Shown here: one piece after another, positions 1-50,596 of the stretch | How the letters are laid out: each line of letters starts with the position of its first letter | Numbering within the stretch: the first letter of the stretch is position 1 | Source of the DNA: a virus | Lineage: Duplodnaviria; Caudoviricetes | Virus record (IMG/VR): IMGVR_UViG_3300043499_000126 | Location: 1-50,596 of that record | Length of the DNA stretch: 50,596 nt | Strand: one strand, 5' to 3' | Notes under the pieces: generated by a model | What the model was told of the DNA's origin: nothing | The model's database searches: none | What the model saw: the letters and a program-made list of their open reading frames with translations, nothing else | Made by a program: the position numbers and the translations under genes

Positions 1-235
1 CACCACCTCCTGCAGTAGGCTGTCCAGCAGTGGGATTGAAGGCATAGGCTTGGTCGAGGAAGTTCTGACCACCGCCTGAAGCAAAGTCTTGATAGAGCTT
101 GTTAGCTCCACCCCATGCCTCGTTGGCACGATTGTAAGCTTCACCAGACCTTTGCTGTTGTTCATTCTCGAACTGGGTCTGGTAGCCCTGATTCTGAGTA
201 AGCTGCTTATTGACTTCCTTTTTGTTACCACCCAT
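1..235 (-). CDS. N-terminal part of a Gly-rich virion/ejection protein, open at the window edge (MGGNKKEVNKQLTQNQGYQ...AGQPTAGGG)
   Basis: Read by hand: ATG at 235 overlaps the TGA of 235..627; no stop to base 1; ends in Gly codons matching the poly-Gly start of 49480..50596. Confidence 0.75.
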   Translation of the reverse strand, partial: MGGNKKEVNKQLTQNQGYQTQFENEQQQRSGEAYNRANEAWGGANKLYQDFASGGGQNFLDQAYAFNPTAGQPTAGGG

Positions 236-627
236 CACAGCTCCTTTACGAGCAACTCACCGGGCTTGTCTGCCTGGAAGAAACGAAAATGTTTCTGCAT
301 TATAAGTGCGAAGTCTGGGTCAGTAACAAAGGCATATATCTCTTGTATACCTGCTTGCTCCGTGCCGCGAAACCCCTCAAGGATCAACATCCTAAAGGCG
401 TTAACGCGCGCACGGAGCGGAGCAGACTTGTCGAGAAAGAGCATGGCCTCTGCGAACAACTTGACTTGACCATACCCTATAATCTTGCCGTCATTTTCAA
501 CAACGGCATCGACAATGGACGATCTTCTGTTGGGCAGACCGTAGAGATCTGAGTGATGGTCTTCCCAGATCTTACTGATTGCTGGAACGTCGTCCCAACG
601 AAAAGATCGTAACTCGAGTTTAGACAT
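235..627 (-). CDS. GNAT-fold acetyltransferase-like protein
   Basis: Pattern LRSFRWDDVPAI...VVENDGKIIGYG resembles a GNAT N-terminus; sits just before the ejection-like genes, as GNAT-like gp13 does in T7-like phages. Confidence 0.55.
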   Translation of the reverse strand: MSKLELRSFRWDDVPAISKIWEDHHSDLYGLPNRRSSIVDAVVENDGKIIGYGQVKLFAEAMLFLDKSAPLRARVNAFRMLILEGFRGTEQAGIQEIYAFVTDPDFALIMQKHFRFFQADKPGELLVKEL

Positions 628-2032
628 CGGATCTTAATCTAGCCTTCAGACGCTTTAGCTCTTCAGTCAGCTCACGCTGAACTGCCTGTACAATGTCCTT
701 TCGATCCACTTCTCGCTCTCGTTCAGCACTCATCGCGTCGATGTATATGTTGTCCGGATAGCGAGACTTGAACTGTGAATGTGCGCCACGGATCGTATTG
801 CCAGTGATCACCAGGTCTTTGATGATCCCTGCTGTGTTGTCACCGTGGTTGGCACCGCCGATGCGGATGCCATATGATCCGTAGTTCCACGTGCAATCGA
901 GGATATGCAAGATGTCACAGGAGTCTTTGTCTCCATACTCTAGAAACGACGACCCTTCGTGAGTAATCTCCATCCCTCGAAATACCACTGACTCTGGACC
1001 TTCAGTGATAAGACAGAAACGACCAGGACCACCCATTGCTGTCTTGTTCGTACGATAGTTACCACCACGCATCTCTGCCGTTGTGCGCGGCAGGGACGAT
1101 GCATTGTCTGCGGTGAAGTCGTGGCCGGTGATATTGACGATGGCCCCAACCTCGGACATGGTGCAGTTTTCGACCACCAGATTCCGGAGTGATCCACCGT
1201 TCTTTGGTGTGAACATGAACCCATAACCATCCTGACCACTAGCCCAGGAATTGGTCAAGGTGCATCGACGGATAGTCACGTTATGACCATCCTTCAGCTC
1301 AAGCAAGTTCTTGGTCGGGATGGAGCTGTTACCCTTCCATACAATGGGCTTGGTGAATACAGCGTCCTCGATCGTGATTCCTGTTGGACGGCAGTTCGGG
1401 ATTTTCATCTTGTCCCCGCCGACCATGATGTTCTCGCTAGCAGCCTCGAAATAGCCACCTGAAATGAGAACAGGACCAGGAGCATTCAGGATAGCAATTG
1501 CCTGACTATCCTGTTTGGCACTGGAGTAAACGTCACGAATGTCACAATCCTTGACTGTAACATTGGCTGCGTTGATCTCGATGCCTCGCTTCCCACGATG
1601 AGTCGCGACGCGCACTCCTTCGATCTTCACATCGTCAGGTGCCTGGTCAACAGTTGTTTGATTCGTATCATTTTTACCAACACGAATGACACTGTCGTAG
1701 TTCGATGCACCTTCCAATGCTTCAATCCCGATGTGGTCGATGCCAACAGATACACGTAGCGCGGGATTGCCACTACCAGTGATCTTGTTTCCACCCTGAC
1801 CCCGTAGTTTAGTGTCAGGAGTGTCGAAGCTGTAACTGCCCTCGCAGACAAGATTGGGAGCAAGTGCGACATTACCACCTGCTGTCAATGTTGCCTGCAC
1901 ATCACCACAGTTGTTGATGACGGTCTCATCTTCAGGACCAGGGTCAGGTGGTTCAGAGCCAAGCTCGTCACGAATCTTCTGCGTGAGAACGTCGATCTCA
2001 TCGCAGTAACCAAGAATCGTATCGGGATTCAT
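620..2032 (-). CDS. Right-handed parallel beta-helix protein (tailspike/depolymerase-like), ~470 aa
   Basis: Repeated beta-helix rungs (NVTVKDCDI, GITIEDAVF, NVTIRRCTL, NLVVENCTM, DLVITGNTI); start moved to ATG 2032, which overlaps the upstream TGA (ATGA). Confidence 0.75.
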   Translation of the reverse strand: MNPDTILGYCDEIDVLTQKIRDELGSEPPDPGPEDETVINNCGDVQATLTAGGNVALAPNLVCEGSYSFDTPDTKLRGQGGNKITGSGNPALRVSVGIDHIGIEALEGASNYDSVIRVGKNDTNQTTVDQAPDDVKIEGVRVATHRGKRGIEINAANVTVKDCDIRDVYSSAKQDSQAIAILNAPGPVLISGGYFEAASENIMVGGDKMKIPNCRPTGITIEDAVFTKPIVWKGNSSIPTKNLLELKDGHNVTIRRCTLTNSWASGQDGYGFMFTPKNGGSLRNLVVENCTMSEVGAIVNITGHDFTADNASSLPRTTAEMRGGNYRTNKTAMGGPGRFCLITEGPESVVFRGMEITHEGSSFLEYGDKDSCDILHILDCTWNYGSYGIRIGGANHGDNTAGIIKDLVITGNTIRGAHSQFKSRYPDNIYIDAMSAEREREVDRKDIVQAVQRELTEELKRLKARLRSDV

Positions 2033-2697
2033 TTCTGCCCCTCGGGACGATTGAGTAGCTTCTTGAGCAGCACCAGCGTGGCTGCTTCTGAGGGACCGCC
2101 TCCACCAGTCTGAGGAGGTGCTGTGGCGGTGCCCGGCTTGACCTCGACGTCGATGTCGCCCTTGCAGCGCAGCGAGGTCAAACTGTCCATGACGATCGGC
2201 AGATTGACTGGGCCATGTGCGTGGAGTGGCTGTGCCATCGCGGTTTTGAGCGACTCGATCTCCGTATGGAGAGGCTTTGTCGCCTCGTCGATCATCGCCT
2301 GGCATTCTTCCTTGGTCAGACCCTGAGCAGGAGGCTGAGTTCCACCACCAGATTCTCCGGGTGTGACGATGGGAGGTCCACCGAGATCACGCCATTCCCA
2401 CTCAAGCCGATGTGGGCTTCCTGCTGCCGCATCCTTCAGTGGTGAGAAGGGATGGGTGTAATAGCCCTTGTCGTCAGGAGTCGCCGTCGGGAGAAAGATC
2501 CTTCCTGCGATGCGACCGTCACTGCCGATCTGCTGCGTCATCGCATTGAATGGCATGTCCGCTGTTGGCTTGACATACTCCGCATACCCCGCTGGAATGC
2601 CACTCTCACCAAGGACAGTCTCGTAATCGTCGGCAGGCTGTCCCGGTGACTTCTTAATGGTGTCGAAAAACAACCGTGCGTATTCGTCGCTAGACAT
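2029..2697 (-). CDS. Hypothetical protein with Pro/Gly linkers and a short coiled coil
   Basis: 222-aa ORF overlapping both neighbours in the operon. Confidence 0.7.
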   Translation of the reverse strand: MSSDEYARLFFDTIKKSPGQPADDYETVLGESGIPAGYAEYVKPTADMPFNAMTQQIGSDGRIAGRIFLPTATPDDKGYYTHPFSPLKDAAAGSPHRLEWEWRDLGGPPIVTPGESGGGTQPPAQGLTKEECQAMIDEATKPLHTEIESLKTAMAQPLHAHGPVNLPIVMDSLTSLRCKGDIDVEVKPGTATAPPQTGGGGPSEAATLVLLKKLLNRPEGQK

Positions 2698-4033
2698 GAG
2701 CTTTACCCTTCAAAAGAATCGCTCTGAGATTTGCGACGGGATCACTTCTTGCCGTTATGACCTCGAAGTATGGATCGACAAACTTGGGAACGTCTTCGAA
2801 CCACCCGTCGTAGCTGTAGAGAACTAACATATCTGTATAGTTATGAATTACCTCCATAAGTGCCATCGCCTTGGACTCTGGCACTTCATACAGTCGTTGG
2901 ATTGCAATAAGCGTAAGATCGACTTCTTCCCACGCTCGGTGATCAAAAATGTCCAGTTCTAAATACTTGATGCCCTGTGCGCCACTGTCAATGACAGAAG
3001 GTTCGCAATCAATCCCGTAAAGAAACGTGCTAGGGTGCGCCCTTTGAACTGCTTTGAGAAGCTGCCCTGTGCCACAACCCAGGTCTAGAACCTTGCCCTT
3101 TATCTCAGGCAGGATAGAAACAATGAAGTCGTGTGCATTCTGCATGGACTCAAGTGAGTTAAATCCATTCCAATGTTTATTAAATTTAAGTGGTATAACA
3201 TTGGAGAATGGAAACTGATTGCCACTTGCGCCATATCTAGGATAGTCGTTACTATGTAGATTGAGTATAACTTTGTGTGCAAGTGCATCACTTGCGTAAG
3301 TTGTCTTTAGAACCGGAGTGACCACCATCGCAATGCCATGTAATGACGTCCACTGCATTGGCATGGACAATAAATCTCTCAACCAATTCATCTCCCTATT
3401 TAACTTATTCTTGTCCATTAATTCTAGAATCTCTTGCCCTCGTTTGACACTGGGTCTGCAGTCTACAGAACAAGGAAGGTGGAAAACTCCCCTGATCCCA
3501 ACGTGGCGGAGTAGCACGTTGTTGTAGACTGCATTCTTTTGATCCTTAGACTCAAAGGTTAGGGCTGTGTAGTCTCTCCACCCCGACTCCTTCCAATGCT
3601 TTTGAAAAGCCCTAACACAACAGTCAGGAAAGTCAAGCATGTGACCAATAGTGATATCGTCTTGAGCGCGCCACGCATCTAGAAACCTCTCTGGTTCTAA
3701 ACCAAAGTAAACTCGATAGGTGAATTGCTTACCAGATTCATATGGGATACTAGCATTCCCATAAGCTCCCTGGGCCGCACCATCAACACCTACGATAGCC
3801 ATTTGGACGTTATGTTTAAGTGCCCAGACCTGTAAGTCTGGTAGGTCTAAAGGATTAACACTTTGTAATATTCCAGGTCGCAACCCATCAATTAGTGTAA
3901 GTAACTCAACACCTTTCCATAGATTTGAGAGGGCATGTATCTTTCCTTGCCAGTACTCTCGTGCAGCTTCTGATGTCCAGACAACACGAAGGAAATCTGG
4001 AACTATAAAATCTAGTCTTTCGACTTTGCCCAC
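2690..4033 (-). CDS. Two-domain protein: N-terminal Cys/His-motif domain (DUF483-like) plus C-terminal class I SAM-dependent methyltransferase
   Basis: GHMLDFPDCC and FHLPCSVDC motifs; SAM-binding motif I KVLDLGCGTG followed by LYGID. Confidence 0.75.
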   Translation of the reverse strand: MGKVERLDFIVPDFLRVVWTSEAAREYWQGKIHALSNLWKGVELLTLIDGLRPGILQSVNPLDLPDLQVWALKHNVQMAIVGVDGAAQGAYGNASIPYESGKQFTYRVYFGLEPERFLDAWRAQDDITIGHMLDFPDCCVRAFQKHWKESGWRDYTALTFESKDQKNAVYNNVLLRHVGIRGVFHLPCSVDCRPSVKRGQEILELMDKNKLNREMNWLRDLLSMPMQWTSLHGIAMVVTPVLKTTYASDALAHKVILNLHSNDYPRYGASGNQFPFSNVIPLKFNKHWNGFNSLESMQNAHDFIVSILPEIKGKVLDLGCGTGQLLKAVQRAHPSTFLYGIDCEPSVIDSGAQGIKYLELDIFDHRAWEEVDLTLIAIQRLYEVPESKAMALMEVIHNYTDMLVLYSYDGWFEDVPKFVDPYFEVITARSDPVANLRAILLKGKAHV

Positions 4034-5187
4034 TGTGGACGCTCCGTTAGAACTGTAGCTGGAATACCATAATCGGTATGATCACCATGATGATCTCCAT
4101 GAGGAATATCACCATGCCCGCTGTTCACTGGGTGAACGGCTGAAAGGAGATTAGCAATCTTTGTCCGCTTAGCACATTCACTTAAGAGCTGAGGTTGATC
4201 CCTCTCTATTGTTTCAAAGAGCGAGTACCAGAGTCTGCAGTTGACTGTTCTGTTTCTCCAATCTCCATCAATAGCAGTTCCGGGGCAATGACCCTTACAG
4301 AAAGCGAAGTATCGGCAATCCTTGCAGCCCCCGACCTCTTGAGGAGTGTGATAAAGAGCAATGTATCTCTCAAGTCCTGATACGTCAGCCTTGACCCAGT
4401 TGACCCCGTCCTTATTAGTTCGACCACAATTAGACATCTGTCCACTGGGTGAAACTCCTTGCACTGCAGCAGTCGTCTGTGGATCGCAATGATTCCATAC
4501 ACACGTTACACTTGGCTCGTACTGTGTGAGAAGTTTCTTGATATCAGCAAACGGGAGAACGCTCAGTTTAGAAGTCTTTGACCATTCATAGAGTTCTAAG
4601 TAGGTTTCGATTTGTCGTTCTTCCGAGAGCGCAAGCCCATCTCGGCCGCAATCGATCTCCATCTCATGGAGATTAAGATGCCTAATCCCAAGAGAGCTAA
4701 GAGTATCAAACCACTTGCAAAGGCGAGGAAGGTCATTGTTACCCCGATGGATCGTACAGATGATCGAAGGGATGATCCCTAAGTTACAGAGCTTCTTGAT
4801 TGCAATCTCTGTTTGGAGTGTCAGCTCGTCTGAGCAGCGCACACTATTCATATCACCTGGACCATCTATCGAGATACCTACGCCTACTTTGTATTTAGCG
4901 AACAACTCAATATGTTCGTCGGTGATAAGTGACCCGTTGGTTTGGATTCCATTACTTCCAAATCTTTCAAGTCCCCAAGCCCACACCTCCTCGAGATGTT
5001 TGATAGGAGCAAGGAGCGGTTCTCCTCCAAAGACAGCAAAGTTTTGACCAAGTCTATCAAGTTGTTTCTGTGCTTTAGACCAATCTCTTGGGACATTGAT
5101 ATTACCTGCTTCCCTCATTGGGTCTTGATAGCAGTATCCACACTTGATGTTACACGCAATTCCGACAGGTAGATATTCTACGCTCAT
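4012..5187 (-). CDS. Radical SAM/SPASM-domain enzyme (peptide-maturase-like) with an HxD-repeat tail
   Basis: CNIKCGYC (CxxxCxxC), FGGEPLL, IQTNGSL, ISIDGP; SPASM-type cysteines CVWNHC...CGR...CKDCRYFAFCKGHC...C. Confidence 0.93.
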   Translation of the reverse strand: MSVEYLPVGIACNIKCGYCYQDPMREAGNINVPRDWSKAQKQLDRLGQNFAVFGGEPLLAPIKHLEEVWAWGLERFGSNGIQTNGSLITDEHIELFAKYKVGVGISIDGPGDMNSVRCSDELTLQTEIAIKKLCNLGIIPSIICTIHRGNNDLPRLCKWFDTLSSLGIRHLNLHEMEIDCGRDGLALSEERQIETYLELYEWSKTSKLSVLPFADIKKLLTQYEPSVTCVWNHCDPQTTAAVQGVSPSGQMSNCGRTNKDGVNWVKADVSGLERYIALYHTPQEVGGCKDCRYFAFCKGHCPGTAIDGDWRNRTVNCRLWYSLFETIERDQPQLLSECAKRTKIANLLSAVHPVNSGHGDIPHGDHHGDHTDYGIPATVLTERPQWAKSKD

Positions 5188-6005
5188 GGTCCGATCAATA
5201 CTGGATTATCAACATGAGGAAGATCCCCATGTACTGCATCATTATGGTCTACGTGTGGTTGATCACCATGAGGGACATCCCCATGCCCACCTTCTGGAAC
5301 GTCTGTATGTGGTGTATCTGAGTAATGGTCCTGATGTACTGTATCGTGATGCGGTGTATCATTATGGAAATCTTGATGATTAGCATCATCATGGGTATCA
5401 CAATGGAATTGATTACCGTCATAATGGTTATCGGTATGATCGCCATGACCTGTAGGTATAGAATTTGAGTAATAATAGCAATCATCATGAACCTTATTAA
5501 GAGCTGAACCACTATCCCCATGCGAATCACCATGACCTAGATCATCATGTGCGTCGATAAAGCTATCACCATGTGGTGAATCTGAATAGAGATCATTATG
5601 AATCACATCATTATGTGGTCCAGGAGGTGCATCTACGTGAACAGATTGATCTGTATGATCAACATGAGCCGCAACTCCACCTGTATCTGTATGAACTACA
5701 TCTTCATGTGCACGATATGACCACGAACCACCCGCTTGAACCCAGTGTAAAGTTGTAAATTCAGCCCAGAGTGATCCTTGCAAAGCCTGAGCATCACCAT
5801 GCATCAGAGGGCCAACGACTTTGTATTCCCTATCTGCCGTCTGATTGATGTAATGAAGATCAGGCCCCTCAACCCAGAGGGAACCTGCGATAGCTCCTAC
5901 AATGCCACCGACGAGAATACCATTCCAAGCCCGCTCATTTCCGTCTGAGCCGACGTAGCGGAGAGTATCTCCCTCAATCCAGAGTGAGCCTGCGAGCTTT
6001 GGCAT
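5184..6005 (-). CDS. His-X-Asp repeat protein (putative radical SAM substrate, probably tail-associated)
   Basis: About 29 HxD triplets; N-terminal ~99 aa with three GSLWxE repeats; TAATG and ATGA overlaps couple it to the tail gene upstream and the rSAM gene downstream. Confidence 0.85.
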   Translation of the reverse strand: MPKLAGSLWIEGDTLRYVGSDGNERAWNGILVGGIVGAIAGSLWVEGPDLHYINQTADREYKVVGPLMHGDAQALQGSLWAEFTTLHWVQAGGSWSYRAHEDVVHTDTGGVAAHVDHTDQSVHVDAPPGPHNDVIHNDLYSDSPHGDSFIDAHDDLGHGDSHGDSGSALNKVHDDCYYYSNSIPTGHGDHTDNHYDGNQFHCDTHDDANHQDFHNDTPHHDTVHQDHYSDTPHTDVPEGGHGDVPHGDQPHVDHNDAVHGDLPHVDNPVLIGP

Positions 6006-6607
6006 TACGGAACTGCCCAGTAATCAACACCAACTGGAATGATGAGACGATTCATGATGTGCAGGGTCATATCACCACGCATGACCATACCACCAATTGT
6101 CGCTGCTCGATTAGAAACATTGATACAAAAATCACCCTTACCCGTTCCAGCTTGGACAAAAAGACCGAAACTCTGATTCGCTGCGGGATTACCTGCGATA
6201 TGAACTCCATAAATTCCAGGCGTAGGATTAGCTGCAATATTGGTCATGTATGCAGTTCCGGTCTGGTTGAATGTCCCGTTTGAAGTTACGTTAAGAAGTG
6301 TCCCTCCTGTAATAGCAACAGCATTGGCATTCTGGACTGCCATTGTGCCAAGACCAAAGTTGATACGCGCGCCTGCTGCATTGGCAGATCCTGACCCACC
6401 GCCATCTACAGATAGGACTTGATCGACAAAGGCCGCACCGTCCCATTCCTGGAATTTCACAGGGGCGCGCACCAGCTTTATTGATCCAGTCGGAGGACCA
6501 GTAAGTGGGATCTTTTGCAGAGTAATTGCGTCAATATCCCGATTCTTTGCCTCGTCGACAAAGAGGACGTAATTACTGGTTATTGTCGGTTTTGACCAAT
6601 CCGCCAT
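6005..6607 (-). CDS. Tail fibre-like protein
   Basis: Fibre-type segment GGGSGSANAAGARINFGLGTMAVQNANAVAITGG; located in the tail module. Confidence 0.65.
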   Translation of the reverse strand: MADWSKPTITSNYVLFVDEAKNRDIDAITLQKIPLTGPPTGSIKLVRAPVKFQEWDGAAFVDQVLSVDGGGSGSANAAGARINFGLGTMAVQNANAVAITGGTLLNVTSNGTFNQTGTAYMTNIAANPTPGIYGVHIAGNPAANQSFGLFVQAGTGKGDFCINVSNRAATIGGMVMRGDMTLHIMNRLIIPVGVDYWAVP

Positions 6608-6758
6608 CTGGATTCCTCAGGCGCTCAATTTCCTTGGACATCTCATCAGCTTGGATCATAAGAGCTTGAATTTGCTGTGCTTGCTTGCGTCGTACGATCT
6701 CAAGTTCACCAATGACCTGATAGAACTCTTCAATCGTGATCTCTAGTTTTGGCTCCAT
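6573..6758 (-). CDS. Small coiled-coil protein (possible fibre chaperone)
   Basis: 61 aa with a heptad pattern, between fibre genes. Confidence 0.5.
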   Translation of the reverse strand: MEPKLEITIEEFYQVIGELEIVRRKQAQQIQALMIQADEMSKEIERLRNPDGGLVKTDNNQ

Positions 6759-7114
6759 TATGGAATATCCGCAGAGTCAACACCTGATAGGACATCCCAG
6801 AAAGTAGAGATCTGTGAGAAGATCGCAGCATCTGAGGCTGACGTTTCAACACCGTTGTCAGTAATCTCAACTGTGCCGAGGAGGTTGGGACCACTAACGA
6901 CAGTGTATGCAGCTTGCTGGACCATCGCCTGTGAGTTGTTGAGAACGCTCGTCGCATAGGACGATCGTTTTGCATGATGAGGAGTAGAAGGTGCCTCCTC
7001 CTTTATGCCCCGAGCGGTCTGGAGCATGAGATAGTTCAGTCGATTTAGGAATGCTGGGTCGCGCGCCAGCTCCATTTGCAACGTGCTTTCTGACATTGGC
7101 ATTATAAACCTCAC
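6758..7114 (-). CDS. Hypothetical tail-module protein
   Basis: 118-aa ORF coupled to both neighbours. Confidence 0.6.
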   Translation of the reverse strand: MRFIMPMSESTLQMELARDPAFLNRLNYLMLQTARGIKEEAPSTPHHAKRSSYATSVLNNSQAMVQQAAYTVVSGPNLLGTVEITDNGVETSASDAAIFSQISTFWDVLSGVDSADIP

Positions 7115-8088
7115 GCAATCGGAAAGGCTGATACTCCACCTACAGTGATAGTTCCAGCCGGAAAACTACCACCACCATCAATTCTTCGATATAGATTTAG
7201 CTTAAGTTGGAAAGGTGCGGTCTGAATCATTCCATATGCATCACCAGCTAGCATCGCACTAGCACTGTATCCAGTTGGAGTAAACCCTGCTGGCATGTCG
7301 ATATAGATGATACTGGGTGTTGAGCTAAGAGTAATCGTTATGTAAAAATTTACACAAAAGGTTTTCCCGATTAGAGCGTATCTACAAGAAAGAGTTTGAG
7401 CCAGAGTTGCAGTCCCTAAATTCGCAGATACCACCGGAGCGAAATCAATCCAGTCCCCTAATGCTGTTGTGCGACCTCGCTCAAGGATTGCTCCAGTATT
7501 AGTAAAGGATAAAAGACCAGCAAAGGCACCGCTATTAGCAGGCGCGCGAAAGAATGAGACTGAATCAGTAAAGCTCGATACTCGAAAAAGCCAAGCGGGA
7601 TAGGACGTGTTATGAGGAACCCAAACAGATCCATTCCACCATGCGTTATGAAGATGCTCGAATCCGAACTGAGTATTCTGGATATATGCCTGAGCGCCTC
7701 CATTCAGAGTTACTCCAGCACTTGCTCCCATCACTGTTAACCAACTACCAGTAAGAGTTACATTCCCGTTACGATTCAGTCTAACAGCAGATTGCTCAAC
7801 AGTCTCTGCATCATTTATTGAGCGTAGTGCTAAGAGACCACCGTTATTTATTATATCAAATCTTCTTTGGTCTACGGGTCTACTTGGATCAATTATGAGA
7901 AGCCTTGCAGAGCTAGAAGAACTTATGATTTGAGTCTGATTAAAAGTATTTGGGGCATTCGTATATGCAACATTGGGAATCGTTCCCTCAGTGATGACTG
8001 CTCCGCTAAGAGGTAGCGGCAGCCATGACACTCCGTTGTCAACAGACTTTTCAAAAATGTGGGAAGTCTGGTTGTATCGCTGCCACAT
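7111..8088 (-). CDS. Tail fibre/receptor-binding protein, ~325 aa
   Basis: Beta-rich and rich in Gly/Ser/Thr/aromatics; C-terminal fibre-tip-like domain (CRYALIGKTFCVNFYI...DMPAGFTP); start set at ATG 8088 by TAATG overlap. Confidence 0.65.
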   Translation of the reverse strand: MWQRYNQTSHIFEKSVDNGVSWLPLPLSGAVITEGTIPNVAYTNAPNTFNQTQIISSSSSARLLIIDPSRPVDQRRFDIINNGGLLALRSINDAETVEQSAVRLNRNGNVTLTGSWLTVMGASAGVTLNGGAQAYIQNTQFGFEHLHNAWWNGSVWVPHNTSYPAWLFRVSSFTDSVSFFRAPANSGAFAGLLSFTNTGAILERGRTTALGDWIDFAPVVSANLGTATLAQTLSCRYALIGKTFCVNFYITITLSSTPSIIYIDMPAGFTPTGYSASAMLAGDAYGMIQTAPFQLKLNLYRRIDGGGSFPAGTITVGGVSAFPIA

Positions 8089-9554
8089 TAGACGACACCC
8101 CGAGCCTTCCAAGAAACCAGATATGTAACACGATTGCCAGTGGAATCCAGAGCAAAGACCTTAAAACCGACAGGATTGGGTATATCCACGAAATCGTAAA
8201 TGATAGTAATCGGCTCGATAGAATCGCATGTTGCAGTGATTGAATTAACATCCTTGAACAACTTATTGAATTTTACAGGCGTTCCATTAGTATGGTCTAC
8301 AGGGAGACCATCAACATTATGAATACCACCTGCATAGGCAATAACTTCACCACCATCTACCTCTCGTTTGACGTCAAGAGTAGTGGTCAATACGGTACAC
8401 TCTGCTAGAGCTTTATCACTTGAGCCTGTGAACTCAAGCCTCATCTTCAAGTAACGGAAGATAGGAACGAATTGCGATGGACCAACTGGAAGTGCAGTAT
8501 AAACAACACCATCACTAGAGTAAGATAGCTTTACTAGAACAGTGACCTCTGGAACTATCTGAATCAGTTGATAAGTAACTGTAACGATTGTATTCTGAAT
8601 CTCTATTCCATAGTCGATAACTTCTTCATACCAACCCGTTGTGAGCGTAGGCTGGATGTAGATTGGATAGCCAGCATTGATCTGGTCCTGTGGTGTATTC
8701 CACGATCTATTTACAAAATGCTGCTGCCAAGTTATATTAGTATCAACACACGCAATGAGGCTTGGCGTATTGGAGCGCACAACATTAAATTTCGTGCCAT
8801 TCAATCCGCTAATCTTCGTATCTAGAAGTTGGTAATCTGGTGGGGTATTGACGGTTGTAGTAACCTCCCCTATCTCACTCACATTACCAGCTATGTCGAT
8901 TGCTTCTACTCCATAGGTGTAATCCCCTGCGACTGTTTCAAAGGTTGATACAAACGTAGCGCGAAGCGCACCGTAAAGATTGTCGTTCCGATATATACGA
9001 TAGCGGTCAATCGTGAAGCTAGTTGTAGGAACAGTCCAATTTAGAAGAACGTTGTTATCAATTACTGCAGCTGTCACAACTGGCTTACCGGGAGAGATAA
9101 TTGTAATAGTTAGGCTCGCAAAGTTTGGTGAGTAGTTACCGAACGTATCAATAGTCTTAATCAGAAAGAAGTATGATCCAGATGGAAGAGGATCAAGTAG
9201 TATAGAAAGGGATGGGGTGCGCGTCACGAATGACGCAGAATCCCAAATCAACTCACCTGATCTACGAATCTCGTATAGACGAGCCGAGGCATTCGGAGCT
9301 TCCCATGACAAGTGAATGCCATTGAGCTGAACCTGACCTACAAAGTTCAGAGGCTCAGGAGATAGCCCTGTTCCACCTCCACCAATGATAGGTCTTATTG
9401 CTTGCTCAAGTGGCGCAATGGTCTGATAGATTAGCTGTACGTCCTTGTTGACATCACGAAGGATCTCCTTAAGGATCAGGACAGATCTTTCGTCATTTCC
9501 AAGGGCATCTATCCTTGCATCACGCTGTGGCTTAATGGGATGTTGTATCGCCAT
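8088..9554 (-). CDS. Tail protein with fibronectin type III-like domains, ~488 aa
   Basis: Fn3-like patterns (IHLSWEAP...YEIRR, VLLNWTVP...YRIYR...YGVEAIDIAGNVS); start at ATG 9554 by TAATG overlap. Confidence 0.7.
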   Translation of the reverse strand: MAIQHPIKPQRDARIDALGNDERSVLILKEILRDVNKDVQLIYQTIAPLEQAIRPIIGGGGTGLSPEPLNFVGQVQLNGIHLSWEAPNASARLYEIRRSGELIWDSASFVTRTPSLSILLDPLPSGSYFFLIKTIDTFGNYSPNFASLTITIISPGKPVVTAAVIDNNVLLNWTVPTTSFTIDRYRIYRNDNLYGALRATFVSTFETVAGDYTYGVEAIDIAGNVSEIGEVTTTVNTPPDYQLLDTKISGLNGTKFNVVRSNTPSLIACVDTNITWQQHFVNRSWNTPQDQINAGYPIYIQPTLTTGWYEEVIDYGIEIQNTIVTVTYQLIQIVPEVTVLVKLSYSSDGVVYTALPVGPSQFVPIFRYLKMRLEFTGSSDKALAECTVLTTTLDVKREVDGGEVIAYAGGIHNVDGLPVDHTNGTPVKFNKLFKDVNSITATCDSIEPITIIYDFVDIPNPVGFKVFALDSTGNRVTYLVSWKARGVV

Positions 9555-11416
9555 TACTGAGGCCTTGTTAGCCAGAGTTGACGAACAAATACCCACATCT
9601 TAGTAATAGTCAGATACTCTCCATTGTTCTGTAATACACCTCGGATTGTAATCTTCTCGCTTTGCGCATTGAAAGTCCTCATTGGATATATACCTGGAGC
9701 TATAGTTAGAGGAATGCCAGGCAGGTTATAAACCTGTCCGCCATCCAGACTTGTCACTGTTAGCCTGAGATTTCCTGAACCATAGGCGCGCAGTCTTATA
9801 CCACCGTGGTGAAAGACCTCACCCTTGGAATCGACAGGTAATTCACCAGTTTCCCAACGTGTGACTATTGCAACGTCATAGTCATTATGCTGTGTGATGT
9901 CAAGCTTCCTGATATTACCACCCTGTGTTGCATACCTGAAGATAATGTCCTTTGATACGAGATCATTATCAAGACCCATTGATAATGGGTAATGTGGAAA
10001 TGTCCAGAGAGACCACCTGATGTTCTTGGAGTTCAAGCCCTGTGTATAATCACCAACCAGAATTGCATTGGTGAATGTCGAACCATCTAGTGGTAGAGAA
10101 ATGTAGACGATTTGGTTATCCGAGTCGATTGCAACCTGGATCTTCTGGAAGTAAATCTTGGTAACTCGCTGCCAGATGTCCTTGACTTTCCAGGTTATCT
10201 CCTCCTCGAAGTTACCTGTAAACATCATTAGACCTCGACGCGAGGCTACTAGGTATTTGTCTACTGTATTTGAGTTGCGCTCGAATATCTTTCCTACACC
10301 ATGACACTCAGTTCCAACTGAGCCATCTAGCAGAGGAACTTGCCAGAACAGAGGCTGGTCGTTAGTTCCTTGTGTTACGTAGCATCTGTTGGATTTGAGT
10401 ATATACAGCGAGGATCGGAACTCGACGCAGTTTCTGACGCCCCCTCCGACCGTTGGCTCAACTTGAGCGAATCCTTCAACAGCGTTAAAAGACTCGGGTT
10501 CTCCAGCCTTGGAGATACGAACTGTGGCTGGGTTAGCATCCTCTCCCCAGACAACCATGCTTCCCTGATACGCGGTAATCCCAACCCCGGCAGGGATAGT
10601 GGGTAGCTGCTCAAGGATATAGTCGGCCTGGTCGACGAGATCAGCGTCGAAGTAGGAGATAGATTTAGTCGTTGTAACGTTGTCTGCGATTCTCCCTTGT
10701 GGAACGAAGAACCATTCTGCATTCTGATAGTCCCCGTTGAAATCGTTTGTTGCAGGGTCTGCGATGTTCTTGGTAGTAAAAAGAATGCGAGCGATAGTGC
10801 CAGCCGGACCAATAGGAATATTAGAAACTTCGATTGTCTTGTCGCCTGTATTAGTGATGTTTGCGAAAGCACCGAACTGAGTGATGAAACTTGTAGCTGT
10901 CTCGAAACCTACAGCGATGGCATGGATTCCCATATCGACCTTGCCACCCGCACCTTCTACTAGAGTCACACCGGGTGTAGGAGTAATAGCGACACCTCCT
11001 GCTACCTTGGCCGCACCTGTGCCTGTATAGTAGTAGACGTTCTGACCTGGCATACCTGTTATCCCATTGTGTGGAGTAATGTATGCCCTGTCAAAAAAGG
11101 TCTCCATTGAAAAGTCTGTCATTCCGGGAATCTGTAGGATTGGGCCTTTAGCAAGGTCCGACGAGTCCCACAGATTCCCGTCACCAACTAGGATTAGAAG
11201 TCTTGATACCTGTCCTGTGATTTTGTAGACATGAAACCTGACTACCTCACCACAGGTTATATCTGTGACGGACCCCTCCCGAGTATAGAACCCAGACGGT
11301 TTGTACCGTAGATTCAGAGCGGTCTTAAAGTGATCGATAGGGATGGCTTCATCCGGGCCTCGATCAAAGAGACCGTTAAAATCTGGTATCGGGACGGGAA
11401 CGTGGTTCTCGATCAT
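9554..11416 (-). CDS. Tail nozzle / DNA-stabilisation protein (P22 gp10- or T7 gp12-like)
   Basis: 620-aa beta-rich protein shortly downstream of the adaptor gene; size and position typical of a podovirus nozzle. Confidence 0.6.
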   Translation of the reverse strand: MIENHVPVPIPDFNGLFDRGPDEAIPIDHFKTALNLRYKPSGFYTREGSVTDITCGEVVRFHVYKITGQVSRLLILVGDGNLWDSSDLAKGPILQIPGMTDFSMETFFDRAYITPHNGITGMPGQNVYYYTGTGAAKVAGGVAITPTPGVTLVEGAGGKVDMGIHAIAVGFETATSFITQFGAFANITNTGDKTIEVSNIPIGPAGTIARILFTTKNIADPATNDFNGDYQNAEWFFVPQGRIADNVTTTKSISYFDADLVDQADYILEQLPTIPAGVGITAYQGSMVVWGEDANPATVRISKAGEPESFNAVEGFAQVEPTVGGGVRNCVEFRSSLYILKSNRCYVTQGTNDQPLFWQVPLLDGSVGTECHGVGKIFERNSNTVDKYLVASRRGLMMFTGNFEEEITWKVKDIWQRVTKIYFQKIQVAIDSDNQIVYISLPLDGSTFTNAILVGDYTQGLNSKNIRWSLWTFPHYPLSMGLDNDLVSKDIIFRYATQGGNIRKLDITQHNDYDVAIVTRWETGELPVDSKGEVFHHGGIRLRAYGSGNLRLTVTSLDGGQVYNLPGIPLTIAPGIYPMRTFNAQSEKITIRGVLQNNGEYLTITKMWVFVRQLWLTRPQ

Positions 11417-11730
11417 TATCCGAACTTCGGGAATTCTACTTCCATTGTCACAACGTCGCCTGTCACACCAGCGGGGTATGCGGCTGCCGCGAGCTGTGCG
11501 CCACCTGGAGCGTAGACCAAGAGCTTACCAGTTGCAGCGTCGTACTTGAAATTGTGATCTCCCTTGCTCATAAAGCCGACCATCACTGCGTTCTTGGTCG
11601 TACCGGGCTTTACCAAACCAGTAGGGACTTCACCACCTGTAACGTAGCTCCCTGAGAATGTCAAGGTTCCCAGAATCCGCATCGAACGAAATCCTGGTTC
11701 CTTTGATGTCTGTGCGAATGCGATAGGCAT
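11416..11730 (-). CDS. Small virion structural protein
   Basis: 104 aa, beta-rich; strong RBS (AGGAGG); structural context. Confidence 0.6.
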   Translation of the reverse strand: MPIAFAQTSKEPGFRSMRILGTLTFSGSYVTGGEVPTGLVKPGTTKNAVMVGFMSKGDHNFKYDAATGKLLVYAPGGAQLAAAAYPAGVTGDVVTMEVEFPKFG

Positions 11731-11772
11731 TTGTCCTCCTGTTAGACGGGACTTTCCGATAGGCTGGACTAC

Positions 11773-12414
11773 CTACCGGCGCGCGCGTCTGCTTGCACCA
11801 TACGGTCTCCGACGAAACCTGACTCCTTGCTGATTTCTTATCTCTGCATTGATGAGCATCGCCAGCTCGGTATTTGCCTCGCTATTGAGAATCGATGCTC
11901 TTTCAGCGTTGGACGCTCCAAAGGCTGAGGCGTTGGCCGCGCACTTTGCAGAGAGATATGGCTTTGAAAGTAGAATCGAAATGTTGGTATTCTCGCCAAG
12001 GATTGGTGTCAGACCCTTTCGATACCTTAGTCTGATTTCTCGATCAATCCTTGGAGAATTGATCTTTAATCCTTCCTCTCTCCAGTTCCAATACATAATG
12101 GAATCTGCCTTGAGGCTTTGATCCCAGTCTGATTCTGTAACTGGAAAGAATCCGTCTGTTGATCCTAGAGCACGTTCTTCCATCGAGATGGCTTGAACAA
12201 AATCAGCAGGCAGAGCAATAGTTGGATCAATAGCAGTAACTGGAATGATAGCCGACACTTCCTTCAAGGCGCGCACACCATTGAGGAAGAGATGCAACTC
12301 TAGCGTCCCATATGCACGACGCAGATAGGGAAGCAATTGGGTATAACCCCAAGTGAGCTTGCCTGCGTCGTTCATCAACGCAGCGGCTTCGTCCATGATT
12401 TCACTGGCTAGCAT
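11773..12414 (-). CDS. Head-tail adaptor (tail tubular protein A-like)
   Basis: 213 aa with helical N- and C-termini around a beta middle (TIALPADF); between capsid and nozzle genes. Confidence 0.6.
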   Translation of the reverse strand: MLASEIMDEAAALMNDAGKLTWGYTQLLPYLRRAYGTLELHLFLNGVRALKEVSAIIPVTAIDPTIALPADFVQAISMEERALGSTDGFFPVTESDWDQSLKADSIMYWNWREEGLKINSPRIDREIRLRYRKGLTPILGENTNISILLSKPYLSAKCAANASAFGASNAERASILNSEANTELAMLINAEIRNQQGVRFRRRPYGASRRARR

Positions 12415-13051
12415 GTCTCACTTCTCCCGTGAACTGGAGAGTCTTGTAGATCTCTGGATTGATAATACAACCGCACTCTCGGCACACTGCAACCTTCTTG
12501 CTAATCGCAGTGCCGCAACCAGGACAATCCGTGATGTTCTCTGGCTTGAACTCAAGCGCCCACTCACGATTGAACTTCAGACGTCTCGCAGCAATACGCT
12601 GAACTTCAGTGATCATCCTGTGCTGATGATGCTTGGACCACTCGTCATCAGCAATGAAGATCAATCGCTTGAACCATTCGAGCTGCAGAGAATGCTCTCT
12701 GAAGATTCGTTCTTTCTGATCCTTATCTCGTTGAATCTCTTCGAGCGTCCATTCCCCTGGGACTGTCCAGAGTGCGGGCCGCGCCTCTTCGCTATAGAGG
12801 TATTGTCCATCGAGGAAGTCCCTGACCACAGAATCTGCCACCGTAATGGCAGGAGTTCTGATGGTCATTGAGCCTCGAAACTCATCAAGATAGACATGGA
12901 AGATACCTTCTCCAACCTTAAGAATCTTGGGCTGAAGCTCCTCTGTAGAAGCTTCAACCTGATAGATACTCGGGATGAGAGGCTTCTTCTCGAACACCGG
13001 AAGTGGAAAGAGACTTACGATTGTTGCCGTCGTCGCGAAATCTTTAGGCAT
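12401..13051 (-). CDS. Hypothetical protein with C-terminal zinc ribbon
   Basis: CPGCG...CRECG. Confidence 0.7.
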   Translation of the reverse strand: MPKDFATTATIVSLFPLPVFEKKPLIPSIYQVEASTEELQPKILKVGEGIFHVYLDEFRGSMTIRTPAITVADSVVRDFLDGQYLYSEEARPALWTVPGEWTLEEIQRDKDQKERIFREHSLQLEWFKRLIFIADDEWSKHHQHRMITEVQRIAARRLKFNREWALEFKPENITDCPGCGTAISKKVAVCRECGCIINPEIYKTLQFTGEVRHASQ

Positions 13052-13562
13052 CCTTTTTATCCTTTGGCATCTCTGGCACGACGATAGCTTCCTTGTTCTG
13101 AAGCATCGTCGCTATATAGGGTGATTCGTTGTCTAGAATTTCGTAGGCCTCTTCAACTTCCTTATCGAACTTTTGCTTGTCTTCGTCGTAATGGTCCTTG
13201 AGAGTTCTCTTAACTCCATGCTCAAGAGAATTCGCAATGAACATACAGACTTCAATATTGGGATTTTGTTCTGGCTCGAAAGCCCAGATGACCTCCCAAC
13301 CGTTCCAGTCCTTGACCTCTCGAGGCGCGTGACCGTCGAATCGAAAATACTTCTCAAGAACAAAGCAGCCCTTTAGGTAGGAATACTTTGGCAGCCGCGC
13401 TGTCTCTTCGCGCTCACCTGTATAGTTGCCAGAGCCGTCGACCAGTGTAAGAACACGATGACGAGTTTCAAATTCATCATCAGCCCAAGCGAGACGATAT
13501 CTGTTATTCCACTTGAGTTCGAGAGCTCTGTTGATTAGTGCTACTGCTTGCTTATCAATCAT
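13044..13562 (-). CDS. Hypothetical protein
   Basis: 172-aa ORF overlapping the next gene. Confidence 0.7.
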   Translation of the reverse strand: MIDKQAVALINRALELKWNNRYRLAWADDEFETRHRVLTLVDGSGNYTGEREETARLPKYSYLKGCFVLEKYFRFDGHAPREVKDWNGWEVIWAFEPEQNPNIEVCMFIANSLEHGVKRTLKDHYDEDKQKFDKEVEEAYEILDNESPYIATMLQNKEAIVVPEMPKDKKDA

Positions 13563-13569
13563 AAACTAA

Positions 13570-13599
13570 CGGGGAGAGACGAACTACCATCTCTCCCCG
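13570..13599 (-). terminator. Stem-loop after the major capsid gene (attenuator or weak terminator)
   Basis: Perfect 10-bp stem CGGGGAGAGA/TCTCTCCCCG followed by TTAGTTT on the minus strand. Confidence 0.55.
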
Positions 13600-13607
13600 A
13601 CCTCCAC

Positions 13608-14894
13608 TCAGTATCCGGCAGGAACGGCGAGGTTATCGACGTACGCGCACACCGCAGGATTCGTTACGTAGAGGTTGAACGAACCAACCACGTAGAAAAT
13701 CTGCGATGTCGCCACACCACCTGAAGTTCCACGAATCTCGAAGATCTTGCGACCATCGACCTCGTAGAAACCAGCAGGATGCATCTCCGCACGACCCCAG
13801 ACGGAACGCACGATGAAATCGATTCGTCGCTTGTCCCAGCTGTAGTGCTTGCGGATGCCGACTCCAGCAATCTGGAAGTTGTCGCCCTCACCGAAGTAGA
13901 GATCGACAGCCTGCTTGCCAGGAGTCTTGTTGATCATCATCACTGACTGGGCCATCTCTTCATAGGCCTGGACCTGACAGGGATGCATCCACGCTTCCGA
14001 CTTCGTGCCATGATCTTGACCGAGCCTGTCACCGATCTTATTCATGGCGAGTCGCGCATAGGGCAGGGCCAAGGCTGTCCCGTTTGCGTTGACCCGATTC
14101 GCACGAATCTCCGGGAACAAGGCTCGATCAAGTCCGAGCCACGATCCGGTTGATGCGTTCGAGATATGGTAAGGAACACCATATAGCGAGACCGGAGGCG
14201 TGGAAGCGAGACCCGAAACGACCAACTTGTCGCCAGGAACTGCCGGAGCAGCGACAGTGCCGTTGAACCTGACCTGCTTGTTCTGCAAGTCGAGCAGATC
14301 GATCGGAGCTTCACCGTTGACGCTACCACCGAGGGTGAAAGCTCTCCTCGTGGTGAGCGTGCTGTTGTACACTGACAGCAACTGCCCGTGACGCATCAGG
14401 CGCACACCGAAGCCATCAACGTCACAAGTGTATGTGTCCTTGTTGGCAGTGGTTGAGACCGCCGAGATAGTTCCCAACACGCCTGTGCCGTCTGAGGATA
14501 CGGCAAGGGCGTCAACTGCCCGACGGAACTCAACCATGCCAGAGGCAAGAAGCTTCTTGACCGACTGGACGACAGCCTTGCGCGCGTCATCAGTCGCCCA
14601 TTCAGTCTTCTTGTGCCATTCGATTGCGTGGCGCAAGTGAACCGTATTGATGACCGCCTTCTCGTAGGTCGGTCCTTCACCGCGTCCGAGGTCGCCGCCT
14701 GCGGGATCGAAATGGCCGAACCGTCCGCCGGGCCGAATCTCCAACGGGATACGCATATCCCGATTCGAGATCTGCTCGACTTCTCCCTTTTCGATCATGG
14801 AATAGAAAGTGTCTTCCTTGTCGAAGAGAACAGGGATCTTGGTTTTGACCTTCTCAAGCTCCGTGGCAGCTACCTGTGTTTCGTCCATTGCCAT
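13608..14894 (-). CDS. Major capsid protein
   Basis: 428 aa directly after the scaffold-like gene; strong RBS (AGGAG); downstream hairpin. Confidence 0.8.
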   Translation of the reverse strand: MAMDETQVAATELEKVKTKIPVLFDKEDTFYSMIEKGEVEQISNRDMRIPLEIRPGGRFGHFDPAGGDLGRGEGPTYEKAVINTVHLRHAIEWHKKTEWATDDARKAVVQSVKKLLASGMVEFRRAVDALAVSSDGTGVLGTISAVSTTANKDTYTCDVDGFGVRLMRHGQLLSVYNSTLTTRRAFTLGGSVNGEAPIDLLDLQNKQVRFNGTVAAPAVPGDKLVVSGLASTPPVSLYGVPYHISNASTGSWLGLDRALFPEIRANRVNANGTALALPYARLAMNKIGDRLGQDHGTKSEAWMHPCQVQAYEEMAQSVMMINKTPGKQAVDLYFGEGDNFQIAGVGIRKHYSWDKRRIDFIVRSVWGRAEMHPAGFYEVDGRKIFEIRGTSGGVATSQIFYVVGSFNLYVTNPAVCAYVDNLAVPAGY

Positions 14895-14906
14895 GACAGG
14901 TAACTC

Positions 14907-16178
14907 CTACCGAGACTTACTTTTCGGCGTATACTTGCCATTCAAGAAATCAATGTCGCTGGTCTTGTTCCAATTAACGTCCCTTGCCGAAGGGGTTTTA
15001 CCGGCAGAGACAGGACCGCGACCTGACGCTGGAATGTTAGTTCGCTTTGGCTGAGTCTCGATTGCTGGTTTTGCTGAATGTTGACTGACCTGAAGGCCTG
15101 CCTCAGCGCGGAGCTTCTGTCGAACCGATGGAATCAGAGACTTAGCGCCCCGCAAGTAGGCGTTTATGATTTCCTTGCGTGTCTCTTTTGGAAACCCGGT
15201 CGATTCTGCTTTGCGCCACAGAGCATTCATTTGACGAAGATGACGTGCATCTTTAGCTAGAAGTTGATCGACCTCTTGAAATATAGAATCCTTCAGAGTC
15301 TTTTTGAGGAAGGGAGATATCGACTTGTCGTTATCTATCCCTTTCGCGATTTCTTTGATTGTTTCTTCCCGACCTTCGCCGTAGCATTCGTTTGTGAAGT
15401 CTGCGGCTTTTTCTTGCCAGAATGCGTCGCGTTCCGCTTTGACCCGTGCCTCTGCTTCATTGGGAACCTCAGGCTTTCTGTCAAGGTTGGGGATCTCGGG
15501 CTTGCCGTAGAGATATTTTGCGATATGAAGTGCGGCATTCCGCAGATTGACGTTCTCAGTCCCCTCCGCGTCTCGGATAGCGCTCCTGAGAACATCGTTG
15601 ACTGCGGGCAGAGTTACCTCTGCATAAAGCTCCATCGACTTAGCCTTGATGGTAGGCAAGAAGTCTCTGGTTATTTTCTTGAAAGCTTCCTTGTCTCCCT
15701 GCTCAACGTCAGCAAGCAACTCCTTGATAGAACCACCAAGGATGGTACTTTCCAGACGATTGAAGTAGGTTGCCCGTTGAGCGGCATCTCGGGCATCCTC
15801 AGGTGTCGCAAATATCTCAGAATACGCACGGTCATTGCGTATTGTCTCAGCAAGCTTTGGAAAGTCCTTGAAGATAGTCGGAAACTTGGACTTGATGTCC
15901 TTAAAACGTAGTTGTCCTTCTGGAACTTCGGTGTCGTCTGTCTCGGGTTCAGGGGTTTTGGCAGCGACTTTTTCTTCTTCCTCGACAGGTTCTTCATCAA
16001 AGGTGACTTCTCCAGGCTCCTCGGTTGCAGGTTCTTCCTCTGTTACACCTGCTTCGTCAGAGGCCGGGGATTCGTCAGCTTCGTTCAGAATGTCAAGGTC
16101 AGACTTTGAATCAGAAGATCCAGAAGGACCACCAAGCACATCGGAGTCGTCAAACAGTAATTGAAACTTAGGGAACAT
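14907..16178 (-). CDS. Capsid scaffolding protein
   Basis: Acidic disordered N-terminus, helical body and basic C-terminus; between portal and capsid. Confidence 0.7.
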   Translation of the reverse strand: MFPKFQLLFDDSDVLGGPSGSSDSKSDLDILNEADESPASDEAGVTEEEPATEEPGEVTFDEEPVEEEEKVAAKTPEPETDDTEVPEGQLRFKDIKSKFPTIFKDFPKLAETIRNDRAYSEIFATPEDARDAAQRATYFNRLESTILGGSIKELLADVEQGDKEAFKKITRDFLPTIKAKSMELYAEVTLPAVNDVLRSAIRDAEGTENVNLRNAALHIAKYLYGKPEIPNLDRKPEVPNEAEARVKAERDAFWQEKAADFTNECYGEGREETIKEIAKGIDNDKSISPFLKKTLKDSIFQEVDQLLAKDARHLRQMNALWRKAESTGFPKETRKEIINAYLRGAKSLIPSVRQKLRAEAGLQVSQHSAKPAIETQPKRTNIPASGRGPVSAGKTPSARDVNWNKTSDIDFLNGKYTPKSKSR

Positions 16179-18663
16179 TTGCTACACCTCTAGGAGCTGG
16201 AATGTTTTCAGTATCTTTCGCTTTCGGTGGCGACCCTTGTTGTGGACCTTGACCTTGCTGTGGCGCACCGCCCTGCATCATCATCTGCTTCATCATCTCT
16301 TGCTGTTCCATTTCGATATGATTATGCAGGTGAGCGACTACGTTCATGTAGCCACCAGGATTGGTCATCTTCTGATCCATCCCGATTTCAGACACGCACC
16401 ATTCCTTGATAACTGCTATGTGAACCGAATGCTCATCAACGTCCATTTCAACAGGTATCGTTGATTCAAGGATTGGTGTGCCGTCCATGGGGTTGATACC
16501 CACAGGCTGCGGCTGACCTTGCAGTAGCTCGTAAATCTCATATAGCTGCTTACTTCTGTCTGCATCACCCGGCACTGTCAGTTCTGTGATACCAACAAGC
16601 TCAGCGACTGTGTGTCGGTTCTCAGGATGGAAAAGAGCCTCATTGAGTGCCTCATTGTTCAGTTCAAGCAGACGCATGATGATGTCACGCTTCTGTGCCC
16701 AAGCAAGAGGAAACTGCTCGCTGAGTTCTGGCTCGACCTGTCCAACCTCACCATTCATCTCTGCTTTGCGAATCCACACATTCACAAAGGAATTCTTGCC
16801 TTGCTGCTTGACAATCTTCTCGTCCGTCTTCATGTTTTTGGCATAGCCCTTTACGGCTTTGCTTTCCAAGTCCGTCCAGAAGAACGAGATCATCTTATAG
16901 ATTATCTGGAGTCTTTGCAAACCCTGAGCACGACTCATGCTGTATTCGGAGGCTGTGTCTGAGCCTCCTTGCATTGATCCTCCATACACGGACGGTACAG
17001 TTCCAAGTACAAACTGACCAGCAGTTTGTAGATCATCGTGGAACTCTTTGTGCTCTCTGGAGAGAAGAGCTGCCTTATTGGTATAAAAAGCCGCTCCAAT
17101 ATTCCCACCGACGGGTGCTTTGACAGGATATAGAGACCCAGGACTAACCTCCATCGATCTGTATTTCTGCAGATCAATGACAGAAGAATCCACGAATGTC
17201 TCTGGTATTCCGTGTCGGATTGTTTCGACAGTAAGCTGGAATACTTCATTGGTCATCTCTTGAATAGGAACGATAGGATTAGCATAAGGCTGTCCATGAA
17301 CGCGATCGAGAATAGGATCAACCGAGACGGTCCAATATTCGTCCATGTCTTCATCATTGACCTCTGCTAAGATGTCATTGATGTAGATTGCTCGTAGTCC
17401 GTTTGGAAACTGCTCTTTGAGAGCCAGAACGCGCTCGTCGTCCATCTTTCCAATCTTATTGAACATCCAGGGGCGGAGCCAAACCTGACGACAGGTGCAA
17501 ACTTCTTCGTCGGAGTCTGAGCCGACATTGCTTGGCGTGCGCGCCCATCGATCGTATCGTTCACTATCAGCAGTAGCAACGATTTTATCTGCAATATGAG
17601 GAAACTTCTCCTGCATTTCAGCAACATCGTGTTCGTCATTCAGAATGAGATAGCCAGACTGTTGGAGCGTCCTAGCCCGTGGCATGATCTGGACGTTGGT
17701 TGCGCCGTAAAGCTCAACGATCTGACGAGACTTCGGAACTGTCTCTTCCCAGTCAAGTTCCTGGGTAGGCTCTTCCTCTGTCTCAATCATCGGAGCTACG
17801 TTCGATCCACAGTTAGGACAAAGCTCTGCATTAGGTGGAGGAGGCTCCATCATTCCAACCAGAGGTTCAACAGGTTCCTCAGGAGGAGGAATCATCGCTT
17901 CGTCTGGGATGCCTTCCAATCCGAAAGCTTCCTCCTCCATCGCGTTCTCTACAGGGAGTGGCGCTGCTGGAGCTTCACTGTGAGGATTGGCATTGTTTTC
18001 GATGGAGGTCTCAGCTCCTTCTGGAACAGGCATCTCTTCGAGAGGCGGTAAGCTGTTCATCGGTTGAACAGCTAGATCCTCTCCACACTCTGGGCACAGT
18101 CTCAGCTCATTCTTAATCACACCTTCACGGAAATGCTGAACTGTCTCTGTACCGTACTTGGAATTCTGGTCGTTGAACGTGTATGCAGCTATGATCCCTT
18201 GGTTATATAAGAGACCAATAGCTTTCATGAAAAGAAAAGGAGCTTTGTTATGCTTCCTTATTAATTCAGCGAGGCGCGTGTAAGCCTGAGCAGTGTAAAT
18301 GTCGCTAGCTTGATCGGCGTCGGAGGGATAAAAACGAGTTGCCGGTATTGCCTGAGAGATTGCAGATATGATAACTTCACCGTGGGCTTTGTAGATGTTG
18401 ACGATTTTGTTTTCGATGTCTGCTTCTTCGGCGTAGTCATAGTCCTCATCATAGTTCTCCGAGATGAATCTCCAGTCATGCGCGACTTCAGAGAAGTAGA
18501 TACCTTGCATCCCTTCCCAGAAGAACTCGTTCCGCTTGTAGACTTTCATCATGCGGTCGCGCGCGAACTGGTCCCTCGAATCTATCTGGAGAATGATAGA
18601 GTCCAGAGCTTGCTTAAGCTCGGCCGAGAGGATTTCGTCTTCCGGGTCGACGTTATTCGTCAT
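16168..18663 (-). CDS. Portal protein with an inserted zinc-ribbon/Pro-Glu segment
   Basis: 831 aa upstream of scaffold and capsid; portal-like N-terminal helix; Gln/Met/Pro-rich C-terminal tail; CPECG...CPNCG insertion. Confidence 0.75.
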   Translation of the reverse strand: MTNNVDPEDEILSAELKQALDSIILQIDSRDQFARDRMMKVYKRNEFFWEGMQGIYFSEVAHDWRFISENYDEDYDYAEEADIENKIVNIYKAHGEVIISAISQAIPATRFYPSDADQASDIYTAQAYTRLAELIRKHNKAPFLFMKAIGLLYNQGIIAAYTFNDQNSKYGTETVQHFREGVIKNELRLCPECGEDLAVQPMNSLPPLEEMPVPEGAETSIENNANPHSEAPAAPLPVENAMEEEAFGLEGIPDEAMIPPPEEPVEPLVGMMEPPPPNAELCPNCGSNVAPMIETEEEPTQELDWEETVPKSRQIVELYGATNVQIMPRARTLQQSGYLILNDEHDVAEMQEKFPHIADKIVATADSERYDRWARTPSNVGSDSDEEVCTCRQVWLRPWMFNKIGKMDDERVLALKEQFPNGLRAIYINDILAEVNDEDMDEYWTVSVDPILDRVHGQPYANPIVPIQEMTNEVFQLTVETIRHGIPETFVDSSVIDLQKYRSMEVSPGSLYPVKAPVGGNIGAAFYTNKAALLSREHKEFHDDLQTAGQFVLGTVPSVYGGSMQGGSDTASEYSMSRAQGLQRLQIIYKMISFFWTDLESKAVKGYAKNMKTDEKIVKQQGKNSFVNVWIRKAEMNGEVGQVEPELSEQFPLAWAQKRDIIMRLLELNNEALNEALFHPENRHTVAELVGITELTVPGDADRSKQLYEIYELLQGQPQPVGINPMDGTPILESTIPVEMDVDEHSVHIAVIKEWCVSEIGMDQKMTNPGGYMNVVAHLHNHIEMEQQEMMKQMMMQGGAPQQGQGPQQGSPPKAKDTENIPAPRGVANVP

Positions 18664-21600
18664 TTATTTAACCAGAACTTCATCATGTCTTTTCGAAGAT
18701 TCGCCATGCGAGTATTTGCAAGGGTATCAAGATGCCCCTGCTTGCTACGATCTAGACCTGCATGGATCTCCTGCATGATTGGGATTTGATTTTGATTCAT
18801 CTTAAAAATCGTTTGCTCAAGAGCAGAGCTAATGTCACCTTCAGTTAATTGAGGCAACTTGCCCTTCTTATAGAGCTTGATCATGTCATTGTAGACCTGA
18901 TCGTAGAATCCTGGACCACCTTGTGGATTGTAGTCCTCGTGGAGTTTGTTACCCTGGTAGCTCTTGAATGCACGACCTCTATCAATCTCGACGATACCAT
19001 TTGGGGTTCGGAGGAATTGCGCCCCGTGAGCATCCATGTTTCCTGTGAGCCAATCAACAGGGTGATTTCTGATTATGTCCCGAAGCTCCTCTGAAGTGAG
19101 CGTTGTGAGATCAACCTCCTTGAGCGTCGGCCAATTCATGTTGTTTCCAACAGCGGCCTGCATCGTCCCAGGCTTACCACCCATTTCCATCTTCTCTATC
19201 TTGATAGGATGTAGACCCGAGAGGTTAGCGATCTTGTTTGCAGATACCTCTTGGTCTGCAAAGTAAGGAGGATTAGCTTCTTTGAAAAGATAGTCTTGAC
19301 CACCCTTGGTATAAATTGACTTGCTCTTTGTTCCACCAAGTAGATCTTCAGCATCAGGAACCTTGATCTTGTAAGTATTATCGACAGCAGGAGCCGCGCT
19401 TTTAATATTAGTAGGACCTTGAATCAAATCCTCGATAGGCTTAACTTTAGGACTACCTGATATCCAGCCGCCATTCGGCTGTTGCTTCATGTATTGCGTA
19501 ACGAACGGATATGATGAAGCGTCTGCTTGAAAGAATGCGAGCTGTAACTTAGCAAAATCAGAAGGGTCTAAACCGACCTTTTCAGCCTTCTTCACAAGCT
19601 CATCTGCAACTTGCTGAGGTGTATACTTACTCGATCCCTGAAGAAGCCCACCAATCATGTCGTGATTGAAAAGTTCCGTAGCAAGCTCAATATCTTCCGG
19701 ATCAAATCCTTCCTTCTGTAGAATGTCCCGCATGATAGGAACAGTATGTGAATGCTGCATGGTCTTATCGCCAGCAGCTATAGCTTGAGGTTTCCCGATA
19801 TCATGCAGCGGAAGCGCGACATTCATTAAGGCTTCTACATCTATCCCAGACCGCTGGGAGATATCTTGAAATTCCTGTGGAGTTAGCTGAGTCTTCCACT
19901 GCTTGAGCACATCCTTTGTATGGGATTCGATGCTGCCCATTTCTGTCCCACTGTGCTTACCAAAGTTCTCTGCAACCTCTGGGTAGGTATTCTTTAGATA
20001 ATCTAGACTACCTTCAGCATCGAGAACTCCAATGGATTCTTTGCCCATTGGATTAAGAGGAGAAGGCTCTGGAATAGGCTCAGTACCAAATAGTTTGTCA
20101 AGCTCAGCAATATCTTGATCATACTTGCTCGGTATTGGAGCCTTACCGAGTTTACCCGCTTTCTTTGCATCAAAGGCTGCAATTTTATCTAAAGCTACAG
20201 GAGGTAACTTCATCCCCTGTGCTTGCATTTCACGGAGTTGCTTTACCGACTTTTGTAACCATGCAGCATCACTGCCCGCAGTCTTTGCAAGCTTTTTAGC
20301 ACCTTTACTTGGAGCTTTCCCGCCCATTGATTCAATGGGTGACTGGACAGGTTCAAGTTTACCTATCTGACTCATGTCTTGAGTAGCAGCTTCTATGCCA
20401 CCCTGATCAACAAAGTCATCCCACTCAGGGCCAGACCCGCGTGTAGATAGTATATCTTCTGCAGTAGGTTTCTTGACAAGATTAGGTGTTGCTGTAGGAG
20501 CTGGTCTCGTAGCACCTTTCATCAATGCGTCGAAATTTACTCCAGCGACATCTAGATTTTCACCCTGTACTGCTGACGGAAATTCAGTCTCCCCTGCCAT
20601 GTACATCGGATCATGAGGAGCAGAATCTAGAAATTGTCTCTGTGGATGGCTGTTTATGAAGGCATCTGCTTCAGCCTGCGAGTCGAAAGTCCCAAAGGAC
20701 TTCCCACTTCCAGGATCAAACACATCTACCTTCTCTACAACTGGCTCAACATCATCTATAAAGTTTGTAAGTGCTGGACCGGGAGCAAGTTCAGTCCCAT
20801 CGTCAATAGCTGTCTTCTTCATCTCCCAGAGTTCTTTGATCTCCTCGGCCGCTCCAGGATTACCTGACTGATTCGCCCAATCGACCGCAGCCATATGCAA
20901 GTCATGGGGCGATAGGTCTGGATGGATGGCAGCATTAAAGAATTCGTCTAGATTGTTACCCCACGCTGGTGGAATACCATACTGCTCCCAGATACTCTTT
21001 AAGTCAGTTGCGTGCTGCTGCATCACCCGATGAGTCTGTGGTTGATATAGAGCAGCCTCTGGATTCTTAGGTGCCGAAACAGGCTCATTAGCCTTTACAA
21101 TATTTTGAAAAAGATCATACTCGTTCGTAAAGAAGTCTTGAAAGTCTTCCTTTCCTCCAGGAGACATCTTGTTATATGCTTCTATAATTTCATCATATGT
21201 CCCACCGTTCTTGAGATTGGCAGCAAACGTGCCAGCAGATGGAGGTGTAGTAGCACCAAAGCTAGCCCAATGAGAACTAGCAGGTTGGCCTGCAACCTCG
21301 GGTGCAGAGAATATGATAGGCTTAATCTTCTCGTACAAATCCGGGTAGTTCTGAGAAAATTCTACCTGCTCAGAGCCAAGTAGCATCCCCCAAGAACCTT
21401 GGATATTCTCAGGGTTATCACCTTTTTGAGCTGCATTAAGCATGTCGCCTATGTAGCTATTTGATGGCTCTGGGATAACAGCGGTCGGGGCCTCGACAGG
21501 AAGTCGACCACTCTCGTATTGCTTAATAGCAGCAAGTTTCTTCGTCTGAACTTTATCAAGAGGTCGGCCAGCAGCTTCAAGCTCCTTGAGAGTCCCCTGT

Positions 21601-23399
21601 TCGTATGTCGAAATGGGCTGACCACCATAGGTCGGTCCTTCAGCAGGATAGACCTTAGGCTTCTTCGGTTTGATCTTCGGAGGATTGAGGTTTTCTTCAG
21701 CCCACTTCAGCGCCTGAGCCTCTTGAGAAGTCGGTGGAGGCTGAACTACAGGTAGTCCAGGAGCCTGTCCTGGGAGTGGTGCTGACACCCCACCTGGAGC
21801 GTCTGAAGGTATAATTCCCTTGAAGTATGACGAACCATAATCTCCCTTGGGCGTGCCAGCCGGGGCAAGTCCCATCGTCTGCCAGGGAGTCTTTTTAGGA
21901 TCTAGGGTAGAGCCTACTGGAGCAGTTAGAGTTTGTCTTGGATCAAACGCTATCGACCCTTGTTTACCATAACCATTACCAGCCACATAGTCAGTATAGT
22001 GAATCGCACCATACTCCATTGGCATACTTGGATGATTAAGTGCGGATGTTCCTGTCTTCCCAGGCACACCACCGATACCATGCACTGTGCCTACGTATCC
22101 CACATCACTATGACTAGGATAGCTCAATAGGGAATTGAGATCTTCAATAGCCTTTTTCGCTACCGGGTCTGCCTCCAGAGTCTTATAGTGTGCTGCGAGA
22201 ACTGCGGGTTTGATCTTGCCTGACCTGACATCTGCATGTGGTACTGCCTCAGCATAAGGACGCTGAGCTTCCCATGCATGTTCGATGTCCTGTATGTATT
22301 TCTTATCTTTAACTGGATCAAGCCTAGAAAGAATTACATCGATATCTTCACGAGGCACAGGTGCCATTCGGACATCTAGAACTTTTGTAGTCTCTGGGAA
22401 GTCTAGGGGTAATTGATTACCATAAGAATAGCTCTGATTGGACTGTCCTGTTGGAGCTTTACCTGACGCACGAGCTGCCTTGGCCTGAGCAGGTGTGTAA
22501 TAACCTGCATGACCCATGCGCTCTATCACATCCTCACCAGAATGTGTGCCGAAACCAGTCTTAAGAATTTTCTCAGCATCACTATCGTAATTTAGCTGAT
22601 GTGTGAAACCCTCAACACCACGGACTTTCTTCCAAAGGTTAGGAGGTAACCAACCTCCCATCACACCATGAGCAACGTCAGCACCTGCACCAAGGACAGC
22701 GCCAGCAGGAATTAATCCAAGTGCATCGACAGATCCTAGAGCTAATTGAATCTGGGCATCAAGTATCTTACTTCCTGTCGAGCCCGTGCGTTTGAGAGTT
22801 TCCTGTCCTAGATCGCTGGCGTGGAACGCTCCCTTTTCGTAGCCTGACTTGACGCCCTTGAGACCTTCCCAGGCCACATCGGACATAGGCTTCTTCTCAG
22901 AGCCTGTGTTTCTTGGATCAATAACGTCCAGGTATGCACCACCCGCTCGACCTATACTCTCAGTAGATGCACCAAGGACTCCTGAGGCTTTACCGAGTTT
23001 ATCTCTTGTAGACTGAGGAAGGGATTCGTAACCTGTCTTGATATCTTCACCAAGAACGCTCGCGACATCACCGACATCTTGAGTTCCCCTGAACTCATTA
23101 CGAAGATGTTCGGTGTAGTCACCAACGTTCTTTGCAATCTTTTGACCTGCTGATCTGAGCTTGCCTCCAACTGCCTGTCCAATTTTCTCAGGAGTAGGAA
23201 TAGAGAAAGGCTCCTTAACAGGTGGCGTTACAGGAAGATTAACATCACCACCAGGAGGCTCGAAAGGGTCCATGCCACCACGGAGACGCTCAAATCTAGT
23301 CGGAGGACGAGGCGTATTCCACCAGTCACGCACCCCACCGAGCGCGCGTATGGCACGAGTATATAGACCGCCGTCGTCGTAATCTTCAGAACTAGCCAT
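18660..23399 (-). CDS. Large polyvalent protein with an ART-like region, an HD phosphohydrolase domain and a HipA/PI3K-like kinase domain
   Basis: HD: SHTKDV...LPLHDIGKP...H...NHD...AD; kinase-like: YLFKE...QEVSA...DWLTGNMDAH...IDRGRAF; ART-like: THQ...AEKILKTGF...GYYT...AFDPRQ. Confidence 0.7.
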   Translation of the reverse strand: MASSEDYDDGGLYTRAIRALGGVRDWWNTPRPPTRFERLRGGMDPFEPPGGDVNLPVTPPVKEPFSIPTPEKIGQAVGGKLRSAGQKIAKNVGDYTEHLRNEFRGTQDVGDVASVLGEDIKTGYESLPQSTRDKLGKASGVLGASTESIGRAGGAYLDVIDPRNTGSEKKPMSDVAWEGLKGVKSGYEKGAFHASDLGQETLKRTGSTGSKILDAQIQLALGSVDALGLIPAGAVLGAGADVAHGVMGGWLPPNLWKKVRGVEGFTHQLNYDSDAEKILKTGFGTHSGEDVIERMGHAGYYTPAQAKAARASGKAPTGQSNQSYSYGNQLPLDFPETTKVLDVRMAPVPREDIDVILSRLDPVKDKKYIQDIEHAWEAQRPYAEAVPHADVRSGKIKPAVLAAHYKTLEADPVAKKAIEDLNSLLSYPSHSDVGYVGTVHGIGGVPGKTGTSALNHPSMPMEYGAIHYTDYVAGNGYGKQGSIAFDPRQTLTAPVGSTLDPKKTPWQTMGLAPAGTPKGDYGSSYFKGIIPSDAPGGVSAPLPGQAPGLPVVQPPPTSQEAQALKWAEENLNPPKIKPKKPKVYPAEGPTYGGQPISTYEQGTLKELEAAGRPLDKVQTKKLAAIKQYESGRLPVEAPTAVIPEPSNSYIGDMLNAAQKGDNPENIQGSWGMLLGSEQVEFSQNYPDLYEKIKPIIFSAPEVAGQPASSHWASFGATTPPSAGTFAANLKNGGTYDEIIEAYNKMSPGGKEDFQDFFTNEYDLFQNIVKANEPVSAPKNPEAALYQPQTHRVMQQHATDLKSIWEQYGIPPAWGNNLDEFFNAAIHPDLSPHDLHMAAVDWANQSGNPGAAEEIKELWEMKKTAIDDGTELAPGPALTNFIDDVEPVVEKVDVFDPGSGKSFGTFDSQAEADAFINSHPQRQFLDSAPHDPMYMAGETEFPSAVQGENLDVAGVNFDALMKGATRPAPTATPNLVKKPTAEDILSTRGSGPEWDDFVDQGGIEAATQDMSQIGKLEPVQSPIESMGGKAPSKGAKKLAKTAGSDAAWLQKSVKQLREMQAQGMKLPPVALDKIAAFDAKKAGKLGKAPIPSKYDQDIAELDKLFGTEPIPEPSPLNPMGKESIGVLDAEGSLDYLKNTYPEVAENFGKHSGTEMGSIESHTKDVLKQWKTQLTPQEFQDISQRSGIDVEALMNVALPLHDIGKPQAIAAGDKTMQHSHTVPIMRDILQKEGFDPEDIELATELFNHDMIGGLLQGSSKYTPQQVADELVKKAEKVGLDPSDFAKLQLAFFQADASSYPFVTQYMKQQPNGGWISGSPKVKPIEDLIQGPTNIKSAAPAVDNTYKIKVPDAEDLLGGTKSKSIYTKGGQDYLFKEANPPYFADQEVSANKIANLSGLHPIKIEKMEMGGKPGTMQAAVGNNMNWPTLKEVDLTTLTSEELRDIIRNHPVDWLTGNMDAHGAQFLRTPNGIVEIDRGRAFKSYQGNKLHEDYNPQGGPGFYDQVYNDMIKLYKKGKLPQLTEGDISSALEQTIFKMNQNQIPIMQEIHAGLDRSKQGHLDTLANTRMANLRKDMMKFWLNK

Positions 23400-23781
23400 T
23401 TACTTCAACTGTAGGAAGTTTCCCAGCTTTGTCGTAGTCGGCTTGCACGCGTTCCCAATATTCTTTGTTAGCGTTGGGATGTGTTTCGCGTTCCTTCTGC
23501 TCCGCTAGTCTTCTCAGCTGAGATATAGAAAGATTGTTTCTGAGTGGCTTCATGCCACCTTCGGTGGCCTGATCCTCAGTCGAAGCTTGACTTCGGTTCG
23601 TCGCAGGAACGACCATCGCAAGTAGACTTGCATAACTTTCTCTTTCTGACTTGAGAAGGTTCTGCAAGTCCTCGATGTGCATCCTGTGCGCGACACAACC
23701 AGCACAGGACTGTGGAAGAGTATAAGTACGAACGAAAAGACTCTTGAACCACTCAAGCAATTTAGAGTCTCCCACGACCAA
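23392..23781 (-). CDS. Hypothetical protein (CxxC plus coiled coil)
   Basis: 129-aa ORF overlapping the next gene; start uncertain. Confidence 0.6.
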   Translation of the reverse strand: MVVGDSKLLEWFKSLFVRTYTLPQSCAGCVAHRMHIEDLQNLLKSERESYASLLAMVVPATNRSQASTEDQATEGGMKPLRNNLSISQLRRLAEQKERETHPNANKEYWERVQADYDKAGKLPTVEVNG

Positions 23782-23914
23782 ACAAAAGATACAGAATGAG
23801 GATTAGTAAGAGAAGCCCCATTGGACTGTATCCCCAACTACGGCTATAGGGATACCACGGTCCGATACCGATTAACAGAATCAAGAGGACGATGATGATC
23901 AGCATTTTTGCCTT

Positions 23915-25591
23915 TCAGTGCGCCACGTAGTAAGGAAATCTTGAACGTCTTGGTCTTTTGTGAAATAACTTGACTGGACGATCGTTATGTTTCTTGTCGC
24001 GCTCGAGCTTTTCCATCTTTCTGTAGAATCCGGTCATGTCTCCTGTGTTCTGTAGGAACTCAAGGACCGCATTCAGTCTTTCTCGATCTTCACTTACTGT
24101 AACGCTCTGCTCAACCCAACGATGTATCTCTTTTACGAGATAGCGACACCCATCGTACGGGTCATCGCCATCGAACTCCATGACGTCTTCCATTCGGGTG
24201 TCGTCATAGATGCAGAGCGGAATAACGTCTTCGAGCGCTCCGAGATCCTTATCCACGTACATGCGTGAATTCTTGAAAATCTGGAGCTTCGGGAGGTTCG
24301 TTTCCGGCTTCTCCGGCTCGAACATCGAGGCATACTCTTTATATGCCTTTTCTCCGTAGATTCTGAAGATACGCGCACCGATCTCAATCGAGTAGCCCTC
24401 TTTTGGTATGATACGTTCTGGCTTTGGCTTCCATCTCAAGTATTCATGCATTAGCATTTTACCACTGATGCGATCATTATCTGCTAATTGTATCTTGAAT
24501 CTCTGTTCTAGATTAGGAGGATTAAGGACATCGCTGAACTGCTGCAATATCGACTTCAAATCCCCTTCCCGTCTCTTCGCCGACGGGTCGATAACTACTG
24601 AATCTATGATTTCTTCCTGAGATATGCGAACAAAGTCGCTAGCCCAATCGACAATCTTCCTGTTTTTCTGACCGTACTGACGGTAAATGAAGGCTTGTCC
24701 GTTAGGCGCGACGGCCGCCCAACCTATCCACGTCATTGCTGCATGACCCCAGTCAATTCCTACGATCCTGGGCCAATAAGCTGGAATTGGAAATGGATCT
24801 ATGAGATGGAGCGCGTTCTTTGGCTCACCTGCGAAGTGCTCAAAGCGATATTCGTCGAATACTTGACCAGTGAATGTCCACCAGTCACCTTCGAGCTTGG
24901 CCTTACGTTCCGCAAGTGGTAGAAGTTGGAGTCTATTGATGTAGTTAGGGTCCGCCTGCATCAAGAACTGATTGTCTGTCAGCTTGGCGGGGATGAAGAT
25001 TCTGTAGCTTTTGGCTGCTCTGTCAAAGATCTTGGTGTATCCTGCTCTAGCAGGTTCGACAAAGCGACGACGAACCCAAGCATGGCCGACGTTACCAGGG
25101 TTAGTAGCACCCCTAACGATTGCAGGTAAAGAAGAATCTGAAGTACGACATCTGGACGTGAGGAAGACGTACTGGAATTCTTCAAACGCCGTGAGTTCAT
25201 CGAAACCTATGTAGTTGTATTCGGCGGTGTCGTGGGACCTAGCATCTTCAGCGCGCAGCATATAGCTGAACTGAATCCAGGCTCCCGACGGAAATGTCCA
25301 GCGATGTTTTGTGTCATTGTAGGTTGCTCCGAAAAGTGGGTAGATGTCTCTCGATCTGGGGATAAGCGACTCTTCCAACTCTGGGAAGGTGCGCCTGAAT
25401 ATGATTCCTTTGAAGAAAGCATTCTGATACCACCCTCGAACAATGGGTAACATCAGAAGGATTTCTGACTTACCTCCACCGGCCGCGCCCCCGTACATCG
25501 CCTCAAAGATCGAGTCGGGGATTTTGATGAAGTCCGTTTGCCTTTTGTTAGGCTCCCAGACTTTGTTGCCATCTACTAACTGAAATGGCAT
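23915..25591 (-). CDS. terL: Terminase large subunit
   Basis: Walker A YGGAAGGGKS, Walker B IGFDEL, ATNPG coupling motif, nuclease motifs GIDWG and DDPYDG. Confidence 0.95.
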   Translation of the reverse strand: MPFQLVDGNKVWEPNKRQTDFIKIPDSIFEAMYGGAAGGGKSEILLMLPIVRGWYQNAFFKGIIFRRTFPELEESLIPRSRDIYPLFGATYNDTKHRWTFPSGAWIQFSYMLRAEDARSHDTAEYNYIGFDELTAFEEFQYVFLTSRCRTSDSSLPAIVRGATNPGNVGHAWVRRRFVEPARAGYTKIFDRAAKSYRIFIPAKLTDNQFLMQADPNYINRLQLLPLAERKAKLEGDWWTFTGQVFDEYRFEHFAGEPKNALHLIDPFPIPAYWPRIVGIDWGHAAMTWIGWAAVAPNGQAFIYRQYGQKNRKIVDWASDFVRISQEEIIDSVVIDPSAKRREGDLKSILQQFSDVLNPPNLEQRFKIQLADNDRISGKMLMHEYLRWKPKPERIIPKEGYSIEIGARIFRIYGEKAYKEYASMFEPEKPETNLPKLQIFKNSRMYVDKDLGALEDVIPLCIYDDTRMEDVMEFDGDDPYDGCRYLVKEIHRWVEQSVTVSEDRERLNAVLEFLQNTGDMTGFYRKMEKLERDKKHNDRPVKLFHKRPRRSRFPYYVAH

Positions 25592-25809
25592 TAGACCTTA
25601 GCCGTCACCGTAGCTGCGCCAGTCGTGCATCGAATGAATGAGGCTGCGGTGCGCACACCTGCAACAGGTGCAGTCCAGGGACCAGTAATAGTTTGCCCAA
25701 CTTCACACGCTGGCTCAGTAAAGAGCATACACGCGCGCGCAGGTAGAGCATAGATGACATTTTGCAGGAGGATTGTCGGGACTCCAGCGGGAACACTATA
25801 AGTAGGCAT
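25591..25809 (-). CDS. Small hypothetical protein
   Basis: 72 aa with TAATG coupling on both sides. Confidence 0.65.
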   Translation of the reverse strand: MPTYSVPAGVPTILLQNVIYALPARACMLFTEPACEVGQTITGPWTAPVAGVRTAASFIRCTTGAATVTAKV

Positions 25810-25958
25810 TACTTCTTACTCCAAAGTTTTCTTCGGTTCGTCGGAGTCTTATCGACAAACTCCTTTGCGACAGCAGGGTCGATCTTCTGAGGACCCTTCA
25901 GTCCACCGTGCGCGGCTGCTTGCATGAAACGATATTGCTTAGCAGACTTGGCAGGCAC
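25809..25958 (-). CDS. Small basic protein (MPAKSAKQYRFMQAAAHGG...), 49 aa, not in the ORF track
   Basis: Read by hand: AGGAG RBS, GTG start, TAATG coupling to the next gene. Confidence 0.7.
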   Translation of the reverse strand: MPAKSAKQYRFMQAAAHGGLKGPQKIDPAVAKEFVDKTPTNRRKLWSKK

Positions 25959-25997
25959 CTAACTACTCCTTCGGCTGACTACTCCTTCGGTTCGTCG

Positions 25998-26285
25998 TCA
26001 GTAGAGTGCCGGGGGTCGTCGGCCTCGCACTGCTTCCAGCGCGATTGGATCTACTTGGTTTGGATTCGGACCTTGTATCGGTCCTTGAGGAGGTGCTTGC
26101 ATTGGCATCCGAGGCACACCTCCACCGAGTCCCTGTGGCGCGCCCATCCCAGGCATAGGACCTCGTCCCATCATTCCTGGAGGTCGCATCGGCGGACGAG
26201 GACCAGCTAAAGGTCCCGCTCCGCCCGGACCCGCGCCCATCATTCTTCGACGCTGAGGCATCGCAGCATCACCAGGAGGATACAT
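25998..26285 (-). CDS. Pro/Gly/Met-rich low-complexity protein
   Basis: 95 aa, AAGGAG RBS. Confidence 0.6.
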   Translation of the reverse strand: MYPPGDAAMPQRRRMMGAGPGGAGPLAGPRPPMRPPGMMGRGPMPGMGAPQGLGGGVPRMPMQAPPQGPIQGPNPNQVDPIALEAVRGRRPPALY

Positions 26286-26344
26286 GATTGCTCCTTAAGG
26301 AGGATGGGCCTCATTAAAGACCCATCCTTGACTTCGGTTCGTCG

Positions 26345-27448
26345 TTACCGTCTGGCCTGAGGAACGTTCGGTGATTGAGGAACTGAGCCTCCGCCGCGCA
26401 CGATCGGAGGCGGAGCATCACCTGTCTGCCAGGTCGTTCCATCCCAGTATGCGTGGCTGTTGTCACCGAGAACTACGTGCTGACCCTCAGTCCACGGAGT
26501 CGTCGGGCTGGCTGTACAGGCGCTGAGACCTGCGAGGTCTGCCGCCGGTGTTGCGCCGCTCGGAGTGAAAGAGCCAGGACTTCCCGCTGTCGCGCCTGTC
26601 GCGTCGCCCTGTTCTGGAGGAGGGGCTTCACCACCTGCATCGATAACTTCGATGGGAATGGACTGAGGAACCAGAGTTGCAGTCTCTGAAGGTGTAGCAG
26701 TGGGAGGACCCTCGCCTGAATCGACAGGCTTCCAGACCTGAGCAACCGTTGCTCCACCTTCGCCTTCCTTGCCCTGCATTGAGAAAGCGTCGACGAGCTT
26801 CTGCTTGCGCGCCCGTTCAGTGTCGCGTGCCTCACGAGCGTTCGCCACTTCACGCTCGATGTTCTCGTCGGCTTCGGCTTCCTGCTCTGGAGTCATGGGC
26901 AGACGGTTGCCGTCATCGAGGCGTCGTGCAATAACACCTCGCTTCAGAGTCTCCCTGAGCAGATTGTCCCAGTTACCCGTACTGAAGTCGAAACCTTCCA
27001 GCTCCTCGAAAGCGTCCTGCGAAAAAACCGCGTGATGACCTCCGACGCGCATCACGATGTCACCAGGACCTGCCTGGACTTCACCGTGTTTGGTCTTGAT
27101 GTTCAGCGGCGTCGAGAGGTTGATGAAGATCTCCTGCTTCTTGAGCTTCTGCACGTCCCCCCGCTCCCGAGCGAGGTCGATCACCTGCTTCATCGTGCGG
27201 CCCGCCCCTATCGGTAGGGGTGTCGTTCCCCCGAAGGAGGTCGCTGTATTGACCGAGATTGTTGAAGCCGGGTCCTTGATTCGAGGTTCCGGTTCCGGAG
27301 GAAGATTCTCCACTCCCTCGATCGCTCCGCTGGGGTTCAGAGGAATTGTCGTCGCCGAGCCGCCCGGCTGGTATCCCTCTTTCGCCCTGTCCTCGTTCCC
27401 CGGGGACCTGCTGTCCCTGTCTGAGGTCGTTGGTGTCGGTTCTGCCAT
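26345..27448 (-). CDS. Virion-associated protein with a C-terminal decoration-like module
   Basis: GAGAGG RBS; the C-terminal ATGATAGSPGSFTPSGA...WTEGQHVVLGDNSHAYWDGTTW segment resembles a small module seen on phage structural proteins (recalled, not searched). Confidence 0.6.
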   Translation of the reverse strand: MAEPTPTTSDRDSRSPGNEDRAKEGYQPGGSATTIPLNPSGAIEGVENLPPEPEPRIKDPASTISVNTATSFGGTTPLPIGAGRTMKQVIDLARERGDVQKLKKQEIFINLSTPLNIKTKHGEVQAGPGDIVMRVGGHHAVFSQDAFEELEGFDFSTGNWDNLLRETLKRGVIARRLDDGNRLPMTPEQEAEADENIEREVANAREARDTERARKQKLVDAFSMQGKEGEGGATVAQVWKPVDSGEGPPTATPSETATLVPQSIPIEVIDAGGEAPPPEQGDATGATAGSPGSFTPSGATPAADLAGLSACTASPTTPWTEGQHVVLGDNSHAYWDGTTWQTGDAPPPIVRGGGSVPQSPNVPQARR

Positions 27449-27662
27449 TTTGGTCCTCTCGGATGATTAGCACATTCAGTGCCTTTGGCCCTTGGTCACC
27501 TTCCTCATATGTAAAGGTAACTTTGTCGTTCTCCTTCATATTTCTGAAGGGAACTGAGGATCGAAGGATCTTGGACCAGTGACAGAAGTAGTCCCGCTGA
27601 TCTGAACCTTCGATGAATGCGAAACCTTTATCAAGAAATATCTTTCTTACATATCCAGTCAT
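27081..27662 (-). CDS. Cold-shock-domain protein with a long extension overlapping the next gene
   Basis: TGYVRKIFLDKGFAFI (RNP1-like), DYFCHWS (RNP2-like), GPKALNV in the first ~66 aa. Confidence 0.8.
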   Translation of the reverse strand: MTGYVRKIFLDKGFAFIEGSDQRDYFCHWSKILRSSVPFRNMKENDKVTFTYEEGDQGPKALNVLIIREDQNGRTDTNDLRQGQQVPGERGQGERGIPAGRLGDDNSSEPQRSDRGSGESSSGTGTSNQGPGFNNLGQYSDLLRGNDTPTDRGGPHDEAGDRPRSGAGGRAEAQEAGDLHQPLDAAEHQDQTR

Positions 27663-27665
27663 TTG

Positions 27666-28325
27666 TCACCCTATCTCGATAGTCTCGTAATGTGTCTCTT
27701 TTTCCTGCTCTGGAGCAAAGACTATCACTTGCGCGTTATTAGCAGGAGGAGTAATAACAGTAGGCTTCGTCGAGGCAAGAATGCCTGAAAGGTTGCGCGC
27801 GATCATCGACAACTCTTTGGCGTCCTTGTTATCCAGCTTTTCTGTAGTGATCAGACCTACAGTTTCGCTTAGAACGTCGAGAACTTGGGATCTTATGAGG
27901 AGAGTGTTATGATCGACTTGTTCGGCAAGACCAGGACTCTCTTTGTCTTGAGAGGTGCGGCCGTGCTTATAGTGATGTGCCATCGTCGGGTTGACTCCCC
28001 ATGCCGCTGCCGCGGCAGAAGATGTTCCAACTCTAGCAGCTGAACCGATGAGAGCACGAAAGATCGGTGGGACGTTACCCTGCTGAGGATATCGTCCTCC
28101 ACGCTGGTCGGAAGTCTTGAGATGCCTTCGTCCCGCCAGAATGGCAAGCCGAACGATGTCATCTTCAGTGGGTTCGGTGGGATTGTCGGCAGCGTCATCG
28201 AGAGCAATGTCTACTTCAGAGATAGGTTCAGGGACAACCTTCGGGATGGGGATCTTTCCCAACCTATGCAGAAGATTGTCAGGTGAATTCCGCCGTCGGT
28301 CTGATTCTTCTTCCGATATAAACAT
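27666..28325 (-). CDS. HTH-containing protein, candidate terminase small subunit
   Basis: First gene of the leftward operon; HTH-like SSAAAAAWGVNPTMAHHYKHG, then helices and a short beta tail. Confidence 0.45.
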   Translation of the reverse strand: MFISEEESDRRRNSPDNLLHRLGKIPIPKVVPEPISEVDIALDDAADNPTEPTEDDIVRLAILAGRRHLKTSDQRGGRYPQQGNVPPIFRALIGSAARVGTSSAAAAAWGVNPTMAHHYKHGRTSQDKESPGLAEQVDHNTLLIRSQVLDVLSETVGLITTEKLDNKDAKELSMIARNLSGILASTKPTVITPPANNAQVIVFAPEQEKETHYETIEIG

Positions 28326-28343
28326 TGCAGATGGTACGTGCAG

Positions 28344-28372
28344 ATTCTAACACAAATCAGAAAACATGTCAA
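28344..28372 (-). promoter_or_regulatory. Leftward sigma70-type promoter for the structural arm
   Basis: TTGACA-17 nt-TAGAAT with extended -10 TG, upstream of ATG 28325. Confidence 0.75.
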
Positions 28373-28660
28373 GCAAATTCGCTAAACCCTTTGTTTGCAA
28401 CGACTTACAGGCAGCCGTTCACCAAGTGAACAGCTAACTACTGTGTGTCATTTTTTATTATCTGGTCAATAGGTACGGACAATATGGGACCCGTTATATA
28501 AAATCGTAAAAACATACGTTTTATAAACAAACGTGTGATGACTAGCCTTCCCCGTAGGGGGAAATGGGACCCGCGGAGCGGGACATACCTCCCCCGACAG
28601 GGGGAGGAGAGCAAACGACGACCGTGAGCATTGGGCGTCTGCCCAATAAAAATAGGGCAC

Positions 28661-28689
28661 TTGACATAATATATATGTCATGGTATACT
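28661..28689 (+). promoter_or_regulatory. Sigma70-type promoter with an overlapping palindrome
   Basis: TTGACA-17-TATACT; inverted repeat TGACATA-atata-TATGTCA over the -35 box and spacer. Confidence 0.75.
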
Positions 28690-28695
28690 GTCTGT

Positions 28696-28791
28696 ATGGT
28701 CATCACATTGACGCGCAAGCAATACCGCAAGCTCGGCAGGTGGGCAGTGTCCATGCTGCTGTGTGGTGGCGCGCGCCTGAGAGTAGTGTAA
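28696..28791 (+). CDS. Putative leaderless 31-aa peptide (MVITLTRKQYRKLGRW...)
   Basis: ATG lies 7 nt after the -10 box, at the expected +1. Confidence 0.4.
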   Translation: MVITLTRKQYRKLGRWAVSMLLCGGARLRVV

Positions 28792-28802
28792 AGACTACAT
28801 AC

Positions 28803-28831
28803 TTGACAGGGCGCGCGCCATGTGGTATCAT
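28803..28831 (+). promoter_or_regulatory. Sigma70-type promoter
   Basis: TTGACA-17-TATCAT with extended -10 TG. Confidence 0.7.
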
Positions 28832-28849
28832 TGTCTGTAGTGAGGTTAT

Positions 28850-28972
28850 ATGAAAGTAACGGATTACGTCATCGTCAACGGCAAGCGTATCTATGCTGGC
28901 ATCTGTCAGCGATGCGGCAGTGTTAAGCCAGTGCAGTCGTCGTGCGACTGCTTTGACAACGGCTGTCAGTAG
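28850..28972 (+). CDS. 40-aa Cys-rich peptide (MKVTDYVIVNGKRIYAGICQRCGSVKPVQSSCDCFDNGCQ), not in the ORF track
   Basis: GAGGT RBS just after a promoter; CxxC...CxC...C. Confidence 0.55.
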   Translation: MKVTDYVIVNGKRIYAGICQRCGSVKPVQSSCDCFDNGCQ

Positions 28973-29000
28973 TCAACAGGGCAGTGTAAAAACTGCCCCC

Positions 29001-29028
29001 TTGACAATTCATTCCAGTGTGCTATAAT
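29001..29028 (+). promoter_or_regulatory. Sigma70-type promoter
   Basis: TTGACA-16-TATAAT with extended -10 TG. Confidence 0.7.
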
Positions 29029-29086
29029 ACAGGAATGGCAGGCAAGCCCGGATCGAACAGCCCAAAAGAAAAAACGGCTAAGGGGC

Positions 29087-29114
29087 TTGACAAACCTGCA
29101 AAGTGTGGTATACT
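29087..29114 (+). promoter_or_regulatory. Sigma70-type promoter
   Basis: TTGACA-16-TATACT with extended -10 TG; A-tract upstream. Confidence 0.7.
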
Positions 29115-29172
29115 TAAAAGGTAGCAAGAAACGGAAACCGGCGGAGACGCCAAACAGTGTAGGAGTTACGCA

Positions 29173-29655
29173 ATGAAGAAAGTTCGCGCAGAAAAGGCCG
29201 AGGAAGTGGTCACCCTCATGGGGGGTGAGTTGGATCTGAACACCGAGATCTCGAAGGAGAGCGAGGAAGTTCAGCGGCTGATCAAGGCCGGGGAGATTCG
29301 GGCCGACATCACGGTCAGCAAGCGCAAGGTCGACGGCAAGATGTATTCCAAGCAATACCTCCGCCTGAAGCCCACGACCGGTGTCGCCGTGGTCGCGTTG
29401 CAGCCCACCGAGACAACGTGGAAAGAGGAGAAGGATAAGGACGGCAACGATATCTCCGATTTCGACGGGCCGTGCTGGGTCAAGGACTTTTTCTACGGCA
29501 ACGATCTCGGGGTCAAGAACCGTGAATCGCAGCGTCTCGCAGTTCTGGTCGAAGGACCGGATAAGGCGAAGCAGGCCGCGGCGAAATCCCTCGCGAAGGC
29601 GTTCAACATCTCGGAGGACGAAGCGCTCAAGCGTATCAACGCGATGGGCATGTAA
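29173..29655 (+). CDS. Early hypothetical protein, probably highly expressed
   Basis: AGGAG RBS, tandem promoters upstream, terminator downstream. Confidence 0.8.
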   Translation: MKKVRAEKAEEVVTLMGGELDLNTEISKESEEVQRLIKAGEIRADITVSKRKVDGKMYSKQYLRLKPTTGVAVVALQPTETTWKEEKDKDGNDISDFDGPCWVKDFFYGNDLGVKNRESQRLAVLVEGPDKAKQAAAKSLAKAFNISEDEALKRINAMGM

Positions 29656-29671
29656 CACCGACGGGACCACT

Positions 29672-29704
29672 GGCAGAGGGACTGCAAACCTCTGCCCCTT
29701 TTTT
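29672..29704 (+). terminator. Rho-independent terminator
   Basis: GGCAGAGG/CCTCTGCC stem followed by a T-tract. Confidence 0.8.
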
Positions 29705-29976
29705 GCCTCGATATGAGGGTTTACGTCATGAACCCTGATATAGCGGCAAACGACGTGAGTTACATTGGCTTCCGAACGACTAGTTTGTTTCTAGTAAACG
29801 ACTAGTTCGTTATCAGTGTCGTATTAGTGTGCGGAACGCCCGTAACCCGTTCATTTGCAAGGGTTTACGCCGATCGGGGGATCGGGGCAGTTTGCAGGGG
29901 ACTATATGTGTGTCTTTTCTTTTTTTATTTTTTTTTTTATATAGTTCCCCCACACCGATACAATCACCTAGGGTGG

Positions 29977-30005
29977 TTGACAGAATGGCAAGGGTATGGT
30001 ATAAT
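29977..30005 (+). promoter_or_regulatory. Sigma70-type promoter
   Basis: Perfect TTGACA-17-TATAAT with extended -10 TG. Confidence 0.8.
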
Positions 30006-30104
30006 GCTCTTGAATGGTGCAACTCCTTTGTTTTCAACGCTTTACAGCCAAACAGTGTAAAAGCTACACACTAGTAACGTCGGGTTATTGCACTAGAGGC
30101 AAAC

Positions 30105-30371
30105 GTGAAACAGAATAGAAGCCCGGAAGCCATGTTATCTGATGTCGTTGAGGCACTATATAATGCCTCCGGTCATGAGCTAACACGACAGAAACTCATA
30201 CAGAGATTCTACGGGCGACAGGATGTTTCCACAGCCACGTTAGATCGTGCAATGAATTTACTGGTCAAGAGACGTATTATACAGTGGACGGGTCAAGGCT
30301 ATATGCTTACCCATGAATACACATCAAGTGACGAATACAAAGTGAGAGCCAATGAAGATTATTCCCGGTGA
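30105..30371 (+). CDS. Winged-helix DNA-binding protein
   Basis: HELTRQKLIQRFYG...TLDRAMNLLVKRRII...GYML; similar to the C-terminus of 43740..44936. Confidence 0.65.
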   Translation: MKQNRSPEAMLSDVVEALYNASGHELTRQKLIQRFYGRQDVSTATLDRAMNLLVKRRIIQWTGQGYMLTHEYTSSDEYKVRANEDYSR

Positions 30372-30807
30372 ATACGACATTGTCAGCAGGCAGACAATGA
30401 ACCCTGCAAGGTTGCGCGCCGCGCATCGCACGTCATGTGATGCTTCGATGGCATACTTGCTGGTCGCTGTAATGCATTCGCACGCATTTCCTAACGGCCA
30501 AGTTCAGATCCCCAAAGTAAGACTCCGACGTCCACGAGTAGGTCTCACAGCCGCTCGCGGCTGGGGCGGTGTCAAGAATGGTAGAGGCTATATGAGCCTC
30601 CCTGAGACACCTATGATCAACCCTGACAAGCCATATGGCAGATTGCGCGCCGGGCTAGTGATTCACGAATACGCGCATGTCGTAGAGTTTCTAAAGTTCG
30701 GCAGGTCAGATCATGGTGCGCGTTTCACGATGATCCTTGACGAGTTATTGTTCCACACAGAGAAGTTCTGGTCAGCGAGCCATAGTATGGCTGCGGAGGC
30801 AAAGTGA
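30352..30807 (+). CDS. SprT-like zinc metallopeptidase
   Basis: VIHEYAH (HExxH) followed by HGARF. Confidence 0.7.
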   Translation: MKIIPGEYDIVSRQTMNPARLRAAHRTSCDASMAYLLVAVMHSHAFPNGQVQIPKVRLRRPRVGLTAARGWGGVKNGRGYMSLPETPMINPDKPYGRLRAGLVIHEYAHVVEFLKFGRSDHGARFTMILDELLFHTEKFWSASHSMAAEAK

Positions 30808-31310
30808 GCGACGAATCGAATGAATCAGCTGTTCACCCGATGAACGGCGACAGCGAAATGATGGACGCTAATCATGGTGTCCAGCCAAGCGATACGCCTA
30901 TTCAGGAACGTCTGAAGAAAGCCTATATCGACAAATACAATTCACTCAAGGTGTCGGATATGACACCTGAGCAAGTGAAGTTCCACATTGCGGATCTTGA
31001 AGACGCAATCAAGATTCTACAGACTCAGCTACAGGCCACGATGGATGTGGATGACGAATGGGCTGAGACTGCTACATCTGAGGAGCGCGAGAAGTTGCGC
31101 GCCGCAGATAAGAAATATCGTGCCAAAGCTCGACCTGCAATGAATGCAGATGGCACAATCAAGACAGCCAAGCCCAGAGAGGCTAAGCCAGTTGTGGTCG
31201 GTGATGCTGGATCGCAGGCATTCGAGAACCTCGTAAACAAGCTGGTCGCGGCAGGTCAGACTCGTGAGATGGCAGTAAAGCTCATTCAAGGGATGAAAGG
31301 GACAAAGTGA
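30804..31310 (+). CDS. Hypothetical coiled-coil protein
   Basis: GGAGG RBS, GTGA overlap. Confidence 0.7.
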   Translation: MSDESNESAVHPMNGDSEMMDANHGVQPSDTPIQERLKKAYIDKYNSLKVSDMTPEQVKFHIADLEDAIKILQTQLQATMDVDDEWAETATSEEREKLRAADKKYRAKARPAMNADGTIKTAKPREAKPVVVGDAGSQAFENLVNKLVAAGQTREMAVKLIQGMKGTK

Positions 31311-31456
31311 GAGACGCATTCGTGACATACTCACATAGGACGGGTGACTACACGGTCACCCTGCGTGAGAATAAGGTAATCAAGGAAACACGGACGACAA
31401 GCAACTATCACGATTTGGGATTGACAATCTCAAATTGGATTCACAACGGATACTAA
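31307..31456 (+). CDS. Small hypothetical protein (49 aa), not in the ORF track
   Basis: GTGA overlap with the upstream stop; open to TAA at 31456. Confidence 0.5.
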   Translation: MRDAFVTYSHRTGDYTVTLRENKVIKETRTTSNYHDLGLTISNWIHNGY

Positions 31457-31459
31457 ATC

Positions 31460-31648
31460 ATGATCAAAGGTCGACTCAAGTTCGCATTCAAGTTCATCAT
31501 GCTACAGGCGATCATCGTGTCAGTGGCATTCCTCTGTGGCTCATTCGAGGAAGTTCGCACCGACAGCTCAGGTGATTGGTGCGCGCATTTCAATACGTTC
31601 ATGGTCTGTAACACTCCAGGAGGCACGGATTACGTGCTTGGCGAATGA
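31460..31648 (+). CDS. Small membrane-anchored protein
   Basis: Hydrophobic N-terminal segment FAFKFIMLQAIIVSVAFLC. Confidence 0.55.
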   Translation: MIKGRLKFAFKFIMLQAIIVSVAFLCGSFEEVRTDSSGDWCAHFNTFMVCNTPGGTDYVLGE

Positions 31649-31833
31649 GAAAAGTTACAGCAGAGATTACCAGACGCGATCACAAAGGTGATCGCGTCAG
31701 GGTCGAGGTCAAGATCGATGAGGTCGAGACTATCGATGAAGCTATCGAAGTGCTTGGTCGGCTCGAAGTGCTCAGATACATTCGATACGCACACAGATTA
31801 CATCAACTCAGCAAACATTATCAACGATCATGA
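31645..31833 (+). CDS. Small hypothetical protein
   Basis: ATGA coupling on both sides. Confidence 0.6.
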   Translation: MRKVTAEITRRDHKGDRVRVEVKIDEVETIDEAIEVLGRLEVLRYIRYAHRLHQLSKHYQRS

Positions 31834-31994
31834 CTGATGATGAGAAGCGCACAATAAAGCAGGTATCCTCAGACCTCTACGAGGTGGCGCGCGTGAAACG
31901 AAACGACAGCGATTCGACATTCGTGACTGTTCGCAGACAGTTTCTAGAGGGTCTCGCTGAGTTTCTCATGACACTAGTTAAAGGGACAAAGTGA
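31830..31994 (+). CDS. Small hypothetical protein (MTDDEKRTIKQV...), 54 aa, not in the ORF track
   Basis: ATGA coupling; ends in the same AAGGGACAAAGTGA junction as 30804..31310. Confidence 0.5.
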   Translation: MTDDEKRTIKQVSSDLYEVARVKRNDSDSTFVTVRRQFLEGLAEFLMTLVKGTK

Positions 31995-32093
31995 AGACAA
32001 CGACAGATCAAGTTCTCGATGCAATCAAGGAAGTTCAGACAAGGGACGCTAACGAACTACACGTTCTGTCGATTCTTGAGAGACTTCTAAAGG

Positions 32094-32531
32094 GTGAGGA
32101 TGTATATTCTAAACTGCCAGGCATTCGACGCCGAGCGCTCCGCAAGATACAAAAATGAGTGCTGTCAAGGCGACTGTCACGAAACAAAGGCATTCATAAA
32201 TGTCACACCGTATGCAGACGACGCGACTCTCGAGAATCGTAAGATAGATTGGACTCTCGGAATACAGGGTTATGTCTGCTGTGGCAGATACGAGTTTGTT
32301 CGGTCTTTGAGTCGAGAATGGTGGGTGCGCGCCTTAGCAAAGATCGACAACTGGTCAGAGGACAAAGTGAGGCAGTACCTCACGCAAGGGTCATGGCACA
32401 AAGTATATGATGTCAAGACTCGACGAACCGAAGTAGTAGTTGCGACGAAGCGAAGTAAAGCTAACAAGTGTCCACAGTGTGGATCAACATGGAATGAGGT
32501 AGCGTGTGATGACTGCGGTTATTCAAACTAG
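32094..32531 (+). CDS. Cys-rich protein with C-terminal zinc ribbon
   Basis: CC...C...CC and CPQCG...CDDCG. Confidence 0.6.
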   Translation: MRMYILNCQAFDAERSARYKNECCQGDCHETKAFINVTPYADDATLENRKIDWTLGIQGYVCCGRYEFVRSLSREWWVRALAKIDNWSEDKVRQYLTQGSWHKVYDVKTRRTEVVVATKRSKANKCPQCGSTWNEVACDDCGYSN

Positions 32532-32751
32532 AGCACAACGTCGGATGCTGGAATTACAGGCCGCACTAGCGGACTGGCATGAGATGAATACAGATACACA
32601 GTGGGCGCGCGTTTCGTGCGATGAGTATCTGGTCACTCTGTCATACGGTGTAATTCACTCGAACGGATTTGAGGAATGTGCGCTTGGTTCACGCCTCTAC
32701 GTCGCTAAAGAGGGATGGATCGTAGTTGTCCCTTCGACGCACGGAGGTTAG
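32506..32751 (+). CDS. Hypothetical protein
   Basis: GAGGT RBS; 81 aa. Confidence 0.55.
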   Translation: MMTAVIQTRAQRRMLELQAALADWHEMNTDTQWARVSCDEYLVTLSYGVIHSNGFEECALGSRLYVAKEGWIVVVPSTHGG

Positions 32752-32814
32752 CTGTTCATCGGGTGAACAGGTAAACAGTGTAATATTTACATACAGTCGT
32801 GTAAATTCTACCTA

Positions 32815-32843
32815 TTGACAAGCTGAGTGATCCGTGGTATAAT
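32815..32843 (+). promoter_or_regulatory. Sigma70-type promoter
   Basis: Perfect TTGACA-17-TATAAT with extended -10 TG. Confidence 0.8.
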
Positions 32844-32872
32844 TTGCACTGCACATCGAGGAAGGATTCATT

Positions 32873-33061
32873 ATGGACAGAGACAGAGATCATCAGTACG
32901 CACTTCTCAAGGAACACGGTTATCGGATCGATACCCGTGGAGCAAGGTTCACACTCATTCATGGTGTGACAGCAAGGTCATTCCAGACATTCGATGAGGC
33001 TTTGAATGCAGGCCTCGTTGCAATCGATCCGAAGTTGGTTCGCTACGTCAACGGAGCCTAG
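32873..33061 (+). CDS. Small hypothetical protein
   Basis: AAGGA RBS after a promoter. Confidence 0.65.
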   Translation: MDRDRDHQYALLKEHGYRIDTRGARFTLIHGVTARSFQTFDEALNAGLVAIDPKLVRYVNGA

Positions 33062-33290
33062 ACTGTGCAACGGGCCTTCTCATAGAGAAGGTCAGTTAGG
33101 CAGCCTAGACACTTGGCCTGCTGATCACAGGCAAAGGGGAACTGGACTTGTGGATCGAGCTAAGTCGCTATGACGTCCCTTGTTACGGTTGGTTACAAAT
33201 CCCCATGACCGACAATGCCTTTACGGTCACTATTCTACCCGGTGCGCGCGTCGCACCTTAAAGATGACGCGGAGAGGACATTTCAAGAGT

Positions 33291-34928
33291 ATGAGTACAG
33301 GTATCGCGGTCCACAAGGGCCAATCACAGCTTCGCTACAAGTGCATTCACTGTGGCAAGGCAGTGACGGAGGTCAAGCGCAATCGGCTCGGCAAGTATTG
33401 GTCGCTGACGTTGGAGTGCGGCCATAACCAGATGGTCGAGGCACTGTCCGAGACCAAGGTCGATGAGATCGTCAAGAAGTGGGAAGAGTTTCAGAGCGTC
33501 GACGGTCGTAAGCTATACAACTTTCAGAAAGCGGGCGCGTCTTTCGCGATTGAGTCTAACGGTCGTTGCCTCATCGCTGATGAGATGGGCCTTGGCAAGA
33601 CAGTTCAGGCACTCGCATTCCTCTGGTATATGGGAGTGCGCGCCCTGCCAGCTCTGGTCGTAACTAAGAGCACACTCAAGTATCAGTGGTCTCACGAGTC
33701 ATATAGGTTCCTTGGTGAGGGTGTCCTGAATCAGGTCATCGAAAACAAGAATCAGAAGCCTCTGACGGAGCACGGGTTCAAGATCGTCATTATCTCCTTC
33801 GATATGCTGAGGCGCTGTGCCTGGGTCGAGGATGAGAAGTTCATGAAAGATCGTTTCAAGACGATCATCATCGACGAGACACAGAACATCAAGAACCCAA
33901 GTGCGGCACGGACGGCCTGCGTGAGGAAGCTCGCACGATACAGCCCATATGTGCTGGGTTTGTCAGGGACGCCAATCAAGAACAACGCTCTGGAATATTT
34001 CACGATCCTGAACATTCTCAAGCCCGAGCGCTTCCCAAGTTTGAGAGGGTTCGAGTCCAACTACATCAACACCTACACAAACGGTGGATATCGTAAAGCA
34101 GGTGGTCTGCAAGACCCCGAATACTTCGCCGAAAAGACGAAGGACTTCATCATCAGAAGGACACAGGACGAGGTTATGCCTGATCTACCGAAGCTGAATC
34201 GAACTTACCGTTACGCTGAGCTTGGCCCTGACGTTGAAGAGGCTTACGCGCGCCTGATGAAGAAGTTCGAGGAAGCCTACAATTCCGAGGGTGGGATGAA
34301 GATGTTCGGGACTGGCGGCATTCTCGAATACATGACTCATATGAAGCACCTGACAGGCTTGGCTAAGGTCGAGCCGGTTGTGGACTTCGTGACGGACTTC
34401 CTCACTGATACGGATCGGAAGATCACGATCTTCGTGCATCACAAGGACGTTCACGGCAAGATCGATGCGCTGCTTTGCACATTGTGTCAGGCACTTGGCC
34501 TCGATATGCCAATCAGCTTGTCCTCAGATCTGACACCTGAGATGCGTCACGAAGTTGTGATGGAGTTCAAGAATAACCCGAAGGCGCGCGTGATGATCGC
34601 CTCGACACTCGCAAGTGGAGAGGGTCTGAACCTTCAGTTCTGTTCAGATTGTATCATGGCAGAGCAACAGTGGAATCCTGCTAACGAGGAGCAGGCTGAG
34701 GCTCGATTCAAAAGAATAGGTAGCGAAGCATCGATCATCAACGCCACCTACCAGATTGCACTCAGCACCATTGACGAGTTCCTCGCAGACCTGAAGGCCA
34801 GCAAGCGGCACATCATTGAGGAAGCTCTGACGGGACAGAAGAACACCGTGCCCTACGTCGAGCAGGAGATGATGAAAGAGCTTGCTGACATCATCATGAC
34901 CAAGGGCTTGAAGCGGTGGAAGCTGTGA
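33291..34928 (+). CDS. SNF2-family (SF2) helicase with N-terminal zinc finger
   Basis: LIADEMGLGKT, IIIDETQ, LSGTP, SGEGLNLQ, QAEARFKRIG; CIHC...CGH; start set at ATG 33291 after a GGAGAGG RBS. Confidence 0.9.
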   Translation: MSTGIAVHKGQSQLRYKCIHCGKAVTEVKRNRLGKYWSLTLECGHNQMVEALSETKVDEIVKKWEEFQSVDGRKLYNFQKAGASFAIESNGRCLIADEMGLGKTVQALAFLWYMGVRALPALVVTKSTLKYQWSHESYRFLGEGVLNQVIENKNQKPLTEHGFKIVIISFDMLRRCAWVEDEKFMKDRFKTIIIDETQNIKNPSAARTACVRKLARYSPYVLGLSGTPIKNNALEYFTILNILKPERFPSLRGFESNYINTYTNGGYRKAGGLQDPEYFAEKTKDFIIRRTQDEVMPDLPKLNRTYRYAELGPDVEEAYARLMKKFEEAYNSEGGMKMFGTGGILEYMTHMKHLTGLAKVEPVVDFVTDFLTDTDRKITIFVHHKDVHGKIDALLCTLCQALGLDMPISLSSDLTPEMRHEVVMEFKNNPKARVMIASTLASGEGLNLQFCSDCIMAEQQWNPANEEQAEARFKRIGSEASIINATYQIALSTIDEFLADLKASKRHIIEEALTGQKNTVPYVEQEMMKELADIIMTKGLKRWKL

Positions 34929-35158
34929 AGAAAGAGGTTCGACACTGGACAGACGAGGAGGCTCTCATCCATGTGGAGGAGAGTCTCAACTCGTTTGAGA
35001 GGGAGCGGCTCCTGCTTATTAAGGGTCAGGAAGCAGGGAGTCTCTGGGCACAAAATAGAGGTGGCGACTCAGCAATCGCCAACCTCACTCGATTGATCGA
35101 GAACTACCAGCGGATGACCAGGCTACTCGTTGATAAGATAGTAGGGAGTAAGAGATGA
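34916..35158 (+). CDS. Hypothetical protein
   Basis: 80-aa ORF in the operon. Confidence 0.55.
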   Translation: MEAVKKEVRHWTDEEALIHVEESLNSFERERLLLIKGQEAGSLWAQNRGGDSAIANLTRLIENYQRMTRLLVDKIVGSKR

Positions 35159-35466
35159 GACCACTTGGTTTGTTGATTGTCTGGCAGAAGACAGGTCAGC
35201 GTTGGGAGATCATGAAAACTGGTCTCTTTGGTTACTACCAGAACGGCGTTGATTATCTCAACGAATTCGCTCGGGTCAAGGGATGGCAGGAATCAAAGGT
35301 CAATATGACTGGGACTCTTGCCTACGAGACAGGACCATTTCGCATCGAGTTGACTCTGGTCGAGGCAACAGGTGTGGATCTTTCTAAAGAGACTTATCTA
35401 TTTCAGGAGTTGGAAAATGCTGAAGCGCGAGACGATCGAGAAGTGCATCGGGAAGACGTTCGCTGA
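35155..35466 (+). CDS. Hypothetical protein
   Basis: GGGAG RBS, ATGA overlap. Confidence 0.55.
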   Translation: MRPLGLLIVWQKTGQRWEIMKTGLFGYYQNGVDYLNEFARVKGWQESKVNMTGTLAYETGPFRIELTLVEATGVDLSKETYLFQELENAEARDDREVHREDVR

Positions 35467-35818
35467 CAAGGTTGACGACCTTGTTCTCAATGTGTCGAGT
35501 GAGCTTTCATTCACACGTCGAGAGATGGTCGAGGATCTCGGGTGCGCGAATTTCATTGCCGCTGCTCGACTCGAAAAGATTCTCAAGAAGCTGAAGATCC
35601 ATACGGTCAAACAGCTTTGGGATGCCAATCCAATTGACCTCCTCCGTGCGCGTGGCATTGGTGAAGCGTCAATGTACGTTGCAATGTGCATTCTCGACAC
35701 GCGCAAGTATAGTGTCGAGGAGTGGTGGGGTTGGGGTGGTAATCTCGTCAAGTTCTCCACGTTCAAGCATCACGCGGCTCGGAGAGCGAGCAAGAGAGGC
35801 AAACAGGAAGTAGCATGA
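35417..35818 (+). CDS. Protein with an RNA polymerase alpha-CTD-like (HhH) domain
   Basis: RLEKILKKLKIHTVKQLWDANPIDLLRARGIGEAS follows the alpha-CTD/HhH pattern; AGGAG RBS before ATG 35417. Confidence 0.55.
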   Translation: MLKRETIEKCIGKTFADKVDDLVLNVSSELSFTRREMVEDLGCANFIAAARLEKILKKLKIHTVKQLWDANPIDLLRARGIGEASMYVAMCILDTRKYSVEEWWGWGGNLVKFSTFKHHAARRASKRGKQEVA

Positions 35819-36096
35819 CAGAAGAACCTGTCGACCACGAAGTGCCACCGAGTCAGTGTCCTCGCTGCTTTGCCTATCTTGACAGGGCAGGTGAGACAGA
35901 CTCTAAGGTGCGCGCTCCGCAACCAGGTGACATCTCGATTTGCCTCCACTGTGGTGCTATCCTGATGTTCGACGACGATATGAAGCTGGTCTATGCACCA
36001 GACGAGAAGATAACAATAGAGGCATATGCCTTGTCGCTTCTATATTACAAGCCAATCGTCCGCGTCTGGGTCGATGGTGATGGGAAGGTTCACTAA
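35815..36096 (+). CDS. Zinc-finger protein
   Basis: CPRC...CLHC. Confidence 0.65.
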   Translation: MTEEPVDHEVPPSQCPRCFAYLDRAGETDSKVRAPQPGDISICLHCGAILMFDDDMKLVYAPDEKITIEAYALSLLYYKPIVRVWVDGDGKVH

Positions 36097-37019
36097 TGGG
36101 TAGGCGAGTCATCGCTGCCGACAGTCAGATACTGAATACGGTTATGGCGTGCGGCCGTAAAACAAATCTTGAGTTCAAGCTCAATCTACGTCCTCATGTG
36201 AAGGCTGAAGCTCTTGAGAAGGGCGACCTGATGCATCGTATGCTTCATCCCTATTACTATGGTCGCATCAAGAATCCTAAGCCTCATCACTTAACTGTGA
36301 GGTTGGAAGATGGAACTGGTGAAGCTCCTCATCCATACGCACGGTTTATCGGGATGGACCACAAAGAGCTTGTCGATACCTGCACTGAGATCGGGCGCGT
36401 CGCGTCCTTCGACATGGACCTTGAGCCTGAGTACCGCAACGAGTGTCTCAAGCAGTTCAGAGAGTACGCTTTTCATTTCGCAGGTGACGGTTGGTTCGCA
36501 CTCGAAGTTGAGCAATCGTTCACACGCACTTTATATGAGGACGACGATCTCCGCATCGACTACGAAGGGATCGTTGACTTGGTGGCCGATGGTCCGATGG
36601 GAGTCATCGCGGTCGACCACAAAACTGCTTCAAGGCGTGAAGTTCCAAGTGACCTGTCGAATCAGTTCATGGGTTATTGCTGGGCGTTGGACATTCCACG
36701 CCTTATCATAAACCGAATTGGTTTTCAGAAGACGCTGACTCCTAGTGAGAGGTTTCAGCGTATCGTCCTGAGCTATCCACAGGGTCGCATCGATGAGTGG
36801 CAGTATTGGGCTACCTACTGGCTCAAGGTCTACGCATTCTATTTGGAGAATGACGTATGGCCGCCGAACTTCACATCCTGTGACAAATACTCAGGTTGCA
36901 TCTTCCAGCGTATCTGCACCAGAGTCCCAGAGGCTCGTGAGTTCGAGATGCAGACGAAGTTCAGGGTAGTTGAACCTTGGAGTCCTCATACACGAGACAC
37001 CTCTAAACTGTTAGGTTAA
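36096..37019 (+). CDS. PD-(D/E)XK Cas4-like exonuclease
   Basis: EVEQSF...GIVDLV...VDHKT...Q...Y; one N-terminal Cys plus C-terminal CDKYSGCIFQRIC. Confidence 0.85.
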   Translation: MGRRVIAADSQILNTVMACGRKTNLEFKLNLRPHVKAEALEKGDLMHRMLHPYYYGRIKNPKPHHLTVRLEDGTGEAPHPYARFIGMDHKELVDTCTEIGRVASFDMDLEPEYRNECLKQFREYAFHFAGDGWFALEVEQSFTRTLYEDDDLRIDYEGIVDLVADGPMGVIAVDHKTASRREVPSDLSNQFMGYCWALDIPRLIINRIGFQKTLTPSERFQRIVLSYPQGRIDEWQYWATYWLKVYAFYLENDVWPPNFTSCDKYSGCIFQRICTRVPEAREFEMQTKFRVVEPWSPHTRDTSKLLG

Positions 37020-37023
37020 GATC

Positions 37024-37308
37024 ATGCCAAGCATCAAACACGTCCACAAATACTTCCGTCGAAAGATGGGGAAGGGCTATATCGTCTACGCCTGTGCGCT
37101 TCCTGACTGCACGCACTACATCCGAGAGGAACTGGTCGTCGGCAAGAAGACGATCTGTTGGGTGTGTGGCAGACAGACACTGGTTTATCGAGACAGCAAT
37201 GGCATTCTCGCAAGGCCGCACTGTAAGACCTGCACCAAAAAGAAGACAGAGGAAAAGGGAATGTTCGATCTTCCTCCTCTGGACATCCCTAACATTCTAC
37301 CAGGATAG
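37024..37308 (+). CDS. Zinc-finger protein
   Basis: HVH...CALPDCTH, CWVC, CKTC. Confidence 0.65.
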   Translation: MPSIKHVHKYFRRKMGKGYIVYACALPDCTHYIREELVVGKKTICWVCGRQTLVYRDSNGILARPHCKTCTKKKTEEKGMFDLPPLDIPNILPG

Positions 37309-37311
37309 ATC

Positions 37312-37491
37312 ATGAAAGTAAAGAGTATTCGTATAGAGCTTGATCCAGAGGAGACTGAGAAGAATCACGCTACACTCATCGAGTTTAATAATGGTATGTG
37401 GACTGCAGATGGTCCTATGTATCCTCGAATCATTGGCGCGCTACAGGCAATTCACGACATGCTTCGGGGTCGAAAGGAACCTAAATACTAA
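37312..37491 (+). CDS. Small hypothetical protein (MKVKSIRIELDPEE...), 59 aa, not in the ORF track
   Basis: Fills the gap; TAATG coupling to the next gene. Confidence 0.55.
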   Translation: MKVKSIRIELDPEETEKNHATLIEFNNGMWTADGPMYPRIIGALQAIHDMLRGRKEPKY

Positions 37492-38366
37492 TGCCACAGA
37501 GTCTCGATAGTATGACTATGGGTGACAAACTCATCTGTCTGTTCAAGGGTGATCCGGGAACTGGTAAGACCATCGCGGCTGCTAGTTTCTCGAACGGTGA
37601 GGACGACATCTATTTCTTCGACCTCGACCAGAGGATGCGGCCGTTGTTGTTGCACTACGGACATCCTGAGCTAGCTAAGTTCAAGAATCACATCAAGTTC
37701 GACACCTACTCTGGAGCGACGGCGTGGGCGGACCTGTGCACAAAGCTAGACTCACTCATCTCCTACAATCCCTACGCCGCACTGTGTATGGACTCACTTA
37801 CTGCCTTGTCACGTATGCTCATCTCCTTGATGCTTACCGCAAGAGGAGAAGCTGGGAAGCAGAAGCTAAAGAAAGGCGGCGTCGCGCTCACGCAGATCGA
37901 AGACTACTCAGGCGAGGCAAACGGCATTAACCAAGTCATCGATGCCTTGCGCGTGATCAGTGGTGCAGACCAAGGTGCGGCTAAATGTCACATCATCATG
38001 ACGGCACACGTCATTCAAATCTCCGAGAAGTCTCGTGAAGGTAAGGTATCGCTTAGTCGATTCCTTGTCAACAGTGGCGCAAAGAAAACGGTCGCTGAGA
38101 TTCCTGCCTATTTCGACGAAGCACATCACTTCGATGTCGCTATCGGTTCTACTGGTAAGCCCCAGTACAGATCATTCACTCACAACATCGGGACGGACTG
38201 GGCGAAGACTGCATTGCCCCTTCCTGATGAGATTGACTTCACTGCCTATCCTAAGGTGGACGGTGAGGTGAATCCCAGCTTCCATCACAGGTATGGTCTG
38301 TACTATCCGATCATTCAGGAACACCTGGGTATCTACAAACAACAAACATTGGAGGATTTTGGATGA
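37491..38366 (+). CDS. P-loop ATPase, Sak4/AAA_24-like recombination protein
   Basis: GDPGTGKT, FDLD, MDSLT, IMTAH; lies between the exonuclease and SSB genes. Confidence 0.8.
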   Translation: MPQSLDSMTMGDKLICLFKGDPGTGKTIAAASFSNGEDDIYFFDLDQRMRPLLLHYGHPELAKFKNHIKFDTYSGATAWADLCTKLDSLISYNPYAALCMDSLTALSRMLISLMLTARGEAGKQKLKKGGVALTQIEDYSGEANGINQVIDALRVISGADQGAAKCHIIMTAHVIQISEKSREGKVSLSRFLVNSGAKKTVAEIPAYFDEAHHFDVAIGSTGKPQYRSFTHNIGTDWAKTALPLPDEIDFTAYPKVDGEVNPSFHHRYGLYYPIIQEHLGIYKQQTLEDFG

Positions 38367-38425
38367 CCTGAAACTAACCATCGTCCTGACCTGACCTGTA
38401 ACTGACAATCGAAAGGAACCTGACA

Positions 38426-38806
38426 ATGAAGATGAGATTTACGGCAGACGACCTCCGCGGTGGCATGGTGCTCGACCCCAACTGGTATCCAGCAGTCGTG
38501 AAGTCGCTGGAGGTCAAGCCTGCCAAGACCGACGCCTCGACGAACTGGAACTACAAGTTCGAGATTCTGTCGGGCAAGGGCAAGGATGGCAAGGACTACG
38601 CAGGCACGAACGTCTATCGCCTGTTCAACGAGAAGGCGATGGGCTTTGCGCGTCCCTTCGTCGAGGCCTGTGGCATCCAGTTGAAGGAGAACGACGAGTT
38701 CGAACCCAACAGCGCCATCGGGAAGAAGATGCTCGTGTACGTCAAGAACCGCGAGTACGAGGGTCGTCTGCAGAACGAGGTCGCTGACTTTCGTCCCATC
38801 GGGTAG
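38426..38806 (+). CDS. Single-stranded DNA-binding protein (DUF669-like)
   Basis: WYPAVV...IGKKMLVYVKNREYEGRLQNEVADF; follows the Sak4-like gene. Confidence 0.65.
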   Translation: MKMRFTADDLRGGMVLDPNWYPAVVKSLEVKPAKTDASTNWNYKFEILSGKGKDGKDYAGTNVYRLFNEKAMGFARPFVEACGIQLKENDEFEPNSAIGKKMLVYVKNREYEGRLQNEVADFRPIG

Positions 38807-38812
38807 TTTCAA

Positions 38813-38860
38813 TCCGGGCTGGGGATATACGATTCCTGGCCCGGAGTTCATTCTCTTTTT
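38813..38860 (+). terminator. Stem-loop after the SSB gene
   Basis: TCCGGGC...GCCCGGA stem with a T-rich tail. Confidence 0.45.
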
Positions 38861-38876
38861 ACAACGGGAGTTTACA

Positions 38877-39044
38877 ATGGCAGACGAGCAGACCGAGAAG
38901 AAGTCCACTGACGAGGAACTCAAGGAGATCGAGGAAATCGTCGAGGAGGAAGAAGCCGACGACGAGCAGGACGAGGACGACGACTTCGACGAGGATGAGG
39001 ACGACGAGGACGACGAGGAAGAGGAAGAGAACGTCGTAGAGTAA
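38877..39044 (+). CDS. 55-aa extremely acidic protein (36 Asp/Glu), not in the ORF track
   Basis: GGGAG RBS; MADEQTEKKSTDEELKEIEEIVEEEEADDEQDEDDDFDEDEDDEDDEEEEENVVE. Confidence 0.75.
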   Translation: MADEQTEKKSTDEELKEIEEIVEEEEADDEQDEDDDFDEDEDDEDDEEEEENVVE

Positions 39045-39151
39045 CTCGATGCATCCTAGCCCGCTCATAATAGACTAGGTTGTGTGAATGCTTGAGGCTT
39101 GCGGTAAGCACGTAAAATAACGGAAGCCTCGTTTTCCTTTTCGGAGGTCTC

Positions 39152-40420
39152 ATGAAGCTATTGATAGATAGCATCTTAGTTAAGGAAGAACCTGTTAATG
39201 AGGAAGAGGTTCAGAACTTAGCTGAGTCTTTCAAGGAACAAGGTCAATTACACCCCATAGCTGTTCACCAAATGAACGGCAGCTACTCCCTAATTACAGG
39301 ACGCAAGCGTCTATCGGCCGCACTGATCTGCGGTTGGACAGAAGTCGAAGTTAATGTCCACGAGAACCTATCTGACCAGCAGATAGAAGAGATTGCGCTC
39401 CACGAAAACCTCAAGAGATACAACCTGCCTTGGTTTGAGGAAGTGTTGATGGTCGAGAGACTCCACCTTCTCAAGCAACAGATTCATGGCAAGCCCCCTG
39501 AACAGGGCGGCGGTCATCAGAAGGTCGGATGGTCTGTTCGAGACACTGCTGCTGCACTACAGCAGGCTTTAGGTAAGACCTCCCAAGATTTGCAGTTGGC
39601 TCGTCAGGTTCGTCTTGATCCATCCCTCTCCAAAGTAAAGGACAAAAGAACAGCCCTTAGGCTAGTTCGCATCACCGTCAAACGGATGGATGATGAGGAA
39701 CAGGCAGGTGCGGCCGACTACGGCATCAAGATGAACCAGCTTTTCTGCGGCGATTCGGCCGTCGTATTGAAGCACATCCCTGATAACACCTTCCATGTCT
39801 GTATCACTGATCCGCCTTGGCTCAGATTCTTTGATTCATCTTTGCGACTCGACGAGAGGACGTTGCCCGTTTTTCGGGAGCTGTATCGGGTCATGCGTTA
39901 CGACAGCTTCATCTACATTTTCTGCGGATTTGACGACTATCACTATTACGCTGGGCGAACGGAACCTGATGAGAATAACCCGTCAGACACCAGAAGAATT
40001 CCTGGCGAGCTTGAAAAAATCGGGTTCCGTGTGGCGAAGACTCCTCTCTTCTGGCGGAAGCTCAAAAGCCTGTCACGTAGAGGAGTTACTCCGTGGGAGC
40101 ACGGACGTGATTTCGAACTCATTACTCTCGCTGTTAAGGGGAATCCGGTCCTAGCAGGTGGACAGCAAGAGACTTCTTTCTTTGACTTCGACGCCGTCCC
40201 ACCAGTCAAGCTCATCCATGCTAATGAGAAGCCTCTCGACTTGATGAAGAAGCTGCTCGAAGAATGCAGCCACGAGGGTAATGCAGTCATCGATCCCTTT
40301 GCAGGATCGTTCGTTGTGCCGCACGCCTGCAAAGAGATGAAGCGATACTTCATCGGAGTGGACAGAGATCAAGAAAGCTATTCAAAGGGTTGTAAGAGAC
40401 TAGGAGTCGAGGAATTATGA
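39152..40420 (+). CDS. ParB-like N-terminal domain and HTH fused to an N6-A/N4-C DNA methyltransferase
   Basis: GQLHPIAV...LITGRKRL...ENLKR; HTH WSVRDTAAALQ; ITDPPW, HANEKP, DPFAGS. Confidence 0.85.
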   Translation: MKLLIDSILVKEEPVNEEEVQNLAESFKEQGQLHPIAVHQMNGSYSLITGRKRLSAALICGWTEVEVNVHENLSDQQIEEIALHENLKRYNLPWFEEVLMVERLHLLKQQIHGKPPEQGGGHQKVGWSVRDTAAALQQALGKTSQDLQLARQVRLDPSLSKVKDKRTALRLVRITVKRMDDEEQAGAADYGIKMNQLFCGDSAVVLKHIPDNTFHVCITDPPWLRFFDSSLRLDERTLPVFRELYRVMRYDSFIYIFCGFDDYHYYAGRTEPDENNPSDTRRIPGELEKIGFRVAKTPLFWRKLKSLSRRGVTPWEHGRDFELITLAVKGNPVLAGGQQETSFFDFDAVPPVKLIHANEKPLDLMKKLLEECSHEGNAVIDPFAGSFVVPHACKEMKRYFIGVDRDQESYSKGCKRLGVEEL

Positions 40421-40647
40421 GACTCTGGTGTTGGTTTTGTGGTAAGTCAGTCTCGAATGAGGTGCCTGAGGACACAGTGGTACGTGCGGTAGCTATCTGT
40501 CCTGAGTGCATTGAGGCAGGAAAAATTACATTTTCTGAAGACACAGAGAGAGTTTGGAACGGTGACGCCAAGCCATACATGAGTCACCATGATCGAGGCG
40601 TTCGAGACATGGCTATCTTCTGGAATAGTTACAAGGGGAAGAAGTGA
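40417..40647 (+). CDS. C4 zinc-finger protein
   Basis: CWFCGKS...ICPEC. Confidence 0.6.
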   Translation: MRLWCWFCGKSVSNEVPEDTVVRAVAICPECIEAGKITFSEDTERVWNGDAKPYMSHHDRGVRDMAIFWNSYKGKK

Positions 40648-40994
40648 GACAAGACGTGTTCGTTTACATTTCAGGTCCCATCACTGCAAAGCATGGGTTC
40701 CTAATCGAGGATAACGTCACAACAGGTCTAAAGATGTTCCTCGACCTTATCAACCTTGGAGTGCCTGCCTACTGTCCTCAGATGACAGCTGCATTCCCAT
40801 CCGCATTCAACGTACCGTGGGATGTATGGATTGAGTACGATTACGCAGTCATTTCACGTTGCACACATATGCTTATGCTCCCAAGGTGGCGTGATAGCGT
40901 AGGTGCAATGGCAGAGAGGGTCTATGCCGACGCCCATAACATCCGCGTATGCGAGTCTCTCCGAGAGTTATTGGATGCTATCAATGAGGCGTAA
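40644..40994 (+). CDS. Nucleoside 2-deoxyribosyltransferase-like (DUF4406/DUF1937-type) protein
   Basis: VYISGPIT...CTHMLMLPRWRDSVGAMAE. Confidence 0.65.
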   Translation: MRQDVFVYISGPITAKHGFLIEDNVTTGLKMFLDLINLGVPAYCPQMTAAFPSAFNVPWDVWIEYDYAVISRCTHMLMLPRWRDSVGAMAERVYADAHNIRVCESLRELLDAINEA

Positions 40995-41343
40995 GGTGCG
41001 CGAAAACAAAACATTCTACGATCTCCTCAAGGCGTCGGGCGACCTGCACACACTGAAGGCCAATGAATACTCGGGAGATGCTGACCCTTATGCGAACTTT
41101 AAGTTCGCCGGTCAAATGTCCAAGCTGTTCGTTGATCCTGATGATTCTGGTTTTGTTGGTCGTATTGCAGAGCGCCTGTTTCGTCTGGCCAATCTAGAGA
41201 ACAGCGGTAAAACACCTCAGAACGAACCGATTGAAGATACGGAGCGCGAGTTGTGTATGCTCGTCGTTCTCTGGATGTCAATGCGTAAGGACCGACGTCG
41301 AGGTCAGGTAGCAGCGCAATCAATCAATGACAACGTCACCTAA
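40984..41343 (+). CDS. DUF1599-like (nucleotide-modification-associated) protein
   Basis: KANEYSGDADPYANF...RL.NL...EPIEDT pattern; start placed at ATG 40984. Confidence 0.5.
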   Translation: MRRKVRENKTFYDLLKASGDLHTLKANEYSGDADPYANFKFAGQMSKLFVDPDDSGFVGRIAERLFRLANLENSGKTPQNEPIEDTERELCMLVVLWMSMRKDRRRGQVAAQSINDNVT

Positions 41344-43792
41344 ATACGTCCCAGGTATAGGCCCATTCGGAGCGAAGCTGGCTATTGTCGGTGAAGCTCC
41401 GGGTGCGGCCGAGGACATCTCTGGTCGTCCCTTCGAGGGACCTGCTGGAGATCTGATGAATGGCTTCTTACGAGAGGCAGGGATCAACAGGGCAGACTGC
41501 TACATCACAAACGTCATAAAGTTCAGGCCGCCTGAGAACGACATGAAGCGCCTGAATGAGATAGGTGTGTCACTTGCTCAGTCCACACAGGAACTGTTTG
41601 ATGAGCTACATACTGTTAATCCTAATTGTGTCCTTGCACTGGGCAACACGGCGCTTCAGGCACTAACCAATAAGACAGGCATTAAGGTATATCGTGGCTC
41701 AGTACTCCGTAGTTCAGACTTCAAACTCAAGGTTGTCTCAACCTACCACCCTGCACATTTGTTACGTCAAGCAGGGGGTGAGGTCGCAGACTATGCAGCG
41801 CGCGCCTATGTCAGCCTAGACTATGCCAAAGCTGCACGCGAAAGTCTTACACCTGAGTATCATGTCCCTGACAGATTACTCACGGTGTGCCGCAATAGTC
41901 TAGACCTATTCAGGTTCAAGCGTCAGTACTCAGGGAAGTGGAAGGTAGCGGTAGACATCGAGTCTTATAAGTGCATCCCCGTCTGTGTTTCATTTGCCTT
42001 CTCACGCTACCATGCTATATCAGTTCCTCTGGTTAACATGGTAGATGAGAAGCGACCAGAATGGATACCATATCATGAACTGGTCCAGATGTGGAAATTC
42101 GTATCAGATATTCTTGATGACCCGCGCTACCAACTCATCGGACAGAACTTTAAGTTCGACGATGCAAAGCTTCGCTCACCATGTGGCTTTAGACCAGCGA
42201 CACTGTACGCTGATACTATGCTCATGGCGCACACCCTTTACCCAGAGTTCCCTCTGGGTCTTGCTTTTCTGGCAAGCATTTGGACGGATGAACCGTACTA
42301 CAAAACGGAAGGGAAAGAATTTAATCCGAAGAGAGATACTTATGATCGGCTCTACCTCTATAACGCTAAGGATGCGGCGATTACTTTTGAGGTATTCGAA
42401 GAGCAAGACAAAGAGCTGACCGAGATGGGTCTCTCCGACTTCTACTACAACTATGTCAACAAGTTGCACAACGCATACCGTGATCTCGAACAGGTAGGAC
42501 TGCTACTTGACGTGGCGCGCAACAAAGAGTTGAAGAAGAAGTATCGAGGAGAACTAAAGGAAGTTCAAGAAAGATTGAATGAAGCAGTAGGGAGGCCTGT
42601 TAATGTCGCTTCGCCCAAGCAGATGCATCAACTGTTATATCGTGACATGGATCTGCCACTCCGCAAAGACACATCGGAAGATACGATCATTGCTCTACAG
42701 AACAACGTGTGCAAAGACGAGGGTCAGAAATCTGTCTTATCCGATATCCTTACTATCCGTCGTATCAGAAAGACACTGGGCACATATCTTGAGGCACGAC
42801 CCGATTACGACGGCAGAATGCGGACGAGCTATCGGATCGTTGGTGCTGAAACAGGGCGAACTTCCACTACCCTTCTTAAAGCACCTGTAAGACCACATAA
42901 GATCGGCTTGGCATTTCAGACAATGACCAAGCATGGCGACACTGGTTCAGACCTTCGTAGTCAGTTCATTGCTGACGAAGGTTATGTCTTTGTAGAGATT
43001 GATAGCTCACAAGCTGAGGCTAGAGTAGTTGCTCTGCTCGCCAATGACCTTGAGCTGCTTAAGTTATTTGATACTACTGATGTTCATCGTCTAACCAGTA
43101 GTTGGATCTTTAATTGCTTGCCAGAGAGGGTTACATATGAACTTAGGTTCGTTGGAAAGACCACCCGACACGCAGGAAACTACGGCATGGGAAAAGCAAG
43201 GCTCATGCAAATCATCAACACCGACGCCAAGAAATTTCACATCGACATCCAAGTCAGTGAATGGAAAGCAGGACAGATTCTGGACGCATTCCATAACTTT
43301 TCACCAAAGATCCGTAGTGTTTTCCACACTGAAGTTGTACAAGCCTTGCGGGACAACGACCGTGTCCTTATCAATCCATTTGGACGTCGCAGGCAATTCT
43401 TCGGTAGGTTCGATCACGAGCTTGAGAAAGAAGCGTTCGCTCAGATTCCGCAATCGTGTATTACAGACAATACTAAACGTGCGCTTCTCGACATCAGGGA
43501 CCGAACTTGTGATGATGTTCGAGTCTGGGGGTCGTTCGCTAGCACTACAGGAGTATGTGTTGAAGCACACGATGCGCTCGTTGCGCTAGTGAGAGAGACA
43601 GAGATAGACCAATACCTATCCTATGCTGTGCCCGCTTTTGAGGCACCTATAGATTTCTCGAATTGCACCCTGCCCCGTGGTACAATCACGATTCCATGTG
43701 AGGTTAAAGTTGGACGGAACTATAAGGACTTGAAGGACTATGTCGTGGCTCGACGAGATCATGCACTCCTCAGCGGAAGTGGAGAGCCCTAA
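41327..43792 (+). CDS. polA: Family A DNA polymerase with N-terminal uracil-DNA glycosylase (family 4-like) and 3'-5' exonuclease domains
   Basis: UDG: VGEAPG...GRPFEG, TNVIKFRPPEN, TYHPA; exonuclease: VDIES, QNFKFD, YNAKDA; Pol motifs A (IDSSQAEARV), B (RFVGKTTRHAGNYG), C (AHDAL). Confidence 0.92.
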   Translation: MTTSPKYVPGIGPFGAKLAIVGEAPGAAEDISGRPFEGPAGDLMNGFLREAGINRADCYITNVIKFRPPENDMKRLNEIGVSLAQSTQELFDELHTVNPNCVLALGNTALQALTNKTGIKVYRGSVLRSSDFKLKVVSTYHPAHLLRQAGGEVADYAARAYVSLDYAKAARESLTPEYHVPDRLLTVCRNSLDLFRFKRQYSGKWKVAVDIESYKCIPVCVSFAFSRYHAISVPLVNMVDEKRPEWIPYHELVQMWKFVSDILDDPRYQLIGQNFKFDDAKLRSPCGFRPATLYADTMLMAHTLYPEFPLGLAFLASIWTDEPYYKTEGKEFNPKRDTYDRLYLYNAKDAAITFEVFEEQDKELTEMGLSDFYYNYVNKLHNAYRDLEQVGLLLDVARNKELKKKYRGELKEVQERLNEAVGRPVNVASPKQMHQLLYRDMDLPLRKDTSEDTIIALQNNVCKDEGQKSVLSDILTIRRIRKTLGTYLEARPDYDGRMRTSYRIVGAETGRTSTTLLKAPVRPHKIGLAFQTMTKHGDTGSDLRSQFIADEGYVFVEIDSSQAEARVVALLANDLELLKLFDTTDVHRLTSSWIFNCLPERVTYELRFVGKTTRHAGNYGMGKARLMQIINTDAKKFHIDIQVSEWKAGQILDAFHNFSPKIRSVFHTEVVQALRDNDRVLINPFGRRRQFFGRFDHELEKEAFAQIPQSCITDNTKRALLDIRDRTCDDVRVWGSFASTTGVCVEAHDALVALVRETEIDQYLSYAVPAFEAPIDFSNCTLPRGTITIPCEVKVGRNYKDLKDYVVARRDHALLSGSGEP

Positions 43793-44936
43793 GCAATGGA
43801 TTTGGTGGAGCGCGATCTCAGCAATAGCTGCCGTCAGTGGTAGTAATGTCTTTCTAGACAAACACTACTACAAGCTATCACCGAATCTATTTGTCATGCT
43901 TCTCGGAAAGAGCGGTCTAGGTAAAGGGTGGCCGATATGGTTAGCTAAGGAACTCGTCACTGTAGTTGATACGACACGAGTTATCTCAGGTCGTAACTCC
44001 ATACAGGCTGTAGTGAAAGAGCTAGGGACAATCACAACACGCAACGGCAAGCCAGCCATACCTGACTCGAGAGGGTTCTTGGTATCTGGTGAGTTCGTTA
44101 ACTTCGTGATTCAAGACCCGCACTCACTGAGTATCCTGACTGAGTTGTATGACACTCATTACAACAAGGAATGGAAGAACACTCTAAAGGGTGCGGGCGT
44201 TGACACACTGAAGAATGTTTGTCTGACCATGTTAGGTGCATCCTCACCGCCGCATTTCCGGGAGGTTGTACACGCCAAGGACATCGAAGGTGGATTCCTT
44301 GGTAGGACGTTGATGGTCTATGAAGAAACTCGTGGACATATCAATCCGCTTTTGGAGAGACCTAAGACTCTATTCGATCCTTTACGCACGGCTGAGTATT
44401 TAGTAGAGGTGTCGAAGATCAAGGGTGAGTTCAAGTATACAGAGGGAGCGAAGAAAGTATACTCCGATTGGTATTACGATCTCAGAGCTAAAGACACTCA
44501 AGACAAAACTGGCACAGTGCAGAGAGTCCACAACCATGTGGAAAAGACTGCTATGTGTTTAGCTCTGGCTCGTGATCTCACATTGGAGATTCAACCTCAA
44601 GATATCGATAAGTCTATAGAGGTTTGTACAACACTGCTAACCCATGTCGATAAGGTTATGCAGGGTTCAGGAGGTAAGAGTGAGATAGCTCAAGAGCAGG
44701 CTATGGTCTTGAACGTTCTGATCAAGGCACCTGATCATGAACTGACCAGACAGAAAGTGCTACAGAAACTTTTTGGGGATGTCGATAGCTTTGTGCTTAA
44801 CAGAGTGGTCGAAACCCTAGTCGAGGCCAAAGCAGTAACGTCAGAGACAAAGGGAGGTCACATCTATTACAGATTGACTCCTGGATATCTCAGACAACTA
44901 GACGAGTGGAAGAAGCTGAGAGGGAAAAATGCCTGA
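43740..44936 (+). CDS. DUF3987-like P-loop ATPase (primase/helicase-associated) with C-terminal winged helix
   Basis: LLGKSGLGKG, LTELYD, LTMLGASSP, GGFLGR; follows PolA. Confidence 0.65.
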   Translation: MSWLDEIMHSSAEVESPKQWIWWSAISAIAAVSGSNVFLDKHYYKLSPNLFVMLLGKSGLGKGWPIWLAKELVTVVDTTRVISGRNSIQAVVKELGTITTRNGKPAIPDSRGFLVSGEFVNFVIQDPHSLSILTELYDTHYNKEWKNTLKGAGVDTLKNVCLTMLGASSPPHFREVVHAKDIEGGFLGRTLMVYEETRGHINPLLERPKTLFDPLRTAEYLVEVSKIKGEFKYTEGAKKVYSDWYYDLRAKDTQDKTGTVQRVHNHVEKTAMCLALARDLTLEIQPQDIDKSIEVCTTLLTHVDKVMQGSGGKSEIAQEQAMVLNVLIKAPDHELTRQKVLQKLFGDVDSFVLNRVVETLVEAKAVTSETKGGHIYYRLTPGYLRQLDEWKKLRGKNA

Positions 44937-45147
44937 CGAATTGAGACTGAAGATGGAACAGAGTGAAGAAGACAAGTCTGTCCAAGGCTTGTTGGAAAGG
45001 CTGACCGTAGCTGTTCATCAAGTGAACAGCATGAGGCAGACCATGAGCAATGTGGATGGTCGCGGCCTTTCGATCGCAATCACCCACATCGAGACAGCCT
45101 GTCTCTGGATCAAGGAAGCAACCAAGGTCGAGAGCGATGGAACCTAA
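44929..45147 (+). CDS. Small helical-hairpin protein, Acb2/Tad1-like
   Basis: GRGLSIAITHIETACLWIKEA resembles the C-terminal helix of Acb2/Tad1 sponges (recalled, not searched). Confidence 0.45.
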   Translation: MPDELRLKMEQSEEDKSVQGLLERLTVAVHQVNSMRQTMSNVDGRGLSIAITHIETACLWIKEATKVESDGT

Positions 45148-45295
45148 TCGACCTCCCGAGCAAATGACCTGTCCTGATTGCGACAGTACAGCTTTCTACA
45201 AGGGCGCTCAGGACGGTCATTACATCTATGTGTGCTCCAAGATGCATATGACAAGGATACGAATTCCTAGGGCCGTGGCACCCTCGGAAGGCTAG
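45137..45295 (+). CDS. Small zinc-ribbon protein
   Basis: CPDC...CSKMH; last plus-strand gene, converging on 45267. Confidence 0.5.
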   Translation: MEPNRPPEQMTCPDCDSTAFYKGAQDGHYIYVCSKMHMTRIRIPRAVAPSEG

Positions 45296-48239
45296 GTCGT
45301 GGTGGGTGGGGGAGAGTAGATCGACTACTTCCTCCACCTACTCTTGCTGCTATACCAGAGCCTACAAATGGTATGGATCGAGCAAATTGTTTCTTTAGAG
45401 GATCATATGGTCCTGAACCACCAGGCTTATCTGCCGCAGCATGATAGGCTCCATACATTAGCTGCCCAGCATCACTAGCTACAGGACCACCCATAAGCTC
45501 TGCCAGACCTGAAGCCTTTCCACCTGCACTAATCACGTCAGTCAGAATCCCAAGTGCCCAAGCCTGACCAAGATTCGCAAAGACCCTTTCTAGTCCCTCT
45601 CCTCTATCTGCTATGGCTTGTCCTGGTCCTACTCCTGAGACAGCGCCTTTCACGCCCGCCTTAATATCCCCAATACCCTCGCCCATTGTAGCATATAGTG
45701 CAAGGGCTAGAGGGATATTCCTCCCAGGGTTCTCCATCACTGCATCCCGAATAATGCGCGTCTGAGTGAAGGCATACTTCTTAAATAGGAGAGGTATCTC
45801 TGCGATAGGATGACCTGACCACAACCTAGGCAAGTCGATACCTTGCGCGCGGCCCTGAGTAATCTCCGACATTCTACCACCTGCGATACCCTGCTGCTCA
45901 GGAGTAAGAGATTCCTGTTTCAGAACATTGTCGACAGGTTCTAATACAAGATTCTGCAAGCGTGCTCTTGCTCTCTTATTAGTCGGATCTTTCTTTAGCT
46001 GCGTGAATAGTTGATTAGCTGTGCTCTTACCTGCTACAGCTGAGACAGTTCTATTCAAGGTCTCTGACTTCTTCATCAGAAACAACTTGGACATTGCACC
46101 TTCTCCACCCACTTCCCTGAGAAGGTCCTGGTTAATTGTCTGGAGCGCGCCAGTAGCTTCAGCCTCACCTACAGCTTTCTTATAATCTGTAGCAACCTTT
46201 CCGATTGCTTCAGCATATGCACTGAGGTTAGCTCGTAGTGGTGTAGTTGCCATCTGTGAGAAATTTGATACGGCGTAGTGCGAAAGGTGTGCCGCACTCA
46301 TTACTTTTCTTATACCTTTATTGACAGTAGTCCAAGCTGGATTTCCTGTGCTTGCCACGTCACGACCTAGATGTGCACTGAGGATTTCCCTAACTCTCTT
46401 TGGATCATCCGTCCCCTTAATTAGTTTCTCGATCGGGCTGTTAGGATCTGCAATGTCGCGCGCCCCAAACTCGCGCGCCTCTGCGATCCTCTTTCCCATA
46501 TCATTCAAGTGCATAAGGTCTGCATCAAGGTCCATCCTATAACCTGGGGCATTACCCTGACGCTCATGCTGCGCAGATATAAGACGCTCGCCATGTTGAG
46601 CTGCGTTATCTACAGCCTTTGCAGCATCGTCGACAGTCCAACCTTCTTTTTCAAGCTGGGCTATAAATGCATCCCTATTCTTAACAAGATTTTTCCTATC
46701 GTATATGTGAGGCCAATGATTAACTCTCTCACGAAATGGAATGATCTTCCCCTCAGCAGTTCTTATGCCTGCACCTGAGTCCTTCATAGCCTGGACTACT
46801 TCTTTGTCTATAACGGCTCTTGCTTCTAATGCTTTTTGGACAGCGGGATCGTTAGGAACTATACCCTTATCTCTAGATTCGACATAGACCTTTATCTGTT
46901 CAGGTAGCAGATTTTTAACTGCCTCCTTAGCGCGCTTGCCCCACTCACCACCTAGATAATCACCAAGATGTCTAGTCTTAGAGACGAGTTCTGCAAGCTC
47001 AGGACCAGTCTTACCTGCGTCCTTAAGGACTGAGATATCACCCTTGCCTATCTCAGCAAAAGCCTGAGCACCTGGCATCTTCCAAGCTTTTTCCCTTGCC
47101 CATTGATAGAGACCAGTTTTCTTTGCAGCGTCCTGTAGTTCAGGCACACCAGACGCAGCAGCCTTTCCGACAGGTCCCTCTGTAGCCTCGCCCATTACCT
47201 TGTTTGCAACAGGTCGAGCAGATGCTTTAGGTCCAAATGTTCCAACAGGAGGTCCCATCTTTGGTCTGGGGTCTGACACGAACTCATTGCCAGGGATGAC
47301 CTCTCCCTCTGGACCAATCGTTCCAGAGACCTTAGGCTTTCCACCTGGGAATGTTCCAGCTTCAGACCCAATATCCCAAGGCATTGTAGGTTGCGCGTCG
47401 AACCCTAGTTTCTGCCTACCGATAACAGGCTGTAGTATAGGTTGAGTGGTAGGGTCATGCACTCCGTAAGGACCAATCTCTGGTCCTTCTATGATTGTAG
47501 ATACAGGTTCCTTGTGTCGAAATGGTAGACCAGGCTGGTCAAAACCATAATCCATGGGCATCTGTGTAGGCTCAGGTCTGACAGGAGGAACGTCAGGCAA
47601 AGCTTCTGCAACGGGCGCGGTTTTCTTCCCACCTCTAGCTCCAGCTAAAGTAAGTGCGGCAGGAATAAGACCTGACCCAATAGCATGACCATATCTGCCT
47701 TCTCCGACGTCGCGCGCCATGCCAGTAACAGGTATACCTGTCAAGGCTTCGACAGGAGCAGCTAGAGACCTGCCAAGAGCTTTGAAGTTTTCACCTCTCT
47801 GCTCATACCCATAAGCCTCTCTACCACCTTGCATGAAGGGCTCAGTGACCCCACCGACAAGTTCCTTCGCAGCACGCGCACGATCTTGCAGACCTGCTTC
47901 TGAGAAGTCCAGGTTAGATGGTGTTAGCTTGCCGACGTTACTGGCGAAGTGTCCAATCCCCTTTAGGGTCTCGCCAATACCCCCAAGGAAACCTGTATCC
48001 CGAGGCTTCTGAGTTGGAGCTGTAGGTAGCTGCAAAGACCTATATTCTTCTGGTAGCTCATCAAGGTCTGTGCTAGGATAGTTCGGACTTGCTGGACCAG
48101 GAGGTGGCGCACTTGGCGTTATGCTCCGACGTTTCTGCATCCAGTCTCTAACATCTGACTGCGTTGGAGGTGTCGGCTTATCCCAATCCATGTCCAGGAT
48201 TTCGCCGTCGTAGTCTATCTGAATCCTTCTACCAGGCAT
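45267..48239 (-). CDS. Large internal virion/ejection protein
   Basis: 990 aa, Gly/Ala-rich and helical; last of three ejection-like genes. Confidence 0.6.
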   Translation of the reverse strand: MPGRRIQIDYDGEILDMDWDKPTPPTQSDVRDWMQKRRSITPSAPPPGPASPNYPSTDLDELPEEYRSLQLPTAPTQKPRDTGFLGGIGETLKGIGHFASNVGKLTPSNLDFSEAGLQDRARAAKELVGGVTEPFMQGGREAYGYEQRGENFKALGRSLAAPVEALTGIPVTGMARDVGEGRYGHAIGSGLIPAALTLAGARGGKKTAPVAEALPDVPPVRPEPTQMPMDYGFDQPGLPFRHKEPVSTIIEGPEIGPYGVHDPTTQPILQPVIGRQKLGFDAQPTMPWDIGSEAGTFPGGKPKVSGTIGPEGEVIPGNEFVSDPRPKMGPPVGTFGPKASARPVANKVMGEATEGPVGKAAASGVPELQDAAKKTGLYQWAREKAWKMPGAQAFAEIGKGDISVLKDAGKTGPELAELVSKTRHLGDYLGGEWGKRAKEAVKNLLPEQIKVYVESRDKGIVPNDPAVQKALEARAVIDKEVVQAMKDSGAGIRTAEGKIIPFRERVNHWPHIYDRKNLVKNRDAFIAQLEKEGWTVDDAAKAVDNAAQHGERLISAQHERQGNAPGYRMDLDADLMHLNDMGKRIAEAREFGARDIADPNSPIEKLIKGTDDPKRVREILSAHLGRDVASTGNPAWTTVNKGIRKVMSAAHLSHYAVSNFSQMATTPLRANLSAYAEAIGKVATDYKKAVGEAEATGALQTINQDLLREVGGEGAMSKLFLMKKSETLNRTVSAVAGKSTANQLFTQLKKDPTNKRARARLQNLVLEPVDNVLKQESLTPEQQGIAGGRMSEITQGRAQGIDLPRLWSGHPIAEIPLLFKKYAFTQTRIIRDAVMENPGRNIPLALALYATMGEGIGDIKAGVKGAVSGVGPGQAIADRGEGLERVFANLGQAWALGILTDVISAGGKASGLAELMGGPVASDAGQLMYGAYHAAADKPGGSGPYDPLKKQFARSIPFVGSGIAARVGGGSSRSTLPHPPRPSLPRVPRP

Positions 48240-48247
48240 GGTTCACC

Positions 48248-49480
48248 TCAGAACTTAAGACCACCACCGCCAGTAGGTAGGTCACTGAATTTGATTGGTC
48301 CCTGACCCATCCCAGCAGGTGCTCTCGGGGGCGCTCCAACACCAGGTCGACGAGTCCGTAGAACACCTTGCTTAGCAGTCTCGACAGCTCGCAAGAATTC
48401 CTGAGCCTCAGGACTGGCAGGATCTACAGGGTTAGTTCCCCAGAGCGTGCCAGGTCTGGCTGGCATTCCATTAGCGTCGATGGTCCAGTCCTTGAACTTC
48501 GGATTTGTGCGCGCCACCTCTTGAGCAGCCATCGCATTGGCAGTAAAGACCTCACCAGCATTGACGAATCCAGCCGAACCTGCGTTCATGCCAGACTGGT
48601 CAGCATTCTGTTGTGAGATATTGAGTTGTCTATCGCGAGCCGCATTAGCGATCTCGTCCTGTGCTTGACGCTGACCAAACTCTACTCCACGCTGGTTCAG
48701 ATTACCAATGCCAGTGTTAGCATTGATACGACCTGTCTCTGCACCGTATGCAGAGATATTCGTGGCGCGCTCTTGGTTGGCAACCTTACGACCCTCGATA
48801 GAAGGTCCCATATTCTGTTGTCTTCCATCAGGATGATACAGAATAACGTTGCCCTCAGGGTCTGTCATTTCACGGAAGCCCTCAGTCTTCATCTTACCAA
48901 TCTGGGCTTCTCGATACATTCGATTCGTGGCGGCCTGCTCTTCGTCGATGTCTACCTTACGCCGAGCGAGCGCCTGAGTCTCTGCATCGACTTGTTGTTG
49001 CCTGACAGCCTTAACGTAGTTGAGCTGACTCGTGGCGTCGTCCTTCTCGATGTCAGCTTGTTCCTTCAGGCCCGCACCTTTCGTCTGCCAAGACTCCATT
49101 GCGTTCCTGTATGGTGCATTGATGATTTGCTCACCAACGTAAGCACCCATCTTTGGATCATTGAATCCTGCTGCTGCGGCAGCGAGCGCGCCACCTATTC
49201 GACGTGTCTGTGATGGAGCATATTCTTCTCGTGTCGGTAGCTTGGTAATGTGCTCTCGATAGGCATTGCTAGCCTGTCCGCCTTGCAAGCGTTTCATGGC
49301 TATCGACACGGGATCGTTGTCAGCCTCCTCAGACACAGGCCCTGAAGGGGCGCGTCCTGGTGTTGTCGAACCTCGATTAAAATCGATCTTCCGATAAGCA
49401 CCCATCAGTGGGTCATCCTGCTGGGGAGCGAAGATGTTGGCGAAGCGACGCATGTTGAAAGCGTTATCTTCTCTCGCCAT
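48248..49480 (-). CDS. Internal virion/ejection protein
   Basis: 410 aa, Gln/Ala/Gly-rich coiled coil; TAATG coupling. Confidence 0.6.
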   Translation of the reverse strand: MAREDNAFNMRRFANIFAPQQDDPLMGAYRKIDFNRGSTTPGRAPSGPVSEEADNDPVSIAMKRLQGGQASNAYREHITKLPTREEYAPSQTRRIGGALAAAAAGFNDPKMGAYVGEQIINAPYRNAMESWQTKGAGLKEQADIEKDDATSQLNYVKAVRQQQVDAETQALARRKVDIDEEQAATNRMYREAQIGKMKTEGFREMTDPEGNVILYHPDGRQQNMGPSIEGRKVANQERATNISAYGAETGRINANTGIGNLNQRGVEFGQRQAQDEIANAARDRQLNISQQNADQSGMNAGSAGFVNAGEVFTANAMAAQEVARTNPKFKDWTIDANGMPARPGTLWGTNPVDPASPEAQEFLRAVETAKQGVLRTRRPGVGAPPRAPAGMGQGPIKFSDLPTGGGGLKF

Positions 49481-50596
49481 TAGCCTACTCCCATGCCATA
49501 CATATCCATACCAGCTTTCTTGGGAGTTCTTATTCCTCCACCACCACCGAAGTAGGCACCTGCTCCAGTCGCAGCAGCGTTGAGGAGGTCACGACCCCAG
49601 CCCTGATCTCTGGGCATGGCACTCATACCCTCGTTCCAGACTCCTCTAGACTGGAGTCTGTTCTGGTCGTAGAGTGCAACCTCACCCGGTGTGTCACTCC
49701 TCAGACCACGCAGACCACCTGCACCAGCTAGTGCGTTATCCGCGAGGAATGAGGCGCGCCACCGAGCATCAGCAGACGCATTGGCGGCAGACATCACTCC
49801 TCTGTTAGCCGCGCCTTCCGCGAGGTCCGCAAGACCTCTTGTTCCAGCAAGCTCATTACCAGTCTTGAGTCCTTGCCAAGCAGTCTCATTCCCTGCACCT
49901 GCATTGGCCGCACCGGATCTGTTCTGAGCAATCGAGTTCGCCATTCCTGACGTAGCATCGACCACTCCACCCATACCAGCGAGCTTGTTCTGCGATAGCA
50001 GACCTTGAAGACTCTGCTCCGCACTGGTCAGGCCGGAAGTTCCCCACTGTCTACCCTTGTTGACAGCGTCCTTGATACCGAGTTCGGTCTCTAGTGCCGC
50101 TCCCGATACACCTCTCGCCTCATCTCGCGCAAGCCTTGACATGAGAGCGGCTTGACCCGGACCACCACCCCCTTGGACGCGCCCGAGACGGTTGCCTTCT
50201 TCTCGAACCCTATCGTAAAACGCTGGAATGCCTGAGGTTCCTCGGAGTCTTGCGTTGGAGACATCCTTGTCGGAGTAGCCTCCAGTGCGCGCAAACTCGT
50301 CAAAGACCCCCATTCCTCGCATCCTGTTGATAGCCTCGGCATCAAGGCCCCCAGTATCTGCGAAGTTCTGATAACCAGCAATCGACTTGTTGACGTTAGC
50401 AATCTGCTCAGGGGACCAGCCACCCGACTTTGCAAGCTCAGTGAGTGTGCCCTGAAACTCATTAAATTTTGTAGGGTCAAGTCCACCCCCATTCATGAAC
50501 TTTCGATAAGAGGCTTCATAGTCTCCTGATGCATCTGATGCACCACCACCCCCCCCCCCCCCCCCCACCCCACCCTCCAGAAGCGGGGCCCGCGGG
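49480..50596 (-). CDS. C-terminal part of the Gly-rich ejection protein (5' end beyond the window edge)
   Basis: Frame open to base 50596; poly-Gly start; probable continuation of 1..235. Confidence 0.65.
   Translation of the reverse strand, partial: PRAPLLEGGVGGGGGGGGASDASGDYEASYRKFMNGGGLDPTKFNEFQGTLTELAKSGGWSPEQIANVNKSIAGYQNFADTGGLDAEAINRMRGMGVFDEFARTGGYSDKDVSNARLRGTSGIPAFYDRVREEGNRLGRVQGGGGPGQAALMSRLARDEARGVSGAALETELGIKDAVNKGRQWGTSGLTSAEQSLQGLLSQNKLAGMGGVVDATSGMANSIAQNRSGAANAGAGNETAWQGLKTGNELAGTRGLADLAEGAANRGVMSAANASADARWRASFLADNALAGAGGLRGLRSDTPGEVALYDQNRLQSRGVWNEGMSAMPRDQGWGRDLLNAAATGAGAYFGGGGGIRTPKKAGMDMYGMGVG

Follow-up and report, generated by a model that had tools for sequence, protein, structure and literature searches.

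A candidate radical SAM maturation module for a His-X-Asp repeat protein in a phage tail operon

Background

What is a radical SAM (rSAM) enzyme doing among the tail genes of a bacteriophage, next to a protein rich in His-X-Asp (HxD) triplets? The locus lies in a 50,596-nucleotide stretch of DNA from a virus of the Caudoviricetes (IMG/VR record IMGVR_UViG_3300043499_000126), which is called the window here. An earlier note had proposed that a maturase-like rSAM/SPASM enzyme and a methyltransferase fusion modify the HxD protein as a probable virion component, and had named no precedent in a phage structural module. Part of this interpretation is supported by our analysis, namely the peptide-maturase type of the enzyme, the syntenic module and a motif of the form aromatic-x-Asp/Lys, whereas the module itself turned out to have been noted in print before. 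The best reading, which we guardedly favour, is that the three genes work together as a maturation module in which the HxD triplets of a probably tail-associated protein are modified, most likely to cyclophanes.

Results

Organization of the locus

On the minus strand, to which all features of the module belong, five overlapping genes lead from a tail-fibre-like ORF to a beta-helix (tailspike-like) ORF. The tail-fibre-like ORF (6005..6607, 200 aa; phrog_10316 tail fiber, E 1.8e-5; phrog_25747, E 4e-4) is located directly upstream of the HxD gene, whose start is overlapped by its stop (TAATG, 6003-6007), and it is kept there in loci L004-L008. The module itself comprises ORFs 5184-6005 (273 aa), 4012-5187 (391 aa) and 2690-4033 (447 aa, GTG start), with overlaps of ATGA at 5184-5187, 22 nt at 4012-4033 and 8 nt at 2690-2697. 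ORFs and overlaps are thus as the earlier note had described them, and the chain extends one gene further: ORF222 (2029..2697, minus strand), which is translationally coupled at both ends, overlaps the start of the beta-helix ORF by an ATGA (Met92, nt 2032). This ORF has no match in Pfam, NCBIfam or PHROG; in L004-L007 and L009 it is likewise retained downstream of the module. Because of the ATGA overlap and because the alignment with the L005 orthologue begins at residue 92, Met92 is likely the true start of the beta-helix protein (620..2032, minus strand); the Pfam Beta_helix match to the listed ORF (620-2305) is barely over the cut-off (26.1 versus 25.9 bits). Elsewhere in the window, ORF 8088-9596 matches the PHROG 'tail protein and host specificity' (E 5e-16), and a SU10-type head-tail adaptor is present at 11773-12414. 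Protease and transporter families, whose absence next to the module had been noted before, were not found among the neighbours searched with Pfam, NCBIfam and PHROG. As the module is translationally coupled to the tail-fibre and tailspike genes, its product is expected to be made late.

The HxD-repeat protein

The proposed substrate (5184..6005) contains exactly 29 HxD triplets, where about 29 had been estimated, and these account for 29 of its 33 His and 29 of its 39 Asp residues. The last 176 residues hold 28 triplets, compared to 5.7 +/- 2.0 (maximum 13) in 2000 shuffles of this segment, and the tract as such (residues 99-273, 5187..5711, 28 triplets) has a pI of 4.7. Orthologues with 30-37 HxD occur at the same position in L005-L008. 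The triplets are spaced 3-11 residues apart and their middle residue is variable in every family member examined, and in the alignment of HxD proteins (A4) many single H and D columns are retained; judged from these sequences, the conserved unit is the triplet itself rather than its spacing or its middle residue.

The N-terminal domain (residues 1-98, 5712..6005) consists of three G-S-x-W-[IV]-E/D...L-x-Y repeats. A phmmer search of 1.84 billion representatives with this domain returned 286 proteins at E<=1e-3, and 62 among the 150 matches listed have at least 5 HxD. In a sample of 10 proteins with this domain but without HxD, half had a family match and half had none: one matched an H-type lectin, one a ConA-like domain (below cut-off) together with a 'virion structural protein' PHROG, one PEGA, and one GLUG/M26-N plus a function-unassigned PHROG that was also matched by one further protein.

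The radical SAM enzyme and its DUF483 partner

The enzyme (4012..5187) scores 49.6 bits with PF04055 (cut-off 29.5) and carries the CxxxCxxC cluster motif (C12/C16/C19, 5131..5154). The SPASM set proposed for it is complete, with seven cysteines for two auxiliary Fe-S clusters in the pattern C234-x14-G249-x4-C254, C288-x2-C291-x5-C297-x3-C301 and C317, within a region from C229 to C317 (4237..4503); all CxxxCxxC and SPASM cysteines are invariant across 37 homologues. The enzyme matches PHROG 1802 (E 8e-26), and over 120 protein clusters are related to it at E<1e-112. It reaches no curated NCBIfam family cut-off: the top scores, for AmcB (69.9 bits), TIGR04083 (64.8), DynA (63.6) and anSME (62.0), are all far below cut-offs of 300-450 (425 for AmcB). 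AmcB is a cyclophane-forming enzyme. The majority of the best NCBIfam rows are peptide maturases, with anSME rows alongside, and the suspected kinship to peptide maturases is thereby borne out at sub-threshold scores, with anSME slightly lower. The enzyme also ends in an HxD tail of its own (residues 358-372, HGD..HGD.HGDHTD, 4072..4116). At least 3 HxD are found within the last 70 residues of 107 out of 120 homologues, and longer tails with 9-19 HxD in phiLo, L011, L131, L133 and L134.

The third gene, previously recognized as a fusion of a Cys-motif region and a methyltransferase, encodes a DUF483 domain (residues 1-276, 3206..4033; PF04467 32.5 bits, cut-off 25, match at residues 120-204) and a class I SAM methyltransferase domain (residues 286-447, 2693..3178). 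In the former, C138, C139, D154, C188, C192 and H232 are invariant in 51 sequences; its AF2 model (pLDDT 90.4) has its closest fold match in 2guk_B (Z 9.4), a protein of unknown function. The latter just reaches the Methyltransf_25 cut-off (27.2 versus 27 bits), exceeds that of MTS (25.3 versus 23), contains an LDLGCGTG motif and is matched by Foldseek with probability 1.00 to many SAM methyltransferases, including NodS, ChlM, TehB and BpumL.

Conservation in phages and bacteria

A single-protein search of IMG/VR yielded eight loci, all with an HxD-rich ORF followed by the rSAM and DUF483 genes. A second pass with an rSAM profile gave 52 loci with close relatives and 28 with distant ones only, including a few duplicates of one another or of the first eight. 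Among the close loci, an HxD-rich ORF (at least 6 triplets, same strand) was present in 49/52 and DUF483 in 48/52, and the full trio in about 48/52; the distant loci showed DUF483 in 0/28 and an HxD-rich ORF in 1/28. rSAM homologues lacking HxD neighbours, which the earlier note had named as evidence against its proposal, are thus rare among close viral relatives. Of the 48 viral loci with DUF483, 41 encode it as a fusion with the methyltransferase.

The module is located inside the tail operon in two phage types. The Thermus phages phiMa and Cumys, which give no megablast match to the window phage and are thus unrelated at the DNA level, encode an rSAM enzyme 47-48% identical to that of the window and a protein of 343/344 aa that has 53/54 HxD and shares the N-terminal repeats of the window's HxD protein; baseplate and tail-collar-fibre genes are followed by HxD protein, rSAM and DUF483. 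The synteny that the note had suggested looking for, HxD protein, rSAM and DUF483(-methyltransferase) beside tail genes, is therefore found in unrelated phages. Its statement on the lack of a precedent has to be corrected, as the rSAM module of Cumys and phiMa was noted in print in 2024, with DNA modification as the guessed function (PMC11437467). The word histidine does not occur in the main text of that paper, and a literature search revealed no paper connecting the rSAM-DUF483 module with HxD repeats.

In bacteria, DUF483 adjoins the rSAM gene at 20 of 21 close loci (in four, both are in one ORF); together with the viral counts, DUF483 appears to be an obligate partner of this rSAM family. 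HxD-rich ORFs, some as short as 63-106 aa, are present at 14 of the 21. Bacterial versions resemble exported or peptide products more than structural proteins; Tat-like RR signals were read by eye from some of the sequences. The motif itself varies, with variant tracts at three further loci: L028 has 7 HxK at the C-terminus of the upstream protein, L029 4 YxK, and L032 mixed YxD/HxD. In L012, a protein has a short HVDFHVDF end. These variants therefore point to a shared rule of aromatic (H/Y)-x-(D/K), which by analogy matches the substrate logic of triceptide cyclophanes. The enzymes vary along with it. Among 21 enzymes with Asp-type substrates, each of R256, N258 and H147 is retained by 19-21, and all three also occur in Cytophagales genome G654, which has an HxD tract; in the Lys-type enzymes of L028 and L029, R256 is replaced by L/N, N258 by D/D and H147 by T/T. 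The changes of R256 and N258, both within the SPASM region, were seen in these two only. Since L028 and L029 form one clade, the covariation represents a single evolutionary event. Viewed by analogy, it is a charge swap like those at HtkB D214 and HaaB H204, for which charge-matched enzyme residues have been shown (PMC11499958).

Discussion

Target and chemistry of the modification

We consider it highly probable that the enzyme acts on the HxD tract. A reading that separates the two, with the tract as a plain metal-binding fibre segment like the HxH motifs of T4 gp37 and the rSAM, DUF483 and methyltransferase proteins directed at another target such as phage DNA, seems very improbable. HxH motifs in trimeric tail fibres do bind iron (PMC11705849, citing Bartual 2010), an unmodified His/Asp tract might also be able to bind metal, and DNA modification was suggested because rSAM/DUF483 homologues are reported to lie beside deazapurine DNA-modification genes in some cyanobacteria (PMC11437467). 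However, HxK and YxK variants lose the His/Asp metal site while keeping the aromatic-x-X motif, the spacing of HxD is irregular, most of the enzymes carry an HxD tail themselves, and HxD tracts are near-universal with this rSAM clade but not with distant rSAMs. Moreover, at the cyanobacterial locus L012 a PqqD gene and the HVDFHVDF-ending protein stand beside the rSAM gene; no deazapurine genes were seen there within 6 kb, as judged from ORF termini and Pfam searches of three ORFs.

The spread of the motif over aromatic-x-Asp and aromatic-x-Lys among bacterial relatives is what a triceptide-like enzyme would lead one to expect. The SPASM-type enzyme would work together with its DUF483 partner, recognise an aromatic-x-Asp unit, here His-x-Asp, and modify up to 29 sites on the 5184-6005 product. 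After the model of triceptide synthases, a 5'-deoxyadenosyl radical would most probably take the Asp C-beta hydrogen, and a C-C bond to His C2 would then close one small cyclophane, with -2 Da per triplet; the fused methyltransferase may add methyl groups, and the enzyme's own tail probably serves as an internal substrate or as a mimic for docking. His-Asp cyclophane formation is a tentative assignment that falls just short of an even call. The same enzyme-substrate pair might carry out a different chemistry, such as anSME-like Asp C-beta oxidation, epimerisation, a C-N or C-O link, or carbon insertion like the +8 Da of HxsA, which we regard as rather unlikely. In its favour, anSME models score nearly as high as cyclophane synthases (62.0 versus 69.9 bits), sequence comparison puts anSME first among solved relatives, the enzyme stays below every curated 3-CyFE cut-off, and the change on the SHRSS motif of the HXS system is +8 rather than -2 Da (PMC13128918). 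Yet aromatic-x-(D/K) with His/Tyr interchange is the substrate signature of triceptides, and an enzyme that oxidised or epimerised the third residue could do without an aromatic one in first place.

Destination of the product

The HxD protein is somewhat more probably virion-borne than not, since its gene lies within a tail operon and its N-terminal domain is shared with proteins that have lectin, PEGA or virion-structural components. In other phages the tract forms the C-terminus of proteins of 700-1180 aa; three of nine tested contain a ConA-like lectin domain, two of these three also match a 'virion structural protein' PHROG, and six of the nine were without a structural-protein family match. 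The listing of a literature search contained no virion proteomics for phiMa or Cumys. That the modified protein is instead a soluble or released product co-expressed with the tail genes, for example a metal-sequestering, host-manipulating or anti-defence factor, would be a less plausible, though not far-fetched, explanation. It would agree with the short peptides and Tat-like signals (by eye) among bacterial relatives, with the lack of a structural-protein family match (Pfam, PHROG) for the window's HxD protein, and with the neighbourhoods of some bacterial loci: PqqD in L012, P-loop proteins in L012, L030 and L031, and NTP_transf_5 in L012 and L030, all of them neighbours typical of RiPP clusters. 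It accords poorly with a gene translationally coupled on both sides within the tail operon of two unrelated phage types, with the fusion of the tract to lectin-bearing and PHROG-matched large proteins, and with neighbours free of exporters and proteases in the searches above. A tail-associated appendage, composed of the three-repeat domain and the HxD tract, is the product we consider probable; its tract may form a rigid His/Asp surface that is resistant to proteases and heat and may bind metal.

Comparison with known systems

T4 gp37-type fibres likewise show a periodic His-rich motif with possible metal binding in a phage tail protein, but their HxH sites are structural, regular within a trimeric beta-structure and in no need of a maturase, in contrast to the irregular HxD spacing and dedicated rSAM of the window. 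Among solved structures, that of an anSME (4k36) is nearest to the enzyme in sequence, at E 1e-10 over the first 130 residues only. The two share the SPASM architecture without an RRE and, if the proposed mechanism holds, removal of a C-beta hydrogen from a protein residue. However, the TIGR03942 score is 62 bits, where 349 are required, and the match is confined to residues 7-173; neither a sulfatase gene nor a C/S-x-P-x-R substrate was found among the neighbours examined. The HXS anti-phage system, in which the His-x-Ser effector HxsA is matured by the rSAMs HxsB/HxsC and HxsD (PMC13128918), also combines a His-x-X repeat protein with rSAM maturation and a small partner. It differs in being a bacterial defence system, in having five HxS repeats, two rSAMs and HxsD but no DUF483, and in the N-terminal cleavage and export of HxsA, with +8 Da at one motif; HxsB/HxsC models were not among the best 25 of 47 NCBIfam rows for the window enzyme. 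The Thermus phage module has the same families in the same order, a function-unassigned protein, rSAM and DUF483 protein; the methyltransferase domain present in the window is absent from its DUF483 proteins.

To our knowledge, no HxD cyclophane has been characterised so far. The closest parallel is offered by the triceptide synthases YxdB, HaaB, HtkB, YhhB, XncB/XyeB and OscB/GrrM, three-residue cyclophane-forming rSAM/SPASM enzymes, which share the lack of an N-terminal RRE, an adjacent gene for a substrate with repeated aromatic-x-X triplets, and a charge-matched enzyme residue that follows position 3. His/Tyr at position 1 and Asp/Lys at position 3 have characterised precedents: YxdB links Tyr C3 to Asp C-beta, and HaaB, HtkB and YhhB link His C2 to C-beta of Ala, Lys or Arg (PMC11002830, PMC11499958). 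The window enzyme nevertheless scores far from these families (YhhB 56.5 bits versus a cut-off of 445, XyeB 35/450, GrrM 40/310, FxsB 30.6/370), has an obligatory DUF483 partner and bears its own HxD tail. Furthermore, the proposed substrates have 270-1180 aa and 29-93 triplets, whereas triceptide precursors are short peptides, and the module resides in tail operons without protease or exporter. The conserved three-gene set suggests that a probable tail protein undergoes in phages the kind of chemical maturation that bacteria apply to small natural-product peptides.

Gene layout and conservation of the module in phages

The window is an entire virus contig record of 50,596 bp which encodes a large terminase (23915-25591), a family A-type DNA polymerase (41327-43792), an SNF2 helicase (33180-34928) and an SU10-type head-tail adaptor (11773-12414). 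No tRNA genes were found in the window, positions 1-12000 yielded no megablast match among 50,697 phage records, and eight large ORFs (428, 423, 831, 1579, 367, 990, 410 and 362 aa; 13608-23399 and 45267-50568) gave no PHROG match at E<=1e-5; known families cover this phage poorly. From the adaptor gene downwards the minus-strand genes run unbroken through an ORF with a PHROG match to tail or host-specificity proteins (8088-9596, minus strand) to a minus-strand ORF for a beta-helix protein (620-2032; Pfam Beta_helix, 26.1 against 25.9 bits), which ends the run. Between a minus-strand ORF with a PHROG tail fibre match (6005-6607) and this beta-helix ORF lie the genes for a protein rich in His-x-Asp (HxD) triplets (5184-6005, 273 aa), a radical SAM enzyme (rSAM; 4012-5187, 391 aa) and a DUF483-methyltransferase fusion (2690-4033, 447 aa). 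The trio reported in the earlier note is therefore confirmed, as are the overlaps that chain it (TAATG, ATGA, 22 nt and 8 nt), and the chain extends by a further ATGA via ORF222. As listed, the beta-helix ORF (620-2305, 561 aa) overlaps ORF222 by 277 nt; its orthologue in the viral locus L005 and the ATGA junction indicate that its real start is Met92 (nt 2032).

The Thermus phages phiLo, phiMa and Cumys match the rSAM at 47-49% identity in a tblastn search against isolated phages. In phiMa/Cumys a protein of 343/344 aa with 53/54 HxD triplets, whose N-terminal G-S-x-W-I-E/D-G repeats are those of the window's HxD protein, is encoded upstream of the rSAM and a DUF483 protein downstream, the whole set standing directly after baseplate and tail-collar-fibre genes. 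The window shows the same order of HxD protein, rSAM and DUF483 protein near tail genes, and this order is kept in all eight IMG/VR loci retrieved with a single-protein search. A profile search of IMG/VR, in which some loci are duplicates of one another or of the first eight, found a same-strand HxD-rich ORF in 49 of 52 loci with close rSAM relatives and DUF483 in 48, the methyltransferase being fused to it in 41 of these 48; among 28 loci carrying distant rSAM genes only, DUF483 occurred in none and an HxD-rich ORF in one. The synteny for which the earlier note advised a look in viral databases is hence well conserved, and rSAM homologues lacking HxD neighbours, which would have spoken against its interpretation, are rare among the close viral relatives.

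The HxD protein

The number of HxD triplets, previously put at about 29, is exactly 29. Twenty-eight of them fall within the last 176 residues, where shuffling leads one to expect 5.7 +/- 2.0, and 29 of the 33 histidines are part of a triplet; the shuffle test rules out chance composition as the source of the tract. The triplets are spaced 3-11 residues apart, and neither this spacing nor the middle residue is conserved, which suggests that the triplet itself rather than a structural repeat has been kept. In one homologue (P0210, alignment A4) many triplets read H-x-N in place of H-x-D, so that Asn may be tolerated at the third position, as in some triceptide motifs. His-rich ORFs in alternative frames over the tract (5144-5533, both strands) are by-products of the repeat and not genes.

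The radical SAM enzyme and its own HxD tail

With 49.6 bits against a gathering cut-off of 29.5 for PF04055, the enzyme belongs to the radical SAM superfamily, and its CxxxCxxC motif (C12/C16/C19, residues 12-19) is invariant in 37 homologues. SPASM domains carry a seven-cysteine pattern, Cx9-15Gx4C ... Cx2Cx5Cx3C ... C. This pattern is complete in the window rSAM (C234-x14-G249-x4-C254, C288-x2-C291-x5-C297-x3-C301 and C317) and likewise invariant in the 37 homologues, in agreement with the SPASM cysteine set claimed earlier; the Pfam output for the window rSAM contains no SPASM HMM row, and the assignment comes from the cysteine pattern. The enzyme is part of a large group, as more than 120 protein clusters were found at E<1e-112 in a protein search, many of them on contigs of 46-51 kb.

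By its sequence the rSAM fits no curated family. The top NCBIfam rows, AmcB (69.9 bits), TIGR04083 (64.8), DynA (63.6) and the anaerobic sulfatase-maturating enzyme, anSME (62.0), stand against cut-offs of 300-450, and none of the curated models for triceptide synthases (3-CyFE) reached its cut-off (AmcB 69.9/425, YhhB 56.5/445, GrrM 40.1/310, XyeB 35/450 and FxsB 30.6/370 bits). The best solved relative is an anSME, with an alignment confined to the N-terminal 130 residues. A role as anSME was nevertheless rejected, because no sulfatase was present among the neighbours searched and the score for TIGR03942, 62.0 bits against 349.45, covers the N-terminal half only and lies far under the cut-off.

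The rSAM carries an HxD tail of its own, HGDIPHGDHHGDHTD (residues 358-372; 4072-4116). At least three HxD triplets in the last 70 residues were found in 107 of 120 homologues (consensus HGD-PHGD-HGDHTD), some tails bearing 9-19 triplets, and the enzymes associated with Lys-type substrates have no such tail. Fusions of enzyme and substrate are known from the borosins, and this tail may likewise be a substrate attached to the enzyme, or else mimic one. A complex prediction that paired the C-terminal 46 residues of the HxD protein with rSAM residues 1-345, loaded with SAM and three 4Fe-4S clusters, scored 0.00, which counts neither for nor against the pairing.

Several variations on this tail were seen. 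The tail-less enzymes among the 120 homologues look like the bacterial branch. The phiLo rSAM (L003, 7001-8449) has 483 aa with nine HxD in an extended tail, and upstream of it IS605-type transposase fragments occupy the place where a separate HxD gene would be; the fused tail may thus be the sole nearby substrate in this phage. Some viral contigs carry a tandem pair of rSAM paralogues, each ending in an HxD tail, upstream of the DUF483-methyltransferase gene (L011, 6001-7725 and 7732-9129; L131), and L131 has three HxD-rich ORFs in addition to the rSAM ORF.

DUF483 and the methyltransferase

The third protein had been described as a fusion of a Cys-motif part with a class I methyltransferase. 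The methyltransferase has held up (Methyltransf_25, 27.2 against 27 bits; MTS, 25.3 against 23): the SAM motif LDLGCGTG is found at residues 316-323, and an AF2 model of the protein (pLDDT 91) matches many methyltransferases in Foldseek with a probability of 1.00, the structural matches of the whole model being to methyltransferases only. The N-terminal part can now be named, as it matches PF04467 (DUF483) with 32.5 bits against 25 over residues 120-204. The family has an invariant CC...C...C set together with D154 and H232, the third Cys being His in the Thermus phages. For the DUF483 domain model (pLDDT 90) the best fold match, with Z 9.4, is to the functionally unassigned protein 2guk_B; NleE aligned with Z 5.4 (VIA-align wide), a value inside the noise range described for this tool. 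Foldseek found nothing in the PDB at E<=1e-3, and neither did a profile search of PDB sequences at E<=1. The ESM Atlas returned DUF483 clusters only, with the family carried by just 16-20% of their members. We infer roles for the methyltransferase and DUF483 in maturation, and the recurrence of DUF483 suggests that it is an obligatory partner of the rSAM.

Bacterial relatives and the aromatic-x-Asp/Lys rule

Close relatives of the rSAM (41-51% identity) were found at 21 loci on bacterial genome contigs from at least nine phyla. DUF483 lies beside the rSAM in 20 of them, the exception stopping at a contig edge, and at four loci both matches fall within a single ORF. HxD-rich ORFs are present at 14 of the 21 loci and range from peptides of 63-106 aa to proteins of 868-990 aa with the HxD at the C-terminus; read by eye, several appear to start with twin-arginine signals. 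Other motifs occur as well: in Fulvivirga (L028) the protein encoded just before the rSAM has seven H-x-K at its end, a Spirosomataceae protein (L029) ends in four P-Y-I-K repeats, an alphaproteobacterial protein (L032) mixes Y-x-D with H-x-D, and a cyanobacterial one (L012) terminates in HVDFHVDF. No aromatic-x-X tract was found at three of the 21 loci (L027, L030, L031). These sequences point to a common rule: His or Tyr as the aromatic first residue, a free middle position, and Asp or Lys in third place.

The enzymes vary with their putative substrates. R256 is present in all 21 Asp-type enzymes, N258 in 19 and H147 in 20, whereas in the two Lys-type enzymes (L028/L029) R256 is replaced by L/N, N258 by D/D and H147 by T/T; a Cytophagales genome (G654) with an HxD tract has the Asp-type residues. 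In a quick tree both Lys-type enzymes fall into a single clade, so that the covariation represents a single evolutionary event and is only suggestive. Among 401 genomes from the phylum of the Fulvivirga locus and 401 from its order, a search recovered no further Lys-type system, only the query itself and the Asp-type G654.

The cyanobacterial locus (L012, 3909-5112 and 8793-10028) and the planctomycete and actinobacterial loci L030 and L031 carry rSAM-DUF483 pairs, with PqqD (L012 only), P-loop/HprK-like proteins (all three, weak and below cut-off) and NTP_transf_5 (L012, L030) as neighbours, which we take to be typical of RiPP-like cassettes. The large bacterial substrate candidates (L028, 2841-5975; L029, 3506-6004; L016, L018, L025) share a repeated helical-looking segment ahead of their aromatic-x-X tails. 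One of them, the L028 protein, matches a phage minor tail protein in Pfam weakly and below cut-off (E 1.3e-3), and in the YxD/HxD-bearing protein of L032 (14-3967) a Matrixin (Peptidase_M10) domain was detected with E 6.7e-15.

A virion protein or an exported one

The HxD protein may be incorporated into the virion, as suggested by the position of its module within the tail operon in two phage types that are unrelated to each other and by translational coupling with the adjacent genes. In other phages the tract forms the C-terminus of proteins of 700-1180 aa, and three of nine such large HxD proteins tested contain a ConA-like lectin domain, two of these three also matching a 'virion structural protein' PHROG; no structural family match was obtained for the other six or for the window protein. 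The N-terminal repeat domain of the window protein points the same way: it was found in 286 representative proteins, with at least five HxD in 62 of 150 such proteins among the matches listed, and five of ten HxD-free proteins tested had a family match, namely one each with an H-type lectin domain, with a ConA-like match below cut-off plus a virion-structural PHROG, with PEGA domains, with GLUG and M26-N parts, and with PHROGs of unknown function only. The ESM Atlas gave no usable match for this domain. Against a virion role, the products of the bacterial loci resemble exported proteins or peptides.

The interpretation of the earlier note, modification of a probable virion protein by His-Asp cyclophane formation or another rSAM chemistry, survives the tests it had set itself and remains the best available. 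The link between rSAM and HxD protein as enzyme and putative substrate is strongly supported by the sequence comparisons; the favoured candidate for the chemistry would be His-Asp cyclophane formation. In its fullest form, which we consider doubtful as a whole, the reading is that phages would use a RiPP-type rSAM maturase to build a poly-cyclophane appendage from a tail-associated protein. His-Asp macrocycles by the dozen (29 in the window protein and as many as about 90 in related ones) would lock imidazole/carboxylate pairs in place, giving a rigid, multivalent surface that chelates metal, withstands proteases and heat, and serves in adsorption or host recognition. The enzyme would modify its own HxD tail as well, and DUF483 would be an obligatory maturase partner of a new class.

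Crosslinking by rSAM enzymes is familiar from small peptides that bacteria secrete; in this family whole tail-operon proteins would apparently receive dozens of links per chain. If the poly-cyclophane reading is true, it would provide the first case in which a virion structural protein is crosslinked in natural-product style and would reveal a new, widespread HxD/HxK/YxK triceptide branch common to phages and bacteria, with a new substrate class, probably a new His-Asp cyclophane, a new partner domain, and a natural specificity switch between R256/N258 for Asp-type substrates and Asp258 for Lys-type ones. It would also raise the question of how a virion benefits from covalently rigidified His/Asp surfaces, be it through stability, the binding of receptors or the capture of metal. 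Because the family includes the cultured phages Cumys and phiMa (T. thermophilus HB8), the system is directly testable.

Comparison with known systems

The earlier note knew of no such system in a phage structural module. This holds only in part, as one paper already describes an 'rSAM module' of Cumys and phiMa with similar loci in prophages, notes fusions of DUF483 with rSAM or methyltransferase domains, and suggests DNA modification of unknown kind from homologues near deazapurine genes in some cyanobacteria (PMC11437467). In contrast to that deazapurine context, the cyanobacterial locus L012 has PqqD, P-loop and NTP_transf_5 proteins and the HVDFHVDF-ending protein beside the rSAM, and the poly-cyclophane reading, if true, would supersede the published guess. 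The other part stands: in full-text literature outside subscription journals and supplements we found no paper that associates a radical SAM enzyme with HxD repeats, nor virion proteomics in the literature on phiMa and phiLo.

A gp37-like metal-binding fibre with HxH motifs is trimeric with regularly spaced His pairs, whereas the irregular HxD spacing in the window argues against a regular lattice. The HXS system, as outlined in PMC13128918, comprises HxsA (HxS repeats and a peptidoglycan-binding domain), the paired rSAMs HxsB/HxsC, and HxsD; in the window the repeats are HxD and not HxS, a single rSAM is present, and no HxsB/HxsC row appeared among the best 25 of 47 NCBIfam rows.

Triceptide synthases come closest. 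Two papers (PMC11002830, PMC11499958) describe them as SPASM rSAMs that link an aromatic ring to the C-beta two residues on, with characterised links from Tyr C3 to Asp C-beta (YxdB) and from His C2 to Ala (HaaB), Lys (HtkB) and Arg (YhhB). ScaB tolerates a His-to-Tyr change of its substrate, and the preference at position 3 is set by an enzyme residue, D214 in HtkB and H204 in HaaB (PMC11002830, PMC11499958). The window rSAM falls outside the curated models of these enzymes, but like them it has a candidate substrate next to it, with 29 HxD upstream and HxK, YxK and YxD in relatives. Its family fits the triceptide logic, the Asp/Lys covariation of enzyme residues included, and by this analogy we rate the module as a probable triceptide-like maturation system.

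Follow-up and report, generated by a model that had tools for sequence, protein, structure and literature searches.

An aromatic-x-Asp array linked to a radical SAM/SPASM enzyme in a phage tail-fibre module: a candidate for multi-site macrocyclisation

A 273-aa protein encoded in a 50,596-nucleotide stretch of viral DNA (the window; Caudoviricetes, IMG/VR record IMGVR_UViG_3300043499_000126) was found to end in an array of aromatic-x-Asp triplets whose register is maintained by selection. Its gene belongs to a tail-fibre module and, as judged from overlapping gene ends, is translationally coupled to genes for a radical SAM/SPASM enzyme (rSAM) and a DUF483-methyltransferase fusion. The array is probably the substrate of this enzyme. 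We tentatively propose that phages make dozens of radical-SAM aromatic-Asp macrocycles on a tail-fibre protein, as H/Y/F/W-x-D/N rings formed with an obligate DUF483 partner, and that Tat-exported peptides are modified by this machinery in bacteria of many phyla. Features of the window were as follows:

2690..3178, minus strand: class I SAM methyltransferase domain (Pfam methyltransferase families), residues ~286-447 of the third gene product
3179..4033, minus strand: DUF483-like domain (PF04467), residues 1-285 of the 447-aa third gene product
4012..5187, minus strand: radical SAM/SPASM enzyme, 391 aa (PF04055, E 6.8e-13)
4072..4116, minus strand: C-terminal mini-array of the enzyme itself (HGD358, HGD363, HGD367, HTD370)
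5184..6005, minus strand: repeat-protein gene, an ORF of 273 aa
5184..5708, minus strand: aromatic-x-Asp array, residues 100-273 plus stop (28 HxD, 2 YSD, 1 FID; spacing mostly 4-5)
5187..5207, minus strand: conserved C-terminal 'NPVLIGP' strand, residues 267-273
5709..6005, minus strand: N-terminal all-beta domain, residues 1-99, with three 'GSLWxEGxxLxY'-type repeats
6005..6607, minus strand: upstream tail-fibre-like protein, 200 aa (PHROG tail fiber matches, E 1.8e-5 and 4e-4)

The aromatic-x-Asp array and its protein

A sequence-only reading of the window had reported 28 HxD triplets in the last 174 residues of the protein, and a recount gave the same number and exactly the ten types listed (HED, HTD, HVD, HND, HGD, HDD, HYD, HCD, HQD, HHD). 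The register members lacking His were likewise recovered (YSD at residues 140 and 228, FID at residue 149), and the reported absence of an exact tandem DNA repeat agreed with Tandem Repeats Finder, which returned 0 rows for positions 5100-6100 at a minimum score of 30. Shuffling of the tail yielded on average 5.8 HxD (SD 2.0, maximum 14), with 28 or more in 0 of 20,000 shuffles. His-to-Asp pairs numbered 28 at offset +2 versus 0-12 at the remaining offsets, and 28 of the 30 tail His residues started an HxD, the exceptions being H220 (X2 of HHD) and H227 (immediately N-terminal to YSD). All 34 tail Asp residues were in register, 31 as the third residue of an aromatic-x-D triplet and 3 as X2 of HDD, while residues 1-99 contained a single HxD. 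Only two Cys residues (176 and 202) occurred in the array, neither in register. Asp or Asn stood at i+2 from 5 of the 9 Tyr, Phe and Trp residues in the tail, a count that by itself weakly supports a rule for aromatics in general.

The N-terminal domain was predicted by AF2 to contain eleven strands, with a pLDDT of 77-98 by block, and G6, G41 and W44 in it were invariant in an alignment of 22 sequences (A3). Its closest structure was a weak match, the LLPA bacteriocin 3m7h (Z 4.0, rmsd 3.7, 85 residues aligned); this lectin-like fold was rejected for the repeat protein because 4.0, the best Z in a VIA-wide search, is too weak for naming a fold. A glycine-zipper identity (Pfam) was also rejected, at 17.3 bits under a cut-off of 24.2. 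In the array, AF2 pLDDT was below 50 over residues 103-191 and most of 204-255; the array is thus predicted to be disordered as a monomer, in which state it would be reachable by an enzyme. Most homologues share an xPxxIGP/VGP terminus, within which AF2 predicted a strand at residues 269-272 (pLDDT 72 and 89 in the final two blocks) that may pack onto the N-terminal domain.

The C-terminal '..LIIPVGVDYWAVP' motif of the 200-aa upstream protein also ends the upstream gene in other loci and is internal in P0005, P0011 and P0013, as part of an N-terminal fusion to the repeat protein. Among relatives of the repeat protein, fusions to fibre or lectin-like domains occur, and the enzyme module is embedded among fibre and spike genes. 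These fusions and neighbouring genes indicated that the repeat protein belongs to a tail-fibre module.

Register in the repeat-protein family

A word search gave 19 homologues of the repeat protein and a profile search 725 representatives or clusters (E<=1e-3); homologues from Thermus phages covered 95-97% of its length. Register statistics were based on the tails of 148 out of 162 relatives, a set free of rSAM tails. In these, 3818 of 3954 tail His residues (97%) had Asp or Asn at i+2. Where Asp or Asn lacked His at i-2 (n=1810), Tyr, Phe or Trp stood there in 642 cases (35.5% versus a background of 7.3%, 4.9-fold), an enrichment restricted to that offset, since slid offsets of -1, -3 and -4 gave 4-6%. 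The claim that another aromatic takes the place of a missing His, weak from the window alone, became strong with these family data. In-register Phe and Trp, neither of which is one codon step from His, were enriched 5.9-fold and 4.5-fold, respectively, in a smaller set that included two rSAM tails (L010_6001 and L010_7732; 7 D/N, 0 aromatic). For aromatics other than His the rule is loose, as 33-45% of tail Tyr, Phe and Trp had Asp or Asn at i+2.

Identity in alignment A3 was 78% at the aromatic position and 85% at the Asp position, compared with 16% at X2 and 25% in the spacers. The main substitute for Asp was Asn, in which the C-beta is retained. Arrays made mostly of Tyr, of Phe or of Trp occurred among the relatives, and array size ranged from ~30 to >100 motifs per chain, phiLo_136 having 104. 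This conservation, the register in the 148 relatives and the Tyr, Phe and Trp arrays uphold the proposal that selection maintains an aromatic-X-Asp motif; a check for homologues that keep His/Asp richness and lose the i,i+2 spacing did not contradict it.

The composition of the register also bears on a distinctly improbable alternative, in which the array is a metal-binding element free of covalent modification, for example a metal-zippered fibre segment with ions coordinated by His and Asp from several chains, much as by the HxH motifs in the tip of the T4 long tail fibre, and the rSAM pair acts elsewhere. His and Asp are classic ligands that an i,i+2 spacing places on the same face of a strand, the protein is located in a fibre module, the enzyme has a short HxD tail of its own, a feature frequent in metal-handling proteins, and a lack of structure in the monomer is expected if folding requires metal or partner chains. 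Phe, however, is no metal ligand, and the register admits Phe and Trp up to entire arrays of Tyr, Phe or Trp. The replacement of Asp mainly by Asn, the presence of the rSAM-DUF483 pair with the array in all phage loci examined and the translational coupling also speak against this alternative.

Linkage of the array to rSAM and DUF483 genes

In the window, the TGA of the repeat gene overlaps the ATG of the rSAM gene (ATGA), the stop of the upstream gene overlaps the start of the repeat gene (TAATG), and the third gene has a GTG start situated 22 nt within the rSAM gene. The trio was seen in all related phage loci examined, including those of the Thermus phages phiMa, Cumys and phiLo, in the last of which three array proteins are encoded 4-9 kb from the enzyme pair. 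An array gene was located directly upstream of the rSAM gene in 8/8 viral loci retrieved with the enzyme, and both loci newly retrieved with the repeat protein had rSAM and DUF483 genes; a locus search with the repeat protein of the window alone gave one near-identical contig and nothing else. A DUF483 homologue directly followed the rSAM gene in 32/32 loci (L001-L032), and in 5 bacterial loci the two were fused as a single ORF.

Linkage of non-His arrays to rSAM was represented by two loci, one in which a Trp-rich array immediately precedes a member of this radical SAM family (L096) and one with a YDD array ~2 kb upstream of the rSAM gene (L032). Scans for the context of Tyr-type arrays (viral with P0260 and P0247, metagenomic with P0260) found nothing. 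Among 22 bacterial loci with the enzyme pair, arrays were nearby in 15, and the bacterial versions are short peptides with Tat-like export signals. The flanks examined of the other 7 (L011 and L025-L030, two of which are short contigs) lacked an array, an observation counted against ring formation.

In a literature search, the module was noted in one preprint only (bioRxiv 10.1101/2024.08.14.607894), whose passages on it suggest a DNA-modification role in Cumys and phiMa; if so, the rSAM-DUF483 module would modify phage DNA and the repeat protein would be unrelated. According to the same passages, some cyanobacteria have homologues next to genes for deazapurine DNA modification, which was also counted against ring formation, and the cyanobacterial record L011 has the pair with no array in the flanks examined. 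Those passages make no mention of the repeats, however, and the top matches of the enzyme are SPASM-domain maturases of peptides and proteins. Since the module furthermore lies within fibre and spike genes, with the array gene coupled to it in every phage locus, DNA modification was considered highly improbable. Beyond that preprint, no description of HxD arrays together with an rSAM, whether in phages or in other settings, turned up in the literature searched; an HxD precursor family could be listed in the 2022 JACS triceptide survey, which the search did not cover.

The radical SAM/SPASM enzyme and its partner

The radical SAM core cysteines (CxxxCxxC; C12/C16/C19) and the SPASM set (C229, C234-x9-G-x9-C254, C288-x2-C291-x5-C297-x3-C301, C317) were invariant in 13 sequences, so that the enzyme combines the radical SAM core and SPASM auxiliary-cluster motif expected of a triceptide system. 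Relatives numbered 2045 at E<=1e-10. Top NCBIfam matches, all below cut-off, were to maturases of peptides and proteins, among them the cyclophane formers AmcB and YhhB as well as DynA and PapB. Scores against cyclophane maturase models were 69.9 bits versus a cut-off of 425 for AmcB, 56.5 versus 445 for YhhB and 40.1 versus 310 for GrrM/OscB; XyeB (35 versus 450) and FxsB (30.6 versus 370) were also not reached, and PapB and QhpD models matched weakly. Matching PDB sequences were those of anSME (4k36, the nearest solved sequence, E 1e-10), ChlB (9gm3) and SkfB. Given that the best cyclophane model scored so far under its cut-off and that anSME is about as near as the cyclophane models, the enzyme sequence leaves the reaction unassigned. 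PADLOC returned generic viperin-core similarity only.

The enzyme's own HxD tail is widespread: of the 120 closest homologues, 110 had at least two HxD C-terminal to the SPASM domain, and so did 11 of 13 aligned sequences. This tail is equally compatible with metal handling and was counted against ring formation.

The sequence-only reading had favoured a cyclophane substrate over a generic His-rich metal sponge. Its preference for an enzyme substrate stood, supported by the selection for aromatic-X-Asp and the invariable radical SAM/SPASM neighbour, whereas the cyclophane assignment was weakened by scores far below every cyclophane synthase cut-off. In another reading, the rSAM-DUF483 pair acts on the array by chemistry other than an aromatic-to-C-beta C-C ring, which we regard as unlikely, though less so than metal binding. 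Such chemistry could, for example, be a His N-to-C-beta link, insertion of one carbon (HxsA +8 Da-like), Asp beta-functionalisation or decarboxylation, epimerisation, or methylation completed by the fused methyltransferase. The linkage and register evidence applies equally to these, and the enzyme can be assigned to no curated family. An obligate partner of unexplained role and an optional methyltransferase would suggest more than one step, and PMC13128918 gives +8 Da (+C/-4H type), not -2 Da, for the only studied rSAM-matured His-x-Ser repeat protein. The strict i,i+2 pairing of an aromatic ring with a C-beta-bearing Asp/Asn, in which His, Tyr, Phe and Trp are interchangeable, is however what a ring calls for, and single-residue chemistry would have no need of it; an N-link would exclude Phe.

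In the partner protein, the PF04467 match exceeded its gathering cut-off (32.5 bits versus 25, residues 120-204), and DUF483 was matched at E<=1e-3 in 9 of 21 aligned partners. The domain was modelled by AF2 with a pLDDT of 88 and contains the near-invariant residues C138, C139, C192 and H232. No usable match was found in the protein atlas, and the DUF483 profile gave weak NUMM/zf-CHCC matches only among PDB sequences (E 0.03-0.06); the sequence hints at a zinc knuckle at most. The methyltransferase domain is an optional accessory, found in 11 of the 21 aligned partners. It matched Methyltransf_25 (27.2 bits versus 27) and MTS (25.3 versus 23), contains 'DLGCGTG' as its GxGxG SAM motif and has a Rossmann-like methyltransferase fold. 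Foldseek and VIA searches with the two-domain model returned methyltransferases only, over residues 277-445 (for example PhzM; Z 17.0, rmsd 2.8, 162 aligned). A complex prediction with rSAM 1-345, DUF483 1-285, array 227-273 and three 4Fe-4S clusters scored 0.00 against a mark of 0.32 and bears neither way.

Proposed modification of the array

Plausibly, the enzyme pair acts on every triplet, and most probably does so by forming a triceptide-like ring between the aromatic residue and the Asp C-beta. That the array is a target of the enzyme is supported by the linkage of array, rSAM and DUF483, the gene overlaps, the full SPASM cysteine set and the maturase matches. The strict, conserved register, far above chance, supports a cyclophane-type ring, as do the in-register replacement of His by Tyr, Phe or Trp and that of Asp mainly by Asn, with the C-beta kept.

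Under this proposal, the 174-residue tail would be a substrate with many sites, displayed on a protein of the tail-fibre module. During infection, the co-translated radical SAM/SPASM enzyme would, together with its obligate DUF483 partner, recognise every aromatic-x-Asp/Asn triplet. By removing a hydrogen from the Asp/Asn C-beta and bonding this carbon to the aromatic ring at i-2 (by analogy, at C2 of His), the enzyme would produce ~31 rings of three residues in each chain, every one of them lowering the mass by 2 Da. For HAA, HNR and HTK, His C2-to-C-beta rings have been described (PMC11499958), as has Asp cross-linking by PapB (PMC9413430). With the array anchored at both ends by the small beta domain, a stiff, protease- and heat-resistant beaded loop could result on the fibre, to which the fused methyltransferase may add an optional further modification.

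If confirmed, this would be the first case of a viral structural protein macrocyclised in the manner of RiPPs, with a virus cross-linking a whole protein as bacteria do small peptides; both the ring type and the obligate partner fold (DUF483) would be new. Radical-SAM peptide chemistry would then reach beyond small secreted peptides to harden or functionalise virion proteins, with ~30 to >100 rings per chain; an Asp/Asn ring type would join cyclophane chemistry, DUF483 would gain a role, and a genetically encoded means to rigidify long protein loops would become available. Since three cultured Thermus phages (phiMa, Cumys and phiLo) have the system, it is tractable by ordinary virion mass spectrometry and knock-outs.

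Comparison with known systems

In the triceptide systems HaaB/HAA, YhhB/HNR and HtkB/HTK (PMC11499958), an rSAM/SPASM gene likewise lies beside that of a substrate in which aromatic-X-X3 triplets recur; position 1 tolerates any aromatic, substrates carry several motifs, and no N-terminal recognition domain precedes CxxxCxxC. The repeat protein has such aromatic-X2-X3 motifs, with 31 aromatic-x-D triplets in the window and, across the family, H/Y/F/W as the first and D/N as the third residue. It differs from a short leader-core precursor in its 273 aa, ~31 motifs and confidently folded 100-residue domain, and from triceptides in having Asp/Asn as X3, a phage fibre-module setting and an obligate DUF483 partner, and in that the bond is here a proposed one.

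In the HXS antiphage system, a whole repeat protein (HxsA, with five His-x-Ser repeats) is similarly matured by rSAM enzymes (HxsB/HxsC) and a small non-rSAM partner (HxsD, in an HxsC-HxsD complex), according to PMC13128918. The bacterial HxD versions resemble HXS in their Tat-like export signals, as for a periplasmic effector. In contrast to HXS, the window encodes one rSAM instead of two, DUF483 instead of HxsD and a phage-borne array of HxD instead of HxS; as HxD repeats are acidic and HxS repeats basic, electrostatic DNA binding is unlikely. Consistent with these differences, a search of the genome for HxsA (TIGR03979) at E<=10 came back empty, the motif being HxD; HxsB (TIGR03978) reached 24 bits versus a cut-off of 370, through the rSAM core only; HxsC (TIGR03977) and HxsD (TIGR03976) had no match, and the cassette has no second rSAM ORF.

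The SPASM enzymes anSME and QhpD act on whole proteins, QhpD forming Cys-to-Asp/Glu thioethers. Protein-modifying enzymes of this kind are further points of likeness, anSME (4k36) as the nearest solved sequence and PapB through the Cys/Asp cross-links (Cys-Asp thioethers) described in PMC9413430. Differences are that the array has no Cys in register and that all scores are under cut-off. The tip of the T4 long tail fibre, gp37, is a trimeric needle with HxH motifs and bound metal ions. Such gp37-like tips resemble the repeat protein in that His-x-ligand motifs are spaced along a protein of a phage fibre, whereas the array studied here has HxD instead of HxH, Phe, Tyr and Trp as substitutes, and a constant radical SAM companion.

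Array motif in the repeat protein and its relatives

The window is a complete virus record (50,596 bp), in which a repeat protein ends in an array of aromatic-x-Asp triplets:

5184-6005, minus strand: ORF of the repeat protein, 273 residues
5184-5708 including the stop codon, minus strand: aromatic-x-Asp array, the final 174 residues

The 28 HxD triplets that the sequence-only reading had counted in these residues were reproduced, with the same ten types of middle residue, and the two YSD and one FID triplets noted there were also present. HxD starts at 28 of the 30 tail His residues, and all 34 tail Asp residues are in register (31 as third residue of aromatic-x-D, three as middle residue of HDD). 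Among 20,000 shuffles of the tail, HxD occurred 5.8 ± 2.0 times with a maximum of 14, and His-to-Asp counts at offsets other than +2 were 0-12. Tandem Repeats Finder, applied to 5100-6100, returned nothing, in agreement with the earlier statement that exact tandem DNA repeats are absent. Since HxD lies far above the shuffles and tandem repeats are lacking, the pattern is kept at the protein level; it is not a remnant of recent DNA duplication.

A word-based search yielded 19 relatives of the repeat protein. A profile run against 1.84 billion representatives matched 725 of them at E≤1e-3; of these, 387 reached E≤1e-10 and 62 reached E≤1e-30. Hx[D/N] accounted for almost all tail His in the first 22 members examined (in phiMa, 53 of 53), and shuffled versions of those tails never came near the observed count. 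In a 22-sequence alignment, identity to the window protein was 78% at the aromatic position, 85% at the Asp position, 16% at the middle position, and 25% in the spacers; Asn was the most frequent substitute for Asp, and motif-to-motif spacing was usually 4-5 residues.

Of 162 proteins, 148 had a recognisable tail and served to test the register family-wide. Homologues rich in His and Asp were examined for loss of the i,i+2 spacing, which proved to be kept: D or N occupied i+2 for 3818 of 3954 tail His. Where D or N lacked His at i-2, Tyr, Phe, or Trp stood there in 642 of 1810 cases (35.5%, against a background of 7.3%), which extends to the family the earlier reading that another aromatic replaces a missing His. 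At offsets -1, -3, and -4 these residues had a share of 4-6%, which ties the enrichment to the i-2 register. Outside His the rule is looser: D or N stands at i+2 for just 33-45% of the Tyr, Phe, and Trp residues in the tails.

Behind the same N-terminal domain, Tyr predominates in the arrays of P0247, P0260, and P0235 and Phe in that of P0220; those of P0227, P0243, P0200, and P0016 are Trp-rich. No other finding argues as strongly as these arrays against a pure metal sponge, because Phe has no ligand atom; metal binding without modification is considered improbable. The earlier preference for a cyclophane substrate over such a sponge was upheld in part: an enzyme substrate is favoured, and the ring itself is a proposal.

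Predicted fold

Residues 1-99 contain three 'GSLWxEGxxLxY' units and were modelled by AlphaFold2, with the 22-sequence alignment, as a confident all-beta domain (block pLDDT 77-98). Only one structural likeness emerged, and it was weak: the three-fold beta-prism of a lectin-like bacteriocin (Z 4.0, rmsd 3.7, 85 aligned). Array residues 103-255 were predicted to be disordered (pLDDT <50), and the C-terminal 'NPVLIGP', an ending of a type common to most relatives, was again a confident strand. From this model we infer that the array may form a long loop pinned at both ends. The only Cys residues of the repeat protein, Cys176 and Cys202, flank a non-repeat island (..HDDCYYYSN.. / ..FHCDTHDD..). 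Comparable pairs occur in several relatives (P0003, P0004, P0007, P0019) and are absent from the Thermus phage versions; the pair could be a disulfide or a second cross-link site.

Genomic setting and linkage to a radical SAM enzyme

The cassette is flanked by fibre-like genes (PHROG tail fiber and host-specificity matches) and a gene for a beta-helix protein. The upstream 200-aa protein has the C-terminal motif '..LIIPVGVDYWAVP', which also closes the upstream gene in other loci. This motif and the repeat protein share one chain in P0005, P0011, and P0013, and two other relatives contain a lectin-like Laminin_G_3 domain. We conclude that the repeat protein belongs to the fibre apparatus, as a putative virion component.

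Consecutive genes of the cassette overlap: the upstream fibre-like gene and the repeat gene at TAATG, the repeat gene (TGA) and the gene for a 391-aa radical SAM (rSAM) enzyme (ATG) at ATGA, and the rSAM gene and its downstream neighbour by 22 nt. This neighbour encodes a 447-aa protein that combines a DUF483-like domain with a class I methyltransferase. The rSAM enzyme has CxxxCxxC and a complete SPASM cysteine set, invariant among aligned homologues. Its best curated matches were the peptide or protein maturases AmcB, TIGR04083, DynA, anSME, YhhB, and PapB, all far under cut-off, and the closest solved sequences were anSME, ChlB, and SkfB. The enzyme itself ends in a small array:

4072-4116, minus strand: C-terminal mini-array of the enzyme (HGD, HGD, HGD, HTD)

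At least two HxD follow the SPASM domain in 110 of its 120 closest homologues; this mini-array may serve as a cis substrate, as a placeholder, or to handle metal. In locus L010, two rSAM genes stand in tandem, one with 19 Hx[D/N] and the other with 9.

All eight viral loci found from the enzyme had an Hx[D/N]-rich ORF directly upstream (one cut by the contig end) and a DUF483 protein downstream. A search from the repeat protein found four loci, and the two new ones both had the enzyme and DUF483. Among 50,697 deposited phage records the enzyme occurred in three, all Thermus phages. The three genes also stand together in phiMa and Cumys, after baseplate and tail-collar genes. In phiLo (L106, MH673673; 2512-8368), a baseplate wedge gene is directly followed by the genes of three array proteins in a row (675, 782, and 474 aa with 58, 104, and 75 Hx[D/N], respectively), which lie 4-9 kb from the enzyme pair and are convergent with it. 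An IS605-type transposase adjoins the phiLo rSAM gene. On a metagenome contig (L096), a collagen-like fibre gene is followed by the gene for a Trp/His-x-D/N array protein, then by another array of 62 aa, and finally by the beginning of the same rSAM gene.

The 22 bacterial loci with an enzyme orthologue (≥40% identity) are spread over many phyla, and all 22 have a DUF483 homologue directly downstream. An rSAM-DUF483 fusion in one ORF of 591-888 aa, found in five of them (L016, L017, L019, L023, L029), argues that the two would work as a unit. An array was near the pair in 15 loci, either in a short peptide with a Tat-like signal or at the C-terminus of a large protein, and was not found in the flanking sequence examined at the other seven. 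Short array proteins with twin-arginine-like signals (L014, L018, L021, L031; e.g., ..RRTLIAAGWTVPVV..) are probably modified first and then exported; functionally, they may be cousins of HxsA, a periplasmic defence effector. About 2 kb upstream of the pair in L032, a 988-aa protein (1-2964) carries a Tyr-based array (YDD five times, HND, YTD) in place of HxD.

Proposed chemistry

The array is probably the substrate of the enzyme. By analogy, we tentatively propose that the enzyme pair would join the aromatic residue to the C-beta of Asp or Asn, giving one ring per triplet, a reading that may well be correct and was adopted because each part of the chemistry has a precedent. His C2-to-C-beta rings are described on HAA, HNR, and HTK, by enzymes that also take Phe and Trp (PMC11499958), cross-linking at Asp is described for PapB (PMC9413430), and maturation of a whole His-x-Ser repeat protein by an rSAM enzyme with a small partner for the HXS system (PMC13128918). 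The HXS work, however, reports +8 Da instead of -2 Da (PMC13128918), so a different radical chemistry on the array, although rather unlikely, is a serious rival to ring formation. Metal binding alone is less likely than this rival, as is DNA modification by the enzyme pair, a guess in the Cumys preprint (bioRxiv 10.1101/2024.08.14.607894) that we consider very improbable.

With its SPASM enzyme and aromatic-X-X3 motifs, the system fits the general definition of triceptide-like pairs; the putative substrate is a protein instead of a leader-core peptide. The enzyme fell outside the curated model of every known cyclophane synthase, and the system outside all four HXS models.

Other features of the phage genome

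The phage belongs to a poorly described lineage, with a terminase at most 34% identical to that of any deposited phage. Three very large ORFs of 1579, 831, and 990 aa (18660-23399, 16168-18663, and 45267-48239, all minus strand) matched neither PHROG nor Pfam at the thresholds applied. The listed 561-aa ORF at 620-2305 (minus strand) shares 277 nt with the 222-aa gene before it. Relatives begin at an internal 'MNP.TI.GYCDEI' Met (469 aa in L004), and the true beta-helix protein (tailspike-like, PF13229) probably starts near 2030. In several related loci (L005, L007, L095), the beta-helix gene is followed by the gene of a conserved 130-aa protein that lacks a Pfam match (235-627, minus strand, in the window). 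A ParB-N domain fused to an N6/N4 DNA methylase is encoded separately (39152-40420, plus strand), so the phage has ordinary DNA-modification genes outside the cassette.

Follow-up and report, generated by a model that had tools for sequence, protein, structure and literature searches.

The radical SAM enzyme of this virus ends in a short run of His-x-Asp triplets that, judged by comparison with its homologues, appears to be a selected and optional module, predicted to be disordered, which shares the presumed target triplet but is tuned to HGD. The window, that is, the whole stretch of DNA analysed, is a complete virus record of 50,596 bases. The enzyme, a 391 aa radical SAM/SPASM protein maturase, is encoded on the minus strand (4012..5187). 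Its tail core, HGDIPHGDHHGDHTD (residues 358-372; 4072..4116, minus strand), contains four His-x-Asp triplets in 15 residues, namely, H358-G-D, H363-G-D, H367-G-D, and H370-T-D, and lies within ...NSGHGDIPHGDHHGDHTDYGIPATVLTERPQWAKSKD*, where the stop follows. Read on the minus strand in this ORF, the His358 codon starts at 4116 and the Asp372 codon ends at 4072. The whole enzyme contains only five HxD triplets, 14 His, and 24 Asp. When its sequence was shuffled 100,000 times, four HxD triplets in a 15-residue window were never reached and three were reached 18 times. The sequence-only reading had placed four HxD triplets on the C-terminus of the enzyme at 4072-4116; its coordinates proved exact by translation, and the observation was confirmed.

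The enzyme, its tail, and the gene cassette

The sequence CNIKCGYC (5131..5154, minus strand) fits the CxxxCxxC pattern that binds the SAM-cleaving [4Fe-4S] cluster, and its cysteines (Cys12, Cys16, and Cys19) were at least 90% conserved across 47 aligned homologues. Together with the radical SAM fold and a PF04055 score of 49.6 bits (cut-off, 29.5), this motif at residues 12-19 places the protein in the radical SAM superfamily. Peptide-modifying radical SAM enzymes normally locate their substrates via a leader peptide and a recognition domain. Because the cluster motif is already reached at residue 12, there is no N-terminal recognition domain in this enzyme. In the C-terminal part, Cys229, 234, 254, 288, 291, 297, 301, and 317 were invariant in the 47 homologues. 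PF04055 was the only Pfam match at E 0.01 or better, so the assignment to the SPASM-domain maturases, which bind auxiliary [4Fe-4S] clusters in a C-terminal Cys-rich domain, was based on this Cys pattern and on a full-length structural match to anSME and ChlB. The AlphaFold2 model of the enzyme (mean pLDDT 82.7) matched anSME 4k39 (E 6e-14, TM 0.64) and the triceptide synthase ChlB 9gm3 (E 1.6e-13). The best NCBIfam matches were cyclophane-forming peptide maturases (AmcB, DynA, and YhhB), all far under their cut-offs. Membership of the named triceptide equivalogs was rejected on score against cut-off (AmcB 69.9/425, YhhB 56.5/445, XyeB 35/450, GrrM/OscB 40.1/310, and FxsB 30.6/370 bits), as was membership of HxsB (TIGR03978, 24 bits against 370). 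The enzyme appears to be related to the named triceptide synthase families, yet a member of none of them.

The two structural relatives help to place this enzyme. anSME offers the closest solved fold (4k39); it is of similar size, lacks a domain for binding a leader, and modifies a short motif within a full-length protein. The enzyme differs from anSME in scoring 62 bits against a TIGR03942 cut-off of 349, and anSME recognizes another target motif and has no substrate-like tail. With the triceptide synthases, which are defined by joining an aromatic carbon to a C-beta inside an aromatic-X-X motif, the enzyme shares a radical SAM domain with a SPASM-type Cys-rich domain, best family matches among cyclophane formers, and the fold match to ChlB. 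These synthases act on three-residue motifs that start with an aromatic residue, His included, such as HAA for HaaB, HNR for YhhB, and HTK for HtkB, according to the covered part of the source (PMC11499958). Because related enzymes thus make three-residue cyclophanes at His motifs, a His-to-Asp three-residue ring in each triplet is the most economical guess at the chemistry here. In contrast to the short peptides on which triceptide synthases act, entire proteins bearing 20-90 triplets, virion fibre proteins among them, are the presumed targets here, and the same part of that source describes none of the synthases as carrying its own target motif C-terminally (PMC11499958).

The tail lies after the Cys-rich SPASM-type region and two helices, the last of which ends at residue 349. 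In the AlphaFold2 model, residues 352-371 and 373-376 had pLDDT values below 50, indicating that the tail is predicted to be disordered, and at these values it was docked with confidence nowhere on the model. The post-tail segment YGIPATVLTERPQWAKSKD (residues 373-391; 4015..4071, minus strand) is a second conserved element of the phage clade. Its residues 381-390 had a moderate mean pLDDT of about 71, with a short helix at 385-388, and 64 of the 110 tail-bearing near homologues found among the best 120 of 3057 had the motif G[IV]x[AVGP][TVIS][WFILV] after their final triplet.

The enzyme gene is one of three mutually overlapping minus-strand genes that lie amid tail and tail-fibre genes. The array gene (5184..6005, minus strand), whose stop overlaps the start of the radical SAM gene (ATGA), encodes a fibre-like protein of 273 aa, the probable substrate, in which three N-terminal GSLWxEG...L.Y repeats are followed by 29 His-x-Asp/Asn triplets; no family match was obtained for it in Pfam, NCBIfam, or PHROG. 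The same array gene was also located directly upstream of the enzyme in the viral loci L001-L008, with 27-54 triplets, and it holds this position in the Thermus phages Cumys and phiMa too. The neighbouring array protein is most likely the substrate of the enzyme. The third gene (2690..4033, minus strand) overlaps the last 22 nt of the radical SAM gene and encodes a 447 aa partner enzyme with a DUF483 domain (Pfam E 9e-8) and a class I SAM methyltransferase domain, the latter matching Pfam methyltransferase families. In an alignment of 42 partners, Cys138, Cys139, His185, Cys188, and Cys192 of the DUF483 part were invariant, and this Cys-Cys...His...Cys...Cys arrangement may form a metal or cluster site. 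The AlphaFold2 model of the partner had a mean pLDDT of 91.8, with a high-confidence fold in the DUF483 half; one Foldseek search against the PDB returned methyltransferases only, covering the C-terminal half, and no structural relative for the DUF483 half. Upstream of the array gene, a 200 aa tail-fibre-like protein (6005..6607, minus strand) matched the PHROG tail fibre families phrog_10316 (E 1.8e-5) and phrog_25747 (E 4e-4), which would set the cassette in a virion tail context. A gene further upstream (8088..9596) matched PHROG tail host-specificity families.

Conservation and history of the tail

At E 0.001 or better, a word-index protein search found 3057 homologues, the best 120 of which were used to count conservation. 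At least two HxD triplets were present in the last 70 residues of 110 of the 120, and at least three in 107; PHGD was found in 100 and HGDHxD in 56. The ten homologues without a tail were P0076, P0086, P0103, P0109, P0112, P0115, and P0117-P0120. In the closest ten homologues, the H, G, D, and P positions of the tail were fixed, whereas the intervening positions were variable, and the fixed positions were retained down to approximately 45% enzyme identity. These patterns suggest that the tail is under purifying selection. The sequence-only reading had staked its proposal in part on conservation in homologues, and in this respect it was borne out: the tail is not absent from close relatives.

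The history of the tail was followed in a wider sample of loci, comprising 8 viral loci, the best 80 of 188 genome loci, and the best 80 of 445 metagenome loci. The 154 enzyme ORFs gave 139 unique sequences; 24 of these ran into contig ends or had a marker missing and were set aside, which left 115 complete enzymes with the two sequence markers. Under a strict definition (two HxD triplets at most 6 residues apart, after the enzyme core), 51 of these enzymes had a tail and 64 had none. A FastTree phylogeny was calculated from the 115 enzyme cores with the tail columns excluded, and branch support consisted of FastTree local values, without bootstrap or AU test. All 25 enzymes of the phage clade carried a tail. 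An actinobacterial clade, from contigs of up to 859 kb, carried it in 14 of 15 enzymes, the exception being L146, a fusion with the DUF483-methyltransferase. Elsewhere on the tree, the tail was scattered. A minimum of 9-10 gains or losses was needed to account for this distribution, and well-supported branches forced at least three of them. On dispensability, which had been held to count against the proposal, the outcome was divided: close homologues keep the tail, whereas many distant relatives encoded beside His-x-Asp-rich proteins manage without it (32 of 57). The latter figure implies that the tail is evolutionarily dispensable for the core chemistry. It appears to be neither a quirk nor a relic, and is best described from its distribution as a widely conserved, optional add-on.

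A further protein search identified three cultured phages, the Thermus phages Cumys, phiMa, and phiLo, and the enzymes of all three have the tail. A DNA search of a phage collection with the three cassette genes yielded only one weak match, to phiLo. In Cumys (Cumys_13/12/11) and phiMa (phiMa_29/28/27), the cassette consists of an array protein, a tail-bearing radical SAM enzyme, and a DUF483 protein, with 54 and 53 triplets in the array proteins Cumys_13 and phiMa_29, respectively. These genes have been described as a three-gene 'rSAM module', in which two of the three proteins were called unknown and a role in DNA modification was suggested; the covered part of that account mentions neither His-x-Asp arrays nor the enzyme tail (bioRxiv 10.1101/2024.08.14.607894). 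In phiLo (L173, 149648-155673 of the record), a 483 aa enzyme with a His-x-Asp tail has no array protein within 2.5 kb, and a short way upstream of the enzyme gene are two transposase genes of the IS605 OrfB type. Its array gene may be located elsewhere or may have been displaced. In the literature covered, which comprised main texts rather than supplements and few of the subscription journals, we found no account of His-x-Asp arrays beside a radical SAM enzyme or of a substrate-like tail.

Longer homologues (P0121-P0230; 110 proteins of 686-2000 aa at E 1e-40 or better) were inspected separately. Ninety-six of them were fused to a DUF483-like domain, and none of the 96 had clustered HxD triplets anywhere after the core. 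The three long proteins that do bear a tail owe their length to inteins (PF14528). The fusions in this set included DUF483 alone (approximately 700 aa), DUF483 with a methyltransferase (approximately 900 aa), PF04016, and 2OG-Fe(II) oxygenases (PF13640 and PF13661), and two of the longer homologues were named aKG-HExxH-type peptide beta-hydroxylase by their source. In a tree of 323 enzymes, from which 22 of 345 had been left out because of an odd core length or missing markers, 146 were unfused with a tail, 77 were unfused without one, 100 were fused without one, and none was fused with one. When kinship was allowed for, nine independent contrasts were left, in which the tail differed in one to three, and the sign test was not significant (median p 0.5). 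The mutual exclusion of tail and DUF483 fusion is therefore a hint only. Clustered HxD triplets were found in none of the 42 stand-alone DUF483 partners, and the tail appears to be specific to the radical SAM enzyme rather than to its partner.

The tail and the neighbouring His-x-Asp arrays

The association between the tail and its neighbours was counted only at loci flanked on each side by at least 3 kb. At these loci, a His-x-Asp-rich protein adjoined 25 tail-bearing enzymes and was missing beside 2; the corresponding numbers for tail-less enzymes were 32 and 15. With 25 of 27 tail-bearing enzymes next to such a protein, the earlier suggestion that the tail links the enzyme to this kind of neighbour was upheld.

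The further suggestion that the tail closely matches the repeats of its neighbour was confirmed in part. The array protein of the window does contain GHGDVPHGD (aa 240-248) and HGDHTD (aa 187-192), and the match is good for those neighbour triplets that are HGD. In composition, however, the two went separate ways. Over 40 pairs of tail and array, covariation was absent: Spearman rho was 0.005 when Gly fractions were compared and 0.009 when the comparison was of Pro before His. His residues lay within HxD in 169 of 198 cases in the last 45 residues of the 40 tail-bearing enzymes and in 1278 of 1394 cases in their neighbours. The middle residue was Gly in 75% of 183 tail triplets, compared with 16% of 1280 neighbour triplets, and the tail was Gly-richer than its own neighbour in 39 of the 40 pairs. 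Asp occupied the third position in 98% of the 183 tail triplets, and Pro preceded His in 31% of tail triplets. At the DNA level, the best matches between tail and neighbour were 19 nt at 94.7% and 29 nt at 86%. Short likeness of this kind is to be expected because His and Asp have two codons each and identical triplets recur. Gene conversion between tail and neighbour was rejected, since the DNA matches were short only and gave no sign of a recent event. The tail does not appear to be a plain copy of the neighbour's repeats. Its own composition, together with the retention of its H, G, D, and P positions to approximately 45% identity, left the earlier idea of a relic of a precursor-enzyme fusion unsupported.

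The unit HGDHxD recurred in unrelated lineages, even beside neighbours poor in HGD (L008, L025, L140, L155, and L157). Tails usually contained 2-7 triplets, and the series extended to 19 in L008 and 31 in L033. The viral locus L008 (5001-8129) encodes tandem radical SAM paralogues of 574 and 465 aa, whose tails have 19 and 9 His-x-Asp/Asn triplets, with HGDHxD units spaced by 8-12 residues. These paralogues lie behind a 389 aa array protein, the triplets of which are mostly HTD and HSD. At L033 (6001-7839, labelled as a planctomycete), a 612 aa enzyme has a tail of approximately 200 residues, in which 31 triplets are mixed with Arg, Lys, and Glu. Its neighbour is a separate 140 aa protein with 22 triplets, fewer than in the enzyme itself, so that L033 looks, by its sequence, like enzyme and substrate on one chain.

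Several bacterial array proteins (L010, L018, L011, L013, L036, and L044) had N-termini that by eye resembled twin-arginine signals (e.g., ...FTRRALIRAGW...), some with a lipobox Cys. These features suggest that the bacterial array proteins may be exported after maturation in the cytoplasm. Because the neighbours of the bacterial enzymes carry such signal-like N-termini, the system of His-x-Asp arrays and enzymes does not appear to be only viral. As far as the covered part of the source goes, the nearest characterised repeat-protein case is the HXS antiphage system, in which the His-x-Ser repeats of HxsA are matured by the radical SAM enzymes HxsB and HxsC and which acts outside the cytoplasm (PMC13128918). 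Both systems combine repeated triplets of His, any residue, and a small residue with dedicated radical SAM enzymes, and the signal-like N-termini seen by eye in the bacterial His-x-Asp proteins add to the likeness. They differ in that HXS, as described there, has five His-x-Ser repeats and an HxsD partner, whereas dozens of His-x-Asp triplets and a DUF483 and methyltransferase partner are found here.

Possible roles of the tail

We propose, with a probability of roughly 40%, that the tail serves as a flexible arm which mimics the substrate, enters the enzyme's own peptide cleft from time to time, and is perhaps stapled there. Where the last SPASM helix ends, approximately ten flexible residues would act as its leash and allow the arm to fold back into the cleft while the substrate is absent. 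There it could be stapled, probably once per triplet, because the tail keeps both His and Asp. An occupied cleft would limit wasteful cleavage of SAM, and a substrate-like arm could keep the enzyme near a substrate that lacks a leader and offers dozens of sites. A disordered tail C-terminal to the SPASM region, as in the model, should at first sight be free to move; that it enters the active site or is modified we infer from these features. We favour a place in the substrate path because of the identity of the motif, the tie to array neighbours, the lack of a recognition domain, and the series of lengths up to substrate-like tails. The nearest solved folds also support the mimic arm, being those of the triceptide synthase ChlB and of anSME, whose targets are whole, leader-less proteins. 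Further support comes from the conservation of the tail and from its restriction to the radical SAM enzyme, clustered HxD being absent from all 42 DUF483 partners. Self-modification and an autoinhibitory pseudo-substrate had both been raised by the sequence-only reading. In protein kinases, a pseudo-substrate autoinhibitory segment is a substrate-like sequence in which the reactive residue has been replaced. Here, the presumed reactive His and Asp are both kept, with Asp in 98% of tail triplets, making a classical dead pseudo-substrate unlikely. More doubtful than the mimic arm as such is the idea that the enzyme staples its own tail into a chain of His-Asp rings, a self-made metal-holding or substrate-gripping arm with which it would run along the fibre protein and cross-link its dozens of sites.

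Four observations argue against the mimic arm. AlphaFold2 placed the tail nowhere with confidence. A simple extra copy of the substrate would be expected to drift with the neighbour, yet the tail does not follow it and differs from it in Gly content. The enzyme family does not need the tail, as 32 of 57 well-flanked, array-associated enzymes have none. The HGDHxD unit, with its two His and two Asp and its 8-12-residue spacers in L008, could as readily be taken for a metal site as for a substrate. The last point leads to an explanation that we hold only tentatively, but which does nearly as well as the mimic arm and accounts better for the Gly bias and the HGDHxD unit: PHGD and HGDHxD units may chelate a divalent metal, so that the tail buffers metal or hands it to the array, or tethers the enzyme through shared ions. 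His-rich C-terminal tails of SlyD, HypB, and UreE bind Ni or Zn, and Pro-His-Gly units of the prion octarepeat bind Cu. The tail is almost purely His, Asp, and Gly with Pro often before His (31% of triplets). The recurrence of HGDHxD in separate lineages beside HGD-poor neighbours, the preference for Gly, and the lack of covariation with the neighbour suit a motif with a chemistry of its own, and, unlike the arrays, the long tail of L033 has Arg, Lys, and Glu scattered through it. However, a general metal store would not be expected solely on enzymes with His-x-Asp array neighbours, and more than half of the well-flanked, array-associated enzymes have no tail. A role in docking was judged unlikely. 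In that case, the tail or the post-tail segment would recruit the DUF483-methyltransferase and would become redundant once the two are covalently fused, in agreement with the lack of clustered HxD in all 96 DUF483-fused enzymes, with the 100 fused enzymes without a tail against none with one, and with L146, which is fused and has lost its tail inside an otherwise all-tail actinobacterial clade. After correction for kinship, only one to three of the nine contrasts were informative, and 77 of 223 unfused enzymes manage without a tail. A complex prediction for the DUF483-methyltransferase and enzyme residues 330-391 scored 0.00 against a mark of 0.32; run without controls, this score is neutral on binding.

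The borosin methyltransferases raise a further comparison. OphMA methylates itself. Enzymes of this type carry the target motif on their own C-terminus, with fused and split forms in one family, in the sources as far as covered. The tail could by analogy be a fused core peptide, first modified and later released by cleavage as a small product. The position of the target motif at the enzyme's C-terminus, the series of up to 31 triplets in L033, and the existence of both fused and split architectures in borosins, as given in the covered parts of the reports (PMC8429565; bioRxiv 10.1101/2021.12.24.474128), would fit such a role. We regard it as improbable: no protease or exporter was present among the cassette genes whose families were searched, a separate and far larger array protein is nearly always present, and the phage context is that of virion tail genes. 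Borosins also belong to another enzyme class with another chemistry, and a large separate substrate is kept beside the tail here. Still a little less probable is a neutral origin, in which adjacent array repeats were copied onto the end of the enzyme by illegitimate recombination and simply persisted. CAT-NNN-GAT repeats do adjoin the enzyme gene, and several gains and losses are implied by the tree (a minimum of 9-10, at least three on well-supported branches). Against this, every one of the 25 phage-clade enzymes and 110 of the 120 nearest homologues retain the H, G, D, and P residues, the tail differs in composition from its neighbour in 39 of the 40 pairs, and tail and neighbour share no long stretch of DNA.

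As a sequence marker the tail is handy, because an array protein accompanied it at 25 of the 27 well-flanked loci. The presumed modification of phage fibre proteins by enzymes has, in the literature as far as covered, appeared in print solely as the unexplained 'rSAM module'. The tail is carried by three cultured phages of Thermus thermophilus HB8, so the proposed substrate-mimic arm is directly testable. If the mimic arm is real and becomes stapled, a virus would have provided the first radical SAM protein maturase that modifies itself. This enzyme family has neither a leader peptide nor a recognition domain, yet it is associated with proteins that contain dozens of target triplets; a copy of the target on a flexible leash would, if the proposal holds, represent a different solution to substrate handling or self-control.
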